Source: Gemmatimonadota bacterium
GTDB taxonomy: Bacteria > Gemmatimonadota > Gemmatimonadetes > JACCXV01
Direction of reading: 5' to 3'
Length of the DNA: 64,000 bases
NCBI GenBank assembly: GCA_036556205.1
Contig: DATBJW010000064.1
Location: forward strand, 45,298-109,297
Shown: positions 1-64,000 of the stretch, one piece after another
Layout: the number at the start of each line of letters is the position of its first letter
Position numbering within the stretch: the first letter of the stretch is position 1
The notes under the pieces: model-generated
What the model was told of the DNA's origin: nothing
Databases searched by the model: none
What the model saw: the letters and a program-made list of their open reading frames with translations, nothing else
Program-made: the position numbers and the translations under genes

Positions 1-830
1 GTGTTCGGCGCCGCGCCCTGCTCGAGGAGCCGGCGGACGAGAGCCGTATCGCCATGGAACGCCGCCTCGTGCAGCGGTGTCGAGCGCTCGAGGTCGGCGA
101 CCTCGGTCGCGGCCCCGTGCGCGAGCAACAGGTCGGTCATGGGGCGGGCGACCCTGGTGTCGATCGGCGTCGTCGATCCCACGGCGTACCGGAGCGGCGT
201 CCGTCCGCTCCCGTCGCGCGCATTTACGTCCGCGCCGTGCGCCAGCAGCATGCGCGCCACCTGGAGGCGTCCCTCGAGGCCCTCGCGGGAGAAGAGCCCC
301 TTGATCGCGGCATGGAGCGGCGTCTCCCGCGACTGCCCACGGGCGTTCACATCCGCCCCACTCTCGACGAGCAGCCGCGCGACCTCCACCCTCCCGTGGC
401 GCGCCGCAAGGTGGAGCGGCGCGTCGCCGTACTCGTCCCGCGCGTTCACGTCGGCGCCGCGCGCGAGCAGCACCCGGGCCACGTCGGCGCGGCCGTACTG
501 GGCGGCCGCGTGCATGGCGGTCTGGCAGCTCGCCCAATAGAGGCGGTTGACGTCCCGGGGATGCTTGGCCGCCCAGCTCTCCAGGTGAGCGAGCTCCGCA
601 CGCCTGCGTTCCGGTGGTCCGCGCTGCGAATAGCTGTTCGCCCACCCGGCCACGGCCTCCTCGGGCGTTCGGCAGTGGCGCTGGCCGGTGCGCGGGTCCC
701 GCCAGTCGCCGTGCTCCCAGCGTCGCGCGGTCAGGATTGCCAGTGCAAAGAGGGCTGCGATGACCACGACCAGCAACAGCGGTCCGAGAAGGACGCGCGA
801 CATTCCGCTTTCGAACGCCTGTTTGAGCAT
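1..830 (-). CDS. Membrane-anchored ankyrin-repeat protein. The coding sequence runs off the left edge of the window, so the C-terminus is missing.
   Basis: Reverse-complement translation gives MLKQAFESGMSRVLLGPLLLVVVIAALFALAIL (an N-terminal transmembrane helix), followed by at least five ankyrin repeats (GADVNARDxxGxTPLHxAA...). No stop codon before position 1. Not in the ORF track because it is truncated at the edge. Confidence 0.75.
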   Translation of the reverse strand, partial: MLKQAFESGMSRVLLGPLLLVVVIAALFALAILTARRWEHGDWRDPRTGQRHCRTPEEAVAGWANSYSQRGPPERRRAELAHLESWAAKHPRDVNRLYWASCQTAMHAAAQYGRADVARVLLARGADVNARDEYGDAPLHLAARHGRVEVARLLVESGADVNARGQSRETPLHAAIKGLFSREGLEGRLQVARMLLAHGADVNARDGSGRTPLRYAVGSTTPIDTRVARPMTDLLLAHGAATEVADLERSTPLHEAAFHGDTALVRRLLEQGAAPN

Positions 831-904
831 CCGACCACCTCCGCGCCTCGGGCACACCGCGCGCGGGACTCGCCGACGGGACGGTTCCGAAGCGGATCCC
901 GCAG

Positions 905-1354
905 CTACGGGCGCGCCTCCTTCTCCAGCTCGACCACGATCTCGAGCGGGATCGCCGGATCGAGTGTGGCGCGCACGGAACAGTACTTCTCGAACGCGAG
1001 CTCCGCCGCGCGCTCGGCCTTCGCGCGCTCGACCGCACCCACCACCCGCACGCGCGCCCGGAAGCTCGTGAAGCGGCGCGGCACCTCCGTGCTTCGCTCA
1101 CCGGTGAGCTGGACGGAGAGCGCGCGCAGGTCCTGACGGCCCTTGCGGAGGATGTCCACGATGTCGGCCGCGGCGCAGGAGGCGAGTGCCGCGAGCAAGG
1201 TCTCCATGGGTGACGGAGCGGCGGCGCCGTCGCCGTCCACCTGTCCGCGCGCGGCTCTGCCGCGGGACTCGAACCGATGGTCGCCGCTCCACGTCAGATC
1301 CACCGTCAACATCGGCGGCGGCGCGGACGGCTTCGGAGTCTGGATCACGGCCAC
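905..1354 (-). CDS. OsmC/Ohr family peroxiredoxin-like protein
   Basis: 149 aa. The internal M at MLTVDLTWSGDHRFE is the probable true start. Carries the OsmC-like conserved cysteine region LLAALASC. Size and motifs fit OsmC. Confidence 0.7.
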   Translation of the reverse strand: MAVIQTPKPSAPPPMLTVDLTWSGDHRFESRGRAARGQVDGDGAAAPSPMETLLAALASCAAADIVDILRKGRQDLRALSVQLTGERSTEVPRRFTSFRARVRVVGAVERAKAERAAELAFEKYCSVRATLDPAIPLEIVVELEKEARP

Positions 1355-1473
1355 CTACCTTTCCGTTCTCGCGGGGCTAAAGTTATCGCTTTTCGCGGGC
1401 GCCCCGCGGAGCAGGGAACTCGAGCTCGGCGCCGCGCCCGTCTCTCCCCCGTCCGATCCAGCGGAGCCCCTGC

Positions 1474-2946
1474 GTGAGCCGCGCCGCTCTCGACCAGCTG
1501 GTCTGCCTCGGCTATCTGATCGCGCTCGTCGGCGTCGGGCTCTGGCGCGGCCGCAAGGTCGCCACGCAGGACGAGTTCGTGGTGGGCGGCCGGCGCATGT
1601 CCACCTTCGTGCTCGTCGGCACGCTGCTCGCCACCTGGATCGGAACCGGCTCGATCCTCGGGGGCGCGGGGCTCGCTTACCGGATGGGCTTCTCGGCCCT
1701 CTGGTTCTCGGCGGGCGCCTGGAGCGCGATCATCGTGCTCTACCTGATCGCGGGCCGCGCGCGGGCCTTCGCCCAGTACACGGTCCCCGACATGCTCGAA
1801 GCCCGCTACGGCCCCGCCGCGCGCGTGCTCGGAACGCTGGTGACGATCGTCGCCTACACCGCCATCGTGAGCTACCAGTACCGCGGCGGCGGGATGGTGC
1901 TGAACCTCGTGACCGGCATGGACGTGGACACCGGCATTCTCATCACCGCGATCTTCATCGTCCTCTATACGGCGATCGCCGGCATCGTGTCGATCGCCTA
2001 CACCGACGTCGTGAACGGCGTCATCCTGCTCGTGGGGCTCGTGCTCACGCTCGGCCACCTGGCGGCGGGGCGCGGCGGCCTGCAGGCGCTCTTCGCGGAG
2101 CTGCCCCCCGAGAAGCTCTCGCCGCTCGGCACGCTCTCGATCCCGGCGGGTCTCGGCCTGGCGCTGCCGGCGCTCATCCTGATCCTCGGGGAGGCGAACA
2201 TGTACCAGCGCTTCTTCTCGGCCAGGAGCGGCAGAGCGGCCGAGCGCGCCGTCGTGGGCTGGCTCGCAGGAACGATCTTCGTCGAAAGCCTGATCGTGGC
2301 CATCGCCGTCGCGGGCTCGCTCTACCTGCCGGGCCTCGACACCGGCGCTGGACGCGGGACCGAGACGGTCGTGCTGCGGCTGGTCACGGACGTGCTGCCC
2401 ATCGGCCTGGGCGCGCTCCTGCTGGCGGCCGTGCTCGGCGTCATCGTGGACACCGGCGACTCGTTCCTCCTGATCCCCGCCACGAGCCTGGTCCACGACG
2501 TCTATCGCAGGTTCGTGGACCCCGACATGAGCCAGCGTAGGGCGGCCTGGCTGTTGCGCGGCGTCGTCGTGCTGCTGGGTGTGGTGGCCTGGGCGCAGCT
2601 GCGCTTCTTCGATACGATCCTGCAGATGGCGCTCTACGCCTACACCATGTACGGGGCCGGGATCACGCCCGCGGTCCTGGCGGCCTTCTTCTGGAAGCGG
2701 GCGACGGCCGCGGGCGGCGTGGCCTCGATCGCGGCCGGCATGCTGGCGACGCTGGCCTGGGAGGGCCTGAAGCGCGCCGGCGCCGTGCCCGCCGCGCTGG
2801 CCGCGTACGACACCGTGTTCTTCGCGCTGGCGGCCTCGGTGGCGGCGCTGGTGATCGTGAGCCTGGCCACGCCGGCTCCCCCCGAGGCACGCTGGCGGCC
2901 CTTCTTCCGCACCTCTTCCCCTCTCGAGAAGGGAGCCGACCCATGA
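1474..2946 (+). CDS. Sodium:solute symporter (SSF family) transporter
   Basis: 490 aa polytopic membrane protein with the typical SSS N-terminus (VGGRRMSTFVLVGTLLATWIGTGSILG) and 12-13 predicted TM segments. Confidence 0.8.
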   Translation: MSRAALDQLVCLGYLIALVGVGLWRGRKVATQDEFVVGGRRMSTFVLVGTLLATWIGTGSILGGAGLAYRMGFSALWFSAGAWSAIIVLYLIAGRARAFAQYTVPDMLEARYGPAARVLGTLVTIVAYTAIVSYQYRGGGMVLNLVTGMDVDTGILITAIFIVLYTAIAGIVSIAYTDVVNGVILLVGLVLTLGHLAAGRGGLQALFAELPPEKLSPLGTLSIPAGLGLALPALILILGEANMYQRFFSARSGRAAERAVVGWLAGTIFVESLIVAIAVAGSLYLPGLDTGAGRGTETVVLRLVTDVLPIGLGALLLAAVLGVIVDTGDSFLLIPATSLVHDVYRRFVDPDMSQRRAAWLLRGVVVLLGVVAWAQLRFFDTILQMALYAYTMYGAGITPAVLAAFFWKRATAAGGVASIAAGMLATLAWEGLKRAGAVPAALAAYDTVFFALAASVAALVIVSLATPAPPEARWRPFFRTSSPLEKGADP

Positions 2947-3335
2947 CGCAGCCCGCGCACCCGATCCGAGACCGATCTCGCGACCGCATTGCGGCGCTGG
3001 CGCTCGCAACACTCCTGGGAGGCGCCCTCACGGCCGCGGGCTGCGGACGCCCCCCCGACCAGGCCGGCGGGACTCCGCCAGCTGACCGGGCGCCGTCGGT
3101 GGACGCGCCCCGCCCGCTCACACCCGACGAGAAGCTCGCCGAGGACGTCCGGCACGCCATGCTTCAGGCGCCGGCGCTGGCCCGGGAGGACATCCAGATC
3201 GCGACCGCGCAGGGCCTCGTCGTCCTGGCGGGCAGCGTCTCGGCGCCCCACCTGCGCGACGAAGCGGTGCTGGTCGCGGGCTCGGTGCCGGGCGTCAAGA
3301 GCGTCCAGTCCAAGCTCGTCGTCAAGCGTCGCTAG
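2943..3335 (+). CDS. BON-domain lipoprotein (OsmY-like)
   Basis: 130 aa. Signal peptide with lipobox (LTAAGC). The C-terminal BON-like region (DIQIATAQGLVVLAGSVSAPHLRDEAVLVAGSVPGVKSVQSKL) matches the OsmY BON consensus. Start overlaps the stop of the symporter (ATGA). Confidence 0.7.
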   Translation: MTQPAHPIRDRSRDRIAALALATLLGGALTAAGCGRPPDQAGGTPPADRAPSVDAPRPLTPDEKLAEDVRHAMLQAPALAREDIQIATAQGLVVLAGSVSAPHLRDEAVLVAGSVPGVKSVQSKLVVKRR

Positions 3336-3339
3336 CGCC

Positions 3340-4647
3340 TCACGGGGGAGCCAGCGGACGCGCCGCTTCGGTCGGCCCGCCCGCCCTCACGCCGCCCAGC
3401 ATCAGCCCGCCGAGCACGAAGAGCGGCAGGATCGAGAGCAGCGCCAGACGCTGGTTCCCGCCCGTCGCGTAGGAGACCGTTCCGAAGAGGAGCGGGCCAA
3501 GCACCGAGGCGCTCTTCCCGCACAGCGTGTAGAAGCCGAAGAACTCACCCTCCCGTCCGTGCGGGATGAGTGTGGACATGAATGTGCGCGCGGCGGCCTG
3601 AACAGGGCCCAGGCCGGTGCCGGCCACGGCGGCGATCACGAAGAACTGGGTCGGCGTGCGGACCAGATAGCCCGCGACGATCACCAGCACCCACTGGACG
3701 AGCATGATCATGAGCACGCGCTTCGGGCCCCAGCGGTCGGTCGGTCGGGCCCACAGGAACGCCCCGACCAGCGCCGACGCCTGCACCAGCAGGAAGAGCT
3801 TGATGAGGTCCGGCATCGGGAAGCCCAGTGTCGTCTTGGCGAAAATGGACGAGAAGAAGATCACCGTGTTGACGCCGTCCTCGAACAGGAAGTAGGCGAG
3901 CAGGAACCGCCGCAGAGGGCGGATCTTCAGGATGTCGCGGAAGGTGCGCCAGGTGCCCCGCACGCCTTCGGTCGCCGCGGCGACGAAGCCGAGCGTCGAG
4001 CGCCGCTGCGCCGGGAGCCAGATCCAGGCCGGCACGATGAACACGAGGTAGGCGGCGGCCACCAGCAGGAAGGCCTGGTCGTAGCGCCCGGCGGAGACGA
4101 GCGGCAGCGCGCAGAGCAGAGCCAGAAAACTTCCCGCGTAGCCCGTGCCGAAGCCCCAGCCCGAGACGCGGCCCTGATAGGCGCGGGGCGCGATCTCGGG
4201 CAGGTAGGCGTTGTAGAAGAGCAGCGAGCCCTCGAACCCGACGTTGGCGACAAAGCTGAGCACGAACCCGTAGAGGATCATGCCGCGCTCGACTGTCGCG
4301 AGGAGGGCGGTGGCCGCGATCGAGGCCAGCGCGTAGCCGATGAGCAGCCCCTTGCGGATGCCGAGGTGGTCGGCGACCGATCCCAGCACGGGCGAGGTGA
4401 CCGCCACGAAGAGCATCGTGGCCGAGACCACGCGCCCCCACCAGGCGTCGCCCAGACCCGTTTCGTTGCCGACGACGTAGGTCGCGTAGTAGGCGGACCA
4501 GATCGTGGCCGGAATGACGGCCACGTACCAGGAGTTGGCGAAGTCGTAGAGGCACCACGCCAGGAGGACGCGGCGGTCGAGGCGGGTCGAGCCTCCGCGC
4601 TCGCGGTCGGGGTCGCGCGGCGAGATGGTTGCGGCGCCGATCTCCAC
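3340..4647 (-). CDS. MFS transporter (UMF1/Atg22-like family)
   Basis: 12-TM MFS-like protein (LLAWCLYDFANSWYVAVIP...). The ORF-track N-terminus (to 4755) is low-complexity and probably overextended. I placed the start at an in-frame GTG at 4647; the exact start is uncertain. Confidence 0.65.
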   Translation of the reverse strand: MEIGAATISPRDPDRERGGSTRLDRRVLLAWCLYDFANSWYVAVIPATIWSAYYATYVVGNETGLGDAWWGRVVSATMLFVAVTSPVLGSVADHLGIRKGLLIGYALASIAATALLATVERGMILYGFVLSFVANVGFEGSLLFYNAYLPEIAPRAYQGRVSGWGFGTGYAGSFLALLCALPLVSAGRYDQAFLLVAAAYLVFIVPAWIWLPAQRRSTLGFVAAATEGVRGTWRTFRDILKIRPLRRFLLAYFLFEDGVNTVIFFSSIFAKTTLGFPMPDLIKLFLLVQASALVGAFLWARPTDRWGPKRVLMIMLVQWVLVIVAGYLVRTPTQFFVIAAVAGTGLGPVQAAARTFMSTLIPHGREGEFFGFYTLCGKSASVLGPLLFGTVSYATGGNQRLALLSILPLFVLGGLMLGGVRAGGPTEAARPLAPP

Positions 4648-4841
4648 GGGCTCGGTGCTCCGGCCAGAGGGTCGCCCGGCCGCCGGCCCCGGAGGGCCGG
4701 ACGCGCGTTTACAGCCACCCGGGCGCTCGGCAATATACCGACGCCGTCCGTCCAACCTACGAGCGCGTGCCCGCCGCGCGCGCGGTGCGGTGGCCGAGCG
4801 AGCCGCCCTTCCCTCGTCCTCTCTCAGGATCAGGAGCTCCC

Positions 4842-6023
4842 ATGACCGACCGTCCCGCGCATCCCGAGCTCACGCGGCGTCGCTTCTTGCGGGCAGGCGC
4901 AGCCGCCTCGTTGGCGGCGGTCCTGCCGTCGGTGACCGAGCCTCCCCCGCCCGCTCCGCCGGGCGGACCCGGGCGCCGGCGTTCGCCCGTCCCGCTCCGT
5001 GAGGCGCGGCCCGTGGTCGTGGCCAGCGGGAACGGCGTGAACGCAGTCGGGCGCGCCTTCGACGAGATCGCGCGCGGCGCCGACCCGCTCGACGCGGTGA
5101 TCGCGGGCGTCAACCTGGTCGAGGAGGACCCCGACGACTACACGGTCGGCTACGGGGGCATCCCCAATGCCGACGGCGTGATCCAGCTCGACTCCTGCTG
5201 CATGCACGGGCCCACCCAGCGCGGCGGCGGCGTGGCCGCTCTGGAGGGGATCAAGACGCCCTCGAAGGTGGCGAAGCTCGTGATGGAGAGGACCGACCAC
5301 GTGCTGCTCGTGGGAAAAGGCGCGCTCGAGTTCGCGAAGCTTCAGGGCTTCGCGGAGGAGGACCTGAACACCCCCTTCACGCGCGAGCTCTACCGCTACT
5401 GGAAGGGTGCGGTCTCGGCCAGGGACGACTACCTGCCGCCTCCGATCGAGAGCCTCTCGCCCGCGGTGCAGGACTTCATCCGCCGCTACGGCGAGGAGGA
5501 CTACTTCTACCCCACCACCACCACGCCCGGGGTGAGCCGGAACCGGATCCGCGAGAACGTCTACGGCACCATCAACTGCGACGCCGTGGACGCCTCCGGC
5601 CGGATCGCCGGCGTGACCACCACCAGCGGCCTCTTCTTCAAGATTCCGGGTCGTGTCGGAGACTCGCCGATCCTGGGCGCGGGCCTCTACGTGGACGGCG
5701 ATGTCGGCGCGGCCGGCTCCACCGGGCGCGGTGAGGCCAACCTGTTGAACCTGTCGTCGTTCCTGGTCGTGGAGCGGATGCGAGGCGGGATGCACCCCAA
5801 GGATGCCTGCCTGGAGGCCTGCCGCCGGATCGTTGAGAACAACCTCGACAAGCGGCTCCAGAAGGACGACGGCCGCCCGAACTTCAACGTCAGCTTCTAC
5901 GCGCTGGACCGCGCCGGCCGCTACGGCTCGGCCGCCATCTGGTCGGGCGCCAGCGTGGCCGTGGCGGACGAGAAGGGAGCCCGCAAGGAGGAGTCGGCGG
6001 CGCTGTTCGAGCGGGAGGAGTGA
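4842..6023 (+). CDS. Secreted Ntn-hydrolase of the glycosylasparaginase / isoaspartyl peptidase / L-asparaginase family, with a Tat-type signal
   Basis: ATG at 4842 preceded by AGGAGC. N-terminus MTDRPAHPELTRRRFLRAGAAASLAAV (twin-arginine motif). Asparaginase_2 family hallmarks: the GTINCDAVDASG block and autoproteolytic-threonine context. The ORF-track 5' extension to 4629 is rejected. Confidence 0.8.
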   Translation: MTDRPAHPELTRRRFLRAGAAASLAAVLPSVTEPPPPAPPGGPGRRRSPVPLREARPVVVASGNGVNAVGRAFDEIARGADPLDAVIAGVNLVEEDPDDYTVGYGGIPNADGVIQLDSCCMHGPTQRGGGVAALEGIKTPSKVAKLVMERTDHVLLVGKGALEFAKLQGFAEEDLNTPFTRELYRYWKGAVSARDDYLPPPIESLSPAVQDFIRRYGEEDYFYPTTTTPGVSRNRIRENVYGTINCDAVDASGRIAGVTTTSGLFFKIPGRVGDSPILGAGLYVDGDVGAAGSTGRGEANLLNLSSFLVVERMRGGMHPKDACLEACRRIVENNLDKRLQKDDGRPNFNVSFYALDRAGRYGSAAIWSGASVAVADEKGARKEESAALFEREE

Positions 6024-6059
6024 GGACGGCCGCGGGCGGGTCGCGGGAGCCGGTCGGAG

Positions 6060-6551
6060 CTAGGGCCGCAGCTCGCGGAGCTGCGTGTCCACGGCCTCGC
6101 GCAGCGTGAGCCTCAGGTCGGAGGCGGCGACGTCGGCCGCGCGCGCCCGGAAGCTGCCCTTGAGGAGGAGCCCGTCGGCGAAGCCGCCGCTGGTGGCTCC
6201 CGCTACGATGATCGTTCCCGTGGGTGCGCCCAGCTGGTTGACGACGCGTCCGTTCGTAATGGACGGATCGGCGGCCACGAAGCTCACGCGGGCGGGATCG
6301 AAGCGAAGCTCCACGACGTAGGCTCCGAGCGGGGCCGAGCCGGCCGGCAGCTCGTAGCCCAGCGCGGCCTCGAACTCGGCGCCGGCAGTGGGACCCTCGG
6401 GGGCGAGATTCAGAGTGGTGCGGAAACCCGGGGCGGGCGGGGGGGGCGGCGGTGTGGGCCCGGACGGACCGTCTCCGCTGCTGCAGCCGAAGAGCGTGGC
6501 TGCGGCGAGCACGGCCCAGGCGCCACGGACGATGCGCCGCCGGTCGATCAC
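6060..6551 (-). CDS. Hypothetical lipoprotein
   Basis: 163 aa. Signal peptide plus lipobox (LAAATLFGCSS), Pro-rich linker, beta-rich C-terminal domain. No family recognised. Confidence 0.5.
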   Translation of the reverse strand: MIDRRRIVRGAWAVLAAATLFGCSSGDGPSGPTPPPPPPAPGFRTTLNLAPEGPTAGAEFEAALGYELPAGSAPLGAYVVELRFDPARVSFVAADPSITNGRVVNQLGAPTGTIIVAGATSGGFADGLLLKGSFRARAADVAASDLRLTLREAVDTQLRELRP

Positions 6552-6609
6552 GTTGGCCTCCGCATGGGGACGGGCCGCTGGCAGGGGGCCGGGCGGGTCC
6601 GCGCCCCGT

Positions 6610-6680
6610 TGGGGCGGGAGGATTCGAACCTCCGAATGCCAGATCCAAAATCTGGTGGCTTACCGCTTGCCGACGCCCCA
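6610..6680 (-). tRNA. tRNA-Gln (anticodon UUG)
   Basis: Reverse complement folds as a cloverleaf: acceptor 5'-TGGGGCG / CGCCCCA-3', anticodon arm CCAGA-TTTTGGA-TCTGG (loop TTTTGGA gives anticodon TTG), T-arm GGAGGTTCGAATCCTCC. 71 nt; CCA not encoded. Confidence 0.85.
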
Positions 6681-6733
6681 ACGGGCCGCCGCGCCCGCGA
6701 GCGACGGCGCGGCGCGCGCCGTCCCGGAGCCGC

Positions 6734-7648
6734 TCAGTCCAGGGCTTCGACGCCTCCCGAAAAGAACCGGACCCTGAAAATACCGTACTCCGGCCGGTTC
6801 CGATAGGCGTCCCGCAGGCGGTCGGCCTCCCGGTCGCGCCGCTCGCCGTCGGGGTAGAGCGCGAAGCAGGCCGAGCCCGTCCCCGACACCCGGGCGACGA
6901 CCGGCGAGCCCTCGATCAGCGTGCGGTGCAGGCTCTCGATCTCGGGGAACTTGGCGAAGACCAGCGGCTCGAAGTCGTTGCGGCAGGCCGCCAGGTTCTG
7001 GACGTCCAGGTCGGCGCGCCGCCACCGGCTCCCGGCGGCCGGCGGGTGCTTGCGAGCCTCCAGGTCCCAGGCGTGGTAGGCCCAGAAGGTCGAGACTTGC
7101 ACGTCGGGAACCACGATCAGCCCGGCCAGCGAGGGCGGCGGCCGCAGCGCCAGCAGGTGGCTGCCGTGATGGTATCCGAAGGCCGTGCCGCCATACAGGA
7201 AGAACGGCACGTCGGCCCCCAGCCCGGCCGCGAGCTCGGCCAGGTCGTCCAGCGACATGCCGAGCCCCAGCAGGTCCGTCAGCCCGCGCAGGACGGCCGC
7301 GGCGTCCGAGGACCCTCCACCCAGACCCGCGGCGGGCGGAATGCGCTTCGTGAGACGGATCTCCACACCGCGGTCAACGCCCGCGGCCTCGAGCAGCACC
7401 TGCGCGGCCTGGGCGGCCAGGTTGTCCTCGCCATCCGGGACTCCCTCGCGCCGCTGGCCGTGCACGGAGATCCGCACGCCCTCGTCCACGAGGGCCAGCT
7501 CGACGTCGTCGAAGAGGTCCACGGCCTGGTAGATCGTCGCCACGGAGTGCGTGCCGTCGGACAGGGTGCCCAGCACGTGCAGCCCGAGGTTGATCTTCGC
7601 GGGCGCCTGCAAGCGTGTCGAGCGACGGCCGTTGCCGAGCCTCATCGC
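6734..7648 (-). CDS. ispE: 4-diphosphocytidyl-2-C-methyl-D-erythritol kinase
   Basis: GHMP-kinase motifs: KINLGLHVLG near the N-terminus and PPAAGLGGGSSDAAAVL (ATP-binding glycine-rich loop). Likely start at the internal ATG (MRLGNGRR...). Length ~300 aa. Confidence 0.85.
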   Translation of the reverse strand, partial: AMRLGNGRRSTRLQAPAKINLGLHVLGTLSDGTHSVATIYQAVDLFDDVELALVDEGVRISVHGQRREGVPDGEDNLAAQAAQVLLEAAGVDRGVEIRLTKRIPPAAGLGGGSSDAAAVLRGLTDLLGLGMSLDDLAELAAGLGADVPFFLYGGTAFGYHHGSHLLALRPPPSLAGLIVVPDVQVSTFWAYHAWDLEARKHPPAAGSRWRRADLDVQNLAACRNDFEPLVFAKFPEIESLHRTLIEGSPVVARVSGTGSACFALYPDGERRDREADRLRDAYRNRPEYGIFRVRFFSGGVEALD

Positions 7649-7658
7649 CAGCCTCTCC

Positions 7659-8678
7659 TCACGCGATCTCGGCCGCGTCGCCGAGCCTCTCCTCAACCCG
7701 CTCCTCGCTGGTCTCGATCTCGCGCCAGCTCAGGTTGGCCCGCCAGGCCAGGTAGAAGCCGTAGAGCGTCACCGGCAGGTACTGCGAGATGTGATAGCCG
7801 ATGGAGTAGCTCAGGGCCAGATCCTTGTCCACTCCGAACGCCGAGAGCGCTTTGACCACGGACGCTTGAAAGGTGCCGATGAAGCCGGGCGACGACGGGA
7901 TGCTGATGCCCAGGGCGGCCACGGACTGGACGATCATCGCCCCGTCCACGCCGACGCGACCCAGGTCGAACGCCAGAAAGCCCAGGTAGAAGAGAAAGCC
8001 GTTGGCTCCCCACAGAAGAAAGGTCAGGAGCAGCGCCACCGCGACGCGGCGCGGCTCGCGCAGGAGCTGAAAGCCCTCGACGAACTTGCTCAGCAGTCCC
8101 TCCAGCTCCGCCTCCCAGCGGGGAGGCAGGAAACGGGCGGTCGTGGCGTGCAGCACCCGGAAGAAGACGCGCGGATACACGATCAGCAGGACTTCGAAGA
8201 GCAGCAGCAGCAGGAAGATCGCCCCACCGATCCGGGCCAGCACGATCATCCACTCGGGCACGGGCGCCAGCGCGATCGCGGTGATCAGGATGAGCACGAG
8301 CGCCGCCGCGTCGAACAGGCGCTCCACGAACAGGCTGCCGAAGGCGGTGGTCACGGGGACCGAGGAGCGCCGCCCGAGGACGTAGGCGCGCACGAACTCC
8401 CCCATGCGGGCGGGCAGCACGTTGTTGGCCATGAGCCCGATGCCGGTGGCGTTCACGAGCTCGCGCGCGGGCACGTGCGTGGCGGGCGGCAGGAACACGC
8501 GCCAGCGCAGGGCGCGGATCAGGACGCCGACCACGATCGCTCCCACGGCGGTGGCCGCCAGGTACTCGAGACGGGCCGTCCGCAGCGCGCCCCAGACCGC
8601 GGGCCAGCTCACGCCGCGCAGGACCCACCACAGGCAGGCAACGCTGATCGCGACACCGATCCAGTGGCGCCATTTCAC
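7659..8678 (-). CDS. UPF0104 family integral membrane protein (lysyl-phosphatidylglycerol-synthase TM-domain-like / flippase-like)
   Basis: 339 aa with ~8 TM segments. Conserved UPF0104 block LPARMGEFVRAYVL... and G-rich loops. No catalytic domain recognised. Confidence 0.65.
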   Translation of the reverse strand: MKWRHWIGVAISVACLWWVLRGVSWPAVWGALRTARLEYLAATAVGAIVVGVLIRALRWRVFLPPATHVPARELVNATGIGLMANNVLPARMGEFVRAYVLGRRSSVPVTTAFGSLFVERLFDAAALVLILITAIALAPVPEWMIVLARIGGAIFLLLLLFEVLLIVYPRVFFRVLHATTARFLPPRWEAELEGLLSKFVEGFQLLREPRRVAVALLLTFLLWGANGFLFYLGFLAFDLGRVGVDGAMIVQSVAALGISIPSSPGFIGTFQASVVKALSAFGVDKDLALSYSIGYHISQYLPVTLYGFYLAWRANLSWREIETSEERVEERLGDAAEIA

Positions 8679-8706
8679 GCGCGGCCCCCTTCGCGGGCGC
8701 GAGGGC

Positions 8707-9606
8707 TCAGAGGAAGTCCGCCCCGTTCACCCGGAGCTTGTAGACGCAGGCGAGCTTCTCCGCGGCGCGACGTGACAGGATCATGCGGGGCAGGAAGATC
8801 TCGAAGTACTCCATCACCGGCGAGATGCGCGTGTCGATCGTCAGATGCAGGGTGATGAGTCCCGCGACCGGCGGCGGCGCATCGGCCTCCTGGATGGCCT
8901 CCTCCATCTCCCGACCGCGTGTCTCGACGCTCAGGACCGAGCGTGTCACGGCGTAGTTCACGCGGTCGTGGATGTCGAAGTTGATCGTGGACCGTTCCCG
9001 CACGCGACTGCGATGCACGTCGGACTTGTCGGCGATGATGACCGCGGAGGCGACGGCGCTGACCGGGGCCCCGTCGATTTCGTCGTGATGGCCGATCGCG
9101 GCGATGATCTCGGTGACTTCCTCCACGGGCATGCCCATGCCGCGCAGGATCGAGTGCGCGATCTGGGCGCCCGACTGCGCATGCCAGTTGCGGTTCACGA
9201 TGTTGCCGATGTCGTGCAGGTAGGCCGCGATCTCGGCGAGCTCGCACGTGCGAGCCGGCTGCGACAGGGCCTCGAGCAGCTCGCGGGCGCGCTTGGCGCA
9301 GAGCTTGTGGTGGCGCTTGCCGTGCTCCGTGTAGCCGATCGCGCCCAGGATCTCGTTCGCGCGGTCGATGTAGTGGTTGACCTGAGCGCTGGCGCGCACC
9401 TGGGCCAGCGTGACCCGTCCCGGGTCGAGCGCCTCCGAGCGGCGGCCGGGCCTGTTCTTGGGAGCGCCGCCGGCGCGGCCGTTGGCGGAGGCGTCGCGGC
9501 CGGCCGCAGCGCCGCGCTCCGCGGCGGGTGGGGATGGGACTTGCGATCTGAGAGCGGGCTTGGCGTTCACGATCTTCCTTTCGGGGGAGAAAAAAGCCAT
9601 GACCAA
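8707..9606 (-). CDS. HD-domain phosphohydrolase family protein
   Basis: The HD motif (H...HD) sits in AAYLHDIGNIVNRNWHAQSGAQIAHS and AIGHHDEIDG. ~299 aa. N-terminal 60 aa are low-complexity, so the start is uncertain. Confidence 0.65.
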   Translation of the reverse strand: MVMAFFSPERKIVNAKPALRSQVPSPPAAERGAAAGRDASANGRAGGAPKNRPGRRSEALDPGRVTLAQVRASAQVNHYIDRANEILGAIGYTEHGKRHHKLCAKRARELLEALSQPARTCELAEIAAYLHDIGNIVNRNWHAQSGAQIAHSILRGMGMPVEEVTEIIAAIGHHDEIDGAPVSAVASAVIIADKSDVHRSRVRERSTINFDIHDRVNYAVTRSVLSVETRGREMEEAIQEADAPPPVAGLITLHLTIDTRISPVMEYFEIFLPRMILSRRAAEKLACVYKLRVNGADFL

Positions 9607-9667
9607 CCCGCAGCCATGGCCTGCAACTTCCGTTCCGCCTGCGATCCGCGGCGCTCGGGATCTTCTT

Positions 9668-10675
9668 CTACACGGCTCCCGCCCGGAAGGATTCGATGGT
9701 TCGATCGAAGACGCCCGTGAGCTTCTGCTTCTCGAGCTCGAGCCGCTGGGCGAGGCTTGCGAGGGTCTCGTGGCCGAGGGTCTGCGGATCGTGCGCCAGC
9801 AGGTGCGTCGAGGCCCGATCCAGGTCGGTGAGCGACATCGAGAACGCGTCCAGAACGTCGCGCAGCCTGCTCAGGGCGGCCTGCGCCTCGCCCGGCTGCG
9901 CCGCCGGACGCGTGGCGCCGCCCCGCAGCGATTCGAAGGTCGCGTAGCTGGCCGCCAGGCCCCCGGCGGGCGCTGCCGTGGCGGCGCGCGCCGGCGCGGA
10001 GGGCCCGCTCCACGGCTCGGACAGGATCTCGGCCAGGTTCGCGGACACGAAGAGGTCGCGCTCGGCCTCGACGAGATCGCGCGCGGCGAGCACTTCCAGA
10101 CCGCCCTCGGCCGGAGCGTCGGTCCAGGTCGGCACCTCGCGCTCCTCCTCGGCCTGCGCGGGATGTCCGGCCGGGCCGGGTGCCGCCTCGATCCGCTCCT
10201 CGGGCAGCGTCACCTCGACCGGCTCACCCTCGCGGAATCCTTCGGTCGGGGCCTCGAGGCCGGCTTCCGCGACTGCCGCGTCCGTTCGGGCGCCGGCCGG
10301 CGGCGCTTCCAGGTCCATCAGGCCGCGCACGCGGTCGGCGTAGCGCGCGCGGTCGAAGGCGAGGTGCGCCGGCCAGCGCCGCACGACGTCCTCGAGCAGG
10401 TCGAAGGTGTCGACGTAGAAATCCAGGATGTCCTGCGAGACCCGCGCGGAGGCGCGTCCGAGATGAAGCGTCACCTTCTCGACGGCGTTGCGCAGCAGCC
10501 GCACGGCCTCCGGCTCGTCGGTCTCGCGCGCGTGCCGGAGCCGCTGGCAGACCCGCAGGATTGACTTCAGGTACTCGACCTGCTCGGGATCGCGCTCCAG
10601 ACCGTAGAGCTGCTCCTGCAGCGCCTCCACCTGCACTTCGAGGAATCTGCGGTAGCCGTCGCGCGCCTGCTCCAT
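9668..10675 (-). CDS. Hypothetical protein: helical N-terminal region, acidic/Ala-Pro-rich middle, conserved C-terminal segment
   Basis: 335 aa ORF in operon-like context between pdxJ and the HD protein, same strand. Composition is more protein-like than the overlapping plus-strand ORF (9410..10564). No family recognised. Confidence 0.45.
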   Translation of the reverse strand: MEQARDGYRRFLEVQVEALQEQLYGLERDPEQVEYLKSILRVCQRLRHARETDEPEAVRLLRNAVEKVTLHLGRASARVSQDILDFYVDTFDLLEDVVRRWPAHLAFDRARYADRVRGLMDLEAPPAGARTDAAVAEAGLEAPTEGFREGEPVEVTLPEERIEAAPGPAGHPAQAEEEREVPTWTDAPAEGGLEVLAARDLVEAERDLFVSANLAEILSEPWSGPSAPARAATAAPAGGLAASYATFESLRGGATRPAAQPGEAQAALSRLRDVLDAFSMSLTDLDRASTHLLAHDPQTLGHETLASLAQRLELEKQKLTGVFDRTIESFRAGAV

Positions 10676-10775
10676 GTGCCGGCACCTCGTGGGCCAGGGG
10701 TTCTAGCCGTCGAAACGCTCGACAACTATAGCGGCGGATCGGGTCAAGTCAACGCGGCGAAAGGCCCAGGCGGGG

Positions 10776-11519
10776 TCAGACCCCGGCCCCACCGCCGGCC
10801 ATCCGCTCCAGCATCTCGCGCACCGCGTCCTGGAAGCCCACCAGCACGGCGCGCGAAACGATCGCGTGCCCGATGTTGAGCTCTGCGACCTCGGGAAGGG
10901 CGGCCACGGGGCCCACGTTCGCGTAGTTCAGACCGTGGCCCGCGAAGACCCGCAGCGAGGCGCCGGCGGCGGCCAGGGCACCCCGCTCGAGCCGTGCCAG
11001 CTCGGACCGGGCCGACTCGCCGGCCGGAGCGTTCGCGTAGGCGCCCGTGTGGAGCTCCACGGCATGGGCCCGGCAGCGAGCCGAGGCTTCGATCTCGGCC
11101 GGCTCGGGGTCGATGAAGAGGCTCACCACGATGCCCAGCGCCCGCAGCTCGGCCACCGCCTCCTCGACCTCGCGGGCTCCCGCGACGCGCAACCCGCCCT
11201 CGGTCGTGACCTCCTCCCGGCGCTCCGGGACGAGCGTCACCTGCTCGGGCCGGTAGCGGCGGGCGATGGCCAGCATCTCGGGAACGGCCGCCATCTCCAG
11301 GTTGATCTCGGTCCGCAGCCGCTCGCGCAGGGCGGCCAGGTCGTGTTCCTGCGCGTGGCGCCGGTCCTGCCGGAGGTGCAGGGTGATCCCGGCGGCGCCC
11401 GCCGCCAGCGCCGCCCGCGCGGCCTCGAGGGGCTCGGGCTCGGAGCCCTTCCGGGCCTCGCGCAGGGTGGCCACGTGGTCGACGTTGACCTTGAGCGTCG
11501 TCTTCGAGGGGGGGATCAT
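10776..11519 (-). CDS. pdxJ: Pyridoxine 5'-phosphate synthase
   Basis: MIPPSKTTLKVNVDHVATLREARKG...ITLHLRQDRRH...VSLFIDP...AVELHTGAYA matches the PdxJ TIM-barrel signature. Start ATG at 11519. The ORF-track 523-aa version is a spurious 5' extension. Confidence 0.9.
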   Translation of the reverse strand: MIPPSKTTLKVNVDHVATLREARKGSEPEPLEAARAALAAGAAGITLHLRQDRRHAQEHDLAALRERLRTEINLEMAAVPEMLAIARRYRPEQVTLVPERREEVTTEGGLRVAGAREVEEAVAELRALGIVVSLFIDPEPAEIEASARCRAHAVELHTGAYANAPAGESARSELARLERGALAAAGASLRVFAGHGLNYANVGPVAALPEVAELNIGHAIVSRAVLVGFQDAVREMLERMAGGGAGV

Positions 11520-12432
11520 CGCGCGCCCGTCCCGTCGGCGGATGCGGGGGCGAGCGCCTCGTCCGCCGCCCGCCGGAGCAGCTCGGCCATCTCCACCGAG
11601 GAGCCGCTCTCCGCGGCCGTCTCGAGGAGGAGCAGCCCCAGCCCCGCGTAGGCCAGGCGCTCGGCCCCGGAGAGGCGCGAGAGGTGCGCGCGCACGGTCG
11701 GCAGGTCGCCGCGTCGGATGGGACCCGTGAGCGGCAGCCGGTCGGCCGAGGCGCGCGCGTTCGCGACCGCGTTCGTGAGCAGGGCGTCCGCCGCCCGCGC
11801 GGCGTCGGCCGCGGAAAGTCCCGCCGACTCGAAGCGCCGCGCGGACCAGTCGCGCAGGAGCGCGCCGTAGTTGGAGGCAACGGCGGCGGCCAGATGGTAG
11901 AGCGCGCGATCGACGACGCACGAGGCGAGGGGCAGGCCGCCCAGCCCGTCGATGAGGCGCTCCGCCGTCTCGAGGGCGGCGGGGGATCCTTCCAGCGTGA
12001 AGGGAGCCCCCTCGAACAGGCGGCCGCCGGCCGCGCCGGCCCTGAGGGGGCGACCGTCCTCCGCGGAAGCCAGCGCGCGGAGCGGGTGGCAGGCGGCCGT
12101 CTCGGCTCCCCGCTCGGCGAGGGGCCTCAGCACCTCGGCGGAAGCCGCGCCCGAGGAATGGAGCACGGCCTTCCCCTGCCAGGCGACCTCCAGCGCCGCG
12201 AGGCGCTCGACGAGGTCCTCCAGGGCGCGGTCGGACACGGCGAGCCAGACGAGGTCGGCGTCGCGCACCGCTGGCGCGAGCTCGCCGGCCGCGAAGAAGC
12301 GCGCGCCGCGGGCACGGGCGGAGCCTGCGGTCGGCCCGCGCGTCCACACGCGAACCGCGTGGTCGCCCTCGGCCGTCAGGGCCAGCGCGAGCGCGCGGCC
12401 GAGCTGGCCGTAGCCCAGGATCGCGACCGTCA
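11516..12432 (-). CDS. Rossmann-fold NAD(P)-binding protein with a DUF2520 C-terminal domain (ProC/F420-oxidoreductase-like)
   Basis: GTG start gives VTVAILGYGQLGRALALAL (a GxGxxG dinucleotide fold), then a DUF2520-like helical domain (ALYHLAAAVASNYGALL). Stop overlaps the pdxJ start by 4 nt. Confidence 0.7.
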
Positions 12433-13770
12433 CCGGTCGGCCGGCCGGCGCACCAGGCCCTCCCGGCGAAGCCGCGCGACCTCCGCTCTGCGTCCCGCGA
12501 AGCGCACCTCCACGCGCCCGTTCCGAAACAGCCGCTCCAGGACGGCGCCCCGATCGTGGAGGCGCGCCAGGCCGCGCGCGTCGGAGGCGGGAAGCGAGAG
12601 CCAGACCTCTTCCTCGAGCTCGCTCAGCCGCCGCGCCAGCTCGCCGCGCAGCTCCGCGAGACCCCCGCCCGAGAGGGCCGAGGTAACGACGGACTCCTCG
12701 TGCGTGGCCCGCGCCCGGCGCAGGACGGCCTCCCGCGCGTCCGGATCCAGCCGGTCGGCCTTGTTGAAGACCGCGAGGCGCGGCGCGTCCGCCGCGCCGA
12801 GGCTCTCCAGGACCTCGGCTACGACGGCCATCCGCTCTTCGTACTCCGGATCGGAGACGTCCACGACGTGGAGCAGCAGGTCGGCCTCGACCACCTCCTC
12901 GAGCGTGGCCCGGAAGGAGGCGACCAGGTGGTGCGGGAGGTCGCGCACGAAGCCGACCGTGTCGGTCAGCAGGAACGCGTGGCGCTCGTCGAGCGGCACG
13001 CGCCGCGTCGTGGCGTCGAGCGTGTCGAAGAGCCGGTCGGCGGCCGCCAGTTCCGCTCCGGCGAGCCGGTTCAGGAGCGTGGACTTGCCCGCGTTCGTGT
13101 AGCCCACGAGCGCCACGTTGAACTGCTCGACGCGGCCGCGGCGCTGGGTGACGCGCCGCCGCTCGATGCCCGCCAGCTTCTCTTTCAGGTGACCGATCTT
13201 GGTGCGGATGGTCCGGCGGTCGACCTCGAGCTGGGTCTCGCCGGGCCCGCGCAAACCGATGCCGCCGCGGATGCGCGAGAGGTGCGTCCACATGCGCTTG
13301 AGCCGCGGCAGCAGGTACTGGAGCTGGGCCAGCTCGACTTGCAGCCGCGCCTCGCGGGTGCGCGCGCGGCGCGCGAAGATGTCGAGGATGATCTCGCTCC
13401 GGTCCACGACCCGCACGCCGAACAGCTCCTCGAGGTTCTTCCCCTGCGCCGGCGAGAGGTCGGTGTCGAAGACCACCATCTCCGCCCCCGAGGCCGCGAC
13501 CAGGTCGCGCACCTGCTCCGCCTTCCCGCGCCCGACGTAGGTGGCCGGGTCGGCCGCCGGACGGGTCTGGCGCACGGCCTCCACGACGCTCCCCCCCGCG
13601 CTCTCGACGAGCCGGCGCAGCTCCTCGAGCGGCTCTTCGCCGGCGTGGACCGGCGAGCGCACGCCGCCGCGGCCGGCCAGCGTCACGCCGACCAGCAGCG
13701 CGCGCTCGGGATCGGCGCGGAAGTCGCGCGGCGCGAACATGCGCTCCGGGCTGCGGCTCGCTCTCACCAT
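12430..13770 (-). CDS. hflX: GTPase HflX
   Basis: HflX N-terminal domain (ERALLVGV...VVFDTDLSPAQGKNLEELFGVRVVDRSEIILDIFARRA), then G1 GYTNAGKSTLLN, DTVGF, NKAD. Start ATG at 13770 (MVRASRSPERMF...). The upstream ORF-track extension is rejected. Confidence 0.9.
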   Translation of the reverse strand: MVRASRSPERMFAPRDFRADPERALLVGVTLAGRGGVRSPVHAGEEPLEELRRLVESAGGSVVEAVRQTRPAADPATYVGRGKAEQVRDLVAASGAEMVVFDTDLSPAQGKNLEELFGVRVVDRSEIILDIFARRARTREARLQVELAQLQYLLPRLKRMWTHLSRIRGGIGLRGPGETQLEVDRRTIRTKIGHLKEKLAGIERRRVTQRRGRVEQFNVALVGYTNAGKSTLLNRLAGAELAAADRLFDTLDATTRRVPLDERHAFLLTDTVGFVRDLPHHLVASFRATLEEVVEADLLLHVVDVSDPEYEERMAVVAEVLESLGAADAPRLAVFNKADRLDPDAREAVLRRARATHEESVVTSALSGGGLAELRGELARRLSELEEEVWLSLPASDARGLARLHDRGAVLERLFRNGRVEVRFAGRRAEVARLRREGLVRRPADR

Positions 13771-13774
13771 TGCC

Positions 13775-15142
13775 TCAAGATAACGTCTCGGGCCGGTCCG
13801 CCGGCGGCGGCTCGGCCGCGCGGCTCTCGCGCAGCTCGCGCCAGCGCGCCAGGCGCTTGGCGATCTCCGCCTCGCGCCCGCGGCCCGTGGGCTCGTAGTA
13901 GCGTGCGTTCCCGAGCGCTTCGGGCAGGTGGCGCTGGCCCGAGAAGGCGTCGGGCTCGTCGTGGTCGTAGCGGTAGCCGGCGCCGTAGCCGAGCTCCCCC
14001 ATGAGGGGCGTGGGCGCATTGCGGATGTGCAGGGGCACGGGCTCCCCCAGCGTCGCCTGCGCGTCCTGCTTGGCGCGGCTATAGGCGAGCGTCACGGCGT
14101 TGCTCTTGGGGGCGGTCGCCAGGTAGGCCGCCGCCTCCGCGAGCGCCAGCTCGCCCTCGGGCATGCCGATGAAGTGCACGGCCTCCTTGGCGGCCACCGC
14201 CACGGCCAGAGCTTGCGGGTCGGCCAGCCCCACGTCCTCCGAGGCGAAGCGCACCATCCGGCGCGCCACGTAGAGCGGATCCTCGCCGGCCTCGAGCATG
14301 CGCGCGAGCCAGTAGAGCGCCGCGTCCGGGTCGGAGCCGCGCAGCGACTTGTGCAGGGCGGAGATGATGTTGTAGTGCTCCTCGCCCGACTTGTCGTAGA
14401 GGAACGCGCGCTTCTGGAGCGCCTCCTCGAGGGCGGCGCGCTCGATCGTCCCGTCGGGCGCGGCCATGCGCGAGGCCAGGTCCAGCGTGTTGAGCGCCGC
14501 GCGGGCGTCGCCGTGCGCGACCCGAGTCAGGAACGACCGCCCCTCGTCGGTCACGCGGAAGCGCCCGGCGGGTCCCAGGCCCCGCCCGGCGTCCCCCAGC
14601 GCGCGATCCACCACGCGGCCCACTTGCTCGGCCGAGAGCGGCTTCAGGACGAACACGCGCGTGCGCGAAAGCAAGGCCGAGATCACCTCGAAGCTCGGGT
14701 TCTCAGTGGTGGCTCCGATCAGCGTCAGCAGCCCTTTCTCGACGTGGGGCAGGAAGGCGTCCTGCTGCGCTTTGTTGAAGCGATGGATCTCGTCCACGAA
14801 CAGGATCGTCCGCCGTCCGTGCAGCGCCAGCCGCTCCTCGGCGGCCGCCACGACCGCCCGCACGTCCTTGATCCCCGAGCTGACGGCGCTGAACCAGACG
14901 AACTCCGAGCCCGTCTCGTTGGCGATCACCTGGGCGAGGGACGTCTTGCCGGTCCCCGGCGGTCCCCAGAGGATCATGGACTCGATGCGGTCGGACTCGA
15001 TCATCCGCCGCAGCACCTTTCCCTCCCCAACCAGGTGCTCCTGGCCGACGAACTCGGCCAGGGTCTCGGGGCGCATGCGATCGGCGAGGGGAGCCGCCGC
15101 GCGGAGGCGCGTCGTCTTCTGTTGGCTGAAGAGATCCGTCAC
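13775..15142 (-). CDS. rarA: Replication-associated recombination protein A (AAA+ ATPase)
   Basis: Walker A (LWGPPGTGKTSLA), Walker B (ILFVDEIHRFNK) and the MgsA C-terminal helical domain. GTG start at 15142 (VTDLFSQQK...). Confidence 0.9.
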   Translation of the reverse strand: MTDLFSQQKTTRLRAAAPLADRMRPETLAEFVGQEHLVGEGKVLRRMIESDRIESMILWGPPGTGKTSLAQVIANETGSEFVWFSAVSSGIKDVRAVVAAAEERLALHGRRTILFVDEIHRFNKAQQDAFLPHVEKGLLTLIGATTENPSFEVISALLSRTRVFVLKPLSAEQVGRVVDRALGDAGRGLGPAGRFRVTDEGRSFLTRVAHGDARAALNTLDLASRMAAPDGTIERAALEEALQKRAFLYDKSGEEHYNIISALHKSLRGSDPDAALYWLARMLEAGEDPLYVARRMVRFASEDVGLADPQALAVAVAAKEAVHFIGMPEGELALAEAAAYLATAPKSNAVTLAYSRAKQDAQATLGEPVPLHIRNAPTPLMGELGYGAGYRYDHDEPDAFSGQRHLPEALGNARYYEPTGRGREAEIAKRLARWRELRESRAAEPPPADRPETLS

Positions 15143-16320
15143 CGCGCGCTCCCGGACACGGGGGGTTCCGATTCGCGCGCGACGGAAGCGCCCGAGGCGA
15201 CGTTGGTAGGCGCGCGCTCCATGAGCCGCTCGCCCGGCGGGCCGAATCCCACCTTGCGGTAGAGCCCGTGGGCGTCCGCCGTGTGCAGCAGCCAGCGGCG
15301 ATCGGCGAACGGGGAGTTCTCGACCGCCTCGCGGACCAGCTCCACCCCCAGACCGCGGCCGCGGAACTGCGGGAGCACGTACACGTCGGCCAGATAGGCG
15401 AAGGACTGGTCGTCCGAGACCGCGCGCGCGAACCCTACCTGGCGTCCCGCGAGGTAGAGTCCCACCACGCGCGAGGCCTCCCGGATGAGGCGCTCGACCG
15501 TTACGCGCGGCCGCCCGGCGGCCCAGTAGCTCTCCTGCGACAGGTAGCGGTGGATCTCGGCCACGTCGAGGCGGGCCGGGTCGTCGTCCAGCTCGAAGCC
15601 GCCCGGCAGCGCGCGCGCGCCGCGGCGCACCGGCGGCCCACCGGCCGGCGGCGGCTCGCCGGGCGAGCCAATGGGTTTCTTTGGCGAGCCGGCGAGACCG
15701 CCGCCGGCCAGCTGCGCCCCGGGGACGGCAGCAGGCCCGCGCGCGAGGCGCTCTTCGAGCCACGCGCGCACCCCGGGCCATTCGGGTGCGACGATGCTGA
15801 AGTAGATGGAGTCCCGCAGACGCCCCCCGGCCGTGATCATGTGCGCGCGCAGGATGCCTTCCTCCTTCGCACCGATGCGCAGCAATGCCCGCCGCGAGCG
15901 CTCGTTCAAGACGTCGGTCTTGAACTCCACCCGGATCAGGCCGAGCGTCTCGAAGGCGTGGCGCAGCATGAGGTACTTGGCCTCGGTGTTGAGGGGCGTT
16001 CGCTGCCACGGCCGGCCGATCCAGGTCCAGCCGATCTCCACCCTCCGGTTCGCGCGGTCCGCGTTGGCGAAGCGCGTGCTGCCCACCACTTTTCCCGAGG
16101 ACCGCTCGACCGTGGCGAAAGGCAGTGCCGAGCCCTGGCCTGCCTCGTCGAGAGCCGTTTGCAGGTAGGCCCGCATATCGTCCCGGGTCGCGATCCGCGA
16201 GACCGACAAGCGCCAGAGCTCCGGGTCCAACCCCACCGCGCAGAGTGCGTCCAGGTGCTCGGGCGCGAGCGGCTCCAGGCGCACGTGGTCCCCCTCCAGA
16301 ATGCGGGGCGCGAGGTCCAT
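15139..16320 (-). CDS. Tandem GNAT N-acetyltransferase: two acetyltransferase domains in one polypeptide
   Basis: N-terminal RimL-like GNAT (LEPLAPEHLDAL...VGSTRFANADRANRRVEIGWTWIGRPWQRTPLNTEAKYLMLRHAFETLGLIRVEF). Gly/Pro-rich linker. Second GNAT (VGFARAVSDDQSFAYLADVYVLPQFRGRGLGVELVREAV...HGLYRKVGF). ATG at 16320 shares a base with the mpg stop. Confidence 0.75.
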   Translation of the reverse strand: MDLAPRILEGDHVRLEPLAPEHLDALCAVGLDPELWRLSVSRIATRDDMRAYLQTALDEAGQGSALPFATVERSSGKVVGSTRFANADRANRRVEIGWTWIGRPWQRTPLNTEAKYLMLRHAFETLGLIRVEFKTDVLNERSRRALLRIGAKEEGILRAHMITAGGRLRDSIYFSIVAPEWPGVRAWLEERLARGPAAVPGAQLAGGGLAGSPKKPIGSPGEPPPAGGPPVRRGARALPGGFELDDDPARLDVAEIHRYLSQESYWAAGRPRVTVERLIREASRVVGLYLAGRQVGFARAVSDDQSFAYLADVYVLPQFRGRGLGVELVREAVENSPFADRRWLLHTADAHGLYRKVGFGPPGERLMERAPTNVASGASVARESEPPVSGSAR

Positions 16321-16931
16321 CAGCTCGACCGGCTCACGAACGGGCTGCTGCTCACGAATGCGCGATAGGGCAGGTCGGCCGCGACGCGGATCCCCACGCG
16401 CGGGGCCCACACGACGTCGCGGTTCGCCACCGGGTCCCCGCGGCGGATCGTGAGCGGTCCGCGGGTCAGGTCAGCGCGGTTCTCACGGGGGCCAATGGCC
16501 AGCGCCTGCGCGAGCTTGCCCGGGCCGCTCGTCAGCTCGCGATCGGGCCGCTCGCCGCGACGGCGGCGCATCAGGTCGAGCCCCTCCACGGGCTCGAGCG
16601 CGCGAACCAGGACCGCCGACGGCAGGCCCGCCGCGCGGGTCACCGCATTGAAGCACCAGTGCATGCCGTAGATGAAGTATACGTAGGCGTGGCCGGGCGG
16701 ACCGTACAACGGGTCGGTCCGCGGCGTGAGGCCGGCTGCCGCGTGGCAGGCCGCGTCCTCCTCGCCCACATACGCCTCGACCTCGACGATGCGTCCCGCC
16801 GCGCGGCCGTCGCTCGCCTCGTGCACGAGCAGCATGCCCAGAAGCTCGCGCGCCACCTCCAGCGTGTCGCGCGCGTAGAAGCCGCGGGGCAGGGCGCGCG
16901 ACCGCCGCGTGCGGAGCGTCGCGCCCATCAT
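16320..16931 (-). CDS. mpg: DNA-3-methyladenine glycosylase (Mpg/AAG family)
   Basis: 203 aa. Motifs EVEAYVGEEDAACHAAAG...YVYFIYGMHWCFNAV are characteristic of the AAG/Mpg family. Confidence 0.85.
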   Translation of the reverse strand: MMGATLRTRRSRALPRGFYARDTLEVARELLGMLLVHEASDGRAAGRIVEVEAYVGEEDAACHAAAGLTPRTDPLYGPPGHAYVYFIYGMHWCFNAVTRAAGLPSAVLVRALEPVEGLDLMRRRRGERPDRELTSGPGKLAQALAIGPRENRADLTRGPLTIRRGDPVANRDVVWAPRVGIRVAADLPYRAFVSSSPFVSRSS

Positions 16932-18364
16932 CGCCCGTCGGGAGAGAGCGGCGCGCCGGCGACGGGCCCGGCCAGAAGGCGGGCCTCGCGCAGGAGCGTC
17001 TCGCGCTGGTTGAGCGAAGGATCGTCGATCACCCGCTGGAGCAGCGCGGAGAGGATCTCCCGGTAGCGGGGGCCGGGAGGGAGGCCCAGCGACCGCAGCT
17101 CGTCTCCGCCGATCGCCAGATCGGCGACCTTCAGAGCGCCCCTGGCCGCAGCCACCTCGCGAGCCCGCCGGTAGAGCGCCCGGAGCTCGCGCGCGGGCTG
17201 CGGCTTGGCGCGGTTCCCCGCCCAGTCCGCGACGTGGAGGCGAAAGAGGTCGCGCACGTTCTCCTCTCCCACCCGCTGGAGCCAGCGCCGCACCGCCGCG
17301 TCACCGGATTCCATCGGGAACAGGTCCATGTGCGCGCGCACGAGACCCGCGGCGCGCTCGATGTCGCGGCGCGGAAAGCGCAGCCTTTCGAGGATCGTCC
17401 GGGCCATGCGGGCGCCGATCTCGTCGTGCCCGCGAAACACGTAGTCCTGGCGCGCGGGGTCCCACGTCTTGGCCGCCGGCTTTCCCAGGTCGTGAAGGAG
17501 TGCGACGAGCCGCAGGAAGGAATGCCGCCGCGGGACGGCGTCCACGACCAGCAGGGTGTGCTCGCCCACGTCGTCCGGGTGCCAGCGGTTCTGCTCGACG
17601 CCGAAGGCGGCCTCGAGCTCGGGCAGGATCTCCTCGAGGACGCCCGTCTCGCGCAGCAGCCGGAAGGCCGCCGACGGGCGCTCCGCCTGGGCGAGCGTCT
17701 TCATCAGCTCGTCCCGCACGCGCTCGCCCGAGAGCGACCGCGTGCCCTCCGCGCTCTCACGCATCGCGTCCCGCACGTCGTCCGGAACCTCGAGATCGAA
17801 GCGCGCGGCGAAACGGGCGCCGCGCAGGATGCGCAGGTAGTCCTCCGCGAAGCGCCGGCGGGCGTCGCCGACCGTGCGCAGCACCCGCGCCGCCAGATCG
17901 CTCAGGCCGCCGAAGGGGTCGATCAGCTCCCGCGTCTCGGGGTCGAAAGCCAGGGCGTTGATCGTGAAGTCGCGGCGCGCCAGGTCCTCGCGCAGGTCGT
18001 TGCCGAAGCGGACGCGCGCCTTGCGCCCGAAGGTCTCGACGTCGGCCCGGAAGGTCGTGACCTCGACGGTGCCGTCGTCGGCCCGCACCCCGACCGTCCC
18101 GTGCTCCAGGCCGACCGGGTGCGTGCGCGGGAAGAGGCGCTGCACCTCCTCGGGCAGGGCGCTCGTGGCCACGTCCATGACGGGCTCGGTCGGGGCGCCG
18201 AGCAAGGCGTCGCGGATGACCCCGCCCACAACGTAAGCCTGGTGGCCCGCCCCCCTCAGGGTCCCGATGACCGACACCACGTGCTCGGGAAGATGGATCG
18301 GGGGCCAGTCGGGCGCCCCGCCGGCCGGGTCCGGCGATGAATTCCGTATGAGCATATCACTCAT
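16928..18364 (-). CDS. cca: CCA-adding tRNA nucleotidyltransferase / poly(A) polymerase family protein with an HD domain
   Basis: PolyA_pol head (GGVIRDALLG...DVAT...FRAD...RDFTINALAF). C-terminal HD domain (LLHDLGK...H.D). Start ATG at 18364 (MSDMLIRN); the upstream 48 codons of the ORF track are rejected. Confidence 0.85.
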   Translation of the reverse strand: MSDMLIRNSSPDPAGGAPDWPPIHLPEHVVSVIGTLRGAGHQAYVVGGVIRDALLGAPTEPVMDVATSALPEEVQRLFPRTHPVGLEHGTVGVRADDGTVEVTTFRADVETFGRKARVRFGNDLREDLARRDFTINALAFDPETRELIDPFGGLSDLAARVLRTVGDARRRFAEDYLRILRGARFAARFDLEVPDDVRDAMRESAEGTRSLSGERVRDELMKTLAQAERPSAAFRLLRETGVLEEILPELEAAFGVEQNRWHPDDVGEHTLLVVDAVPRRHSFLRLVALLHDLGKPAAKTWDPARQDYVFRGHDEIGARMARTILERLRFPRRDIERAAGLVRAHMDLFPMESGDAAVRRWLQRVGEENVRDLFRLHVADWAGNRAKPQPARELRALYRRAREVAAARGALKVADLAIGGDELRSLGLPPGPRYREILSALLQRVIDDPSLNQRETLLREARLLAGPVAGAPLSPDGR

Positions 18365-18441
18365 GAATTTAGCCCATCCGGCAGCAAATCCCAATATGGC
18401 CCCTGGACGTGCCCGTGAGACCGGCCGTGGGCCGTAAGCTC

Positions 18442-18470
18442 TTGACACTATTGAAGGTGAATGATATCCT
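18442..18470 (+). promoter_or_regulatory. Candidate sigma-70-type promoter for rho, followed by a ~155-nt C-rich/G-poor leader
   Basis: TTGACA (18442-18447), 17-nt spacer, TATCCT (18465-18470). The downstream leader (18480-18620) is strongly C-rich and G-poor, unlike the surrounding GC-balanced DNA. Confidence 0.4.
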
Positions 18471-18625
18471 CGACATCCGGCACGCCCCGCTTTTCCGATC
18501 CAGTTCATAATCCCGGCTCATTCAGGGCGACACCCGCTTCCGGCAAAGCCTTTCCCAGGCATACTCCTGCTCCCACGATCGCTCGTTCCACCCGACCGAC
18601 CCACAACCTCCTCGAGGAAACCCGT

Positions 18626-19876
18626 TTGGACATCGCCGAGTTGAAATCCAAGTCCATGCCCGAGCTCCACGCCATGGCGGAGAAGCTCTCCATCCAGAAC
18701 TTCAGCGGCATGCGCAAGCAGGATCTGATCTTCAAGATCGAGCAGAACCTGCTGGACACCGAGACGGTGCTGCGCGGCGAGGGCGTGCTCGAGATCCTGC
18801 CCGAGGGCTACGGGTTCCTCCGCTCCCCCGACTGGAACTACCTGTACGGCCCCGACGACATCTACGTCTCCCCGTCCCAGATCAAGCGCTTCGACCTGCG
18901 CACCGGGGACACCGTGCAGGGGCAGGTGCGCCCTCCCAAAGAGGGCGAACGGTATCTGGCGCTCCTCAAGGTCGAGAAGATCAACTACGAGGACCCCGAG
19001 AAAGCCAAGCACAAGACCCTCTTCGACAACCTCAAGCCCCTCTACCCCAAGGAGCGCATCAAGCTCGAGAGCAAGGAGCCGAAGAACTTCGGCATGCGGA
19101 TCGTGGACCTGATCTCGCCGATCGGGAAGGGTCAGCGCGGTCTGATCGTCTCGCCGCCCAAGGCCGGCAAGACGATGCTCCTGCAGATGATCGCCAACTC
19201 GGTCACCGAGAACCATCCCGAGATCGACCTCATCGTGCTGCTGATCGACGAGCGCCCCGAGGAGGTCACCGACATGGAGCGGTCCGTGCAGGGCGAGGTG
19301 ATCGCCTCCACCTTCGACGAGCCCGCCGACCGTCACGTCCAGGTCGCCGACATGGTGATCGAGAAGGCCAAGCGGCTGGTCGAGCACGGACACGACGTGG
19401 TGATCCTGCTGGATTCGATCACGCGCCTCGCCCGGGCGCACAATGTCGTCGTCCCCCACAGCGGCAAGATCCTCTCGGGCGGCGTCGACGCGCACGCGTT
19501 GCACAAGCCCAAGCGCTTCTTCGGCGCGGCCCGCAACATCGAGGAGGGCGGAAGCCTCACGATCGTGGCCACGGCCCTCATCGACACCGGCAGCCGCATG
19601 GACGAGGTGATCTTCGAGGAGTTCAAGGGCACGGGCAACATGGAGCTCGTGCTCGACCGCACACTGTCCGATCGCCGCATCTTCCCCTCCATCGACATCA
19701 ACCGCTCCTCGACCCGCAAGGAGGAGCTGCTCCTCACCAAAGAGGAGCTGAACCGCGTCTGGCTGCTGCGCAAGTTCCTGAACGACCTGACGCCGTCCGA
19801 GGCGATGGAGTTCCTGATCGAGAAGATGAAGGCCACGAAGTCGAACGCCGACTTCCTGGCCTCGATGAGCGGCTAG
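18626..19876 (+). CDS. rho: Transcription termination factor Rho
   Basis: Full-length Rho. N-terminal domain ([21 protein letters not shown]), RNA-binding OB fold, Walker A ([16 protein letters not shown]), Q and R loops. TTG start at 18626 with GAGGAAA 7 nt upstream; the ATG at 18656 is an alternative. Confidence 0.9.
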
Positions 19877-19893
19877 CGGCCGGGTCCTCCCCG

Positions 19894-19911
19894 CCGCGGC
19901 GCGAGCCGCGG
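19894..19911 (+). terminator. Candidate intrinsic terminator hairpin after rho
   Basis: CCGCGGC-GCGA-GCCGCGG: perfect 7-bp GC stem with a GNRA-like loop, then a weak T-containing tract (CCCTTCCATCGTTCTC). Confidence 0.3.
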
Positions 19912-19984
19912 GCCCTTCCATCGTTCTCGCACGCGACGCCGCGCGGTTGCCGGCCGCTCGCCCGCTTCGCTAGGCTTTCCCCCC

Positions 19985-20398
19985 ATGTCCCGCATCCTCG
20001 CCGTCGACTACGGCACGAAACGCGTCGGGCTGGCGCTCTCGGACCCCACGCGCACGCTGGCCGCGGGGCTCCCCACGCTGGAGCGCAGGCCGAAGCAGCC
20101 GCTGCCGGAGGCCATCGCCCGACTGGTCGAGCGCCACGCGGTGGGCGAGGTGCTGGTGGGGCTGCCGCTCGAGGCGGACGGAACCGTCGGCGAACGGGCG
20201 CGGACGGTCGAGCGTTTCGCGGAGGCGCTCCGGGCCCGGGTCTCCGTCCCGGTGACCCTCGTGGACGAGCGGCTCTCGACGGTCCGGGCCTACGAGCTGC
20301 TGCGCGAGCGAGGCAAGCGGGCCCGAGCCGGCAAGGCGCACGCGGACCGGGTCTCGGCGGCGATCCTGTTGCAGGATTACCTGGACGCCCGTCCGTGA
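19985..20398 (+). CDS. ruvX: Putative pre-16S rRNA nuclease / Holliday-junction-resolvase-like protein YqgF
   Basis: MSRILAVDYGTKRVGLALSD is the RNase H-like YqgF signature. 137 aa. Confidence 0.85.
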   Translation: MSRILAVDYGTKRVGLALSDPTRTLAAGLPTLERRPKQPLPEAIARLVERHAVGEVLVGLPLEADGTVGERARTVERFAEALRARVSVPVTLVDERLSTVRAYELLRERGKRARAGKAHADRVSAAILLQDYLDARP

Positions 20399-21393
20399 GC
20401 CGTCGCACGCGCGCGGCCCTGGCGGCATTCCTCGCCGGGGTCGTCCTTCTCGCCGGCGCGGCCTGGATCCGGCACGAGCTCCAGCCGCCCGCCGCGGGTC
20501 CCGGACGCGTGGAGGTCCAGGTGCGGAGAGGCGCCGACATGGGCGAGGTGGCGGGGCTCCTCGCGGAGCGCGGGGTCGTGCGCAACGCGGCGGTCTTCCG
20601 CTGGCTCGCCCGCTTGCGGGGAGACGCCGGCCGGGTGCAGGCCGGCCGCTACGAGCTGCCCACCGACCGGAGCGCCCTCGAGGTGCTCGACCTGCTCGTC
20701 GAGGGCCGCACGCGGCTGGCGAAGATCGTGGTCCCCGAGGGCCTCACGGCCGAGGAGGCCGCTCAGGCCGTCGCCCGCCAGGCGCGCTTCCCCGCCGCCG
20801 ACTACCTGGCCCTGGCGCGCGACTCGAGCCTCGCCGACTCGCTGGGCCTGCCGGGCCCCACGCTGGAGGGCTACCTCTTTCCCGAGACCTACTTCGTGGA
20901 TCCCGAGATCTCGGCCCGCGACTTCGTGGTGCTCCAGGCGCAGACCTTCCGCGAGGTCTTCGGCGGGGAGCTCCGGCGCGAGGCCGAGCGCGCGGGGTTC
21001 ACGCCGCGCGAGATCGTGACGCTGGCCTCCATCGTGGAGGCCGAGGCGCGACGCCCCGACGAGCGGCCGGTCATCGCCTCGGTCTATCGGAACCGGCTCG
21101 CGCGCGGCATGCTGCTCGAAGCCGACCCCACCGTGCAGTACGCCCTGGGGGGCCACCGCGAGCGGGTGCTCTACCGCGACCTCGAGGTGGATTCGCCCTA
21201 CAATACGTACCGCAACCCGGGGCTCCCGCCCGGGCCGATCGGAAGCCCCGGTCGGGCCTCGCTCGAGGCGGCGGTGCGGCCCGACTCCACGCCGTACCTC
21301 TACTTTTTCTGGATCGGCGACTCGCTCGGGACCCACACCTTCTCGACGAGCTACGACGAGCACCTGCGCAAGCGGGCGCGGCTCGGCCGCTGA
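20395..21393 (+). CDS. mltG: Endolytic murein transglycosylase MltG (YceG family)
   Basis: N-terminal TM helix, then YceG-family motifs (VTLASIVEAEARRPDERPVIASVYRNRLARGMLLEADPTVQYAL; PYNTYRNPGLPPGPIGSPG). Start overlaps the ruvX stop (ATGA). Confidence 0.9.
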   Translation: MSRRTRAALAAFLAGVVLLAGAAWIRHELQPPAAGPGRVEVQVRRGADMGEVAGLLAERGVVRNAAVFRWLARLRGDAGRVQAGRYELPTDRSALEVLDLLVEGRTRLAKIVVPEGLTAEEAAQAVARQARFPAADYLALARDSSLADSLGLPGPTLEGYLFPETYFVDPEISARDFVVLQAQTFREVFGGELRREAERAGFTPREIVTLASIVEAEARRPDERPVIASVYRNRLARGMLLEADPTVQYALGGHRERVLYRDLEVDSPYNTYRNPGLPPGPIGSPGRASLEAAVRPDSTPYLYFFWIGDSLGTHTFSTSYDEHLRKRARLGR

Positions 21394-21535
21394 AGCGCGG
21401 GCCGCACGCCGGGCCCGCGGCGCCCTTCCCTGCCAGGTTCTACCCCCGCTTCAGTTGCATCCGAAGCAGGAGAGCCCGACGGGTGGTTCATGGCGAGCGT
21501 GCGACCCACCCGCCGGGCTCCCGGCAAGCCGAGGA

Positions 21536-22096
21536 TCAGCCGAAGTACTCCGGCTCGTTACCCGGCTTCCACTTGATGTTGCAGCCGATCGACGGCACCT
21601 GGTCGGAGGGGACCGGCTTCCCCGCCAGGACGGCGTCGAGCGCGTCTCGCAGGTCGCGCCCCGTGACCGGAACGCCGTTCGAGGGCCGGCTGTCGTCGAG
21701 CTGCCCGCGGTAGACGAGCCGCTGGCCGGCGTCGAACAGGAAGAAGTCCGGGGTGCAGGCCGCCCGGTAGCTCTTGGCGACCTCCTGCGTGGCGTCGAAG
21801 AGCAGTGGGAACGTGAAGCCCTGCTCCCGCGCCATCTCGGCCAGGCTCTCCGGGGCGTCGTCGGGGTGCGCGTGCGCGTCGTTGGAGCCGATGGCCACGA
21901 TCCCGACCCCCTTGCCCCGATAGTCCCGCCCGAGGCGGGCCAGCTCCGCCTGCACGTGCTTCACGAACGGGCAGTGCCGGCAGATGAACATGACGAGCAG
22001 CGCCGGCGCCTTCCCGAACGCGTCGCGGCCCACCGTGCGGCCGGTTACGACGTCGGGAAGCGCGAAGTCCGGCGCCCGCGTACCGAGCTCGAGCAT
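21536..22096 (-). CDS. Thioredoxin-fold protein (AhpC/TSA / thiol-disulfide oxidoreductase family)
   Basis: CxxC motif CRHCP within LLVMFICRHCPFVKH. Thioredoxin-like beta-alpha-beta topology. ~187 aa from the ATG at 22096. Confidence 0.7.
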   Translation of the reverse strand: MLELGTRAPDFALPDVVTGRTVGRDAFGKAPALLVMFICRHCPFVKHVQAELARLGRDYRGKGVGIVAIGSNDAHAHPDDAPESLAEMAREQGFTFPLLFDATQEVAKSYRAACTPDFFLFDAGQRLVYRGQLDDSRPSNGVPVTGRDLRDALDAVLAGKPVPSDQVPSIGCNIKWKPGNEPEYFG

Positions 22097-22235
22097 GGTC
22101 GAAGCGGTGCGAACCACGGTGGTCCTCCTGGATGGAAGGGATGTCGAGCGAATGAAAAACGCCCGACTCCCTTACGCGGGAGGTCGGGCGCGAGTTCCTG
22201 GGAGGGCCGCGGGGCCGCGGCCGACCGGATCGTGC

Positions 22236-22505
22236 TTACTGCCGGTCGACGAGGCGGATCAGGCGAACGGCGAGGCGCAGGCCCTTCAGGAAGAAAAAGA
22301 CGAACAGGCAGGTCGTGGCGAGGATGATCAGGTTCAACGCCCAGATCGCCTCCACGTCCTTGGCGGCGAAGGCCACCAGGCCGATGGCCGAGAAGAGCGC
22401 GGGAACCACGACGAACAGGGCGAACGCCACCGCGGCCAGCTCGCCGAGGCTCGGCTTGCGCCTGGGAAGCGCTGTGGAGGAGCGGGAACGACGGCGGCTG
22501 CTCAT
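22236..22505 (-). CDS. Small hypothetical membrane protein (two TM helices)
   Basis: 89 aa: basic N-terminus, then two hydrophobic helices (LAAVAFALFVVVPALFSAIGLVAFAA; LIILATTCLFVFFFL). No homology recognised. Could be spurious. Confidence 0.35.
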   Translation of the reverse strand: MSSRRRSRSSTALPRRKPSLGELAAVAFALFVVVPALFSAIGLVAFAAKDVEAIWALNLIILATTCLFVFFFLKGLRLAVRLIRLVDRQ

Positions 22506-22625
22506 GCGGGCCTCGCGGGAGAATCGGTGTCCGGCCCAAGCTTACCGACCGGCGAGGTCCCGCCCAATCGTCTGGCGGACCGACCGCCTCTCCGTCCCGC
22601 TGGCGCTCCGCTTTTTGTCCTCCTG

Positions 22626-23615
22626 CTACCGTCGGCCTACGACGCGGGCGCCGCGAGGCTCGGGCTCCTCGGCCCGGGCGGCGTCCCGGTCCACGAACGT
22701 GAGCCAGCCCTCCCGATCGGGGACCTGGCCGCGGACCGCGGCGAAAAACCGCTCCTGGAGGGCGCGCGTGACGGGTCCCGGCCGGCCCGAGCCGATCGGG
22801 GATCCGTCGAGCTCGCGGATCGGCGTGACCTCGGCCGCCGTCCCCGTGAAGAAGGCCTCGTCGGCGTTGTACACATCCTCGAGCCGGATCCGGTTCTCCA
22901 CCCGCGAGAGCACCCCCAGATCGCTGGCCAGCTCGAGCACCGAGTCGCGCGTGATCCCGGGCAGGATCGAGGCGCTGGCGTCGTTCGTGATCAACACCCC
23001 GCCGCGGACCAGGAACAGGTTCTCGCCCGACCCCTCGGCCACGAAGCCCTCCTGGTTCAGGAGCAGAGCCTCGGTGAAGCCGCGGGCGCGTGCGTCGGCC
23101 AGGGCGAGCAGCGAATTCAGGTACTGCCCCGATCCCTTGGCGACGGAGGGGATCATGGAGTGGTGGGTCTTGCGCCAGGGCGAGACCGTGATGCGGATCC
23201 CCTTCTCCATCCCCTCGACACCCAGATAGGTCGGGAACGGGTACACGATGATGGCCACGGTCGTCGGGCACTCGCGGGGCAGGATCCCCAGGTTGCCGTA
23301 GCCGAAGAAAGCCAGCGGCCGGATGTAGCCCTCGGGCAGCCCGCTCGAGTGGATCACGCGCTCGACGGCCGCGCTCAACTGCGCCGCGTCCCAGGGCAGG
23401 CTCATGCCGTAGGTCGCCGCCGAGCGCCCGAAGCGCGCCAGGTGCTCGGGCAGCCGGAACACGGCGCGCCCCTGCGCGGTCGGATAGAAGCGGATGCCCT
23501 CGAAGACGCCGGTGCCGTAGTGGAGCCCGTGCACGCACACGTGCACGCGTGCGTCCGACCAGGGAAGCAGCTCGCCATCCAGCCAGATCTCGCCTTTCTC
23601 AGGGAAGAAACCCAT
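22626..23615 (-). CDS. ilvE: Branched-chain amino acid aminotransferase (PLP fold type IV)
   Basis: MGFFPEKGEIWLDGELLPWSDARVHV...GTGVFEGIR...EALLLNQEGFVAEGSGENLF match IlvE class IV aminotransferases. Start at the internal ATG 23615. Confidence 0.9.
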   Translation of the reverse strand: MGFFPEKGEIWLDGELLPWSDARVHVCVHGLHYGTGVFEGIRFYPTAQGRAVFRLPEHLARFGRSAATYGMSLPWDAAQLSAAVERVIHSSGLPEGYIRPLAFFGYGNLGILPRECPTTVAIIVYPFPTYLGVEGMEKGIRITVSPWRKTHHSMIPSVAKGSGQYLNSLLALADARARGFTEALLLNQEGFVAEGSGENLFLVRGGVLITNDASASILPGITRDSVLELASDLGVLSRVENRIRLEDVYNADEAFFTGTAAEVTPIRELDGSPIGSGRPGPVTRALQERFFAAVRGQVPDREGWLTFVDRDAARAEEPEPRGARVVGRR

Positions 23616-23660
23616 TCCGCCTCCGCTCACGTTTCGCGCGCGACCGGGGTCCGGCGCACG

Positions 23661-25484
23661 TTACTGGATCTTGACCAGGAAGCGCTGCTCGACGCCGCCC
23701 GGATCGTTGACGCCATACGAGCCCACGGCCTGGAGGTTCGTCAGCGCGGCGAGCACGCGGTTCAAGGTGTCCTGCGACTCGGGTGATGGGTTCTGGCCGC
23801 CCATCTGCTGGAGCGTGGTGACCGCCGCGCCGATCTCGCCCAGCAGGCGCGCCACGTCCAGGAAGCCCACCACGTTCGCCGTCTCGGGGAAGAAATTCCC
23901 CAGCGACTGGTAGCGGGCGTTGCTCCGCACCGTCTGCCCCGTCCCCGTCTTCACGTCCAGCATGTGCTTGAGCGTGCCGCGCGCGAGCGTCACCACGGCG
24001 TAATCGTCGTGGATCACGTAGCTCGGCGCCAGTCCTTCGCCCATGGGTGTGGGGGCGAAGCGGATCTTGACCCCCTTGTACTCCTCCTCTTGAAACTGCA
24101 CCGGGAAGGACTGCGGCCCGCTCTGCGCGGCGGTCGCCACGTCGGCCTCGAGCTTCGTGAAGAAGGCCCGGGCCCGGGTCGTGTCCGCGGCCTGGATCAC
24201 CACGCTCAGCTCGGGGATCGGGAAGAACCCGCCCTTGACGACGCCGTTCAGGCCGAGCGCGGCCTCCTTCCCCATCCAGCCCAGGATGTCCGTGCGGATG
24301 CTCATGCCGCTCTTGCGCTCGAACTCGGCGATCGCGCTGTCCACGCGCGCCGCAGCCGCGGGTCCGGCGGCCGAGTCCTGCGCCATCGCCGCTTCCTTGA
24401 GGTAGGCCACCGCCACGTCGTAGATGCGCGGCGCGTCGAGGAAGTTCACCGTGTAGACGCCGAGGGTCGAGTCGGGGAAGTAGCCCACGACCCCGCTCTC
24501 CGAAGGCGCGGTCTTCAACATCTCGCGCAGCGGTGCGGCGCCCGGGGAGGTGGGGTCCAGCATCGAGTACGTGCGCACGTCCAGACCCTGGTCGTTCCAG
24601 CCGAAGCCGCTCACGAACGCGCTCTGGATGTTGTAGCGGTCCGCCACGTCGAGCACGCGTTCCGCCTGCGCCGCCTCCGCGCCCTCCGCCGAGCGCAGCG
24701 CCTGGCTGCGCAGGGCGCGGGTCGCGTCCTTGCGGACGAAGAGCGTGAGATTGGCCTCGCCCACGTGCGGCAGCGCGCGCTTGTACAGGCTGTCCCTGTC
24801 CATCGTCGCGCCCTGCCCGTCCAGGGCGTCGACCGCGCCCTGCAGGCCGGCCTGGTCCGTGGCCGCCACCAGCTTCTCCTTGTGGAAGCCGTAGAGCGCG
24901 CGCACGGTGCCGCCCGAGTCCGAGACGACCGTGACGCCCACACCCTTGTAGGTCTCGTCGCGGAACGTCCGGCCCTCGCCCTCGGCAGCCTTGCGCACGT
25001 TGTCCAGGATCGAGCTCAGCGCGTCCTTGTCGGCCAGATCGGCGACGAGCACGACGCGCGCGGACATGGTGTCCGCGCCCACGGCGTAGACTCCGACCTG
25101 GATTCGCTTCCCGAGCGTGTGGAAGAGCGTCTGCTTGTTGAAGGGAACCCCCGTCACCGTCTGGAACTGCTGCAGGGCTTCGGCGAGACGCGGGTTCTGG
25201 GCCGGATCCAGCTTGGCCTTGACCTCGGGGATGGCCATGAGCTGGGTGTAGAGCTGGGTCGACTCGAGGCGCGTCCAGAAGGCCTCGAGGTCGTAGGCGG
25301 AGATCGCCACGACCGCGCCCCCCGGCAGCTCGCCCGCGACGGCCTTGGTGGTGATCGGCGCCGGCGCGGCTCCCTCGGCCATCCCGGCCGCGGCGGGCCC
25401 TTCCTCCTTCTTGCGACAGGCCCCGAGGGCCACGAGCAGGAGCAGCAAGGCGACGCGCCAGCCGTTCTTGCGGTGCGCGGACAT
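23661..25484 (-). CDS. Large conserved lipoprotein of unknown function
   Basis: 607 aa. Signal peptide plus lipobox (LLLLLVALGAC). Predicted periplasmic or outer-membrane-anchored. No catalytic motif found. Confidence 0.6.
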   Translation of the reverse strand: MSAHRKNGWRVALLLLLVALGACRKKEEGPAAAGMAEGAAPAPITTKAVAGELPGGAVVAISAYDLEAFWTRLESTQLYTQLMAIPEVKAKLDPAQNPRLAEALQQFQTVTGVPFNKQTLFHTLGKRIQVGVYAVGADTMSARVVLVADLADKDALSSILDNVRKAAEGEGRTFRDETYKGVGVTVVSDSGGTVRALYGFHKEKLVAATDQAGLQGAVDALDGQGATMDRDSLYKRALPHVGEANLTLFVRKDATRALRSQALRSAEGAEAAQAERVLDVADRYNIQSAFVSGFGWNDQGLDVRTYSMLDPTSPGAAPLREMLKTAPSESGVVGYFPDSTLGVYTVNFLDAPRIYDVAVAYLKEAAMAQDSAAGPAAAARVDSAIAEFERKSGMSIRTDILGWMGKEAALGLNGVVKGGFFPIPELSVVIQAADTTRARAFFTKLEADVATAAQSGPQSFPVQFQEEEYKGVKIRFAPTPMGEGLAPSYVIHDDYAVVTLARGTLKHMLDVKTGTGQTVRSNARYQSLGNFFPETANVVGFLDVARLLGEIGAAVTTLQQMGGQNPSPESQDTLNRVLAALTNLQAVGSYGVNDPGGVEQRFLVKIQ

Positions 25485-25817
25485 CAGCGGGGGACTCCTC
25501 GGGAGGAAATTGAGAGCGACGGGAAGCCGGAGCGGCGGTACGGGCCAGCAGTCTAGCCTCGACTCAGAGGGCTGTCAAACGCGACCGGCGACCGATTTCC
25601 GCTCACGGGCGCGGCGCTTCCGCCTGCCGCCCGGCCGCGCGCACCTGGGCTCCCGACGGTCGAGATTCTTCCTCCGCGGCCGGGGTTCGTCTTAGCTTTC
25701 GCTCCCGAACGCTCCCCGGGAGTGGTGGGTGGCCTTCCCCAGAGGTTCGGGTTCTTCCCTTCAGTCCGTGCGCTTCAAATCGACGCTCTTCAAGCGTCAG
25801 GCAGCCCGGAGGTGCGT

Positions 25818-27653
25818 ATGCTCGAAGTCACCGTAGGAACGGTGCGCCCGCGCGCGAGGACCAGAGCGATCCTCGCCATCGGGCTCACGGTCGCGATTGT
25901 GCCGGCGGCCTGGGGTCAGCAGGCCCTGGGCAGCCGGATGGTCAAGGGCAGGCCGATCACCGAGTTCCTCTCGGCCGGCGGCCTGGCGGCGGCGCTGGGC
26001 AAGCACGTGGGTTCCGTGCCCCCGGGCTCCGACGCGATCGATCTCACCGGGCCGGCATCCCCGACCGCCTCGACCAATGGGTTCGTGAACGACCCCTGCC
26101 TGGATCCCGGCCCCCTGGTCCCGTTTCCCTTCAACTTCTTCGACGTCGTTCAGAGCGAGACCGAGCTTGCGGTCTGGAACGGCGCGCCGGGCGGCCGGGA
26201 GTTCAAGCCGATCGTTGCCGGCTACAACGACTCCAAGGGCTTCACCACGAACACCCAGGGCCTCTCCGGGTTCGCGTACAACCTGCGTAGCGGCCAGAAA
26301 GACAAGTGGATCGACGGCGGTGGACTTCCGCCGCGCTTTCCGGACACGGGTCCTCCCCCGCCTGGAGGTCTGGCCTTCGACCAGTTCTTCGGCGATCCCA
26401 GCCTCGTCGTGAACCAGCGTACGGGCGAGTTCTTTTACGGGTCGATCTATGTGTCGCCCCAGGGTTATTCCACCATCAGCGTCAGCCGCGGTGTGTTCAA
26501 GAACGCGAAGCCGCAGGGTGCGGAGAGCGTCTCGAACACCCGCTGCGAGGGCCGATCCAACCTGTTCGGAGTGCCGCTGAACCCTCCGGCCGGCAACCAG
26601 CGGATCATCTGGGACAAGCCGGTCGAGGCCGTCCGGCCGCCTTTCCTGGGGCCCGACAACGCCGACTTCCCCGACAAGCCGTTCCTCGCCATCGATCAGA
26701 AGACGGGCACGCTCTACGTGACCTACACGCGCTTCGCCGCGGACGGCCCCACCCCCCTCGAGGTCGTGGTGTCCTTCGACGGCGGGCACACGTGGACTCC
26801 ACCACGGACCATCGTGCCCAACTTGAACGACACGCTGAACCAGGCCGCGATGGCGGTCGTCACTCCCACGGGACGCGTCATCGCCACCTGGTGGTCGCGC
26901 GTCTTCGACCTGAACGACCCCACGTTCCCCATCAAGCGGGCCCAGATCCAGGCCGCGTACTCGGACAACCAGGGCCTGACGTGGAGCGACGTGATTCGCG
27001 TCGCCGCGGCCGAGCCACAGGGCGAGCCGCCCGGCTACAACCGCGAGCGGCCCCTGATCCTTAACGCGCCCTTCATCGCGGTGGACCGGGGCAAGGACGA
27101 CGGCAACGACACGGCCGCCGAGAAGAAGCGCGCGGGCTTCGGGAACGTGTACATCGTCTACACGCGCGGAACGACGCCGCTGCCGGCCATCGCCTTCGAC
27201 AAGGCGGCCGACATCTTCGTCGTGCGCTCGACGAACGACGGAAGGAGCTGGGGCCAACCCGTGCGGATCAACGACGACGGAACGCAGACGATCCACGTCT
27301 TCCCGAACGTGCAGGTCAACAAGGACGGAAAGGTGTTCGTGTCCTGGATCGACCGCCGCCGCGACCCGGTGAACAACATCTTCAACGACACCTTCGCGGC
27401 GGCCTCGACGGACCTGGGCCAGACCTTCGGCCCGAACCTGCGGGTCACGGACGTGCCCGGTACGTCCTGGTTCACGCGCGCGGACGCGGCCCCGAACTTC
27501 GGCGACTACAACTCGAGCGATCTCATCGACTACGACGAGTTCGCCGTGATCTGGGCGGATGGACGCTTCCTGCCGCCCGGCCGGACCAAGGTCCTGCACC
27601 GAGGCACGAAGGCCACGCCGGACGCGCTCTTCACGAGGACGCCGGGACTCTGA
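25818..27653 (+). CDS. Secreted BNR/Asp-box repeat protein (sialidase-like beta-propeller)
   Basis: ATG at 25818 with GGAGGTG upstream. Signal peptide (AILAIGLTVAIVPAAWGQQ). At least four Asp-box motifs: SFDGGHTW, SDNQGLTW, STNDGRSW, STDLGQTF. Confidence 0.75.
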   Translation: MLEVTVGTVRPRARTRAILAIGLTVAIVPAAWGQQALGSRMVKGRPITEFLSAGGLAAALGKHVGSVPPGSDAIDLTGPASPTASTNGFVNDPCLDPGPLVPFPFNFFDVVQSETELAVWNGAPGGREFKPIVAGYNDSKGFTTNTQGLSGFAYNLRSGQKDKWIDGGGLPPRFPDTGPPPPGGLAFDQFFGDPSLVVNQRTGEFFYGSIYVSPQGYSTISVSRGVFKNAKPQGAESVSNTRCEGRSNLFGVPLNPPAGNQRIIWDKPVEAVRPPFLGPDNADFPDKPFLAIDQKTGTLYVTYTRFAADGPTPLEVVVSFDGGHTWTPPRTIVPNLNDTLNQAAMAVVTPTGRVIATWWSRVFDLNDPTFPIKRAQIQAAYSDNQGLTWSDVIRVAAAEPQGEPPGYNRERPLILNAPFIAVDRGKDDGNDTAAEKKRAGFGNVYIVYTRGTTPLPAIAFDKAADIFVVRSTNDGRSWGQPVRINDDGTQTIHVFPNVQVNKDGKVFVSWIDRRRDPVNNIFNDTFAAASTDLGQTFGPNLRVTDVPGTSWFTRADAAPNFGDYNSSDLIDYDEFAVIWADGRFLPPGRTKVLHRGTKATPDALFTRTPGL

Positions 27654-27737
27654 CCCGACGGCTCGAGTCACGAGGAACAGGTGCCGGCCGGCGCCGGTGC
27701 CAAGAGGAGGGGCCCGCCCGGGTGCGGGCCCCTCGCG

Positions 27738-27754
27738 TTGGTACCGACCTTGCC
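27738..27754 (+). promoter_or_regulatory. Candidate sigma-54 (RpoN) -24/-12 promoter upstream of the gspE operon
   Basis: TTGGTAC-CGACC-TTGCC. GG at 27740-41 and GC at 27752-53 with the canonical 10-nt spacing. Matches TGGYAC-N5-TTGC. A sigma-54 activator gene lies at 41033-42373. Confidence 0.5.
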
Positions 27755-28288
27755 CGCCTGTCCGAAAAGGAGCCGGCGTGCAAGCTCCAGCGATCGAGCT
27801 GGGCCTTCCGGCCCCCTTGACGCCGGCGGAACTGATTGACCGTAACTGCTCGGCTCTCTTATAGTTAAAGTTCGCCGTCGCCACGCAGGCTCAGGCCCAA
27901 GACCTGGAACCCGGCCCAGCGCCGGTCCCCCGCGGGCGGACGGGAAAACGCGACGTTCCAGGGCAGGTGCGCCATCAAGGTCAGGCCTCCTTCAGACCGG
28001 CAGCCGCCGCGCGCGGCGGCGCCGAACGGCTCCCCGCTCCCCGGTTCTTCCGCCGACCGCGCGACCGGCCTCGAGGCCGCGCAGCCGGCCGGCACGACCG
28101 GAGGCCGGCTCTCGCTCACCCGCGTCAATGTAGACGAGGGGCTGATCCCCGAGCGGGACTTCCTGCGGGCCCTCGCGCGCCGGGACGGAACCCTGGTCCT
28201 GGAGCGGCTCGCCGAGGCACTGGTCGAGCCCGTCCCCACCAGCCTGCCGCTCCCCTACCTCGAGGAGTTCCTCATCGTCCCGCTCGAG

Positions 28289-29734
28289 ATGGACGAGCGC
28301 ACCGTCAAGATCGCCACGGCGCTCGATCTCGACCTCGCCACCGAGGACGAGATCGCGACCGCCTTCGAGCGTCGGGTGCGGCGCGTGTACGCTCCCAAGG
28401 CCGAGATCCTGGAGTCGCTGCGCCGCTTCTACGGCGCGGCGGGGGACGAGCTCGACGTGGTCGTGCAGGGCGGGTTCGACGCCGACGGCCAGGCCGAGGA
28501 GGACACGGACCCGGCCAACCTGGAGGACCTGGCCAACCAGGCGCCTGTGATCCGGCTCGTGAACTTCCTCATCCTCGAGGCCGCACGCCGGCGCGCCTCC
28601 GACATTCACTTCGAGGCGCTCGAGAACTCGCTCAAGGTGCGCTACCGGATCGACGGGCGGCTGCAGGAAGTGACCACGCCGCCCAAGAAGCTGCAGGCGG
28701 CGATCACCTCGCGCATCAAGATCATGGCCGAGATGAACATCGCCGAGCGGCGCCTGCCGCAGGACGGGCGCATCCGCCTGAAGGTGGCGGACAAGGATCT
28801 GGACCTGCGCATCTCGACGATCCCCACCCTGCACGGCGAGAGCGTGGTCATGCGCCTGCTCGACAAGGGCGGGGCGCGGCTGGATCTCGAGGAGCTGGGC
28901 ATGGACGTGGAGACCGTGGAGCGCTTCGTCCGGCTGATCGGCGCGCCGCACGGCGTGCTGCTCGTGACGGGGCCCACCGGCTCCGGCAAGACGACCACGC
29001 TCTACGCCGCCCTCGAGCGCCTGAACGCGCAGGAGAACAAGATCCTCACGGTCGAGGACCCGGTGGAGTACCAGCTGCCGGGCGTCAACCAGGTGCCCGT
29101 GAAGACCAAGATCGGGATGACCTTCGCGCGCGCGCTGCGCCACATCCTGCGCCAGGACCCCGACATCATCATGGTCGGCGAGATGCGGGACTTCGAGACC
29201 GCCGAGATCGCGATCCAGGCGGCGCTCACGGGCCATCTGGTCTTCAGCACGCTGCACACGAACGACGCGCCGGCGGCCGTGACGCGCCTGATCGAGATGG
29301 GGATCGAGGACTACCTGGTGGCGTCGGCGGTGAACGGCATCCTGGCCCAGCGGCTCGTGCGCACGCTGTGCCAGCGCTGCGCGGCCGAGGAGCCGGCCGA
29401 TCCCGAGGAGCTGGCACAGCTGCTGGGCGAAGGCGAGCGGCTGCGCGTCGAGCGCCTGCGCCAGGATCCCACCGTCGCGGCGCTGCGCGTCAAGCGGCCG
29501 GTCGGCTGTCCGGCCTGCGAGGGCACGGGCTACCGCGGCCGCACCGGCATCTACGAGCTGCTGGCGCTGGACGACGAGCTGCGCGCGAAGATCCCCGAGC
29601 ACGCGGCCGCCGGGCTCCGCGAGTCGGCGCGCGCGAAGGGCATGGTCACGCTGCGCGAGGACGGGCTCCGCAAAGTTGCCCGCGGGATCACCAGCGTGCA
29701 GGAAGTGCTGCGCGTCACCCGCGAGGAGGAGTGA
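28289..29734 (+). CDS. gspE: Type II secretion ATPase GspE. Coordinates from the first canonical ATG; the conserved N-terminal domain continues in-frame upstream to about 28020.
   Basis: Walker A (GPTGSGKTT), Asp box, Walker B, His box, and the tetracysteine zinc motif (CQRC...CPAC) typical of GspE. The upstream in-frame sequence encodes a GspE N1-like domain (RVNVDEGLIPERDFLRALA...LPLPYLEEFLIVPLE) but has no ATG/GTG/TTG. Confidence 0.85.
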   Translation: MDERTVKIATALDLDLATEDEIATAFERRVRRVYAPKAEILESLRRFYGAAGDELDVVVQGGFDADGQAEEDTDPANLEDLANQAPVIRLVNFLILEAARRRASDIHFEALENSLKVRYRIDGRLQEVTTPPKKLQAAITSRIKIMAEMNIAERRLPQDGRIRLKVADKDLDLRISTIPTLHGESVVMRLLDKGGARLDLEELGMDVETVERFVRLIGAPHGVLLVTGPTGSGKTTTLYAALERLNAQENKILTVEDPVEYQLPGVNQVPVKTKIGMTFARALRHILRQDPDIIMVGEMRDFETAEIAIQAALTGHLVFSTLHTNDAPAAVTRLIEMGIEDYLVASAVNGILAQRLVRTLCQRCAAEEPADPEELAQLLGEGERLRVERLRQDPTVAALRVKRPVGCPACEGTGYRGRTGIYELLALDDELRAKIPEHAAAGLRESARAKGMVTLREDGLRKVARGITSVQEVLRVTREEE

Positions 29735-30954
29735 TGGCGAGCTTCACCTACCGGGCCACGGACGCGCGCGGAGAGATCACGAACGGCGTCGTGCAGGGGC
29801 TCAACCTGGCGCAGGTCAAGGTGACCCTGCAGCGCCAGGGGCTCTTCCCGCTCGAGGTCACGGAGCGGGCCGCGGCCACCACGAACGGGGCCGGCGTGGG
29901 AGCCAGCCTGCGGCGATTGGGCTCGGCGCGGGCCGAGCTTCCCGCCTTCACGCGCGCGCTGGCGTCGTTTCTCGGTGCCGGCTTCCCGCTGGACCGCGCG
30001 CTCGGCATGTACGCAGACCTGGCCTCCCATCCGCGCTTCGACGCGGCCGTCAAGCACGTGCGGCGGGAGATCCAGGCCGGACGCAGCTTCGCGGGCGCGC
30101 TGGAGACGGAGCCCGGGCTCTTCGATCCGCTCTACGTGAGCACCGTGGGCGCCGCCGAACGCGCGGGCGCCCTGGAGGCGGCGCTCACGAGCCTGGCCGA
30201 CGCGCTCGAGGAGCGTCGCGAGCTGCGCCAGCAGTTGCAGGGGATCCTGCTCTACCCCGCGCTCATGGCTTGCGTGGGCGCGCTGGCCGTGGCCGTGCTG
30301 CTGATCTTCGTGATCCCGCGCTTCGTGGACATCCTGGAGGGCGGCGGGGCGGCGCTGCCCTGGGCCACGGCCGCGTTGCTGGGGGTGAGCCGCGTCGTGA
30401 CCCGCTTCTGGTGGCTCCTGGGGCTGATCGCGGCACTCGTCTTCGCGCTCGTCCACGGATACCTGAACACCTCCGAGGGCCGGCGCGCCTGGGACCGGCG
30501 CAAGCTGCGCCTGCCCGTCGCCGGGATCCTGATGCGCAAGCTCCTCGCGGCGCGGTTCTGCCGTACGCTGGGAACGCTGCTCCAGAACGGCGTGCCGCTC
30601 ACGAACGCCCTGCGGCTCACGGCCGAGACGCTGGGGAACACCGCCGCCGTGCAGGCCGTGCGCGACGTGCACGGTCGCGTCAAGGAAGGCGAGAGCCTGG
30701 CCTCGGCGCTCGGCCGTTTCGACGTGTTCCCGCCCGCGGTGCTGCGCATGATCGCCGTCGGCGAGGAGTCGGGGAAGCCCGAGGACATGCTGTTCAGGGC
30801 AGCTGAGTTCTACGAAGGCGAGACGCGGCGCAACCTGCGCACGCTGGTCGGGCTGGTGGAGCCGGCTCTGATCCTGCTGCTGGGGGGCGTCGTCGGATTC
30901 GTGGCGCTGGCCATGATCCAGGCCGTGTTCAGCATCAACGACGTGCCGCTGTGA
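29734..30954 (+). CDS. gspF: Type II secretion inner-membrane platform protein GspF
   Basis: Two GspF/PilC repeats with three TM segments. ATG overlaps the gspE stop (TGATG). The 995-aa ORF-track version starting at 27967 is a wrong-frame read-through. Confidence 0.9.
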   Translation: MASFTYRATDARGEITNGVVQGLNLAQVKVTLQRQGLFPLEVTERAAATTNGAGVGASLRRLGSARAELPAFTRALASFLGAGFPLDRALGMYADLASHPRFDAAVKHVRREIQAGRSFAGALETEPGLFDPLYVSTVGAAERAGALEAALTSLADALEERRELRQQLQGILLYPALMACVGALAVAVLLIFVIPRFVDILEGGGAALPWATAALLGVSRVVTRFWWLLGLIAALVFALVHGYLNTSEGRRAWDRRKLRLPVAGILMRKLLAARFCRTLGTLLQNGVPLTNALRLTAETLGNTAAVQAVRDVHGRVKEGESLASALGRFDVFPPAVLRMIAVGEESGKPEDMLFRAAEFYEGETRRNLRTLVGLVEPALILLLGGVVGFVALAMIQAVFSINDVPL

Positions 30955-30980
30955 AGGGCGCCCAACCCACGGAGAACGTC

Positions 30981-31415
30981 ATGGCCAGGCTGAGAGAGCG
31001 GCGGGGATTCACGCTGATCGAGATCATGGTGGTGGTCATCATCCTGGGACTGCTGGCGGTGCTGGTGGCGCCGAACGTGATCGACAAGCTCAGCGTGGCC
31101 AAGGACAAGACGGCGCGCACGCAGATCGAGCTCCTGGGGACCGCACTCGACAGCTACCGCCTGGACAACGGCACCTATCCGTCCACGCAGCAGGGGCTCG
31201 AGGCGCTCTGGGCGAAGCCGATCACGGCCCCCGAGCCGCGCAACTGGGCGGGCCCCTACCTCAAGAAGCACGTGCCGCAGGATCCCTGGGGCCACGCCTA
31301 CGTGTACCACAGCCCCGGCGAGCAGAGCCCCGACGGCTACGACCTGCTGTCCCTGGGAGCCGACGGCGCCCCGGGCGGCGAGGGTGAGGATGCCGACCTC
31401 AAGAGCTGGGAGTAG
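30981..31415 (+). CDS. gspG: Type II secretion major pseudopilin GspG
   Basis: Prepilin leader plus cleavage/methylation motif (RGFTLIEIMVVVIILGLLAVLVAPN). Conserved GspG body (KAKADIQ-like TARTQIELLGTALDSYRLDNGTYP...GPYL...DPWG..Y.Y..PG..GYDLLS.G.DG). Confidence 0.9.
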   Translation: MARLRERRGFTLIEIMVVVIILGLLAVLVAPNVIDKLSVAKDKTARTQIELLGTALDSYRLDNGTYPSTQQGLEALWAKPITAPEPRNWAGPYLKKHVPQDPWGHAYVYHSPGEQSPDGYDLLSLGADGAPGGEGEDADLKSWE

Positions 31416-31890
31416 CGCCCGCCGCCCCGCGCGCCGGCCGGCCGCGGGCTTCACGCTGCTCGAGATCCTGGTCACGATCGCGATCCTGGGCCTGGTGAGC
31501 GCCCTCGCGGCGCCGGCGATCGCGAGCCGGCTGCTGGAAACGCCGCTCGATCACTCGGCGCGGCTGCTGGCGGGAATGCTCCAGGAGGCGCGCGCGCGGG
31601 CCGCCGTGCGGGCCGAGCCGGTGGCCGTGCTCTGGTCGCCGGAGGGACGACGCTTCAGCCTGCGCGGCGCGAAGGGCGAGCACGTGCTGGCGCTGCCGCC
31701 GGCCGTGCGCGTCGAGGCGCGCGGTCTGGTGACGGGTCTGCCCGGCATGCCGGCGGGCCGCGAGGGAATCGTCTTCTTCCCGCTGGGGGGCTCGAGCGGC
31801 GGGTCCATCACGCTTCGCTCGAGCGCGGGGTCCGCCACGCTGCGCGCGGATCCGATCGCCGGGACGGTGCAAACCGTCCGCGCGCGATGA
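31384..31890 (+). CDS. gspH: Type II secretion minor pseudopilin GspH-like
   Basis: Prepilin-type N-terminal methylation motif (AGFTLLEILVTIAILGLVSALAAP). ~165 aa. Position after gspG. Confidence 0.7.
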   Translation: MRMPTSRAGSSARRPARRPAAGFTLLEILVTIAILGLVSALAAPAIASRLLETPLDHSARLLAGMLQEARARAAVRAEPVAVLWSPEGRRFSLRGAKGEHVLALPPAVRVEARGLVTGLPGMPAGREGIVFFPLGGSSGGSITLRSSAGSATLRADPIAGTVQTVRAR

Positions 31891-32342
31891 GCCGGCGCGC
31901 CTTCACGCTGCTCGAGGTGCTGGTGGCGCTCGCCATTCTGGGCCTCGGCATCACGAGCGCGCTGACGCTGATGGGCACCTCGAGCCGGGCCGCCGTCCGG
32001 GCCCGCGACGTGACCGAGGCCACGTTCGTCGCCGAGGAGGTCATGGAGGAGCTCTGCACGTTGAACGAGTCCGAGCTGCGCGCGAAAGCGCGCGAGACCG
32101 GCGACTGGGCCGAGCTCGAGCGGCGCGCCCAGCAGCGCCGTGAGGGACGCTCGAGCGCTCTGGAGCGCCTGCCCGAGCCCGACCGCTACGCGTACGCCGT
32201 GCAGGTCGTCGCGGACCGGAACGAGCCCGGACTCTACCGCGTGGACGTGGAGGTGACCTGGCCCGGGACCGGCGAATCGGGCCTGCAGCTCACGACCCTG
32301 CGGCGCTTCCCGGCGCCCGAGACCGGAGGGATGCCGCAGTGA
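31887..32342 (+). CDS. gspI: Type II secretion minor pseudopilin GspI-like
   Basis: RAFTLLEVLVALAILGLGITSAL N-terminal motif. 151 aa. Position. Confidence 0.7.
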   Translation: MSRRAFTLLEVLVALAILGLGITSALTLMGTSSRAAVRARDVTEATFVAEEVMEELCTLNESELRAKARETGDWAELERRAQQRREGRSSALERLPEPDRYAYAVQVVADRNEPGLYRVDVEVTWPGTGESGLQLTTLRRFPAPETGGMPQ

Positions 32343-33382
32343 AGCGCTCCCGGCGCCGCGGCGTGGCCCTGGTGCTCGCCCTCTGGGTCCTCGTCCTCTT
32401 CTCCTTCGTGGGCCTGGAGCTGAGCACCTTCTCGCGGGCCGACACGGGGGGCGCGCGCTACCTGAAGGAGCGCCTCCAGGCCTACTACCTCGCGCGCGGC
32501 GGCGTCGAGCGCGGGATCGGGCTGGTGAACGACTACTTCCGGCGTTACCCCGCGAACGCTCTCGCCGCCAAGAACCTGGGGCGCGATCTGAGCACGCTGA
32601 AGGAGTCGCGGCCTCCGCTCCTGACGTGGCTCGCCGACCGCGGCCTGGCCCGCGTGCCGCTCGGCGCGGGCAGCTACAGCCTGCGCTTCGAAGACCTCGC
32701 CGCTCGCGTGAACGTGAACCGCACCGATCCGCTCGTGCTGGCGAACCTGATCCGGCTCACCGGTGTTGACGACGCCCGCTCGCGTCAGCTCGCCGACGCG
32801 GTTCTGGACTGGGTCGACGCCGACGACCAGCACCGCCCCCAGGGAGCCGAGCGGGACTGGTACGAGCGCCACCGCCTCCGCCCCCCGCGCAACGGCCCCG
32901 TGACGCAGCTCGAGGAGCTGCTCCTCGTGAAAGGCATGACGCGCGACATCCTCTTCGGCGGCGAGCGGACCAAGGGGTTGGTCCCCTTCCTCACGACCGA
33001 GGGACCGGGCAAGATCAACGTGAACTCGGCACCGGCCGAAGTGCTGCTGGCCGTCCCAGGGCTGGATCAGGGGACGGTCTCGCGCATCCTGAGCACGCGG
33101 CGCACGCGCTCGCTGCGCAGCCTGGCCGAGGTTCTGGGCGCCGATCCCGAGGCGCAACTCGGCCGCAATCCCGTGCTCGGCCTCCTCTCGTTCGACACGA
33201 CCGAGATGGCCGTGGAGGCGCAGGGGATGCTGGCCGGCGCGCCGGCCCGCAGCGTGGTGCGCGCCACGGTCGGCGTCATGCCCGCGGGGCTCGTCGTGCG
33301 CGGCTGGCGCGACGACTTCCCGTCGGGACTGGCGCTGGCTCCCGCATCGTCCGCCGCCGACTCAACCGGTCCGCAATCGTGA
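32339..33382 (+). CDS. gspK: Type II secretion minor pseudopilin GspK-like
   Basis: N-terminal RGVALVLALWVLVLFSFVGLELS. Size ~347 aa. Helix-hairpin-helix-like segment (INVNSAPAEVLLAVPGLDQGTVSRIL) is typical of GspK. Confidence 0.7.
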   Translation: MKRSRRRGVALVLALWVLVLFSFVGLELSTFSRADTGGARYLKERLQAYYLARGGVERGIGLVNDYFRRYPANALAAKNLGRDLSTLKESRPPLLTWLADRGLARVPLGAGSYSLRFEDLAARVNVNRTDPLVLANLIRLTGVDDARSRQLADAVLDWVDADDQHRPQGAERDWYERHRLRPPRNGPVTQLEELLLVKGMTRDILFGGERTKGLVPFLTTEGPGKINVNSAPAEVLLAVPGLDQGTVSRILSTRRTRSLRSLAEVLGADPEAQLGRNPVLGLLSFDTTEMAVEAQGMLAGAPARSVVRATVGVMPAGLVVRGWRDDFPSGLALAPASSAADSTGPQS

Positions 33383-34812
33383 AGCGCTGCCTGGGTATCG
33401 AGATCGGCCGCGCGTTCGCGGCGATCTGCGAGGTCGCCCCGGACGGCGAGGGCCCCGGCCGGCATCGCCTCGCCCGGCACGCCTTCGCCGAAGGCGAGCT
33501 GCCCACGCCCGACCAGCTGGCCGACACCTGTCTGCAGCTGGCGCTCGAAACCGGGATCCGCGAGCGCGCGGCCGTGCTGGCGCTCGCCCGCTCGCTCACC
33601 TACACGAAGACCGTCCAGCTGCCGCCGCTTCCGAACGACGACCGGCTGAAGCTGGTCACGGTCCAGCCCGAGCGGTTCTTCCCGGTCTCCGACCGGGCTC
33701 TCGTATGCGACCTCGAGCCGGGCACGAACGGTGGACCCTCGGTCGCCCATGCCACCGAGGCCGATCAGCTCGAGGCCGTGGTCGAGGCGCTCCAGAGTCG
33801 CGGCTTCCGCATCCGCGCCGTGCTGCCGGCTTCAGCGGCCCTGCAGCGCGCGGCGCTGCGGGGCATCCCGGGGCTGTCGGACGCCAACTGGCTGCTCGTG
33901 CGGCCCGAGGCGGGAGGGATCACCGCCAACGCCTTTCGGGCCCGCAGCCTGCGCGTCTCGCGCCGCATGGAGAACTTCAGCGGGGATCCCGAAGGGGCGT
34001 TCCGCGAGATCGCGCGCACCGTAGCCAGCGCCTTCGAGGATGGGGCGGCGGTCAGCGAGGTGCGGTGGTCCGGTTGGAACGGGCTCCCCGACGCGGTCCG
34101 CCGCGCGGGCGCCGCGAGCCTGCCGGTGCCGGTGCGGGACCTCTCGGAGCTGCCGGTCGAGAGCGAAGGGCTCGTCGCGTACGGCGCCGCGCTGGCGGGT
34201 CTCGAGGAGGCGCCGCGGCCCGACCTGCTGCCGCCCGCCGTTCGGGCGCGCCGGCGCCAGCAGGGGCGCTGGATCACGATGGCCTGCGGCGCGCTGGCGC
34301 TGCTGGCCGCCCTGGCGCTCATCTGGGCCCTGGGGCAGCGGCAGGATCGCCAGCTGGCCCAGCTCGAGGCGGAGACCCGCAAGGCGCGGGCCGGTGCGCT
34401 CGCCGCGGCCGACGCCCGCGACGCGCTGAAAGCGCTCGAGGACCGCATCGCCGCCGTCCAGGGCCGCATGGAGCAGCGCGCGGCCTGGCTGAGGATGATG
34501 AAGGAGATCAGCTCGGCGCTGCCGACGAGCGCCTGGATCGGAAGCCTCTCCATCGCCCCGGACGGCGATGTGAGCCTCTCGGGATACGCCACGACGGCCT
34601 CGGCCCTCGTTCCCGCTTTGCAGGCCACCGACGCCCTGGACCGCGTCGAGTTCGCCGCTCCCGCCACGCGCGCCAACATCGGGCGCCGCGAGCTGGAGGC
34701 GTTCAACATCCGCGCGGTCCTGCAGGGGAGCCCGGCCGACAGCTCCCGCGCGGCCAATCCGCAGGGGACCGTGGAGAACCCCGACGCCGGCCTGGTCGGA
34801 GACGAGGAGTGA
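33379..34812 (+). CDS. gspL: GspL-like inner-membrane assembly protein: cytoplasmic actin-like (PilM-like) domain, one TM helix, periplasmic PilN/GspL-like domain
   Basis: Cytoplasmic domain 1-300. TM (WITMACGALALLAALALIWAL). Coiled coil, then a periplasmic ferredoxin-like domain. Architecture equals GspL, or a PilM-PilN fusion. Confidence 0.65.
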   Translation: MKRCLGIEIGRAFAAICEVAPDGEGPGRHRLARHAFAEGELPTPDQLADTCLQLALETGIRERAAVLALARSLTYTKTVQLPPLPNDDRLKLVTVQPERFFPVSDRALVCDLEPGTNGGPSVAHATEADQLEAVVEALQSRGFRIRAVLPASAALQRAALRGIPGLSDANWLLVRPEAGGITANAFRARSLRVSRRMENFSGDPEGAFREIARTVASAFEDGAAVSEVRWSGWNGLPDAVRRAGAASLPVPVRDLSELPVESEGLVAYGAALAGLEEAPRPDLLPPAVRARRRQQGRWITMACGALALLAALALIWALGQRQDRQLAQLEAETRKARAGALAAADARDALKALEDRIAAVQGRMEQRAAWLRMMKEISSALPTSAWIGSLSIAPDGDVSLSGYATTASALVPALQATDALDRVEFAAPATRANIGRRELEAFNIRAVLQGSPADSSRAANPQGTVENPDAGLVGDEE

Positions 34813-34816
34813 GGGC

Positions 34817-35407
34817 GTGATCTGGCTGCGTCTCGACAAGGGCCAGCTGGCCCTCGTGCTCTTCTCCGTGGCGCTCTTCGTGGCCGCCATCGTCGTGCTG
34901 CTGCTGCCGGCACCCGCGCTGCCCGAGCCGGCACCTCTCACCTCGCGCGACGGATCCCCCCCCGCGTTCGAGGCCCCGCTCCCTTCGATGGCCAACGACC
35001 CGGCCGGACCGCTCGTGGACGCCGACCCGTTCGACGCCACCCGCCAGCCCCCGGCCAGGCGCAGGACGACGCTCGGCGCCGAGGGCGGCGACGAGCAGGC
35101 GCTGCCGGCGGCCTTCACCCTGCTCGGCACCGTCGTGACCGGAAACGGCCGCGACATGGCCGTGATCCGGGCCAACCCCGCCCTTCCCACGGGCGCCACG
35201 TACCGCGTCGGCGACGAGCCCCTGCCCGGCTATCGCGTGACGAGCATCCGGCGCGACGGCGTCACGATCTCCGGCAACGGTCAGTTGTTCGAGCTCGAGA
35301 TCCAGAAGACCGCGGACTTCCACATGCCGCAGGGCCTGCAGGGCGCGGGCTACCAGGGCGACTTCGGCGACACCGACGAGGACCAGGAAGAAGGGATGAA
35401 CCAGTGA
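34817..35407 (+). CDS. GspC/PilP-like inner-membrane protein of the type II secretion system (secretin-interacting HR-type domain)
   Basis: GTG start. N-terminal TM (LALVLFSVALFVAAIVVLLL), Pro-rich linker, then a small beta domain (FTLLGTVVTGNGRDMAVIRANP...TYRVGDEPLPGYRVTSIRRDGVTI) resembling the GspC HR / PilP fold. Confidence 0.55.
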   Translation: MIWLRLDKGQLALVLFSVALFVAAIVVLLLPAPALPEPAPLTSRDGSPPAFEAPLPSMANDPAGPLVDADPFDATRQPPARRRTTLGAEGGDEQALPAAFTLLGTVVTGNGRDMAVIRANPALPTGATYRVGDEPLPGYRVTSIRRDGVTISGNGQLFELEIQKTADFHMPQGLQGAGYQGDFGDTDEDQEEGMNQ

Positions 35408-36288
35408 CGGCCCGCGAGCGGCGCACCGTGCGGCTGGGTCTCGTGGCCGCCGCCATGATCCTCCTCTACGTGCTGGCGCTGGACCCGTACCTGACGGCCC
35501 GCGCGAAGACGCGTGACCTGATCGAGCAGCAGCAGGCCCAGCTCTCCCGGCTGGTGGCCCTGGACCGGTCGCTGCCGATCTACCGCCGGCGCCTGCAGGC
35601 GGCGCAGGCCACCTGGGACGCCGAGGTCCGGCCGCGGCTCGTGGCCGGGGACGTGCCCGCCGTCGCCGCTTCGACCCTTTCCAACGAGGTGCGACGCGTC
35701 GCCGCCCAGAGCTTCCTCGACGTCGAGCGCGAGAACGTGCTGGCCGCGACCGAGAAGGACGGCCTCACCGCGATCCCCGTGCAGTTCTCGCTGCGGGGCG
35801 ACATCTACGGCCTGCGGGACTTCCTGGCCGCGCTCGAGTCCACGCGTACGTTCCTGAACCTGCGGGAGCTGCGCGTCACGGCGATCACGGGCGGATTCAA
35901 CCAGGTCCTTCCCGTCACGGCGGCTCCGCTCCAGATGACGGTCACGGTGGAGGGCTACCTGGGCGGGGCGCCGGCCGCGGGTGAGCCGGCGGCCCCGCAG
36001 CCGCCGGGCGCAGCTGCGCCGGCCGGCGCCGAGGGAACGACCGTCACCCCGAGCCCACCGGCCGCGGAGCCTGCTCCGACGAGCTCCGTCGAGCCCGGCC
36101 CGCCGAGCGGCGTCCCTGCCCCTGCCGGGCCTTCGCAGGAGGGAGCGCGGGCGGAACCGGGCGCGGCCCCGCGAGCGGGCCTCGGCGGCGCACCCGAGCG
36201 GCCGGCCGGGGCGCCGGCCGGGGCGGACGTCCGTCGCATCCCGCGCGGCGGCGCGGCCGCGCCCGCTCCGGGGGACGCGCGCCGATGA
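35404..36288 (+). CDS. gspM: GspM/PilO-like type II secretion inner-membrane protein with an extended Pro/Ala-rich C-terminal tail
   Basis: N-terminal TM (LGLVAAAMILLYVLAL), coiled coil, ferredoxin-like periplasmic domain (LTAIPVQFSLRGDIYGLRDFLAALES...LRELRV). ~110-aa low-complexity tail. Confidence 0.6.
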   Translation: MTARERRTVRLGLVAAAMILLYVLALDPYLTARAKTRDLIEQQQAQLSRLVALDRSLPIYRRRLQAAQATWDAEVRPRLVAGDVPAVAASTLSNEVRRVAAQSFLDVERENVLAATEKDGLTAIPVQFSLRGDIYGLRDFLAALESTRTFLNLRELRVTAITGGFNQVLPVTAAPLQMTVTVEGYLGGAPAAGEPAAPQPPGAAAPAGAEGTTVTPSPPAAEPAPTSSVEPGPPSGVPAPAGPSQEGARAEPGAAPRAGLGGAPERPAGAPAGADVRRIPRGGAAAPAPGDARR

Positions 36289-36407
36289 GGCTCCCCGAGG
36301 GACCTGCGCCGGCCCACGCGGGTCGGAACGATCCGGGCGCGCGCATGCACGCGAACGGCAACCCCGGCGAGTCGGGCGAACGAGCGGATCGCCAACGCGG
36401 AGAGACG

Positions 36408-38900
36408 ATGACGCGAGACCTCCCGGACATTCCCAGCGGCCACGGCCGTCGCCGGCCGTGCGTCGCTGCGCGCCGGGCCCTTCTCGCGGCGCTGTTCCTC
36501 GTCTCGGCGCTGGCCGCTCCGGCCGTCGCTCCCGCCCGCGCGCAGGAGCCCGGCGTGCGCCGGGAGGGCGGGCTGGTCTACTTCAACCTCCAGAACGTGG
36601 ACATCCGCTCGGCCCTGGACACGATCAGCCAGGTGCTGGGGATCAGCTACGTGCTCGGCGGAAGCGTGCCCACGGGCACGCCGATCACGATCAGCACCGC
36701 GGCCGGGATCCCCCTCGAGAAGGTGCCCGACCTGCTGGACTCGGTCCTGCGCACCTACAACCTGGCGCTCATCAAGACCGGGGACGTCTTCACGGTCATC
36801 CAGGCCGGCGAGGGCCAGCCGGCGGGGGAAGTGACGCGCACCCAGGTTTACGTCTACTACCTGCGGAACGCCAACGCCGTGGACGTTGCGAACGTGCTCT
36901 CGCAGCTCTTCCAGGGATCAGCTCCCGCCGGCGGGTTCGTGCGCCGCAGCCCTCCTGCGCAGGGCCTCTCGCGGCGCCTCGAGCAACAGAACCTACCCTA
37001 CGCGGACACGCAGCAGAACCCCTTCGGCATGGGCGGGGTGAACGACCAGGTCCCGCAGGCGACCGAGGCGAACACGCCCGTGCGCGTGATCCAGGGCGAG
37101 CTCGTCGGCCAGACGTCGATCGTGCCGGACGAGACCACGAACAGCCTGATCATCAAGACCGCGCCCGAGAACTACCCTTCGATCCAGGAGACGATCGCCA
37201 AGCTCGACATGCGGCCCGCGCAGGTGCTAATCGAGGTCACCATCGCCGAGATCACGCTGGACAAGTCGATGCAGTTCGGCATCGAGTACCTGCTCAGGGG
37301 CAAGACCGAGATCGGCGGCGAGACCGTGCGCGGCGAGCTCGAGCTCCAGAGCCCGACTCCGATTGTGGGCGGCCTGCGCGCGCACGTCTTCGACAGCGGG
37401 AACGTGGACGTGGTCCTGCGGGCGCTGGCCGCGGACGCCCGCGTCAACGTGCTCTCGACGCCGCGCGTGCTCGCCGTCAACAACCACGAGGCTCGGATCC
37501 TGATCGGCTCCGAGGTTCCCTTCGTTCAGTTCTCGCGCGCGACCACGGGCGAGGCCATCGACCAGGTCGTGCAGTACCGCAACGTGGGCCTGGAGCTCAC
37601 CGTCACGCCGCGCATCAACCCTGACCGCTACATCAGCATGGACCTGCTGCAGCAGGTCTCCGCGCTCACGAACGACGTCCTATTCGACGCTCCCATCATC
37701 ACGACGCGGGAGGCGCAGACCTCACTGGTGGTAGGTGACAACCAGACGATCGTGCTGGGCGGGTTGATGGAAGACCGCAAGGAGAAGCGCCGCAACGGGA
37801 TTCCCATCCTGAAGGACATTCCGGTCCTGGGCTGGCTCTTCGGCACCACGTCCGAGCGCACGGTGAAGACCGAGCTGGTCCTCACCCTCACGCCCTACAT
37901 CGTCGAGTCGGACCAGGAGCTGCAGCGCCTGCGCCAGGAGATCGAGTCCCACAGCGAGCTCTACCAGAAGGAGCTCGAGAAGCGCCGCGAGGAGGGGCAC
38001 TTCGTGCCCGGCGACCTGACTCCCGAGCGAATGCAGTCGGCTCCCGTCGCGCCGGCGGGACCGGCACCAACGCCAACGCCGCTTCCGGCCGACACGACCA
38101 CGCTCGCGCCGCGCGACACGGCGCGGGCGGCCGCCATGCCGGCCATGGGCGAGCCGGCCCAGGCGCCCGTGGTCGGCGCAGAGCCGGAGCCCCGCGTCAG
38201 CAGCCTGGAGCGAGGGCCGGAGATCAGCCAGCCGGCTCCCGAGGGCGGCGGGGGGAATGCCGATGCTCCCTCGCCTTCGACCTACGGCGCGCCCTCGTCG
38301 GCGGGAGAGACTCCGGAGGTGAATCAGCCCGCGGCGCCGAGTCCCCCGCCGGCGGAGGCCGTCGAGCCGACTCCAGACGAACCGAGCGGCGAGCAGGTCG
38401 AGACCTTCGAGCCGACTCCGGGCGAGCCGGGTGCCGAGCAACAGGTCGAGACGTTCGAGCCGCCTGCCGGCGAACCGGGCGGCGGGCACGTGGAGACGTT
38501 CGAGGCGCCCGCCGCTGAACCGGGCGGCGGGCACGTGGAGACGTTCGAGGCGCCCGCCGGCGAACCGGGCGGCGAAGCCCGGCAGACGCCACCGTCCCCC
38601 GCCGAGCCGGGAGGCGCCCCTGAGACGCCAGAGCCGCCCCTCGCCGAGCCGGGCGGCCCGAGCTTCCGGGTGCAGGTCATGGCCGTCCCCGATCAGCGCG
38701 CGGCCGAGGACGAAGCCGACCGGCTGCGCGGCATCCTCGGACCGGAGCTCCCGGTCTACGTGGAGCGGGAGCGCCCCTTCTACAAGGTCCGGGTGGGCGA
38801 CTTCCCCACCAAGGACGAAGCGCACGCCGCGGTCGTCAGGCTGCGCGGGCTGGGCTACAACGACGCCTGGACGGTCACCGTTCCGGGCTCGGGCGGCTAG
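36408..38900 (+). CDS. gspD: Type II secretion secretin GspD fused to a C-terminal SPOR domain through a repetitive linker
   Basis: ATG at 36408; signal peptide (ALLAALFLVSALAAPAVAPARAQEP). N0-N3 domains, then the secretin core (VLSTPRVLAVNNHEARILIGSEVPFV...NVGLELTVTPRIN...TIVLGGLMED...IPILKDIPVLGWLFG...VLTLTPYIV). Then a ~230-aa Pro/Glu-rich linker with 4x VETFEAPAGEPGGGH repeats. Then a SPOR-like domain (FRVQVMAVPDQRAAEDEADRLRG...PFYKVRVGDFPTKDEAHAAVVRLRGLGY). Confidence 0.85.
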   Translation: MTRDLPDIPSGHGRRRPCVAARRALLAALFLVSALAAPAVAPARAQEPGVRREGGLVYFNLQNVDIRSALDTISQVLGISYVLGGSVPTGTPITISTAAGIPLEKVPDLLDSVLRTYNLALIKTGDVFTVIQAGEGQPAGEVTRTQVYVYYLRNANAVDVANVLSQLFQGSAPAGGFVRRSPPAQGLSRRLEQQNLPYADTQQNPFGMGGVNDQVPQATEANTPVRVIQGELVGQTSIVPDETTNSLIIKTAPENYPSIQETIAKLDMRPAQVLIEVTIAEITLDKSMQFGIEYLLRGKTEIGGETVRGELELQSPTPIVGGLRAHVFDSGNVDVVLRALAADARVNVLSTPRVLAVNNHEARILIGSEVPFVQFSRATTGEAIDQVVQYRNVGLELTVTPRINPDRYISMDLLQQVSALTNDVLFDAPIITTREAQTSLVVGDNQTIVLGGLMEDRKEKRRNGIPILKDIPVLGWLFGTTSERTVKTELVLTLTPYIVESDQELQRLRQEIESHSELYQKELEKRREEGHFVPGDLTPERMQSAPVAPAGPAPTPTPLPADTTTLAPRDTARAAAMPAMGEPAQAPVVGAEPEPRVSSLERGPEISQPAPEGGGGNADAPSPSTYGAPSSAGETPEVNQPAAPSPPPAEAVEPTPDEPSGEQVETFEPTPGEPGAEQQVETFEPPAGEPGGGHVETFEAPAAEPGGGHVETFEAPAGEPGGEARQTPPSPAEPGGAPETPEPPLAEPGGPSFRVQVMAVPDQRAAEDEADRLRGILGPELPVYVERERPFYKVRVGDFPTKDEAHAAVVRLRGLGYNDAWTVTVPGSGG
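38395..38585 (+). repeat. 45-bp tandem repeat inside gspD (two perfect copies plus two degenerate copies; 15-aa repeat VETFEAPAGEPGGGH)
   Basis: gaaccgggcggcgggcacgtggagacgttcgaggcgcccgcc occurs twice in tandem, flanked by diverged copies (gagccgggtgccgagcaacaggtcgagacgttcgagccgcctgcc). Confidence 0.8.
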
Positions 38901-38911
38901 GCCCGGCCCGC

Positions 38912-39598
38912 GTGCGGAGCCTCTTGCTTAGAGAGGCGGCAGCCTGGAAGACGCTCCACGGCGCGCGTGCGCTCGATCCCGCGCGATCGGCGCGCGGCTT
39001 CACGCTGATCGAGGTCGCGGTCGCGCTCGCGATCCTGGGGCTCATCACGGTCACGATCTACATGTCGCTCCGGAGCGCTCTCGACAACGTGGATCACCTC
39101 CGCGAGAGCCAGGAGCCCTATCAGCGCGGGCGCGTGACGCGGTCGTTCCTCGCGAGCGCGCTGCGCTCTGCGTCCCTGTTCACGGGGCTGCCCGAGGACG
39201 GCTTCGCCGCGGTGGACAGCTCGCACGCCGGGGTCCCGCGCGACGAGCTCACCTTCGTGGCCCTCTCTCCGCCGGGGGCGCGCGGGAGCCGCATGCAGGT
39301 CCACCTCTACGTGGCGGATTCGGCCGGCGGCTCGTTCCTGAAGCTCGACGTGCGTCCGGTCGGCGTGGCTGACTCCACGCCACCCTTCACGAGCTACACG
39401 CTGTCGAACGCCGTGCGCGGGCTCGACCTGAGCTACCTCGCCGCGGCGGCCGACGACCGCACGATCTGGCTCGACCACTGGGATTCGCTGATCCGCCTGC
39501 CGTACGCCGTCCGCATCACGTTCCTGCCCGCCGGCGTGCCGGATCCCCTGTGGGAGACCCCCCTGGTGACCCAGCTCCCCGCCGGCCGCATGCTCTGA
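38912..39598 (+). CDS. gspJ: Type II secretion minor pseudopilin GspJ-like
   Basis: Prepilin cleavage/methylation motif (RGFTLIEVAVALAILGLITVTIY). ~228 aa. The C-terminal beta-rich domain is typical of GspJ. Confidence 0.65.
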   Translation: MRSLLLREAAAWKTLHGARALDPARSARGFTLIEVAVALAILGLITVTIYMSLRSALDNVDHLRESQEPYQRGRVTRSFLASALRSASLFTGLPEDGFAAVDSSHAGVPRDELTFVALSPPGARGSRMQVHLYVADSAGGSFLKLDVRPVGVADSTPPFTSYTLSNAVRGLDLSYLAAAADDRTIWLDHWDSLIRLPYAVRITFLPAGVPDPLWETPLVTQLPAGRML

Positions 39599-39834
39599 GG
39601 CGGCGTCCCCACCCTCACCCTCTCCTACCGCGCTAGGCCGTTCGGCGGATGGCGCTCTGCGCCTCTCGCTGGATGCGCCGCACCCGCGCGCGCGGCACCT
39701 TCGGACCGCGGCGACGCGTGGCCTCCCGCCGAGCGGCGGAGGCTCCCCACACCCCGTGAGCCGCGCTCTCAACGAGCGCCCGCCCCCACCCAGGCCGCCG
39801 CCCGCGGTGGCCGTGCCCACAAGGAGGTTGGCCC

Positions 39835-41046
39835 ATGAGACGCGTGCTCGCGCTGCTCTCGCTGTCGGCTCTCGCCGCGTGCCGGGACGCACCCGGCCCC
39901 CTCGCTCCCGGCGACGAAGCGGCGGACGCGAGCCTCTCGGACCAGGCCTCGGACTCCCTGTCGCCCACGCTCGACGCCAGCGCCGAAGGCGTCCTGCCGG
40001 GTCGCTGGATCGTGACGCTCAAGCCCGGGGTGGCCTCTCTCACCGCGGGCACCAGCCTCGGTCTGCGCCCCGACTACGTCTACACGCGGGCGCTCAACGG
40101 CTTCGCGGTTCGGCTCTCCGATTCGGCGGCGCGCGCTCTTTTGCGGGACGCGCGCATCCTCTCGATCGAGCCCGACGGGATCGCCACCGCGACGACGACG
40201 GAGACGAGCGCGCCCTGGGGGCTCGACCGCATCGACCAGCGCAAGCTCCCCGTCGACACCCAATTCCACTACACGGCCACCGGGCAGGGTGTCACGGCCT
40301 ACGTGATCGACACCGGCATCCGGTTCGACCACGCCGAGCTCTCGGGTCGCGCCGTGAGCCTCGTGGACGAGGTCGACGGAGGCTCCGCGGACGACTGTCT
40401 CGGCCACGGCACGCACGTCGCCGGAACGCTGGGCGGGGAGACCTACGGCGTGGCCAAGGACGTGAAGCTGGTCGCCGTGCGCGTGCTGGACTGCAACGGG
40501 TTCGGCACCTGGAGCCAGGTGATCGCCGGTATCGACGCCGTGATCGCCGACCACCAGGCCGGCGTGCCGGCCGTCGCCAACCTCTCGCTGGGCGGGCCCA
40601 AGCGGGCGTCGGTCAACACCGCGATCAAGAACCTGATCGGCGACGGCGTCACGACGGTCGTCGCGGCCGGCAACGGCGACATCTTCGGGTTCCCCCAGAA
40701 CGCCTGCAACGTCTCGCCCGCGGGTGTGCGCCTCGCGATCACCGTGGGCGCCACCGACCAGACCGACACCAAGGCCCCGTGGTCGAACTTCGGCAACTGC
40801 GTGGACTGGTTCGCGCCGGGCGTGGACATCCTCTCGGCCTGGGTCTCGGGTCCCCACGACACGTTGATCCTGAGCGGCACCTCGATGGCCGCACCCCACA
40901 CCGCCGGCGTAGCCGCCCTGTTCCTGCAGGGCAGCCCCTCGGCCTCCCCAGCGGCGGTGCGCAGCGCGCTCTTCGCCAAGACGACGAAGGGCATCGTGAA
41001 GGCCTCGAGCACGGCCACGAACCACCTGCTCTTCACGAAGTACTAG
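39835..41046 (+). CDS. Subtilisin-like serine protease (peptidase S8, proteinase-K-like) with an I9 propeptide and a lipoprotein signal
   Basis: Signal plus lipobox (LSLSALAAC). Inhibitor_I9 prodomain (RWIVTLKPG...). Catalytic triad motifs: D (AYVIDTGI), H (HGTHVAGT), S (GTSMAAPH). RBS AAGGAGG upstream. Confidence 0.9.
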   Translation: MRRVLALLSLSALAACRDAPGPLAPGDEAADASLSDQASDSLSPTLDASAEGVLPGRWIVTLKPGVASLTAGTSLGLRPDYVYTRALNGFAVRLSDSAARALLRDARILSIEPDGIATATTTETSAPWGLDRIDQRKLPVDTQFHYTATGQGVTAYVIDTGIRFDHAELSGRAVSLVDEVDGGSADDCLGHGTHVAGTLGGETYGVAKDVKLVAVRVLDCNGFGTWSQVIAGIDAVIADHQAGVPAVANLSLGGPKRASVNTAIKNLIGDGVTTVVAAGNGDIFGFPQNACNVSPAGVRLAITVGATDQTDTKAPWSNFGNCVDWFAPGVDILSAWVSGPHDTLILSGTSMAAPHTAGVAALFLQGSPSASPAAVRSALFAKTTKGIVKASSTATNHLLFTKY

Positions 41047-42373
41047 TCGAAGGCGCCGGCGGCGCCCCGTCGCAGGCGCCGCCGGGCTCGTCCCTCCCTC
41101 GCGCGCCATCGTCGGCGGCGGCGTCCACGCCCGCCGCCGGCGCCTCGTTTGTCAGCTCCCCCTCCGCGGCGTCCGACCCGTCGTCGAGATTGCCCGGGTC
41201 CTCCGCGCCGACTTCCGGCGCCCCTTCCCGCTCGTCCGGCTCGTCGTCATCGGCGGAAGTGCCGCGCGGGACGGGCACGCCCAGCCGGCGGGCCTCGCGC
41301 CGGACCTTGTTCCGTTCCCAGCCCAGGAGCGCCCCGGCCCGGGTCAGGTTGCCGCGCGCGATCGCCAGCACGCGCCGCAAGTGGTGGCGGAGCACCGTGT
41401 CGGCTCGCAGGTCGGGTGGTCCGTCGTCCTCGTGCATGGCCCAGACCTTCAGGTCCCCGCGCTCGATCCAGCACGAGCGGGCCCGCAGGAAACCGATGCG
41501 AAGCGTCTCGCGCAGCTCGCGCACGTTTCCCGGCCAGGCGTAGGCCAGAAACCAGGATTCCGTCGCCGCGTCCCAACCACGCACGTCCTTGCCGTAAGCC
41601 TCGGCGAACTCGCGCATGAACGTCTCGGCCAGTAGCAGGATGTCCTCGCCCCGGTCGCGCAGAGGCGGCAGCGACAGCTCGATCCCGCTCAAGCGGTAGT
41701 ACAGGTCGCGCCGGAAGCGCCCCTGCGCCACGAGCCGGCCCAGGTTGCGGTTCGTGGCGCTCACGAACTGGACGTTCACGTCCACCGCGCTCGAGGAGCC
41801 CACCGGTCGCACCTGACGGCTCTCGGACACGTAGAGCAGCTTGGCCTGGACGCGGGGGCTGATCTCGGTGATCTCGTCCAGGAACACGGTCCCGCCGCTG
41901 GCCTCGACTATGAGTCCGCGCCGCTCGCTCCGCGCGTCGGTGAATGCTCCCCGCGCGTGGCCGAACAGCTCGCTCTCGAAAAGGGTGGCCGGGATGTTGG
42001 GGCAGGGCACCTCGATGAAGGGCCGAGCCGCGCGGGGGCCTATCGCGTGGTAGAGGCGGGAGAGGAAGCTCTTCCCCGTGCCGGTGGGACCCGTGAGGAG
42101 GAGGTTGATCGAGTAGGCCGAGAGCGACCTCAGCGTGCTCTTGACCTCGAGCATGCCCGGCGAGGAGCCCACGACCTTGTCGAGCGCGTCGGGGACGCCG
42201 ATCCTGTCACCTGCCTCGCGATAGACTTCCGCGTGGGGGCTTGCCGTCGGGTGTCCCAGCACGCCTCTCCCTCCCGATCCCGGGCTCGCGGACGGACGAC
42301 TCAAGCTCCCAACCGGGTCTCCCGCCCCTGCACGACGCGTGCCGAGCAGCAGAGGAGACCGGGCGAAAGGCAT
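41033..42373 (-). CDS. Sigma-54-dependent transcriptional activator (bEBP) without a receiver/sensor domain and with an acidic C-terminal tail
   Basis: AAA+ sigma-54 interaction domain: Walker A (LLTGPTGTGKS), GAFTDA variant (GAFTDARSER), Walker B (GTVFLDEI), arginine fingers, C-terminal Fis-type HTH (LRRVLAIARGNLTRAGALLGWERNKVRR). Only ~70 low-complexity residues precede the AAA+ domain. ~85-aa Asp/Glu-rich tail. Confidence 0.85.
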   Translation of the reverse strand: MPFARSPLLLGTRRAGAGDPVGSLSRPSASPGSGGRGVLGHPTASPHAEVYREAGDRIGVPDALDKVVGSSPGMLEVKSTLRSLSAYSINLLLTGPTGTGKSFLSRLYHAIGPRAARPFIEVPCPNIPATLFESELFGHARGAFTDARSERRGLIVEASGGTVFLDEITEISPRVQAKLLYVSESRQVRPVGSSSAVDVNVQFVSATNRNLGRLVAQGRFRRDLYYRLSGIELSLPPLRDRGEDILLLAETFMREFAEAYGKDVRGWDAATESWFLAYAWPGNVRELRETLRIGFLRARSCWIERGDLKVWAMHEDDGPPDLRADTVLRHHLRRVLAIARGNLTRAGALLGWERNKVRREARRLGVPVPRGTSADDDEPDEREGAPEVGAEDPGNLDDGSDAAEGELTNEAPAAGVDAAADDGARGRDEPGGACDGAPPAPSTSTS

Positions 42374-42525
42374 GGCGAGAGTGACGAGTCACGCTCCTGA
42401 CCCGGCGTTCAAAGCCGAGCGTGAGCGGCGGCACTGGTTCGGGAGGCCGGTCCGCGCCGCGCGGGGGGACTGACGGGCAGGTGACACACGGGCGACTGGA
42501 GCGCCGCCCGGGCGGGCCAGAGGGA

Positions 42526-42840
42526 TCAGGCCCCTTGCATCTCCTCGCGGATGGCCTGCGCGAGGTCGCCGTGGCCGTGCGCCAGGGCGCTGGCGAGGCC
42601 GGAACCGAAGGCCAGCTGCGCCGCCTCCGACTCTCCCAGCAAGTGATGGGCGCGCCCTTTCATGCGGTAGGCGGCTCCCACGTCGCCCCCGGGCAGCAGG
42701 GCCACGTAGCGGTCGAGATACGCCAGGGCGCGGGCCGGCTCCCCGGCGTTCAGGAGCTCGTTGCCGGCCATGATCTGCGGCATGGGCTCGTCGGGGTTCT
42801 CGTCGGCCAGGCTCAGGACGGTCTCGAGTCGCGAGCTCAT
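42526..42840 (-). CDS. Small TPR-like helical protein
   Basis: ~105 aa. ATG at 42840 overlaps the stop of the upstream gene (ATGA). Helical repeats (ARALAYLDRYVALLPGG...AAYRMKGRAHHLLGESEAA). Confidence 0.5.
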   Translation of the reverse strand: MSSRLETVLSLADENPDEPMPQIMAGNELLNAGEPARALAYLDRYVALLPGGDVGAAYRMKGRAHHLLGESEAAQLAFGSGLASALAHGHGDLAQAIREEMQGA

Positions 42841-43367
42841 CGCACAGTCGCCTGGCCGGGCGCGAGCGTCACGTCGAAGCGCTCCGCGTCGCGATCCACC
42901 ACGACACCGCCCTCGAGGCCCACGGGGTACACACCGGCCGCGACCGTGCCGGTGCGGAAGCTCATGAGCAGGACCGCGCCCTCCCCGGCCGGGATCGTGG
43001 CCGTCCCCTCGGGATCGAAGAGCAGCAGCCGGGCGCGGCCGAGCTCCAGGTTCTGAACGACGGCTTCGAGCCGCCCGGCGGCGCGCCCTTCGGGTGCCGC
43101 GCCCTCCAGCAGGGGGATCACGTCCGGCGCGCTCACCAGATCCACCTGCAGGCTCGCGACCGGGAGGTTGTTGGCGAGCACGAGAGCGACGCTCACGCGC
43201 TCTCCAGTCCCGGTCGTGAAGCTTGGCGCCGTGATCGTCGCGGCCGGCGTCGGACCCGGCCCTCCCCCGCCGCCGTCGCCGCAAGCGGAGGCGAGGACCG
43301 CTCCGGTGAGGGCCACCGCGAGCAGCGCGGCACCGACAGCGCGCGTGGCGCGCGGCCCGGCGCTCAC
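42837..43367 (-). CDS. Cohesin-like domain lipoprotein
   Basis: GTG start at 43367. Signal plus lipobox (AALLAVALTGAVLASAC). Gly/Pro linker. ~130-aa beta-sandwich resembling cohesin modules (VSVALVLANNLPVASLQVDLVSAPDV...LLLFDPEGTATIPAGEGAVLLMSFRTGTVAAGVYPVGLEGGVVVDRD). Start overlaps the stop of the dockerin gene (GTGA). Confidence 0.5.
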   Translation of the reverse strand: MSAGPRATRAVGAALLAVALTGAVLASACGDGGGGGPGPTPAATITAPSFTTGTGERVSVALVLANNLPVASLQVDLVSAPDVIPLLEGAAPEGRAAGRLEAVVQNLELGRARLLLFDPEGTATIPAGEGAVLLMSFRTGTVAAGVYPVGLEGGVVVDRDAERFDVTLAPGQATVR

Positions 43368-45655
43368 CGCGCGGGCCTCCCGAGCGCCGGCGCACCGGCG
43401 CCGAGCGCGGCGACGGCACTCGCGGAAGCGAGCGGGCGCAGGCTTCCCCCGCGCGTGGCCGCCGTCACGCCCTCCAGCCGCGGCGCCGTGCCGGCGAAGC
43501 GGAAGAGCGGCACGCCCAGCGGCAGGTTCGCCCCCGCCAGGACGAGCACCCGGAACCGCCCGCCTCGCACGCCGGCCGTCACGACCTGGCCCGCGCTCGA
43601 GACCAGGCGCGGGGGCGTGGCGAGGCCCGCCGGGAGCCGGAAGGTGACCTCGAGCGCGCCCAGCGCGAGGTCCGGGCCAGGCGCGGCCGAGCCGTCGCTG
43701 GCCGCGCGCCGCCGGCCGCCCGGCATGGCGCCCGCGCCCGGCGCTTCCACCAGGCGAAAGGCGGCATCGTACCCGCCATGTCCATCCGGCTCGTCGTAAC
43801 GGTATTCGGGGATCTGGGCCTGCTTGCTCAAGCTGCTGCGCCCCAGCGCGCCGGGTGCGAGCAGGTTCCGGTCGAGGACCCGGTCCACGAGCCCCACCAG
43901 GTCGCCCACGTCGAGCTGCCCGTTGCCGTTCACGTCGGCGGCGCGCGTCTCCGAGTCCGAGAGGCTCCCGCGGCCGGCCAGGACCCCCAGCGCGCGCTGC
44001 AAGTCGGCAGCGTCCGAGCGCCCGTCGCCGTCCAGGTCCCCGGTCGCGAAGGGTGCGGCGGCCGCGGAAAGGGCGGCCCCCGAGATCACGTACGCCTCGC
44101 CGGCGTCCAGGAACAGGTTGCCGCGGCCGTCGCCGATCATGGCGTTCACGACCACGTCGCCGGCGCCGTCCTGGTCCACGTCGGCGCCGATCAGGGAGTA
44201 GGAGAGGATGTCGCCCGGATCGGCGGCCAGCACGACGCCGAAGGGCAGGGTCGCCAGGGGAGGATGGTCCAGCTGGATCTCCGCCGGCAGGCGCCCGGCG
44301 GGCGAGCGGACGAAGAAGAGCGCTCCGGTGCGCTCGCGCGCGTCGCTCCCCAGGAAGGTGCCGGTGGGGCTGCCGATGAAGACGTCGTCGCGCCCGTCGC
44401 CGTCGATGTCGATGAAGCGCGCCGTGTCGCCCGTGATCCCGCCCGCCGTGGGTCCGTAGATGACGCTCACTCCCGCCGGCGGCTGGCGCAGGTCGATGCG
44501 CGCGCCGTGCAGCGCCGGCCCTCCGTAGACGAGGTACGCCTCGCCCGCGCTGTTGCGCAGGTTCTCGAACCCGTCGGCCGTGAGCGCCCCGATCAGGACG
44601 TCGCCGAAGCCGTCGCCGTCGGCATCGCCCACGTTGACCTCCTCGCCGGCGAAGTCGCCGGGGTCGGCGCCGTAGACGATGGCCGCATCCGCGGGCGGGT
44701 CGGCGAGATCGACGCTCCCTCCGCGCGTCGGCGTGAAGACGACCGCCACCTCGCCCGCCCGCGCCCGCGTCTCGTCGGGGCCGTCGGCTCCCTCGACGGA
44801 GCCGTTGAAGACGACGACCGCCGCCCGGTTCAGCGCCGAGCCCACGACGAGGTCGGCCACACCGTCGGCGTCGATGCGTCCGGCGTGGACGGCGCTGCCC
44901 GCCTTGTCCTGGCTGTCGGCGCCGTGGACGGTGAAGACCCGTCCGGCCGCGTCCAGCGCGCCCACCGAGGTCGTCCCGGGCACCAGGTCGCCCCCGCCGT
45001 AGAGCACGTACGCGGCCCCGGCGCTCTCCCGGTCTCCCGCCGGCCCGTCCACGTCGGGCGCCCCGACCAGCACGTCCCCGAAGCCGTCGCCGTCCACGTC
45101 CACCACGTCCACCCAGACGCCGAAGTGGTCGCCCCCCGTCGCGCCGGCGATGCGGAGCACGTTCGGAGAAGCGAGCACGTCGATCTCGGGAGCCAGCGCG
45201 GGCGAGCCGAAGACCACGTAGACCGTTCCCGTCCCCACCTGCCCGGACACGACGACGTTGGGCGCGCCCAGGACGAGGTCCGCGAATCCGTCGCCGTTCA
45301 CGTCCCCGCCGGCGCACTCGACACCCAGCGACTGGATGCCCGAGATCCGGGTCACGACGCCCGGCTGGGCGAGGGCCTCCTGCTGGCCGGCGTTGACGGA
45401 GGGCGCGAAGAAGAGGAAGGCCTCGGAGGCGTTGAAGGCGCAGAGGAGCACGTCGTCGCGCCGGTCGCCGTTCACGTCTCCGCCGCCGAGCGGGAGCCCG
45501 AAGTTGCCGCCGCTGATCGTGCGCAGGAGGAGGTCTCGCTGCCCGGCGGGGTGAAGGGCCGTGTCCCATCTGAGAACGCTCTGCGCCTCCAGCGGGCGCG
45601 CGGCGGCGGCCGGCCCGAGCAGGGCGAGGAGAGCGATCCTTCGAAGGGGGAGCAC
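43364..45655 (-). CDS. Secreted FG-GAP (integrin-alpha-like) repeat beta-propeller protein carrying a type-I dockerin module
   Basis: GTG start at 45655 gives a signal peptide (LPLRRIALLALLGPAAAARPLEA). Multiple FG-GAP/VCBS repeats (GDVNGDGFADLVLGAP, DVDGDGFGDVLVGAP, DADGDGFGDVLIGA, DIDGDGRDDVFIGSP, DVDQDGAGDVVV). Dockerin duplicated segment (DLDGDGRSDAADLQRALGVLAGR / DVNGNGQLDVGDLVGLVDRVL). The C-terminal ~130 aa are beta-rich with no assignment. The 45913 ORF-track start is rejected. Confidence 0.75.
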   Translation of the reverse strand: MLPLRRIALLALLGPAAAARPLEAQSVLRWDTALHPAGQRDLLLRTISGGNFGLPLGGGDVNGDRRDDVLLCAFNASEAFLFFAPSVNAGQQEALAQPGVVTRISGIQSLGVECAGGDVNGDGFADLVLGAPNVVVSGQVGTGTVYVVFGSPALAPEIDVLASPNVLRIAGATGGDHFGVWVDVVDVDGDGFGDVLVGAPDVDGPAGDRESAGAAYVLYGGGDLVPGTTSVGALDAAGRVFTVHGADSQDKAGSAVHAGRIDADGVADLVVGSALNRAAVVVFNGSVEGADGPDETRARAGEVAVVFTPTRGGSVDLADPPADAAIVYGADPGDFAGEEVNVGDADGDGFGDVLIGALTADGFENLRNSAGEAYLVYGGPALHGARIDLRQPPAGVSVIYGPTAGGITGDTARFIDIDGDGRDDVFIGSPTGTFLGSDARERTGALFFVRSPAGRLPAEIQLDHPPLATLPFGVVLAADPGDILSYSLIGADVDQDGAGDVVVNAMIGDGRGNLFLDAGEAYVISGAALSAAAAPFATGDLDGDGRSDAADLQRALGVLAGRGSLSDSETRAADVNGNGQLDVGDLVGLVDRVLDRNLLAPGALGRSSLSKQAQIPEYRYDEPDGHGGYDAAFRLVEAPGAGAMPGGRRRAASDGSAAPGPDLALGALEVTFRLPAGLATPPRLVSSAGQVVTAGVRGGRFRVLVLAGANLPLGVPLFRFAGTAPRLEGVTAATRGGSLRPLASASAVAALGAGAPALGRPAR

Positions 45656-45707
45656 GAGCCTCCGGGAGGGGAAGAGGGCCAGGCAATATCGCGCGGAAGG
45701 GAGGCCT

Positions 45708-46382
45708 CTACAAGACGACCGCGGCCTGCCGGCGCTCGCGCAGCAGCGCCAGGAGATGGCGCCGGAAGACCGGGTCCGCGAGCACGCCGTGCAGGTAGGT
45801 GCCCATCGCCGCGTAGTCGCGCGTCGCGAGGCCGAGGGGGCAGGCCGCGCTCCCGCGGGCCGCTTCGTGGAAGAGCGGCGCGGCGTCGCCGCTGCGGAGG
45901 ACGGATTGGCCACCGTGGGTCTCGAACCCCGACACTTCGGCCCCGGCGGGCAGGAACGCCGCCGCCCCGGTCGCGCGCACCGGCTCGTCGATCTTCTCGC
46001 GCGTGAACGTGGTCACCAGGTCGAAGATCGCGAGCCCGCTCGCCCGCTCGGCGCCGCCCTCGAGCCGCTCCGGGTCGAGGAGCTCGCTGCCCATCATCTG
46101 GAAGCCGCCGCAGATCCCGAACAGGAGCGCCCCCCCGGCCGCGGCACGGCGCACGGCCGCCTCCATTCCCGTCGCGCGCAGGTGCGCCAGGTCGGGCAGC
46201 GTCGCCTCGGAGCCGGGGAGCACGACCATGTCGGCAAGGCCGAGGTCCTCGGGGCGGTCCACGAAGGCCAGGTCCACGCCCGGCTCGGCCGCGAGGGCCT
46301 CGTACTCCTCGAGGACCGCGCTTTGAGGCAGGCGGACGATGCGGACGACGAGCCGGACCTCTGGATTCATGCTACCCTTCAT
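45708..46382 (-). CDS. Stand-alone glutamine amidotransferase domain protein (CobB/CobQ-type GATase1)
   Basis: LFGICGGFQMMG (nucleophile-cysteine motif of the CobQ/CobB GATase family) and a C-terminal histidine (YLHGVL). ~225 aa with no synthetase domain attached. Start could be M at 46382 or 46370. Confidence 0.7.
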   Translation of the reverse strand: MKGSMNPEVRLVVRIVRLPQSAVLEEYEALAAEPGVDLAFVDRPEDLGLADMVVLPGSEATLPDLAHLRATGMEAAVRRAAAGGALLFGICGGFQMMGSELLDPERLEGGAERASGLAIFDLVTTFTREKIDEPVRATGAAAFLPAGAEVSGFETHGGQSVLRSGDAAPLFHEAARGSAACPLGLATRDYAAMGTYLHGVLADPVFRRHLLALLRERRQAAVVL

Positions 46383-46555
46383 GAGCCTGAAGGTCGTCTC
46401 GTGACCGAGCTCACGCCTTGCGCGGGAGTCGGCGGCGGCGAGGCGTGAAGCTCGCGGCGACGGAGCGATCGGGCGTTCGCCCGCTCTCACTTCCGCGTCC
46501 CCGCCGGCGTCTTACATTCTACGACACCGCCCGGCCTCAAACCAAGGAGACCCGT

Positions 46556-47281
46556 ATGCCTCGAGCCCGCGCCCTTCGCGTCGCAACGCTTCTCTGCGCG
46601 GCCGCCGCGCTCCCCCTGGCCGTCTCGGCCTGCAGACGCGAGCACGAGAACGGCGAGGAGGCCAAGCCGCCGCCCTCGCGATCCAGCGAGCTCGCGCGCG
46701 ACGCGGGCGAGAAGCCGCAGCTGGTCATGGACAAGCTCGAGATCCGGGCGGGAAGCAACGTGGTCGACGTGATCGCCGGCGGGGGCTACTACACCTACCT
46801 GCTCTCCGAGCGCGTGGGCCCGGCCGGGAAGGTCTACGCGACCGGCGCCGAAGGTGTGACCCAACGCATGAACGAGGGGGACCTCAAGGGAAAATCGAAC
46901 ATCACGGTCGTGAAGGACGTGGCTGACATCCCGGCCGGCTCGCTGGACGCGGTCCTCATCAATCGCGCCTACCACCTGATCAACAAGCCCGGCGAGACTT
47001 TCTTCCCCGCGCTCCAGAAAGCACTCAAGCCCGGCGGGCGGATCGGGATCGTCGAGGTCCGGCTGGGGCAGCCCACGGGCCACGACATGAAGACGCACCG
47101 CATGGGCGAGCAGACCGTGCGGGAGGAGGTCGAGGCAGGCGGGTTCACGCTCGTCGAGTCGTCGGCGCTGCTGGCCAACCCGGCCGACCCGCGCACCGAT
47201 TTCATGGAGGGCAAGCGCCACCTGGCCGACCGGATGTTCCTGATCTTCGAGAAGCCCCCCGCGGCCGCCGCGGCGCGCTGA
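46556..47281 (+). CDS. Class I SAM-dependent methyltransferase-like lipoprotein
   Basis: ATG at 46556 with AAGGAGA upstream. Lipoprotein signal (LLCAAAALPLAVSAC). Methyltransferase motif I (VVDVIAGGGYYT) and post I/II (LDAVLINRAYHLI...LKPGGRIGI). Confidence 0.7.
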   Translation: MPRARALRVATLLCAAAALPLAVSACRREHENGEEAKPPPSRSSELARDAGEKPQLVMDKLEIRAGSNVVDVIAGGGYYTYLLSERVGPAGKVYATGAEGVTQRMNEGDLKGKSNITVVKDVADIPAGSLDAVLINRAYHLINKPGETFFPALQKALKPGGRIGIVEVRLGQPTGHDMKTHRMGEQTVREEVEAGGFTLVESSALLANPADPRTDFMEGKRHLADRMFLIFEKPPAAAAAR

Positions 47282-47323
47282 CGCCGCGCGGGCCGGGGAG
47301 CCCGCCGCTTCCCACCTATCCCT

Positions 47324-49357
47324 CTACGCCGCGCGCTTCGCCGGCGGCGTTTCCTTCTTGGGGCTCGTTCCCTTTCCCGGCGCCGCTCCCTTCCCCGGGG
47401 CGCCGGCCTTCCCCGAGTCCGCCGCCGCCGGGTTCGTCTCGGGTTGAATCTCCCGCACGCCGGCCTGGACGTTGGCGCTGTACCAGAAGGCCCGCGGCGT
47501 CACCAGGAGCTTGCGCGGCTTGACGGCGATGTGGACCTCGCGGCCTTCGACCTCCACCGACTCGCTCACGCTGGCCGGCAAGTCGAGCGTGGGGACGATC
47601 TTGGTGGGCAGCTTGATGTTGAAGCCTTTGGTCAAGACCTTGGTCAACAACGCCACGATCTTGTCGGGGCTCATCACCTTCATTCCGATCCCGCATTTCC
47701 CCAGGTCGTTCAGCTCCGACATCGTCGTGCGCACCTTGGCCCACGTCGCCTCCGACGGAGAGACCGAGACGCGGATCTTCTGCACGGGGAACTGGGGCGA
47801 GGCCACGATCCTGTCCCCCACGGCAGCCAGCACGAGGTCGCCCGTCACGTTGTAGCTTCGGGGGACCGCGTTGCCGTCCACGTCGAGCGTCTTCTGGAAG
47901 TCGCCGCAGGCGGCGCCCGAGACGCCCTGCGCGTCCCAAGTGAAGGCCACCGTGGCCGTGCCGTAGCCCGAGACAGCTCGCACGGGCACCGAGACGCGGA
48001 GCCGGTTCTCGCCCACGACGCTGACCAGCGGCGGGTCGGCGGCAAGGATCGCCTGAATGCGCTTGACGGTGACGTGGACCTTCCAGCTCCCGGCCGTGAT
48101 CATCTTGCCGAAAGGTCCTTTGACCTTGACCGTCTCGCCCTCGTCCACCTCTTCCCCGAGGTTGATGTCCAGCTCGACCCGCTTCAAGAAACGCCTCGTC
48201 GCCTCCTGAACCAGGTGGTTGATCAGCTCGGGCTTGATCCCCACGGCCACCTCGCCGGGGTCGGCCGCGATCGCCCACAGGAGCGTGTCCGCGGCCGTCG
48301 CGACCTTGATCGAGTCGGTGAGGGCTTCGAACTGGCTCCGCAGCTCCTTCATGCGCGGGGTCATGCTGTCGGGCGGAGCGCCCGCGGATGACATGCGGCT
48401 CTCGACCGACTCCATCGCCGCGCCGACCTCTCCAGCCGCGGAGGTGTCGGGCTCCTGGCCCGGGTCCGGCTTCTGGAGCGGCAGAGGGACGCGATCCTCG
48501 AGCACAGCGCCGTCGGAACCCAGCGAGCGGCTGGCCCATCGCACGGCCCCGGCCGCCCGGGCGGCCGGCTTCGTCTCCTCGGCCTTTCCCCCGGTGCTGT
48601 CGGCTTGACCGGGCTCTTGCACGTCGACTCCGATCGTGACCCAGACCTTCCCCGCCACGACGAGCACTTCCTCGACTGCGACGCGCAGAGGGACGACCGC
48701 GGGCGCGATCTTCACCTCACCGGCGGGCCCCACCCCGGGGATCTTCACCTGCTGCTCGAGCGCGACCGGGATCTCGAGGTTCGAGGCCAGGGAGTTGAGC
48801 TTCTCCAGGGGCAGGCTGACCAGGGCGTCGACCAGGCCCTGAACCGGGGCCGACACGCCCATGACGGCCACCTTCGGCACCTCGAGGCCGATCACGTCCA
48901 CGCGGGCGCGCAGCACGCCCGTCTTGGGGTCGATGCCCGTCACCTGCAGCACGCCGTAGACCTTCACGTCCGCGGCCACGGTCTCGTCTTCGCCTCCCAC
49001 CAGGCTGCCGCGGCCGTTCAGCTCGACGAGCGCGAAATTGGCCCGGAAGTCCACCTTGGCCGAGTTCACCTGGATGCGATACTTGTCGTCGATGACGCGC
49101 TCGTAGGGCGTCGCCTCGTCCAGCAGCTGGCCGACCAGCCGCTGGTCGACCGTGACCAGCACCTGGTCGAAATCGAGGATCTTGCCTTTCCGTGTCGTCT
49201 CGAGCAGGGACTGGGCGCCCTTGACCCGCCGCTCGAGGATCGTCTCCTGCAACTCCACGCCGGACGTCCCGCCTCCCTTTCCACGACACCCCGCCAGGTC
49301 GAAGGCGGCTCCGGCCAGAAGGAGGGCCTGGAGGAGAACGATCGGGACGCTGCGCAT
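47324..49357 (-). CDS. Large lipoprotein of unknown function, paralog A (internally duplicated)
   Basis: 677 aa. Lipobox (LLLAGAAFDLAGC). Shares extended similarity with the next gene (e.g. TPYERVIDDKYRIQVNSAKVDFRANFALVELNGRGSLV vs TPYERVVDDTYRVRVDSAAVEFQAGFALVRLDGRASLV). The C-terminal half repeats the N-terminal theme. Confidence 0.65.
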   Translation of the reverse strand: MRSVPIVLLQALLLAGAAFDLAGCRGKGGGTSGVELQETILERRVKGAQSLLETTRKGKILDFDQVLVTVDQRLVGQLLDEATPYERVIDDKYRIQVNSAKVDFRANFALVELNGRGSLVGGEDETVAADVKVYGVLQVTGIDPKTGVLRARVDVIGLEVPKVAVMGVSAPVQGLVDALVSLPLEKLNSLASNLEIPVALEQQVKIPGVGPAGEVKIAPAVVPLRVAVEEVLVVAGKVWVTIGVDVQEPGQADSTGGKAEETKPAARAAGAVRWASRSLGSDGAVLEDRVPLPLQKPDPGQEPDTSAAGEVGAAMESVESRMSSAGAPPDSMTPRMKELRSQFEALTDSIKVATAADTLLWAIAADPGEVAVGIKPELINHLVQEATRRFLKRVELDINLGEEVDEGETVKVKGPFGKMITAGSWKVHVTVKRIQAILAADPPLVSVVGENRLRVSVPVRAVSGYGTATVAFTWDAQGVSGAACGDFQKTLDVDGNAVPRSYNVTGDLVLAAVGDRIVASPQFPVQKIRVSVSPSEATWAKVRTTMSELNDLGKCGIGMKVMSPDKIVALLTKVLTKGFNIKLPTKIVPTLDLPASVSESVEVEGREVHIAVKPRKLLVTPRAFWYSANVQAGVREIQPETNPAAADSGKAGAPGKGAAPGKGTSPKKETPPAKRAA

Positions 49358-49433
49358 GCTCGGGATCCTGCTCGGAAGGGTTGGCCGGCCGGTCCGGCTC
49401 GACGGCCGGAGCGCGGACGCGACGTTGTGGCGA

Positions 49434-51314
49434 TCAGCGGCCGGGCGCCCCCAGGGAGTCGGCGCCCACCGGCGCTCGGATCGGCGCCGGCCCGCCGGGC
49501 TCGGCCTCGACCGCGGCCGTGTACCAGAGCACGGACGGCGCTGTTCGCAGCTGCTGGGGTTGCACGTCGAGCAGGATCGTCCGGTCCTCGAACTCGACGG
49601 ACTCGCTCACGCGGGCCGGGATCTCGACCGTCTTCAAGATACTGCGCGGGAGCTTGACCTTGAAACCCTTCTGCTGCCCGATCTCCTCGAGCTTCTCGGT
49701 CAGGTCGTCGACGTCCACCACCCCGCACTTGCCGCTCTCGTTCTGGGATTCGATGATCGCCCGGACCCTGGCCCACGACTCGGGCGCGAGGTCCACCTTG
49801 ATGCGAAACTTCTCGCGGGGGAAGTCCGGCCGCGCCAGGATCTCCTCGCCCTGGGCCGTCAGCACGTAGTCCCCCTTCACCTGATAGGTTCCCGGCAGGA
49901 CCACGCCCGAGATGTCGAGTGTGGTCGCGAAATCGTCGCATACGATCTCCACCAGCGACTTCGCGTCCCAGGTGAAGTCGAGGGTGCCGCTCCCCTGACC
50001 CCGCACGATGGACACCGGCAGCGTCAGGTGGATCCGGTCCGGCTCCCTGAAGGCGAGGCGCGGAGTCCCGGCCCTGAGCACTCCGCGCAGGCGCTCGATG
50101 TGGAGCACCACGCTCCAGTCACCGGCCTTGATGTCGCCGACCGGCGTCTCGACCTCGAGAGGCTTCGTTTCGTCCACCGGCTTCTCGGGGGTGAGGTCGA
50201 GCTCGACGTGATCCAGGTAGACGGCCGCCACCTGCCGGGCCAGCAGCTCGAGCAGCGCCGGCCGCACGAACAGCGCCACGTCGCCGGTGTCGGCCACCGC
50301 CTTCAGGAACAGCGTGTCGCCCGCGGTGAGCGCGGTGATGCTGTCCTCCAGGGCCGCGTAGGTCGCCCGCAGCTCGGCCTCGCGCCGACGTCGCTCCAGC
50401 GAGTCCGCGCGCTGTCCTCCGAGCGGCTGCCCCATGCCGAGCGTCGCGAAGGCGGCCGAGCCCGGCGTCGGGCTGCTCGCCAGGCCCTCCAGCGTGACTC
50501 CTTGGCCCCTTCTCACACGCGGCGCGCCCGCGGACCCGAGGCCGCCGTATTGGACCGTGTCGGGTGGCACGGCCACCGCGATCGTGATCCAGAGCTTCCG
50601 GGCGATCACCTTCACGCCCTGGACGGAGACCCGCAGGGGGATCCTGGCGGCCGGGATGCGGACCCGGTCGTCCTCGTCGCCCGCGTTCACCCGGGGGAGC
50701 TTCAACGCCTCGTCGAAGCGGACCGGGATCTCGAGTTCGGAGTTGAACACGTCGAACTTCGAGATCTCCTCGCGGGTGAGGTCCTCGATCAGTCGGCGAA
50801 CCGGCGGCTCCATGCCGAGCAGGCCGACCCGCCGGGCCGTGAAGGCGATGATGTTCAAGCGCGCGCGCAGGACTCCGCTGGCCGGGTCCACCCCCCGCAC
50901 GTCCAGGCCGCTGTAGAGGCTGACGTCGGCGAACGCTCCGTCGGGGGCGGCCCGCACCAGGCTCGCGCGACCGTCCAATCGCACGAGCGCGAAGCCGGCC
51001 TGGAACTCGACGGCCGCGGAGTCCACTCGAACCCGATACGTGTCGTCGACGACGCGCTCGTAGGGCGTGACCGACGAGATCAGGTCCCCGATCAGCCGCT
51101 CGTCCACGACCGCCACCATCTGCTCGAAGGGGACCAGCGGACCTTGCCGGGCGGCGGCGAGAAGGCGTCGGGCGCCCTCGATCCGGCGCTCGAGCACGGC
51201 TTGCCTGGGAGGGACGCGCGGCTGGGAGGGGCGGCGGCACCCGCTCAGCGGCACGAGCAGCAGCGCTATCAGGGCCCCGCCGACGAGCGGGACGCGGGAT
51301 CCAAGCCCTCTCAT
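49434..51314 (-). CDS. Large lipoprotein of unknown function, paralog B
   Basis: 626 aa. Lipobox (LVPLSGC). Homologous along its whole length to 47324..49357. Confidence 0.65.
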   Translation of the reverse strand: MRGLGSRVPLVGGALIALLLVPLSGCRRPSQPRVPPRQAVLERRIEGARRLLAAARQGPLVPFEQMVAVVDERLIGDLISSVTPYERVVDDTYRVRVDSAAVEFQAGFALVRLDGRASLVRAAPDGAFADVSLYSGLDVRGVDPASGVLRARLNIIAFTARRVGLLGMEPPVRRLIEDLTREEISKFDVFNSELEIPVRFDEALKLPRVNAGDEDDRVRIPAARIPLRVSVQGVKVIARKLWITIAVAVPPDTVQYGGLGSAGAPRVRRGQGVTLEGLASSPTPGSAAFATLGMGQPLGGQRADSLERRRREAELRATYAALEDSITALTAGDTLFLKAVADTGDVALFVRPALLELLARQVAAVYLDHVELDLTPEKPVDETKPLEVETPVGDIKAGDWSVVLHIERLRGVLRAGTPRLAFREPDRIHLTLPVSIVRGQGSGTLDFTWDAKSLVEIVCDDFATTLDISGVVLPGTYQVKGDYVLTAQGEEILARPDFPREKFRIKVDLAPESWARVRAIIESQNESGKCGVVDVDDLTEKLEEIGQQKGFKVKLPRSILKTVEIPARVSESVEFEDRTILLDVQPQQLRTAPSVLWYTAAVEAEPGGPAPIRAPVGADSLGAPGR

Positions 51315-51321
51315 GGAAGGC

Positions 51322-51918
51322 TCAGTGCGCGGGCGTGGTGGAAAAGCCCCGGATCAAGCGCCGCGCGGCGGGATCGACCCGGGCCCAGCCGGCAAAGGGA
51401 ATCGTGGTCCAGAAGGCGAAGCGATCCTCGAGGCCCAGGAGGCGGCAGGCGTAGAGCGCGAGCACGGTCCCATGCGACACGATCGCCACGTCTCCGGCGG
51501 GGTGCTCGCTCAGGATGCGGGCGACTGCCGCGGCCATCCGCCAATCGGCCTCTGCACACGACTCCCAGCTCTCCGGCCCACGAGTCCCGGTCAGATAGTC
51601 GCGCACCGCCTCCTCCCAGCCGGGCAGGCGCCCCGCCGGGCGCCGCACCTCTCGAAGGGCTGGGACCGCGCGGAGCGAGAGCCCGTGGCGACGCGCGGCG
51701 GGCTCCGCCGTCTGTACGGCCTTGGGCTCATCGCTCGAGTGCAGGGTACGAATTTGCCGCCAGAAGGGCTCTCTTGCGAGGGCCAATGCCTGCTCGCGGC
51801 CGCCGGGCGAAAGGCGCCAACGATCGGCGGGCACGTCGTAATCCGGAAGGGACTGCGCGTGGCGGATGAGGACCAGTTCGCGGGGCCGCGAATGCGGGCC
51901 GGGCTCGCCAGGGAGCAT
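51322..51918 (-). CDS. Histidine phosphatase family protein (phosphoglycerate-mutase-like)
   Basis: RHG-type motif (LVLIRHAQS) at the N-terminus and a C-terminal VSHG (AIVSHGTVL). ~198 aa from the ATG at 51918. Confidence 0.7.
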   Translation of the reverse strand: MLPGEPGPHSRPRELVLIRHAQSLPDYDVPADRWRLSPGGREQALALAREPFWRQIRTLHSSDEPKAVQTAEPAARRHGLSLRAVPALREVRRPAGRLPGWEEAVRDYLTGTRGPESWESCAEADWRMAAAVARILSEHPAGDVAIVSHGTVLALYACRLLGLEDRFAFWTTIPFAGWARVDPAARRLIRGFSTTPAH

Positions 51919-51940
51919 GGACCAGCCGCAGGCGCGGGGT

Positions 51941-53615
51941 CTAGCGTCCCCGCCGTCTGCCTCCGCGGCGTCCTCGGCGAGAGCCGCCGTGCGTGGTTCC
52001 GGGGCCGCGGCCCGCGGCCTCGGACCGTACGCGCGTCGTTTCGGGGCGCGCAGGCTGACCGCGTCGGCCCGGCGCGCCGTCACCACGCTGGAGGTGGCTG
52101 TGGTGGCGACTGTAGAAGAAGTAGATCGCGAGCCCGATCACGAGCCAGACCACGAGGCGCAGCCAGGTGTCGCCTGGCAGCCCCGCCATCATCGCGAAGC
52201 AGACCACGATCCCCAGGATCGGCACCAGCGGCACGAGCGGGGTCCGGAAGGGGCGCGCGCGGTCCGGCTCCTTGACCCGCAGGTACCAGACGCCGGCGCA
52301 GACGATCACGAAGGCGAGCAGCGTCCCGATCGAGACCAGCTCGCCCAGGATCGAGATCGGCAGCGCTCCGGCGAAGGCGGCGCAGACAATCCCGGTGAGG
52401 ATCGTGGTCACGTACGGCGTGCGGAAGCGGGGATGGACCTTGCTGAAGACGGGAGGCAGCAGCCCGTCGCGGGACATCGAGTAGAAGACCCGCGGCTGCC
52501 CCATGAGCATCACGAGCATCACCGAAGAGAGGCCCGCGATGGCGCCGATCTTGACCAGGTCGCGCAGGATGTCGATGCCCGTCTTCTCGATGCCGACCGC
52601 GATCGGCTCGGGGACGTTGAGCAGCGCGTACGGGACCATGGCCGTCAGGATGCCCGAGACCAGGATGTAGAGGATGGTGCAGATGAGCAGCGACCCCAGG
52701 ATTCCGATCGGCATGTCGCGCTGGGGGTTGCGGGCTTCCTGGGCGGTGGTGGAGACGGCGTCGAATCCGATGTAGGCGAAGAAGATGACCCCCGCCGCGC
52801 GCAGCACGCCGGTCCAGCCGAAATGGCCGAAGGCGCCCTCGTTGGGCGGGATGAAGGGCGACCAGTTGTCGGCCGCCTCGGCGGGGTGGCCGAAGAGCCA
52901 CGAGGCGCCGGCCAGGATGAACATCAGGATGACGGCGAGCTTGATGACCACGATCGCGTTGTTGAAGCGCGCCGACTCCTTGATGCCGATCACGAGCAGG
53001 ATCGTGATGCACGTGATCGCGAAGACCGCCACCAGGTTGAAGACGCCCGTGGCGTGGGGCAGCGCAGCCATGTCCACGCCTTGCGCGGCGAGCTGCTCGC
53101 CGAGCTGGCGCGTCACCAGCACCCAGCTCTCGGACCCGGGCGCCTGGACGAGCTGGGCGCCGTAGGCGTTCGACCACTGGGGCGGGATGTGGATCCCGAG
53201 GTCGCGCAGGAACGAGACGACGTAGCCCGACCAGCCGACCGAGACGGTGGCGGCGCCGAACATGTACTCCAGGATCAGGTCCCAGCCGATGATCCAGGCC
53301 ACCAGCTCGCCGAGGGTGGCGTAACCGTACGTGTAGGCCGAGCCCGCCGCCGGGATCATGGAGGCGAACTCCGAGTAGCAGAGCCCGGCGAAGGCGCAGC
53401 CCACGCCCGCCAGCACGAACGACAGCACGATGGCCGGCCCCGCGTACTGGGCGGCCGCGTGGCCGGTGAGCACGAAGATTCCGGTGCCGATGATGGCGCC
53501 GATGCCGAGCGCCACCAGGTTCACGGGGCCGAGCGCGCGCTTGAGGCTGTGCTCGCCCTCCGTGAAGGCGTCGGCGCGCAGCGTGTCGATCGACTTCCGC
53601 GCGAACAGGTTCACC
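51941..53615 (-). CDS. APC-superfamily amino acid permease, copy 1
   Basis: GTG start (VNLFARKSIDTLRADAFTEGEHSLKRALGPVNLVALGIGAIIGTGIFVLTG) with AGGAGA upstream. 12-14 TM helices. ~80% aa identity to the 61268..62863 copy. Confidence 0.85.
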
Positions 53616-53663
53616 GGGATCTCTCCTGTTGGTGAGGGTGAGGGCCGGGTACGGCGGTCGGGG

Positions 53664-55316
53664 TCACGCGCCGTGATCCTCGAGGACCGGCCGGCCGGTG
53701 GGCGTGCGCGCACCGCGCGCGGCCCGCAGCGCCATCCAGAAGAGCGATCCGGCCAGCAGCAGCAGCACGGCGGCCGAGATCGCGATCACCTGCGCCGCCC
53801 CCCCGCTCTGGCCGGTCAGACCTCCGCGCACGTGCAGCACGAGCGAGACGAGCGTGACGGCGGCCAGGAAGACGAGCGGCAGGACGGCGATCGCCGGGCT
53901 GCGGCCCGTGCGCGCGAGCCAGACCGCGATGCCCGTCAGCGTGAGCGCCGCCAGCAGCTGGTTGCTGGTCCCGAACAGCGACCAGACCGTGGCGTAGGCG
54001 TCGTCGGGGAGCGCCATCAGGAACACCGCGGCGGGTACGACGGTGGCCGCGGTGGCGGCGTAGCGGCCGAAGCTTCCGGTCCAGCCGCAGAGCTCCTGCA
54101 GGATGTAGCGCGCGAGCCGGGTGGTTACGTCGAGCGTGTCGTAGATGAAGGTCGTGAGCGCGAGGAAGCCGAATCCGGTCGCCAGGCCGACGGGGATGCC
54201 GATAACCGAGAGGAAGCGGGCGATCCCGCCGGCGAAGATCTCGTCGGGTTTGCTCGCTTGCGTGCCCATCATGACGGTCGCCAGTGCGATCAGGGCGACC
54301 ACGCCTTCCGCCAGCATCGCGCCGTAGCCCACCAGCCGGGCGTCGCTCTCGCTGCGCAGCTGCTTGGACGTCGTGCCGCTGCAGACCAGGCCGTGGAACC
54401 CCGAGCAGGCGCCGCAGGCGATCGTGACGAAGAGGATCGGGAACAGGCTTCCGTGTCCCGGGCTCGTGAAGCCCAGGAAGGCGGGCGCCCGCACGGTGAG
54501 GCCGCCGAACAGGAGCCCGATCGCCCCCGCGGCCAGGAAGCCGTAGAGCAGGAAGCCGCCCAGGAACCCGCGCGGCTGGAGCAAGAGCCACATGGGAAGC
54601 ACCGCGGCCACGAAGCAATAGGCCAGGATCAACAGGTCCCAGGCCTTGCGCGGGTTCTCCGCCACCCACTCGGGCAGGACGATGGGAGCCTTCGGGCCGA
54701 GCCAGATCGCAGCCAGGAGCAGCGGCCCGAAGATCCCCGCCACGAGTGGCAGCGGCAGCTGGCGCCAGCGCAGCAGCAGCCCCAGCGCGAAGGCCAGGCC
54801 CAGATAGAGGAGCGAGGACGTCGCCACCCCACCGCCGAAGCCGGCATGCGTGAACTCGGAGGCCGTGATGTCGGTGAAGGCGACGATCACGTAGAGCAGG
54901 GCGATCCAGATGAACGACAGGAACAGCAGGAAGGCCGGGCGGCCGACGTGCTCGCGCATGATCTCGGCCACCGAGCGCGCCCCATGGCGCACGGAGCCCA
55001 CCAGGCTGGCGAAATCATGGGCGGCGCCCAGGAACACGCAGCCGAGCGCGATCCAGAGGATCGCCGGCACCCAGCCGAACCACAGCGCGGCCAGGATCGG
55101 GCCCACGATCGGCCCCGCGGCGCTGATGGCGCTGAAGTGCTGCGCGAAGAGGAAGCCGGGCCGGGCCGGGACGTAGTCCATCCCGTCCTCGAGCACCCAG
55201 GCGGGGGTGGGGCGGGCGGGGTCGAGCGCGAACCGGCGGGCCAGGAAACGCCCGTACACCAGGTAGCCCGCCCCGAAGAGCGCGAGCACGGGGAGGATCG
55301 CCAGCAGCAGCGGCAT
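53664..55316 (-). CDS. cstA: Carbon starvation protein CstA family peptide/pyruvate transporter
   Basis: 550 aa. The N-terminus (MPLLLAILPVLALFGAGYLVYGRFLARR) and conserved CstA blocks (GPIVGPILAALWFGWVPAILWI...; CGACSGFHGLVCSGTTSKQL) identify the CstA family. Confidence 0.9.
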   Translation of the reverse strand: MPLLLAILPVLALFGAGYLVYGRFLARRFALDPARPTPAWVLEDGMDYVPARPGFLFAQHFSAISAAGPIVGPILAALWFGWVPAILWIALGCVFLGAAHDFASLVGSVRHGARSVAEIMREHVGRPAFLLFLSFIWIALLYVIVAFTDITASEFTHAGFGGGVATSSLLYLGLAFALGLLLRWRQLPLPLVAGIFGPLLLAAIWLGPKAPIVLPEWVAENPRKAWDLLILAYCFVAAVLPMWLLLQPRGFLGGFLLYGFLAAGAIGLLFGGLTVRAPAFLGFTSPGHGSLFPILFVTIACGACSGFHGLVCSGTTSKQLRSESDARLVGYGAMLAEGVVALIALATVMMGTQASKPDEIFAGGIARFLSVIGIPVGLATGFGFLALTTFIYDTLDVTTRLARYILQELCGWTGSFGRYAATAATVVPAAVFLMALPDDAYATVWSLFGTSNQLLAALTLTGIAVWLARTGRSPAIAVLPLVFLAAVTLVSLVLHVRGGLTGQSGGAAQVIAISAAVLLLLAGSLFWMALRAARGARTPTGRPVLEDHGA

Positions 55317-55392
55317 GCGGGATACCGAAGAGGAGGCGCAGGATCGGCGCCCAACCTAGCTTTCACCGCCACGCCGAACAAGCTTCGGTGCC

Positions 55393-56568
55393 ATGCACGG
55401 AAGGATCGTCGCGAGCCGCGAACGCCTGAGGACGTGGGGGCTGGTCCTCGGGTTCTGGACGCTGCTCGCGCTCTTCTTCAGCAGCGAGATCTACTCCTAT
55501 CAGCTCGCAGCCGGCGAGCCGCTGCCGTGGCTTCGCGCGCTGCGCTGGTCCCTGGTCTCCTGGTATTCGTGGGCGGCGCTCGCCCCGCTCGTGTTCTGGC
55601 TCGTGCGCCGCTTCTCGCTCGAGCGGCTGGGGATCGCGAGGGGCGTGGTCCTGCACGTGGTTCTCTCGGCCGTCTTCTCGCTCCTCCACCTGGTCGTCAC
55701 GAACGCGGGAAACGCGGCGCTCCTGCGGCTGGCGGGAGAGCCGTTCGACTTCTGGGAGGAGTTCCGCTACCTGCTGCCGCTCACCTTCCACTTCGGGATG
55801 GTGACCTACTGGGTGATGGCGGGCGCCTGCGTGGCGCTCGACGTCTACCGCCGCTACCGGGAGCGCGAGCACCGCGCCTCCGCCCTCGAGTCCCAGCTGG
55901 CGCGCGCCCGGCTCCAGGCCCTGCGCGGGCAGCTGCACCCGCACTTCCTGTTCAACACGCTCAACACGATCTCGGCCCTGGTCGCGCGGGATCCGCGCGC
56001 GGCGGACCGCATGATCGAGCGCCTGGGCGATCTCCTGCGCCGGACCCTGGACGACGGCGGCTCGGCCGAGGTGCCCCTGGAGGAGGAATTGCGGTTTCTG
56101 GAGGGCTACCTCGAGATCGAGCGCACGCGCTTTCGCGATCGGTTGACAGTCCTGACGCACATCGACCCGCGGGCGCGGGACGCGCGGGTCCCCAGCCTGA
56201 TCCTGCAGCCGCTGGTGGAGAACGCCATCCGCCACGGAATCGCTCCGCGCGCCGGCCCCGGCCGCATCGAGATCCGGGCCGAGCGCCACGAGGCCGGGCT
56301 GCGGCTGCTCGTCCAGGACGACGGTCCCGGCGTACCCGGCGGCGCCCCCGCGGGAGCGCCGGAAGGCGTGGGCCTGGCCAACACCCGCGCGCGCCTGCGC
56401 CAGCTCTACGGCGATCGGCAGCGTCTGAGCGTCGGGAACGCCGCAGGCGGCGGCTTCGAAGCCGTGATCGAGATCCCGTTCCAGCACGCCGCCGACCCTG
56501 CCTCGGCAGGCGGCGAGCCTCGCGCCGCGGCCGGAGGGCCCGGCCCGGCGGGCGGAGAGCCCGGATGA
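55393..56568 (+). CDS. LytS/YehU-family sensor histidine kinase (membrane 5TM-like sensor plus His_kinase/HATPase_c)
   Basis: N-terminal polytopic region. His_kinase domain (LRGQLHPHFLFNTLNTISALV). HATPase N-box (LILQPLVENAIRHGI) and G-boxes (DDGPGVP...GVGLANTRARL). Confidence 0.85.
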   Translation: MHGRIVASRERLRTWGLVLGFWTLLALFFSSEIYSYQLAAGEPLPWLRALRWSLVSWYSWAALAPLVFWLVRRFSLERLGIARGVVLHVVLSAVFSLLHLVVTNAGNAALLRLAGEPFDFWEEFRYLLPLTFHFGMVTYWVMAGACVALDVYRRYREREHRASALESQLARARLQALRGQLHPHFLFNTLNTISALVARDPRAADRMIERLGDLLRRTLDDGGSAEVPLEEELRFLEGYLEIERTRFRDRLTVLTHIDPRARDARVPSLILQPLVENAIRHGIAPRAGPGRIEIRAERHEAGLRLLVQDDGPGVPGGAPAGAPEGVGLANTRARLRQLYGDRQRLSVGNAAGGGFEAVIEIPFQHAADPASAGGEPRAAAGGPGPAGGEPG

Positions 56569-57350
56569 CCGCGCGCGTCTTGATCGTGGACGACGAGCCC
56601 TTCGCCCGCGAGCGGATCCGCGCGCTGCTGGCCGGGGAGCCGCGCGTGGAGGTGGTCGGAGAATGCGGCGACGGCAGGAGTGCCGTGCGCGCCACGCTGG
56701 CGCTGGCCCCCGACCTGCTCTTCCTCGACGTCCAGATGCCCGAACTGAACGGCTTCGCGGCGTTGCGCGCGATCGGCGTCGAGAAGGCCCCCGCGGTGAT
56801 CTTCGTCACGGCCTTCGACCGCTACGCGGTGGAGGCCTTCGAGGTGCACGCGCTCGACTACCTGCTCAAGCCCTTCAGCGAAGACCGCTTCCGGGCGGCC
56901 CTGAACAGAGCCCTGGCCCGGCTCGAGCAGGGCGAGCCCGAGGACGTGGCGCGGCGGATCGGCGCGTTGCTCGAGGAGGTGGGCGGCCGGGCCCGGGACG
57001 GGGGACGCCGCCGGCACCTGGACCGGCTTCCGATCAGGGGCGACGGGCGCATCACCTTCCTCGCGACGGGTGACGTGGACTGGATCGAGGCCGTCGGCAA
57101 CTACGCGCGCATCCACTCCGGCCGCACCTCACACCTGGTGCGCGAGACGATGACCGCTCTCGAAGCCAAGCTCGACCCCGACACGTTCCTGCGCATCCAC
57201 CGCTCCACGATCGTGAACCTGGGCCGCTGCCGGGAGCTGCGCCCCCTGCCGCACGGGGAGTACGAGGTGCTGCTCGAGAACGGCACGCGCGTCATCCTCT
57301 CGCGCCGCTACCGGGCGAAGCTCAAAGGCCGCTTCGGGCTGGATCCCTGA
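56565..57350 (+). CDS. LytR/AlgR-family response regulator (REC plus LytTR DNA-binding domain)
   Basis: REC domain (VLIVDDEPFARERIRALL...DLLFLDVQMPELNGF...VIFVTAFDRYAVEAF...DYLLKPF). LytTR domain (RITFLATGDVDWIEAVGNYARIHSGRTSHLVRETMTALEAKL...FLRIHRSTIVNL). ATG overlaps the kinase stop. Confidence 0.9.
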   Translation: MTARVLIVDDEPFARERIRALLAGEPRVEVVGECGDGRSAVRATLALAPDLLFLDVQMPELNGFAALRAIGVEKAPAVIFVTAFDRYAVEAFEVHALDYLLKPFSEDRFRAALNRALARLEQGEPEDVARRIGALLEEVGGRARDGGRRRHLDRLPIRGDGRITFLATGDVDWIEAVGNYARIHSGRTSHLVRETMTALEAKLDPDTFLRIHRSTIVNLGRCRELRPLPHGEYEVLLENGTRVILSRRYRAKLKGRFGLDP

Positions 57351-57393
57351 CGTCGAGTCTCACGTCACATCGACCGATTCAACGGCGAACCGG

Positions 57394-58755
57394 CTACGCC
57401 TCACTCCCCGGATTCTTTCCCGCCAATCGGCGCGAGAAGAGGTATTGCTCGGCGATCTCTCGCCCTCGGGGGGTGAGCAGACTCTCATTCGTGCGCCTGT
57501 CGCGTCGCAGGTGGGCCAGGCGGCGACCATGCAGCGCCCCGATCAGACGGGGTTCAGAACCCATCTGTTCGACGAGCCGCTTCAGATCCTGACTATTGAT
57601 CCTGCCTCCACGCTCCAGGATGCTTCCGAGAATTGATGCGTTGCGGGAGTCATCCTGGATGACGGCCTCGCTGGAGCTCGATCCCATCAGGTAGATCCGT
57701 CCGCGACGCTCGCCGCGCGCTTCGATCAGTCCCTTTCTCGCCAGCAGCGTCAAGTGGTAGCGGACGGTGCGCGAGGGCAGCCCCAAAGCTTCGGCGATTT
57801 GAGGTGCGGTGGCTCGAGCCATTCTTCGGACCAGATCAAGGATGCGCCCCTGAATATTCGAGAGACGGAGCATGGAAGTCTCGACGCCGAGCTTGGCCAA
57901 GAGGTTCTGTTGCTGCGCACGTAGGGCGCGCAAGAAGAAGACAAGCCAGTCCGTGAAGTCGCTCGGATTCGAGCGCATCGCTAGCTGAGAGCCACGCAGC
58001 GCGGCGTAATAGGCCAGCTTGTTGTCCTCGATCACTCGCTCGAGCGAAGCGTAGGGCACATAGTCGTAGCCGGCACGCAGGAGGAGCAGCGCGGTCAGTG
58101 CTCGCGCCAGCCGGCCGTTGCCGTCCTGGAAGGGGTGGATCGCCAGAAACTCCACAATGAAGCGTGCGATTGCGACCAGTGGATGAATGCGGTCGTCCGC
58201 GAGGATCGCACTGGTTTCAGCGACCAATTCCTTCATGAGTCTCGGCGTATCGAAGGGAGCTGCCGTTCGAAAAACGACCTCTTGGCGTCCGTCGGGATGG
58301 CGGGCCTGGACGTGGTTTTCGTGCTTCTTGTATTCACCTCGATGCCAGGCGTCGCTTTCCGAGTGCCCGAGCAGGATGCCGTGGAGCTGCTTGAGAAACC
58401 GCTCCTCGAGAGGAATGTCCTGATAGTGATCGAAGATGGTCTGGAGTAGCTCTCCGTACCCGTGAACCTCGGCCTGGCCGCGGGCTCGGAACGTGTCTAC
58501 CGAGACCCCCGCGAGAATCTGCGCGACCTCCGCATCGCTGAGTTCAGCCCCTTCGATTCGAGTCGAGCTGGCTGTCGATTCGATCGTCGTTACCTGGCGG
58601 AGCGCTCCCAGACGCTCAGCGGTGATCTCACGCAGCTTTCGCCAGTGTCCCTTGAACTCATCGATCTGTCCGAGCAGTCGAAGCAGCTCGGTCAGTCTTT
58701 CGGGGTCGGCTGTCGGAGTGAGCTTCTCCATGCCAGTTGCCAATATTGTTGCCAA
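57394..58755 (-). CDS. Fic/Doc family protein (putative AMPylator/toxin-like) with a C-terminal winged-helix DNA-binding domain
   Basis: Fic motif HPFxxGNGR present as HPFQDGNGRLARALT. C-terminal wHTH (ILDLVRRMARATAPQIAEALGLPSRTVRYHLTLLARKGLIEARGERRGRIYL). GC content clearly lower than neighbouring genes. Start may be the TTG at 58755 or the ATG at 58731. Confidence 0.85.
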   Translation of the reverse strand: MATILATGMEKLTPTADPERLTELLRLLGQIDEFKGHWRKLREITAERLGALRQVTTIESTASSTRIEGAELSDAEVAQILAGVSVDTFRARGQAEVHGYGELLQTIFDHYQDIPLEERFLKQLHGILLGHSESDAWHRGEYKKHENHVQARHPDGRQEVVFRTAAPFDTPRLMKELVAETSAILADDRIHPLVAIARFIVEFLAIHPFQDGNGRLARALTALLLLRAGYDYVPYASLERVIEDNKLAYYAALRGSQLAMRSNPSDFTDWLVFFLRALRAQQQNLLAKLGVETSMLRLSNIQGRILDLVRRMARATAPQIAEALGLPSRTVRYHLTLLARKGLIEARGERRGRIYLMGSSSSEAVIQDDSRNASILGSILERGGRINSQDLKRLVEQMGSEPRLIGALHGRRLAHLRRDRRTNESLLTPRGREIAEQYLFSRRLAGKNPGSEA

Positions 58756-58800
58756 TTGTTGCCGTTAAAAACTCAAGCTGGTTGCCAATAATATTGCCAT
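58735..58800 (-). repeat. AT-rich segment with direct repeats of ATTGGCAAC (three copies, 12-nt phasing) spanning the Fic start and its upstream region
   Basis: Minus-strand reading: ...ATTGGCAACcagcttgagtttttaacGGCAACaATTGGCAACaatATTGGCAACtggcATG. Also TTGCCATTA x2 on the plus strand further upstream. Local GC drops sharply. Confidence 0.6.
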
Positions 58801-59027
58801 TACTTGCCATTAAAATCAACTACTTCTGTAACTTGCTATTCTACAATCCAACAGACGCGACAAGTTCACAGGGAACTGGACTGACTCACCTCCTGCTTCC
58901 CCGGGACATCCCCACGATCTGCCGCTCGTCACTCGCTACGTGACCCGCTCTCGAGCATAGCTCTAACGTGACCAGTTCGGAGCAGGAGCCTGGACCGTGG
59001 CCGAGCCGGTGGATAGCTACCCGACCC

Positions 59028-61247
59028 ATGCAAGGTGACGACGACGAACGCGTGCGCAGGCTTCAAGGAAGAACGCTCCCCGCCCTCGCGCTGGTCGCGG
59101 CCCTGAACACCCTCCCCGTCACCGGCACCCGCGCCCAGGAACCCGACGCCCTGCCGGCCGTCCCGGCGGAAGGCGAGATCGAGATCGACGGGCGGCTGGA
59201 CGAGCCGGCGTGGGCCGCCGCCCCCGCCGTCACCGACTTCCGCCAGCAGGAGCCGGACGAGGGTCAGCCGGCCACCTTTGCGACCTCGGTCAAGGTGCTG
59301 TTCTCCGAGGAGCGGCTCTACATCGGAGCGCGGCTCAGTGATCCCGAGCCGGACCGGATCATCGCGCGCATCCTGGAGCGCGATCTCCTGATCACGCAGG
59401 GCTTCTTCTCGCTCACCTCCGACGACGACGCCTTCTTCGTCGTGCTCGACACCTTCGACGACGATCGCAACGCCTTTCTCTTCGCCACGAATCCCAACGG
59501 CGCCGAGACGGACGCCCTGCTGCGCGACGAGGGCAGCCTGAACGTCTCGTGGGACGCCGTCTGGCAGGTGGCGTCGACGCTGGATGAGGGCGGCTGGACG
59601 GCGGAGATCGCCATTCCGCTGGGACAGCTTCGTTTCGCCAAACGGGGACCGTGGACCTGGGGGATCAACTTCGAGCGCGTGATCAAGCGCCGGAACGAGG
59701 TCGCGCTCTGGACGAGCTGGACGCGCGACAACGGCGGCCTGCTCAAGGTCTCACAGGCGGGCTCGCTCACCGGGCTCGCCGGTCTCGACCAGGGCGTGAA
59801 CCTGCAGGTCAAGCCCTACGTGCTGGGGCGCGCCACGCACGTGGAGGACGAGACCGCTTCCGACCTCTTCGACGACGAGAGCGGCGCCTCGGGCGACGTG
59901 GGCGGCGACCTCAAGTACGGGGTCACCCCCAACCTCACGCTCGACGCCACGGTCAACACGGACTTCGCCGAGGTCGAGGCCGACATCCGCCAGGTCAACC
60001 TGACGCGCTTCAAGCTCTTCTTCCCCGAGAAGCGGGAGTTCTTCCTGGAGAACGCCGGCATCTTCGACTTCGGGATCCCGGGCTTCGGGGGGCCGCCTTC
60101 GGTGCTGCTCTTCTTCAGCCGGCGCATCGGACTCGAGGAAAACGTCGAGGTGCCGATCATCGCCGGCGCCAAGCTGACGGGCAAAGCGGGGCCCTGGAGC
60201 CTGGGCGTCCTCGACGTCGTCACCGAGGAATCCGTCACCCCGGTCTCCAACTTCGGAATCGCGCGCGTGCAGCGGGACGTCGGAGGGCGCTCGCGCGTGG
60301 GCGCCATCCTGACGCACCGGGCCCGTGAGGGTGAGTCGGGCTCGGCCGCCGCCGGAGCCGACACGCACGTGCAGTTCAGCCAGAAGATGTCGTTCGACGG
60401 GTTCGTCACCGCTTCCGACGAGCTGGACGCGAAGACCTCGGCCTACCGCGCGGCGCTGGACTTCACCGCCGACCAGTGGGGATGGTTCCTGGAGCAGGCC
60501 TACCTGGGTGAGGATTTCGACCCCGCGGTCGGCTTCGTCCTGCGCAACGACATCAACCGCCAGTTCGGCACGTTCCGGGTGACCCCCCGGCCCCAGGCCC
60601 TGGGCCTGCGCCGCGTGGACCTGCGCCTGAACGGCACGTTCATCTCGTCGGCCGATTGGGAGAGGCGCGACCAGAACTGGCGCTTCAGCGTGACGCCCCA
60701 GTTCGACTCGGGAGATCAGATCGAGATCGGCGTCCAGCGCGACTTCGCGCGCCTGGTCGACCCGTTCGTCCTGTCCGACGACGTCATCTTCCCCGCCGAT
60801 GACTATTGGAACGGGAGCGTGACGCTCGCGCTCACGACCAGTCGCAACCGCGTCGTGAGCGGAGAGCTTTCGCTGGGCGACCTGGGTTTCTTCAGCGGCC
60901 GCAACCGCAGCGTGGCGGGCACCGTGCAGGTGGCGGTCAATCGCCATCTGGCGTTCGAGGGCGGCTGGGCCCACAACGCGATCGAGTCACCGGACGGCGA
61001 CCTCACTACCGACCTCGGCACCTTGCGGGTCAACTGGAACCTCTCGACGCGGCTCTTCACGAGCGCCCTGATCCAGTATGACTCGGTCGCCGACGCGGTC
61101 GAGGCGAACGTGCGCGTGGACTTCATCCACTCCCCCGGCAGCGACCTGTTCGTGGTGCTGAACGAGCGTCGTGGAGAGTCGGGAGATCCCTTCCGCTCCC
61201 GCAACCGCGCGCTCATCGTGAAACTCACGAAGCAGATCGACTTCTAA
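59028..61247 (+). CDS. DUF5916 / CBM9-like (carbohydrate-binding family 9 / DOMON-like) domain protein with a large predicted beta-barrel C-terminal region; likely outer-membrane
   Basis: Signal peptide (LPALALVAALNTLPVTGTRAQEP). CBM9-like N-domain (IDGRLDEPAW...FRQQEPDEGQPATFATSVKVLFSEERLYIGARL). Long beta-rich region ending in a C-terminal aromatic (…LTKQIDF), typical of outer-membrane barrels. Confidence 0.65.
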   Translation: MQGDDDERVRRLQGRTLPALALVAALNTLPVTGTRAQEPDALPAVPAEGEIEIDGRLDEPAWAAAPAVTDFRQQEPDEGQPATFATSVKVLFSEERLYIGARLSDPEPDRIIARILERDLLITQGFFSLTSDDDAFFVVLDTFDDDRNAFLFATNPNGAETDALLRDEGSLNVSWDAVWQVASTLDEGGWTAEIAIPLGQLRFAKRGPWTWGINFERVIKRRNEVALWTSWTRDNGGLLKVSQAGSLTGLAGLDQGVNLQVKPYVLGRATHVEDETASDLFDDESGASGDVGGDLKYGVTPNLTLDATVNTDFAEVEADIRQVNLTRFKLFFPEKREFFLENAGIFDFGIPGFGGPPSVLLFFSRRIGLEENVEVPIIAGAKLTGKAGPWSLGVLDVVTEESVTPVSNFGIARVQRDVGGRSRVGAILTHRAREGESGSAAAGADTHVQFSQKMSFDGFVTASDELDAKTSAYRAALDFTADQWGWFLEQAYLGEDFDPAVGFVLRNDINRQFGTFRVTPRPQALGLRRVDLRLNGTFISSADWERRDQNWRFSVTPQFDSGDQIEIGVQRDFARLVDPFVLSDDVIFPADDYWNGSVTLALTTSRNRVVSGELSLGDLGFFSGRNRSVAGTVQVAVNRHLAFEGGWAHNAIESPDGDLTTDLGTLRVNWNLSTRLFTSALIQYDSVADAVEANVRVDFIHSPGSDLFVVLNERRGESGDPFRSRNRALIVKLTKQIDF

Positions 61248-61267
61248 CCCCGCGACCGCGAGGACGC

Positions 61268-62863
61268 ATGGCGACTGACCTGTTCGCCCGGAAATCCATC
61301 GATCTGCTGCGGAAGGACGCCTTCACGGAGAGCGAGCACAGCTTGAGGCGCGCGCTCGGTCCCGTGAACCTGGTGGCGCTCGGCATCGGCGCCATCATCG
61401 GCACCGGCATCTTCGTCCTCACCGGCAACGCGGCGGCGCAATACGCGGGACCGGCGGTCGTGCTCTCCTTCGTGCTGGCGGGGATCGGCTGCGCCTTCGC
61501 CGGGCTCTGCTACTCCGAGTTCGCTTCTATGATCCCGGTCGCGGGGTCGGCGTACACCTATGGATACGCCACGCTGGGCGAGCTCGTGGCCTGGATCATC
61601 GGCTGGGACCTGATGCTCGAGTACCTGTTCAGCGCGGCCACGGTGGCGGTGGGATGGTCGGGGTTCGTGGTCTCCTTCCTGCGCGACCTCGGGATCGTGA
61701 TCCCGCCCCAGTGGTCGAACGGCGCCGGCGTGAGCCTCGTCCAGCTGCCGGACACCGGCAGCTGGGTCCCGATCACGCGCCAGCTCACGGACAACCTGGC
61801 CGCCCAGGGCATCGCGCTGGAGTCGCTTCCGCACGCCACGGGGGTCTTCAACCTGGTGGCCATGGTCGCCATCGCCGTCCTGACGACGATCCTGGTGGTG
61901 GGGATCAGGGAGTCGGCGCGCTTCAACAACGGGATCGTGATCGTCAAGCTCACGGTGATCCTGATGTTCATCCTGGCCGGGGTGTGGTACGTGTTCCGGA
62001 ACCCCGCCGTGACCGCGGACAACTGGTCGCCCTTCATCCCTCCCAACGCGGGCGAGTTCGGCGTCTACGGCTGGAGCGGGGTCCTGCGCGCGGCGGGCGT
62101 CATCTTCTTCGCCTACATCGGATTCGACGCGGTCTCGACCGCCGCCCAGGAGGCGCGGAATCCGCAGCGCGACATGCCCATCGGCATGCTCGGCTCGCTC
62201 GCGATCTGCACCGTGCTCTACATCCTCGTGGCGGGGCTTCTGACCGGCATGGTGAACTACAGCCGCCTGAACGTGCCCGACCCGATCGCGGTCGGCATCG
62301 ACGTGACCGGCGTGCGCATCCTGCGGGACTTCGTGAAGATCGGCGCCATCGCCGGGCTCTCGTCGGTGATGCTCGTCCAGCTGCTCGGGCAGTCCCGCAT
62401 CTTCTTCTCGATGTCCCGGGACGGGTTGCTGCCGCCGGCCTTCAGCCGCGTTCACCCTCGCTTTCGCACTCCCTACATGACGACCATCCTGACGGGGGTC
62501 GTATGCGCGCTGATCGCGGGCGCCTTTCCGCTGGCGCTGCTGGGGCAGCTCGTCTCGATCGGCACCCTGCTCGCCTTCGTGATCGTCTGCGCCGGGGTCT
62601 GGTACCTGCGGGTCAAGGAGCCCGAGCGGGAGCGGCCGTTCCGGACGCCGATGGTCCCCCTGGTGCCGATCCTGGGCATCGTCGCCTGCCTGGGGATGAT
62701 GGCCGGCTTGCCGCTCGACACCTGGCTGCGGCTCATCATCTGGCTCGTGATCGGGCTCGCGATCTACTTCCTCTACAGTCGCCACCACAGCGTCATCCAG
62801 CGGGCCGGTGTCCAGGCCCGGGAGAGTGTGCCCGAGGCTCCCACGTACACGGACACGGACTAG
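61268..62863 (+). CDS. APC-superfamily amino acid permease, copy 2
   Basis: MATDLFARKSIDLLRKDAFTESEHSLRRALGPVNLVALGIGAIIGTGIFVLTG... Collinear with, and ~80% identical to, the minus-strand copy at 51941..53615. Confidence 0.9.
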   Translation: MATDLFARKSIDLLRKDAFTESEHSLRRALGPVNLVALGIGAIIGTGIFVLTGNAAAQYAGPAVVLSFVLAGIGCAFAGLCYSEFASMIPVAGSAYTYGYATLGELVAWIIGWDLMLEYLFSAATVAVGWSGFVVSFLRDLGIVIPPQWSNGAGVSLVQLPDTGSWVPITRQLTDNLAAQGIALESLPHATGVFNLVAMVAIAVLTTILVVGIRESARFNNGIVIVKLTVILMFILAGVWYVFRNPAVTADNWSPFIPPNAGEFGVYGWSGVLRAAGVIFFAYIGFDAVSTAAQEARNPQRDMPIGMLGSLAICTVLYILVAGLLTGMVNYSRLNVPDPIAVGIDVTGVRILRDFVKIGAIAGLSSVMLVQLLGQSRIFFSMSRDGLLPPAFSRVHPRFRTPYMTTILTGVVCALIAGAFPLALLGQLVSIGTLLAFVIVCAGVWYLRVKEPERERPFRTPMVPLVPILGIVACLGMMAGLPLDTWLRLIIWLVIGLAIYFLYSRHHSVIQRAGVQARESVPEAPTYTDTD

Positions 62864-62929
62864 CGCGCCGGCGGGCGCCGCGGGCCGGGAGCCGCGCGCT
62901 CCCGGTAGCCGCGGGGCCGGCGCTTGCTC

Positions 62930-63331
62930 CTAGGATCGGCTGCGCGCGTATCGCAGCGCGAGTCCCAAGCCTACCAGAACCAGACCGGCCAGCACGACCG
63001 TGGGCAGCGGCGACGCCGTCGTCGGCATCTCCGCACCCGGCTCCTCGGTCCGCTCCTGCGTGGTCGAGGCTCGCTCGGTCACGCCCGGCTCGGGCTGCGC
63101 GGCATGCTCAGTCGGAGCGGGCTCGGTCGGCGCCGTCACGCCGGGCTTGCTGGGGTTAACGGCCGCGTCGGTCGGGTTCACGACCGCGCTGTCGCTGGTC
63201 ATTCCCTGATCGCCGGCCTGCGGACCTTGCGTGGGCTTGTCCTGTCCGGTGTTCGTCTCCTGCTGCGCGGCGGCCGGTACGGCGAAGGCCACCAGCGCGA
63301 AGACGGCAAGCAGGCTCAAGATGGAACGCAT
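62930..63331 (-). CDS. Small secreted Pro/Thr/Gln-rich protein with a C-terminal hydrophobic anchor and basic tail (candidate C-terminal sorting signal)
   Basis: ATG at 63331 gives a signal peptide (MRSILSLLAVFALVAFAVPAAAQQ). Low-complexity middle. C-terminus SPLPTVVLAGLVLVGLGLALRYARSRS (TM helix plus Arg-rich tail, resembling PEP-CTERM-type architecture but without a PEP motif). Confidence 0.5.
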   Translation of the reverse strand: MRSILSLLAVFALVAFAVPAAAQQETNTGQDKPTQGPQAGDQGMTSDSAVVNPTDAAVNPSKPGVTAPTEPAPTEHAAQPEPGVTERASTTQERTEEPGAEMPTTASPLPTVVLAGLVLVGLGLALRYARSRS

Positions 63332-63544
63332 GACTCTTCCTCCTTGAAAAAAGCTTCGGATTGACACGTGAGCGAGTCCGGCACGAGCACGGTCGGGAGA
63401 CTGCTAGGCACGCCGCGTGCCACAGGCCTCCACGCGGGAAACCGTATCGGGGAGCCGCGCGTCGCGGCGGGGACCGTGCGGAGTGCGGAAGTTTTTACGC
63501 GACCGGGCCGGCCGCGGGGTGGAAATAAGGGGGCTGTGGGAGCG

Positions 63545-64000
63545 TCAGCCCCGCGTGCTCCCGACGGATGGCTCGGCCGCGCGGCGGCGCAGGCCGGCCA
63601 GCGCCACGCCGGCCAGCACCAGCGCGGACCCGAGCCACCCGCGCGGCCCCAGGCGCTCGCCCAGGAAGACCCAGCCCACGAACACCGCGACCACCGGGAA
63701 GAGATAGGAGATGAGCGACAGGCGGCTCACGGCCACGCGCTTGAGCAGCGTGTAGTAGACCATGAACGTGAGCACGCTCCCGAAGACGATCAGGTACAGG
63801 AGCGCCGTCACGGCGTTCGGCGTCCAGCGCACGCGCTGCCAGTCCTCGAGAGCGGCGCTCAGGCTCAGCATGGCCGCGCCGCCGTAGAGCATCGGCAGCG
63901 TGGCGATCGTGTAGGGATGGAGCGCCGCCGCGTGCTTCTTGATCGCCACGTTGGAGACGGCCCCCGCCAGCGGGGACAGGAGGACCACCCCGGCGGCCAG
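63545..64000 (-). CDS. EamA/DMT-family transporter, partial (N-terminus beyond the window end)
   Basis: C-terminal EamA repeat (…LLYLIVFGSVLTFMVYYTLLKRVAVSRLSLISYLFPVVAVFVGWVFLGERL). The ORF is open to the right edge. Confidence 0.7.
   Translation of the reverse strand: MAAGVVLLSPLAGAVSNVAIKKHAAALHPYTIATLPMLYGGAAMLSLSAALEDWQRVRWTPNAVTALLYLIVFGSVLTFMVYYTLLKRVAVSRLSLISYLFPVVAVFVGWVFLGERLGPRGWLGSALVLAGVALAGLRRRAAEPSVGSTRG

Follow-up and report, generated by a model that had tools for sequence, protein, structure and literature searches.

A propeller-dockerin gene coupled to a cohesin-lipoprotein gene in Gemmatimonadota suggests a dedicated cohesin-dockerin membrane tether

Genes and domains at the locus

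The 64 kb stretch of Gemmatimonadota DNA analysed here, referred to as the window, contains three consecutive minus-strand genes that are backed by third-position GC (GC3) frame analysis and that encode a propeller-dockerin protein (the cargo), a cohesin lipoprotein (the anchor) and a TPR protein (Table 1). The cargo gene starts with GTG, with GGAGG upstream, and the GTG of the cohesin gene at 43365-43367 overlaps the TGA of the cargo gene at 43364-43366. An NCBI protein from a Gemmatimonadota MAG matches the propeller protein with 100% identity, and a protein identical to the 176-aa lipoprotein likewise exists in the public collection. The 104-aa product of the third gene has no signal peptide and gives weak Pfam TPR matches, as well as a weak SctY-like match in NCBIfam (24.5 bits, far under the cut-off of 70). 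The sigma-54 promoter pattern TGGC-N7-TTGC had no match near the cassette, its single match in the 64 kb window being at chance level; no sigma-70-like promoter was found for the cassette, and terminator-like matches at it were not significant. A minus-strand ORF at 46487-47221 was rejected as a gene, the true gene there being a methyltransferase-like ORF on the plus strand.

Table 1. Coordinates of the cassette genes, their domains and the adjoining upstream gene in the window.
Feature	Position	Strand	Basis
TPR protein gene, 104 aa	42526..42840	-	overlaps cohesin gene by ATGA
Cohesin lipoprotein gene (anchor), 176 aa	42837..43367	-	GC3 frame switch; SD GGGAGG 8 nt upstream
Single cohesin domain, residues 42-176, nine-strand beta-sandwich	42840..43244	-	AF2, Foldseek, family profile
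Lipoprotein signal peptide, lipobox L-A-S-A-C29, then Gly/Pro-rich tether (residues 30-41)	43281..43367	-	translation
GTGA overlap, cargo stop and cohesin start	43364..43367	-	sequence
Propeller-dockerin-C-terminal domain gene (cargo), 763 aa	43364..45655	-	GC3 frame plot; Pfam FG-GAP 98.4 bits
C-terminal beta-sandwich domain, residues 616-742, broken by disordered loops	43430..43810	-	AF2; orthologues
Dockerin, residues 536-597	43865..44050	-	Pfam Dockerin_1, PDB sequence match, AF2 helices, orthologues
Seven-bladed FG-GAP / integrin-alpha-like beta-propeller, residues 27-524	44084..45577	-	AF2, Foldseek, Pfam
Sec signal peptide, residues 1-24, MLPLRRIALLALLGPAAAARPLEA, then Q	45584..45655	-	translation; cleavage site inferred
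Stand-alone GATase_3 (CobQ-type) gene, 52 nt upstream of cargo gene	45708..46490	-	Pfam GATase_3 128.8 bits

The N-terminus of the cargo is modelled with low confidence (AF2 pLDDT <50 for residues 1-22), and orthologues begin with a comparable hydrophobic stretch that ends in AQ. The propeller that follows is modelled with pLDDT mostly >90, and the FG-GAP / integrin-alpha assignment is backed by Pfam (five FG-GAP stretches), the seven-bladed AF2 model and Foldseek, whose top matches are all integrin alpha propellers at E ~1e-15 to 1e-16. A DxDxDG Ca-loop is present in every blade. In homologous propellers elsewhere, the place of the dockerin is taken by TIG, FlgD_ig or cytochrome c tails. A ligand-binding or adhesive role is the most probable one for the propeller.

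The dockerin consists of two 12-residue Ca loops, DLDGDGRSDAAD and DVNGNGQLDVGD, spaced 34 residues apart and each followed by a helix (AF2 helices at 549-559, 567-573 and 583-593). Both loops show the duplicated EF-hand-like pattern of a type I dockerin (D/N at positions 1, 3, 5 and 9; D at 12), and they form the only paired Ca-loop motif in all six frames of the window. Pfam Dockerin_1 (PF00404) scores 21.0 bits on the window protein (E 3.8e-4, residues 539-587), which is below the gathering threshold of 22.9 bits, and 28.0 bits on the orthologue from locus L006; precomputed PF00404 matches exist for the orthologues P0057, P0058, P0059 and P0061, and the segment is kept in orthologues. Among solved sequences the segment best matches chain 8x39, which has two Ca-loop repeats and was deposited as 'serine protease' (E 2e-5), and calmodulin EF-hands are also matched, at E ~1e-3.

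Behind the dockerin lies a C-terminal domain with AF2 strands at 618-741 and a core pLDDT of ~77-90, which is kept in orthologues and has no Pfam or PDB sequence match. Neither FlgD_ig nor Por_Secre_tail was detected in this region at E<=10 in the window protein or in eight orthologues, and the window protein thus lacks a recognizable T9SS C-terminal sorting domain. Comparison by hhalign yielded E 0.06 against the cohesin family and E 0.49 against the FlgD_ig tail of the subtilases, neither of which is significant, and thus lends no support to reading the domain as a 'second cohesin' or as a 'T9SS CTD'.

The signal peptide of the 176-aa protein combines R6 and R9, a hydrophobic core and L25-A-S-A-C29, and by sequence it fits the lipobox pattern of PROSITE PS51257, with its basic N-region and [LVI..][AST..][AGS]-Cys ending. 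Cys29-Gly30 is invariant or nearly so among 15-23 family members. The only folded part of the lipoprotein is a type-I-like cohesin, carried on the flexible Gly/Pro tether. The AF2 model has nine main strands at pLDDT 94-98 (residues 42-176), and the best 50 Foldseek matches in the PDB are all cohesins (best E 3.7e-11, target TM 0.80-0.82), including OlpA/OlpC (3ul4, 4dh2), A. fulgidus 2xdh and modules of C. perfringens. A profile of the lipoprotein family finds cohesins of R. flavefaciens and C. acetobutylicum in the PDB (E 4e-5 to 4e-4), PF00963 is matched by 9 of 14 aligned family members (best E 4.9e-14), and phmmer relates the domain to the repeated cohesins of proteins that carry several of them, the coordinates coinciding in P0023 and P0024. 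The window lipoprotein alone has no Pfam match at E<=1, SLH or other, and gave nothing meaningful against NCBIfam and PDB sequences. Its cohesin is the only one in the window, as the dockerin is the only dockerin.

These results bear on a first-pass annotation of the locus, which had proposed a 763-aa secreted FG-GAP protein with a duplicated dockerin, followed by a gene that starts inside its stop codon and encodes a lipoprotein with a cohesin-like domain. The FG-GAP and loop assignments and the GTGA overlap were all recovered, and the cohesin-like domain was confirmed by family profile and predicted fold, its own Pfam match being absent. The description of the cargo as propeller plus dockerin was correct as far as it went but missed the conserved C-terminal beta domain.

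Conservation and subtilase-bearing relatives

The trio of propeller-dockerin, cohesin-lipoprotein and TPR genes is found in six loci besides the window (L001, L006, L011, L012, L039 and L040); the source is named for three of the six, all Gemmatimonadota. The junctions between the three genes in the other loci are mostly 4-nt overlaps, and the cargo/cohesin overlap of 4 nt recurs in L001, L006, L012, L039, L040 and the more distant L042. Identity across the five loci compared is 56-91% for the propeller and 43-86% for the cohesin. The TPR gene lies directly after the cohesin gene with 58-90% identity in L001, L006, L011 and L012, and occupies the same place in L039 and L040. A genome-wide co-occurrence scan from the cohesin side matched 144 stretches, of which 0 were confirmed by tblastn; a scan with the propeller protein was successful. 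As a Binatia homologue of the propeller-dockerin protein (40% identity) has no adjoining cohesin gene, the dockerin on this propeller family is not always accompanied by a neighboring cohesin.

The wider neighborhood is less constant. The GATase_3 gene is a conserved neighbor of uncertain membership in the cassette; it adjoins the cassette in L001, L013 and L040, and inserted genes intervene in L011, L012 and L039. The T2SS genes of the window are on the opposite strand, past a sigma-54 activator gene; adjacency to the T2SS is shared with the window by L001 and L039 and lost in L040, where the trio is kept. Thus, while the pairing itself held up as overlapping neighbors in six further loci, of the proposed operon with a TPR protein and a glutamine amidotransferase only the TPR coupling is firmly conserved, the amidotransferase being loosely so, and the adjacency to the T2SS that had been claimed is not conserved. 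The first-pass annotation is also supported in its reading of the dockerin-cohesin pair, but its two-component view gave too little weight to the coupled and conserved TPR gene.

A distant branch of the lipoprotein family shares 28-31% identity with the branch of the window. Every small cohesin lipoprotein of this branch that we inspected (loci L002/3, L004, L005, L007/8, L009/10, L041 and L042) is encoded directly downstream of a gene with subtilase-dockerin-FlgD_ig architecture or of the C-terminal fragment of one, and across both branches the cohesin lipoprotein gene is next to a dockerin cargo gene in 14 of 14 loci. The dockerins of propeller and subtilase cargos align without gaps and with identical loop spacing, and the C-terminal domains of the subtilases match FlgD_ig / Por_Secre_tail. 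Since the same type of anchor follows dockerin-bearing proteases in related loci, the arrangement can be read as a cassette of cargo and membrane hook that is open to reuse and unrelated to cellulose degradation, and judging by sequence the anchor-dockerin unit appears to be modular and to have been reused with a subtilase in place of the propeller.

A proposed tether and its alternatives

We favor, at a probability of roughly 60%, the interpretation that the locus encodes a dedicated 1:1 cohesin-dockerin tether which holds a secreted protein on the membrane of a diderm, and that the three genes form a conserved cargo-anchor cassette. After export, the propeller-dockerin protein and the lipoprotein would both fold with Ca2+, the dockerin would bind the cohesin 1:1, and the lipid anchor would thereby hold the propeller on the membrane, while the overlapping genes could keep the two partners in step. 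In the relatives, a homologous dockerin and the same lipoprotein-cohesin family would hold a subtilase. 'Surface display' is only an assumption here, because the complex could be periplasmic. This simple model has no place for a conserved cytoplasmic TPR gene, and that its product is a cytoplasmic chaperone is a guess.

Cohesin-dockerin systems are typically many-to-one, as in cellulosomes, and the lipoprotein could instead be a general docking site shared by several dockerin proteins, or the propeller could dock to another cohesin protein, in which case the adjacency of the genes would reflect co-regulation and not an exclusive 1:1 pair. The Binatia propeller-dockerin without a local cohesin would fit this, as would L002, where a second large subtilase with an identical-type FlgD_ig tail is encoded near the cassette, but this second subtilase has no detectable dockerin and the window has one cohesin and one dockerin within 64 kb. 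The gene overlap, the adjacency in all 14 loci and the divergent cohesin that belongs to each cargo type indicate dedicated pairs, and we therefore consider shared docking unlikely. The argument from recurrence also bears on whether the two proteins interact at all. Both modules are under the Pfam cut-offs in the window proteins, the dockerin segment resembles calmodulin EF-hands too, and cohesin-like folds without a known dockerin partner do occur, such as the C. perfringens modules; the EF-hand pair could then stabilize the propeller protein and the beta-sandwich of the lipoprotein could bind, for example, a glycan, with the genes being neighbors for regulation. Orthologues exceed the Pfam thresholds, however, and both module types recur as immediate neighbors with two unrelated cargos. 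Such recurrence would be difficult to account for if the modules themselves were not functionally linked, and we therefore find the absence of a direct interaction improbable.

On the other hand, the lipoprotein could bind its cargo only transiently, as an escort that holds, pilots or silences the protein in the periplasm until a secretion system releases it, the T2SS here and the T9SS for the subtilases, in the manner of pilotins or tethered protease inhibitors. The proximity of the T2SS in the window, L001 and L039 could suggest this, as could the FlgD_ig / Por_Secre_tail-like domains of the subtilase cargos, and the conserved small cytoplasmic TPR protein, with its weak match to a T3SS-chaperone-like family, may point to a role in the handling of exported proteins. 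In addition, a T9SS may exist in Gemmatimonadetes (PMC11285876). Against an escort, L040 keeps the trio and loses the T2SS, and the C-terminal domain of the window cargo is unlike T9SS sorting domains. The cohesin-dockerin complexes known so far bind very tightly and are static, and we know of no pilotin or escort with a cohesin fold. We regard a transient escort as quite unlikely and prefer the dedicated tether.

A broader version of the tether reading, which we put forward tentatively and think rather doubtful, is that Gemmatimonadota, and perhaps other diderms of the FCB group, possess a general cargo-swappable outer-membrane attachment with a dedicated lipid-anchored cohesin for each cargo. 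Cargos of unrelated function, such as adhesive propellers and subtilases, would then be attached to the outer membrane by non-covalent contacts once they have been secreted, the cohesin hook would stand in for the covalent anchoring of the A-LPS or sortase type that is found elsewhere, and the cytoplasmic TPR protein would be an accessory factor.

Comparison with known systems

Non-cellulosomal cohesins and dockerins are widespread, but for hardly any of them has a partner or a role been identified. The system described here is small and well defined, with one cohesin, one dockerin, overlapping genes and a sister set with a different cargo, so that two recombinant domains would suffice to test partner specificity and function directly. 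Should the complex sit at the cell surface, diderms would naturally use the kind of lipoprotein-plus-cohesin display that engineers have built artificially. A non-clostridial lineage of high GC content would moreover become a source of new orthogonal cohesin-dockerin pairs. If the broader version is true, no natural display system based on cohesin and dockerin would have been described in a Gram-negative envelope before this one.

Like the cargo of the T9SS in Bacteroidota, the propeller protein is secreted and has a small C-terminal Ig-like beta-sandwich. T9SS cargo is attached to the surface by covalent linkage to A-LPS and not through a cohesin, and the C-terminal domain in the window matches neither FlgD_ig nor Por_Secre_tail, whereas the subtilase relatives match FlgD_ig / Por_Secre_tail. 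With integrin alpha chains and bacterial FG-GAP/VCBS propellers the cargo shares seven FG-GAP blades with Ca-binding loops, its best fold matches being integrin alpha headpieces. Unlike integrins, it has no beta-subunit partner, thigh/calf domains or transmembrane helix, and its attachment would be indirect, via the dockerin.

A close parallel to the proposed arrangement is in OlpA/OlpC of Clostridium thermocellum, where one envelope-anchored cohesin holds an individual dockerin protein, and whose cohesins rank 6, 7 and 17 in the Foldseek search with the lipoprotein. OlpA/OlpC are anchored to a Gram-positive wall by SLH domains, whereas the protein here, from a diderm, has a lipobox followed by a tether, and their cargos are plant-cell-wall enzymes, unlike the propeller. 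To our knowledge, the OlpA/OlpC genes do not form overlapped pairs with cargo genes. The module catalogue of Peer et al. 2009 (cited in PMC13487519) reportedly describes no conserved translationally coupled gene pair of a cargo and a lipoprotein anchor.

Cohesin and dockerin modules outside cellulosomes are described (PMC13487519) on proteins unrelated to cellulose degradation that are mostly non-catalytic; the non-cellulosomal A. fulgidus cohesin 2xdh is at rank 13 of our fold matches. A cellulosome is defined by a scaffoldin with at least two cohesins together with dockerin-fused glycoside hydrolases (PMC13487519), and the single cohesin and the absence of a CAZyme domain from the cargo place our locus outside this definition, in agreement with the non-cellulosomal setting claimed at the outset. 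Also below this definition is ClcC-ClcD of Cellulosilyticum lentocellum, a reduced 1:1 cohesin-dockerin system in which a GH5 cellulase bears the dockerin and a CBM is present on the cohesin protein (PMC13487519). In comparison, the cargo described here is a propeller with no catalytic function, replaced by a subtilase in relatives, and the cohesin is carried by a lipoprotein.

Gene arrangement and the conserved unit

The window has a GC content of 71-72%, and long spurious ORFs are therefore plentiful. When the real frames were chosen by third-position GC, three consecutive minus-strand genes resulted, encoding a propeller-dockerin protein (the cargo), a cohesin lipoprotein (the anchor) and a TPR protein. 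The TGA of gene 1 (43364-43366) shares bases with the GTG of gene 2, and third-position GC switches frame exactly at both gene junctions, which bears out the GTGA overlap of the dockerin and cohesin genes reported in the first-pass annotation. NCBI holds a protein with 100% identity to the gene 1 product, from a 135-kb contig of a Gemmatimonadota MAG. In two places the GC content falls locally, to 0.654 and to 0.636, against a background of 0.70-0.75.

We find the same trio in six further loci (L001, L006, L011, L012, L039 and L040), so that the expected conservation of the pair as neighbours holds among relatives. Compared with the window by tblastn, the first four of these have 56-91% identity for the propeller, 43-86% for the cohesin and 58-90% for the TPR protein, and the propeller orthologues of L039 and L040 are 69% and 59% identical, respectively. 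The 4-nt overlap between cargo and cohesin genes is retained in L001, L006, L012, L039 and L040; L011 and L012, as well as a further related locus, L013, are Gemmatimonadota MAGs. The pair had also been placed in a larger operon with a CobQ-type glutamine amidotransferase (GATase_3) beside the T2SS, but this wider arrangement is only loosely conserved. The T2SS neighbourhood is seen again in L001 and L039 but is absent next to the cassette in L040, whose TPR gene is followed by genes for a DinB-type polymerase and a histidine kinase; GATase_3 lies immediately upstream of the cassette in L001, L013 and L040, whereas 2-5 kb of other genes set it apart in L011, L012 and L039. As these adjacencies vary while the trio is kept, the conserved unit is the three overlapping genes and not the wider operon.

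Several neighbouring genes deserve mention. The TPR protein has no signal peptide and a weak SctY-like match (24.5 bits, where the cut-off is 70). GATase_3 stands alone in the window, as neither a MurT-like nor a CobQ N-terminal partner is encoded close by, and its real start is probably downstream of 46490, since its alignment with the L001 orthologue, a 220-aa gene call, begins at residue 41. Further upstream are tandem paralogues, about 38% identical and with no Pfam match; L001 has them in the corresponding place ahead of the cassette, and L013 has a related gene. The T2SS secretin carries a C-terminal SPOR peptidoglycan-binding domain, an architecture also found in L001 and L039. A sigma-54 activator gene follows the cassette in the window and also in L001, L012 and L039. 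In the window its AAA+ domain begins at residue 68, and neither a receiver nor a sensor domain can be recognised; a search around the cassette for a -24/-12 promoter motif gave none.

Features of the cassette, its neighbourhood and the related loci (window positions unless a locus or protein is named)
Feature	Location	Strand	Remarks
Gene 1, propeller-dockerin cargo	43364-45655	-	763 aa; GTG start, GGAGG ahead of start
Gene 2, cohesin lipoprotein	42837-43367	-	176 aa; GTG at 43365-43367; GGGAGG 8 nt upstream
Gene 3, TPR protein	42526-42840	-	104 aa; ATGA overlap with gene 2
Signal peptide	cargo N-terminus		AF2 model
Propeller	cargo residues 27-524		AF2 model
Three-helix segment	cargo residues 549-559, 567-573, 583-593		AF2 model; bears Ca loops DLDGDGRSDAAD and DVNGNGQLDVGD
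C-terminal beta-sandwich	strands within cargo residues 618-741		AF2 model; two disordered insertions
C-terminal beta domain, extent	cargo residues 616-742; 43430-43810	-	
T2SS neighbourhood	window	+	GspK, GspC-like, secretin-SPOR, pseudopilin, secreted subtilase
T2SS secretin (GspD-like)	36285-38900	+	
Sigma-54 activator	41033-42373	-	
GATase_3	45708-46490	-	
Tandem paralogues	47324-49357; 49434-51314	-	677 and 626 aa
GC dips	18001-20000; 58001-60000		0.654; 0.636
PLDc_2 gene	L002 8524-9840; L009 2367-3668; L041 639-1916; L042 1901-3178		
Beta-rich module of subtilase cargo	L002 5101-7971, protein residues about 720-867		Equivalents in L004, L005, L009, L042

The cohesin lipoprotein and its predicted cargo

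The Pfam families named in the first-pass annotation were recovered in part: the gene 1 product matches FG-GAP with 98.4 bits, its Dockerin_1 match (21.0 bits, residues 539-587) falls slightly below the 22.9-bit cut-off, and the gene 2 product taken alone has no Pfam match, Cohesin included, and nothing meaningful among PDB sequences. The cohesin assignment nevertheless stands at the level of the family profile and predicted structure. When 1.84 billion representatives were searched exhaustively with phmmer, 44 relatives were found, about a dozen of them small proteins of 117-190 aa and the others large, with the domain 2-8 times; the large ones are Pfam Cohesin proteins, and in two (P0023 and P0024) the phmmer match coincides with the Pfam Cohesin stretch. 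The 14 small members that were aligned share a lipobox Cys-Gly, a Gly-rich tether and a single domain, and nine of them match PF00963 (best E 4.9e-14). The family profile also matches solved cohesins of R. flavefaciens and C. acetobutylicum (E 4e-5 to 4e-4). In an AF2 model based on a 15-sequence alignment, residues 42-176 form nine main strands with pLDDT 94-98, and the best 50 Foldseek matches in the PDB are all cohesins (best E 3.7e-11, target TM 0.80-0.82), among them OlpA, OlpC and the non-cellulosomal A. fulgidus cohesin. On inspection of the translation, the signal peptide (R6, R9, a hydrophobic core and L-A-S-A-C29) agrees with the PROSITE lipobox rule.

The nearest large relatives of the cohesin domain (P0004, P0013, P0020 and P0024, all from outside the window) are scaffoldin-like. 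Each combines between 2 and 7 cohesin stretches recognised by Pfam with numerous InlB B-repeat (Flg_new_2) domains and a Por_Secre_tail of the T9SS type, so that T9SS appears to secrete multi-cohesin proteins in other lineages.

The duplicated dockerin segment described for the FG-GAP protein is likewise confirmed. The full-length cargo model (mean pLDDT 85.9) places both Ca loops in a three-helix segment, and the L006 orthologue reaches 28.0 bits for Dockerin_1; several other orthologues carry precomputed PF00404, and one is named 'dockerin type I domain-containing protein' by NCBI. The closest solved-sequence relative of the segment is chain 8x39, deposited as 'serine protease' and containing two such repeats (E 2e-5), with calmodulins ranking after it (E about 1e-3). 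No second paired-loop motif was found elsewhere in the six-frame translation of the 64-kb window.

A C-terminal beta domain, missed by the earlier reader, is kept in all cargo orthologues; Pfam and PDB searches gave no sequence relative for it, and in the window cargo it does not match T9SS tails. In orthologues, Gly/Tyr-rich low-complexity inserts of variable length lie immediately before it. Homologous bacterial propellers end in other localisation or accessory tails (TIG, FlgD_ig/T9SS-like, cytochrome c), and by Foldseek the cargo propeller groups with integrin alpha headpieces. Integrin propellers bind ligands on their top face with Ca2+. From these relatives and the variety of tails, we read the cargo propeller as a module for binding or adhesion, which would be positioned by its tail.

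A different cargo in related loci

Distant small cohesin lipoproteins, at 28-31% identity and all with precomputed PF00963, have a different protein encoded directly upstream, namely a subtilase of roughly 950 aa or its C-terminal fragment (L002/L003, L004, L005, L007/L008, L009/L010, L041 and L042), with the order Peptidase_S8, dockerin, a beta-rich module of about 150 aa and a FlgD_ig/Por_Secre_tail-like tail. In L042 the subtilase and cohesin genes overlap by 4 nt. The dockerins of the propeller and subtilase classes align without gaps, with equal loop spacing and a common 'LD.GDL' second loop. In 14 of 14 inspected loci, both classes counted, the lipoprotein cohesin comes immediately after a dockerin-bearing exported protein. 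This is the strongest argument for a joint function of the cohesin and dockerin modules and for an exchangeable cargo. A counter-example on the cargo side is a Binatia propeller-dockerin protein (40% identity) without a neighbouring cohesin.

In four independent subtilase-type loci a PLDc_2 gene (phospholipase D/cardiolipin-synthase-like) directly follows the cohesin gene, the position held by the TPR gene in propeller-type cassettes. The beta-rich module of the subtilase cargo is unassigned; its profile is in register with the cohesin family at an E of only 0.047.

Proposed mechanism and comparison with known systems

From the established behaviour of cohesin-dockerin pairs, we infer that both proteins would be exported by Sec and the anchor lipidated, after which the dockerin would fold round two Ca2+ and bind the cohesin. 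The propeller would then be held by the lipid anchor through a flexible tether about a dozen residues long, and the gene overlap would link production of both partners. The earlier reading, that the cargo would be docked on the envelope via a lipoprotein cohesin, is supported by two of its own three tests, the cohesin-like score of the lipoprotein domain and the conservation of the pair as neighbours. As for a possible crossing of the outer membrane by the cargo, the T2SS is close to the cassette in some genomes only, and T9SS may exist in the Gemmatimonadota phylum (PMC11285876).

The individual parts are not new, as domain-level annotation already exists in databases. In full-text literature searches, no paper brought dockerin, cohesin and FG-GAP together, and none described a lipoprotein cohesin occurring naturally in a Gram-negative envelope; the matches on Gram-negative display are engineered systems. 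Within the literature searched, the conserved coupled cassette and the cargo swapping appear undescribed. The cassette offers a clear case, well suited to experiment, through which a concrete role could be assigned to non-cellulosomal cohesin-dockerin pairs. It differs from the cellulosome in having one cohesin and no glycoside hydrolase, which agrees with the non-cellulosomal context first proposed, and its anchor uses a lipobox in a diderm instead of SLH domains. In its predicted mode of action the cassette is comparable to OlpA and OlpC, which anchor through a single cohesin, and to the minimal ClcC-ClcD pair described recently (PMC13487519).

Follow-up and report, generated by a model that had tools for sequence, protein, structure and literature searches.

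Two adjacent genes, here called A and B, are predicted to encode proteins of BPI-like double-TULIP architecture, the fold seen in BPI, LBP and CETP, which carry lipids in humans. They lie in a window of 64,000 nucleotides, meaning the whole stretch of Gemmatimonadota DNA that was analysed. That predicted fold makes it probable that A and B bind or transfer lipids in the periplasm, and we have moderate confidence in the fuller reading, in which they are tandem paralogues within a bacterial family, so far uncurated, of double-TULIP proteins of BPI-like build that are tethered to a membrane, face the periplasm and bind or transfer lipids.

A preliminary description of this DNA read two adjoining minus-strand lipoprotein genes here, paralogous over their full length and flanked by a lipoprotein with a methyltransferase fold and a histidine phosphatase. 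All of this stands. The ORFs now have exact coordinates and a gene-like GC3 (Table 1), A starts 76 nt past the end of B on the same strand, and the two proteins align end to end with 38% identity (E 3e-129), with the stretch quoted in the description falling inside the alignment. Long overlapping ORFs do crowd both strands of this region, as they would if A and B were spurious frames, opened by chance in DNA of 72% G+C, but a GC3 of ~0.9 with a GC2 of ~0.5 (codon-position GC) is confined to the A and B frames, the homologues form 665 clusters spanning phyla, and the AF2 models are confident. Chance open reading frames are refuted as the source of A and B by these three observations, and the probability left to them is next to nil.

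Each protein starts with a signal peptide that ends in a lipobox. The signal peptide of A reads LLQALLLAGAAFD-LAG-C24 and that of B reads ALIALLLVP-LSG-C26 (contexts FDLAG-C24-R and VPLSG-C26-R), in agreement with the pattern used for Lgt/LspA substrates, a signal peptide ending [LVI][ASTVI][GAS]C, so that lipidation is predicted for both. The +2 residue, which the description had proposed to inspect, is Arg in A and in B. Full-length relatives carry a lipobox in 14 of 54 cases and an N-terminal hydrophobic anchor in 29 of 54. In many relatives the hydrophobic anchor looks uncleaved.

Table 1. Genes A and B, the predicted parts of their proteins, and the flanking genes (positions in the window).
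Feature	Position	Strand	Remarks
Gene B	49434..51314	-	ORF, 626 aa; GC3 0.91; upstream paralogue; predicted BPI-like double-TULIP lipoprotein
B signal peptide and lipobox (MRGLGSRVPLVGGALIALLLVPLSG before C26, +2 Arg)	51237..51314	-	sequence reading; codon positions confirmed
B N-terminal TULIP module (residues 35-250)	50565..51212	-	AF2 secondary structure; pLDDT mostly >90, 62-82 over residues 161-190
B interdomain linker (residues 251-300)	50415..50564	-	predicted disorder, pLDDT <50 at 257-300; weak conservation, gap-rich alignment columns
B C-terminal TULIP module (residues 301-612)	49479..50414	-	AF2 model; Cys459 (49938-49940) and Cys530 (49725-49727) invariant
Gene A	47324..49357	-	ORF, 677 aa; GC3 0.90; downstream paralogue; predicted BPI-like double-TULIP lipoprotein
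A signal peptide and lipobox (MRSVPIVLLQALLLAGAAFDLAG before C24, +2 Arg)	49286..49357	-	sequence reading; codon positions confirmed
A N-terminal TULIP module (residues 32-250)	48608..49264	-	AF2 secondary structure; aligns with B N module
A interdomain linker (residues 251-327)	48377..48607	-	predicted disorder, pLDDT <50 at 251-327; Pro/Ala/Gly/Ser/Glu-rich
A C-terminal TULIP module (residues 328-640)	47438..48376	-	AF2 model; Cys484 (47906-47908) and Cys555 (47693-47695) invariant; coordinates confirmed
A C-terminal tail (residues 641-677)	47327..47437	-	Lys/Pro/Ala/Gly-rich; predicted disorder, pLDDT <50 at 640-677; no such tail in B
Methyltransferase-fold lipoprotein	46418-47281	+	downstream neighbour, convergent
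His_Phos_1 phosphatase	51322-52086	-	upstream neighbour

Searches of A and B against Pfam and NCBIfam returned 0 families at E<=1, and a sequence and profile search of the PDB gave no match for the family. A Pfam hmmscan of 48 members (A, B and 46 relatives; E<=1) listed 18 weak families with no TULIP family among those, and did not return LBP_BPI_CETP (PF01273/PF02886), DUF4403, DUF1439, DUF2140, DUF2993 or DUF2785. At the level of sequence, then, the pair is what it was first taken to be, of unknown family and with no recognisable domain. The description held that assignment to a well-characterised family by profile searches would overturn it; profile searches make no such assignment, while the predicted fold does fall in a known superfamily. 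The A/B family is a new and uncurated sequence family, probably a new branch, in bacteria, of the TULIP superfamily.

The two proteins were modelled independently with AF2, each from a different alignment, with pLDDT 83.3 and pTM 0.78 for B and pLDDT 67.5 and pTM 0.63 for A. The predicted secondary structure of both contains the TULIP module, a long helix in a long and strongly curved antiparallel beta-sheet plus a second helix, twice in tandem, and both models are collinear with known double TULIPs over their full length. In B the N module opens with a long helix (36-57), continues with antiparallel strands, four in number and also long (93-164), and with helices at 171-190, and closes with a beta-meander (193-248); the C module has H301-330, E380-451 and H511-549. 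The long strands keep a period-2 hydrophobic alternation across the family. Such amphipathic strands are also expected of any sheet with one buried face. The Cys pair of the C module is retained without exception by the 48 full-length members and by the 71 C-module sequences compared, which fits a disulfide formed in an oxidising extracytoplasmic compartment. The tail of A is conserved in its close orthologue P0002 only.

Foldseek matched the models to BPI (E 3.5e-8 for B, 2.9e-9 for A), LBP (9.7e-8 and 2e-7), OrfX1-OrfX3 (6e-7 and 9e-7) and CETP (1e-4 and 4e-4), and the significant PDB matches of both are exclusively double-TULIP proteins, with no other fold class. The alignments to BPI (1bp1, 1ewf), LBP (4m4d), OrfX1-OrfX3 (8bgm, 8fbd) and CETP (2obd) are full-length for both models, covering 634-681 columns at E 3e-9 to 4e-4 and probability 0.99-1.0, with 1.0 for BPI, LBP and CETP. 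The match to OrfX2 (9arj) is somewhat shorter (581 columns, probability 0.85) and extends the range of E to 5e-4. Next in rank come single TULIPs: Der f 7/Der p 7, JHBP, SPLUNC1 and Mmm1. In a viral structure library searched as a negative control, the best E was only 0.01.

Rigid-body superposition is low, with TMq 0.18-0.27, TMt 0.23-0.35 and rmsd 17-23 A (TM-scores of 0.23-0.35 and rmsd 18-20 A for BPI, LBP and CETP), and neither A nor B reaches a TM-score >= 0.5 on a known double TULIP. What carries the fold call is therefore the statistics of the 3Di alignments and the order of elements, not a good superposition. The low scores are likely due to a different curvature or domain angle and to the 150-220 residues by which A and B exceed BPI, LBP and CETP. 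TipA, a solved double TULIP, is far from BPI even when the domains are compared singly (rmsd 5.7 A), so low global scores are normal in this superfamily. The low scores, together with the lack of a sequence-profile link to any lipid-binding family, also suit a reading in which the TULIP likeness is architectural only and A and B are envelope lipoproteins with a structural, tethering or protein-binding role and no lipid in the lumen; the cavity is a presumed one, and a scaffold too could make use of linkers that are long and disordered and of a basic tail such as that of A. We consider this reading unlikely, given that each significant PDB match is a TULIP (probability 0.85-1.0, and 0.99-1.0 except for OrfX2), that the viral control was without a match, and that every TULIP protein so far characterised has a hydrophobic ligand (PMC6791001; bioRxiv 10.1101/2025.09.09.675085).

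Each protein had been described as seemingly made of two homologous halves. The best pairwise BLAST match of N half to C half has E 0.008 over 86 residues, and a profile-profile comparison with hhalign (26 N and 71 C sequences) is collinear and weak (214 columns, local E 0.0022, probability 13%). The secondary-structure elements of the two halves follow in the same order and give the same predicted fold. Taken together, the faint match and the shared order and fold support a duplication at the level of the fold only. The halves are not recognisable sequence repeats, and other lineages encode the two distinct modules by separate adjacent genes.

An exhaustive HMMER search found at least 665 clusters of the family at 50% identity, many of which encode the N half alone (~250 aa) or the C half alone (~330 aa). 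In the two split loci that were checked, the genes are adjacent on the same strand, N then C, with a 4-nt overlap in one (L013) and a 50-nt gap in the other (L014), and each N and C gene has its own signal sequence. Among named genomes, the family is carried by Gemmatimonadota, Acidobacteriota and Eisenbacteria MAGs. A single fused copy is present in 11/11 related loci of named genomes, and a metagenome locus (L001) is single-copy as well, so the A/B tandem is a lineage-specific duplication and not a conserved architecture. Across related loci there is no conserved functional neighbourhood beyond within-phylum synteny, and gene context thus gives no clue to ligand or pathway.

BPI, LBP and CETP, the best full-length structural matches, resemble A and B in being extracytoplasmic and in their tandem build, with a linker between two helix-in-curved-sheet modules, and BPI likewise has N and C halves whose sequences show only a faint likeness. 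They differ in profile (neither PF01273 nor PF02886 is matched) and in that the A/B family is anchored to the membrane by a lipid or a transmembrane segment. The disordered linker of A and B (45-75 residues) is much longer than that of BPI (~20 residues), and the A/B family has its conserved Cys pair in the C module, BPI its own (Cys135-Cys175) in the N module.

The bacterial family DUF4403 (PF14356) was predicted to be a pseudo-dimeric BPI-like TULIP by Levine 2019; it is found in diderms, has a signal sequence, is mostly lipoprotein-anchored with a non-Asp +2 residue, and has extra strands for a dimer interface (PMC6791001). It shares with A and B the diderm host, the signal sequence, the lipoprotein anchor and the two TULIP modules per chain. 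It is shorter (~460 aa versus ~600 aa for the A/B family), has a longer tether (20-25 versus ~10 residues), has no hmmscan match among the 48 members at E<=1, and differs from the A/B family in that split N and C gene pairs are common in the latter. YceB/DUF1439, DUF2140 and DUF2993/LmeA, which are single TULIPs, resemble the stand-alone modules of the A/B family in size and envelope anchoring, whereas the A/B modules have no Pfam match to any of these and come paired, N with C, fused or adjacent.

[quoted passage not shown] Like A and B it is a bacterial double TULIP of similar size (~570 residues traced). It is absent from the PDB fold matches of A and B, and the copy of the structure library used may lack it. 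Its example, the permeabilisation of Gram-negative membranes by BPI, and a type II secretin, a subtilase and an FG-GAP/dockerin protein 1.4-11 kb from A/B might suggest that A and B are effectors which attack the membranes of other bacteria, in competition or predation, and do not serve their own envelope. This seems very improbable: the predicted lipid anchor with its ~10-residue tether and the hydrophobic anchors of the relatives argue for retention on the producer membrane, and in unrelated lineages the gene is single-copy among housekeeping-type neighbours. Neither immunity nor secretion genes stand next to A/B, nor does a small beta-sandwich gene of the TipB type, the related loci having unrelated neighbours; TipA also has no sequence match to A/B.

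The matches to OrfX1-OrfX3 and OrfX2 (8bgm, 8fbd, 9arj) raise a further idea, that A and B serve a toxin complex as accessory proteins of the OrfX/P47 type. These are bacterial TULIPs as well, and OrfX1-OrfX3, a complex of separately encoded chains, loosely recalls the split gene pairs of the A/B family. OrfX/P47 proteins, however, belong to botulinum neurotoxin clusters of Firmicutes, have no membrane anchor and show no sequence similarity to A/B, whereas the hosts here are Gemmatimonadota and Acidobacteriota and A and B are predicted to be membrane-anchored. As no neurotoxin, NTNH or other toxin genes (bont/ntnh type) occur in the window neighbourhood or the related loci, such a role is exceedingly improbable.

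We are led back to lipid binding or transfer in the producer's own envelope, which the preliminary description had guessed at and which fits the match of both predicted structures to the BPI/LBP/CETP/OrfX fold; nothing indicates a role in outer-membrane assembly, its other guess. A and B would be exported and lipid-anchored through Cys24 and Cys26, and the ~10-residue tether would keep them near the membrane on its periplasmic side. Each would carry two tubular lipid-binding modules around the disordered linker, each module built as a long helix inside a wrap of beta-strands that are long, curved and amphipathic. By analogy with BPI, LBP, CETP, OrfX/P47 and TipA, there is most likely a hydrophobic lumen within the tubes. 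This lumen would bind at least one lipid or other hydrophobic envelope molecule, picked up from or handed over to the membrane. The lumen, the lipid as ligand, the direction and purpose of transfer and the membrane that bears the anchor are things we infer. The modules are evolutionarily separable, split N and C proteins presumably assembling into the same pseudo-dimer, and the A/B pair probably arose by duplication within Gemmatimonadota.

A bolder proposal, which we rate as quite improbable, is that A/B and the split modules assemble into hetero-oligomeric, end-to-end TULIP tubes, a dedicated inner-to-outer-membrane lipid conduit or shuttle typical of Gemmatimonadota, Acidobacteriota and Eisenbacteria. 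Such tubes would have their counterparts in the TipA dimer (260 A) or in Mmm1-Mdm12. If true, it would be an envelope lipid route undescribed for model proteobacteria, beside or replacing Mla/AsmA-type pathways.

To our knowledge, the movement of lipids and other hydrophobic molecules through the periplasm of diderms outside Proteobacteria is largely unexplained. Gemmatimonadota and Acidobacteriota abound in soil, and hardly any biochemistry has been done on their envelopes. As neither Pfam nor NCBIfam recognises the A/B family, "hypothetical" is its only annotation. Assignment to the BPI-like double TULIPs gives the family a hypothesis that can be tested, namely that its members bind or transfer lipids at the surface of a membrane. 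The fused chain and the adjacent N and C genes show that a BPI-type pseudo-dimer can be built from two TULIP chains, and these forms bear on the proposed bacterial origin of the eukaryotic TULIPs.

Two adjacent envelope lipoprotein genes, here called A (677 aa) and B (626 aa), are predicted to encode BPI-like double TULIPs, that is, tubular lipid-binding proteins with an N module, a linker and a C module. The AF2 model of A was built from a 19-sequence alignment and has a mean pLDDT of 67.5 and a pTM of 0.63; residues 32-250 and 330-640 are ordered, and the linker (251-327) and both ends are disordered. The model of B, from a 48-sequence alignment, has a mean pLDDT of 83.3, a pTM of 0.78 and 354 residues with pLDDT >=90, and is disordered mainly at 257-300. 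Foldseek, which the preliminary description had proposed for both proteins, returned essentially one and the same PDB target list from the two models, and the significant matches are all double-TULIP proteins. They are human BPI (1bp1, E 2.9e-9 for A and 3.5e-8 for B; 1ewf, 2.1e-7 and 5.0e-7), LBP (4m4d, 2e-7 and 1e-7), OrfX1-OrfX3 (8bgm and 8fbd, 1e-6 to 1e-5 and 6e-7 to 2.5e-6) and CETP (2obd, 4e-4 and 1e-4), aligned over 634-681 columns with probability 0.99-1.0. The OrfX2 alignments are shorter: 9arj covers 581 columns of B (E 5.5e-4, probability 0.85), and 8fbf covers 520 columns of A and is not significant (E 1.4e-2, probability 0.35). Single-TULIP proteins with weak E-values rank below these, namely Der f 7/Der p 7, JHBP, beta-carotene-binding protein, SPLUNC1/BPIFA1 and Mmm1. 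Neither PDB list, for A or for B, has a significant match of any other fold. LptA/LptDE, LolA-like, AsmA-like, gasdermin-like, porin and TonB-barrel folds were rejected, with probability <=0.25 in these lists, and a viral predicted-structure library used as a negative control gave nothing better than E 0.01 (probability <=0.3).

Rigid superposition on the Foldseek targets is poor (global TM-scores 0.18-0.35, rmsd 17-23 Å), probably because A and B are elongated and 150-220 residues longer than BPI, so that small differences in curvature and domain angle spoil the fit. TipA, a crystallographically proven double TULIP, is at 5.7-5.8 Å rmsd to BPI even per domain (bioRxiv 10.1101/2025.09.09.675085). 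From the models we infer a putative central shared sheet and hydrophobic lumen in A and B. Hydrophobicity along the long strands has a strong period-2 moment that the family alignment conserves, a pattern that one surface buried or facing a lumen could produce, though it is not specific to such a surface.

The preliminary description had read each protein by eye as two homologous halves. As a claim about sequence this did not hold up: pairwise BLAST of the N half against the C half was not significant (best E 0.008 over 86 residues), and hhalign with the first alignment matched the last ~90 residues only (E 0.007, probability 5%). With deeper sets (26 N and 71 C sequences) the match was collinear over 214 columns and weak (local E 0.0022, probability 13%; 69% in global mode). 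At the level of the fold, however, the duplication stands. AF2 secondary structure of both models gives the same order of elements in each half (a long helix first, then a short strand, a second helix and another strand, followed by several very long antiparallel strands, a pair of helices and the terminal strands), with extra strands inserted in the C half. Going by these models, the halves share a fold and probably an ancient common origin, like BPI-N and BPI-C.

The same description had found no recognisable domain and called the family unknown, and the sequence searches bear this out. In hmmscan of A and B against Pfam-A and NCBIfam no family appeared at E<=1. A Pfam scan of the 48 full-length family members gave scattered chance matches only, nothing consistent, and none to LBP_BPI_CETP, DUF4403, DUF1439, DUF2140, DUF2993 or DUF2785. 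All PDB sequences, searched by phmmer and hmmsearch with a single sequence and a profile, likewise yielded only chance matches. A word-indexed protein search recovered 4 relatives with A as query and 17 with B. They are all unnamed or "hypothetical protein" and lack a precomputed Pfam domain, and repeating the search with the 48-member alignment added no further relatives. A literature search on the family in Gemmatimonadota or Acidobacteria found no describing paper.

The family is large: an exhaustive hmmsearch of 1.84 billion representatives with a 19-sequence profile matched 665 clusters at E<=1e-3, 294 of them also at E<=1e-30. One group of matches consists of full-length proteins of ~560-680 aa. 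Many other matches are proteins of ~320-360 aa covering only profile positions ~285-595 (the C half), and many are proteins of ~240-285 aa covering only positions ~15-250 (the N half). Each short example retrieved has its own N-terminal signal sequence or lipobox. Gene context was looked up for one protein of each short type (loci L013 and L014), and in 2/2 loci the partner half is the adjacent same-strand gene, with the N gene first. Two separable modules thus make up the protein, which occurs fused or as a two-gene pair. Since both split genes have their own signal sequence or lipobox, the halves are exported independently of each other and have to come together in the periplasm. A 4-nt overlap between the L013 genes suggests translational coupling.

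The lipoprotein status of A and B is supported by their N-termini, in which a positively charged n-region and a hydrophobic core lead into a canonical lipobox (...AAFDLAG then C24 in A, ...LLVPLSG then C26 in B), with Arg at +2 in both. In either protein the first predicted helix comes only ~10 residues after the Cys. The N-termini of the 54 full-length sequences comprise 14 with a lipobox, 29 with a hydrophobic segment but no lipobox, and 11 that look truncated or are unclear. The +2 sorting residue, another check that had been proposed, is Arg (18) or Gly (13) in most cases, and Asp is uncommon (4). In E. coli, the Lol rule has the +2 residue sort lipoproteins between membranes; by analogy A and B would go to the outer membrane if this rule, which is not validated in these phyla, holds. 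For the TM-anchored relatives, the location has to be the inner membrane. All full-length proteins (48/48) and all C-module sequences (71/71) have the same two C-module cysteines (C484/C555 in A, C459/C530 in B), as would be expected of a structural periplasmic disulfide.

The window has ~72% G+C and many long overlapping ORFs on both strands. In this region only the A and B frames have the codon-position signature of real genes (GC3 0.90-0.91, GC2 ~0.5). The overlapping ORFs at 49152-51869 (+, 905 aa), 47316-48539 (-, 407 aa) and 50119-51240 (-, 373 aa) fail this GC3/GC2 test and are shadow frames. Such high-GC frames, present on both strands over 47316-51869, could mislead automated gene callers. 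A and B are indeed tandem paralogues that align over their full length (38% identity, 55% positives, E 3e-129), the segment quoted in the preliminary description included, and are separated by 76 nt on the minus strand. Scanning of 46300-55600 revealed neither promoter-like sites nor a convincing terminator between the genes, and scans for tandem repeats, Rfam families and tRNAs found nothing relevant to the pair. The sole Rfam/ARAGORN match in the 64 kb is a tRNA-Gln (anticodon TTG) at 6608-6680 (-).

Positions of the double-TULIP genes and their neighbours in the window and in related loci
Feature	Locus	Position	Strand	Remark
Gene A	window	47324-49357	-	
A C-terminal tail	window	47327-47437	-	residues 641-677; basic, disordered, Lys/Pro/Ala/Gly-rich; …GKAGAPGKGAAPGKGTSPKKETPPAKRAA
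Gene B	window	49434-51314	-	
His_Phos_1 (phosphoglycerate-mutase-like) phosphatase	window	51322-52086	-	ends 7 nt before B ATG
His_Phos_1 phosphatase	L002	341-907	+	
His_Phos_1 phosphatase	L004	8-718	+	
Methyltransferase-fold lipoprotein (class-I SAM)	window	46418-47281	+	
Methyltransferase-fold lipoprotein	L002	2944-3552	-	
Methyltransferase-fold lipoprotein	L004	5471-6355	-	
Methyltransferase-fold lipoprotein	L005	2127-2951	-	
GATase_3 protein	window	45708-46490	-	stand-alone, 260 aa, CobB/CobQ-type glutamine amidotransferase domain
PIG-L/LmbE de-N-acetylase	L010	4803-5888	-	
PIG-L/LmbE de-N-acetylase	L011	2430-3428	-	
PIG-L/LmbE de-N-acetylase	L014	1-714	-	
Split pair, N gene	L013	171-947		pair 171-1948
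Split pair, C gene	L013	944-1948		
Split pair, N gene	L014	789-1589		pair 789-2584
Split pair, C gene	L014	1640-2584		
Secretin	window	36285-38900	+	C-terminal SPOR domain
Subtilase S8	window	39835-41046	+	I9 propeptide
Sigma-54 activator	window	41033-42373	-	
FG-GAP repeat protein	window	43364-45913	-	849 aa, weak dockerin-like match
Amino-acid permease	window	51941-53713	-	upstream of A/B, same strand
CstA	window	53664-55316	-	upstream of A/B, same strand
LytS-type histidine kinase	window	55393-56568	+	divergent

The flanking genes are as first described, with a His_Phos_1 phosphatase gene before B and a methyltransferase-fold lipoprotein gene convergent on the 3' end of A. The phosphatase gene is probably co-transcribed with B, given the short gap to its start codon, and also lies directly upstream of the TULIP gene in two related loci, L002 and L004. 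This order was not found outside Gemmatimonadota in the related loci, and may be plain synteny. The methyltransferase-fold gene directly follows the TULIP gene, convergently, in the window, L002 and L005, and is ~2.7 kb off in L004. Its product has a signal peptide and lipobox of its own (...PLAVSA in the window, ...IVPA in L004, ...LTLA in L005, each followed by C). SAM is cytoplasmic, so finding a SAM-methyltransferase fold among exported periplasmic proteins is unexpected, and this lipoprotein may bind something other than SAM. A CobQ-type GATase is kept near the locus in L002 and L005; the window's protein is probably similar in size and domain to GatD, from the MurT/GatD lipid II amidotransferase.

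Outside Gemmatimonadota the only recurring neighbour is a PIG-L/LmbE-family de-N-acetylase, divergent upstream of the TULIP gene(s) in three Acidobacteriota-type loci, including Vicinamibacteria; this association is probably lineage synteny. Neighbourhood conservation had been put forward as a further check, and it is seen within phyla only, with nothing common across them. Since the neighbours outside Gemmatimonadota are unrelated, no cross-phylum gene association points to a ligand or pathway. No link was found between the TULIP genes and the surface/secretion cluster at 36285-45913. On the other side, the permease/CstA/LytS-type region (51941-57350) presumably resembles a BtsSR/YpdAB-like nutrient-sensing arrangement. 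Further downstream, a long plus-strand ORF ending at 57350 has a response-regulator/LytTR-type look, judged by eye from its translation.

Taxonomy was surveyed by a pattern scan across GTDB, with each species represented by a single genome. It found 11 loci, all in MAGs: four in Gemmatimonadota (L002, L004, L005, L008), six in Acidobacteriota, mostly Vicinamibacteria (L003, L006, L009-L012), and one in Ca. Eisenbacteria (L007). This distribution, the G+C content of 72% and the best identities make Gemmatimonadota the most likely origin of the window. In tblastn each of the 11 had one fused copy and no tandem pair. A-like and B-like proteins occur together on only one other contig (5 kb), which encodes P0002 (87% identical to A) and P0007 (85% identical to B). 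In a neighbour-joining tree, distance-based, midpoint-rooted and indicative only, an A clade (A, P0002, P0003, P0004, L002) and a B clade (B, P0006-P0009) group as sisters within a wider set of Gemmatimonadota and Acidobacteriota sequences. In the related Gemmatimonadota loci the syntenic neighbourhood has a single TULIP gene at its centre, as would be expected if the tandem duplication took place in situ in the window's lineage.

A and B are thus exported, membrane-anchored two-module proteins whose sole significant structural relatives, by predicted fold, are double-TULIP lipid carriers, and a lipid function can be inferred from the models. Each module would be a tube with a hydrophobic interior, and the N and C modules would pack back-to-back, like BPI. 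The short tether would hold one end of a boomerang, ~10-14 nm long by analogy with the 142 Å TipA protomer (bioRxiv 10.1101/2025.09.09.675085), near the anchoring membrane. Such proteins could extract, hold or deliver lipids or other hydrophobic envelope molecules. They might do so as an inter-membrane shuttle, by buffering one specific lipid, or in cooperation with other transporters, as Levine suggested for the outer-membrane-anchored DUF4403 and YceB (PMC6791001). Compared with B, A has a longer acidic/Pro-rich linker and has gained the basic tail, which is kept only in the close orthologue P0002 and is absent from B and most relatives. The tail might bind an acidic surface or peptidoglycan, and the two paralogues may now differ in their ligands or partners.

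Several bacterial TULIPs are already established. P47/OrfX and YceB have solved structures, and DUF4403 (pseudo-dimeric), DUF2140 and DUF2993 were predicted by HHsearch (PMC6791001). TipA is a solved BPI-like double TULIP with lipids inside, and its authors report that AFDB contains many double TULIPs that carry additional domains (bioRxiv 10.1101/2025.09.09.675085). An envelope double TULIP in a bacterium is therefore a known kind. What is new is an uncurated sequence family of considerable size, found chiefly in Gemmatimonadota, Acidobacteriota and Eisenbacteria, which occurs in both fused and split two-gene forms, has an invariant C-module Cys pair, and underwent a tandem duplication that seems specific to the window's lineage.
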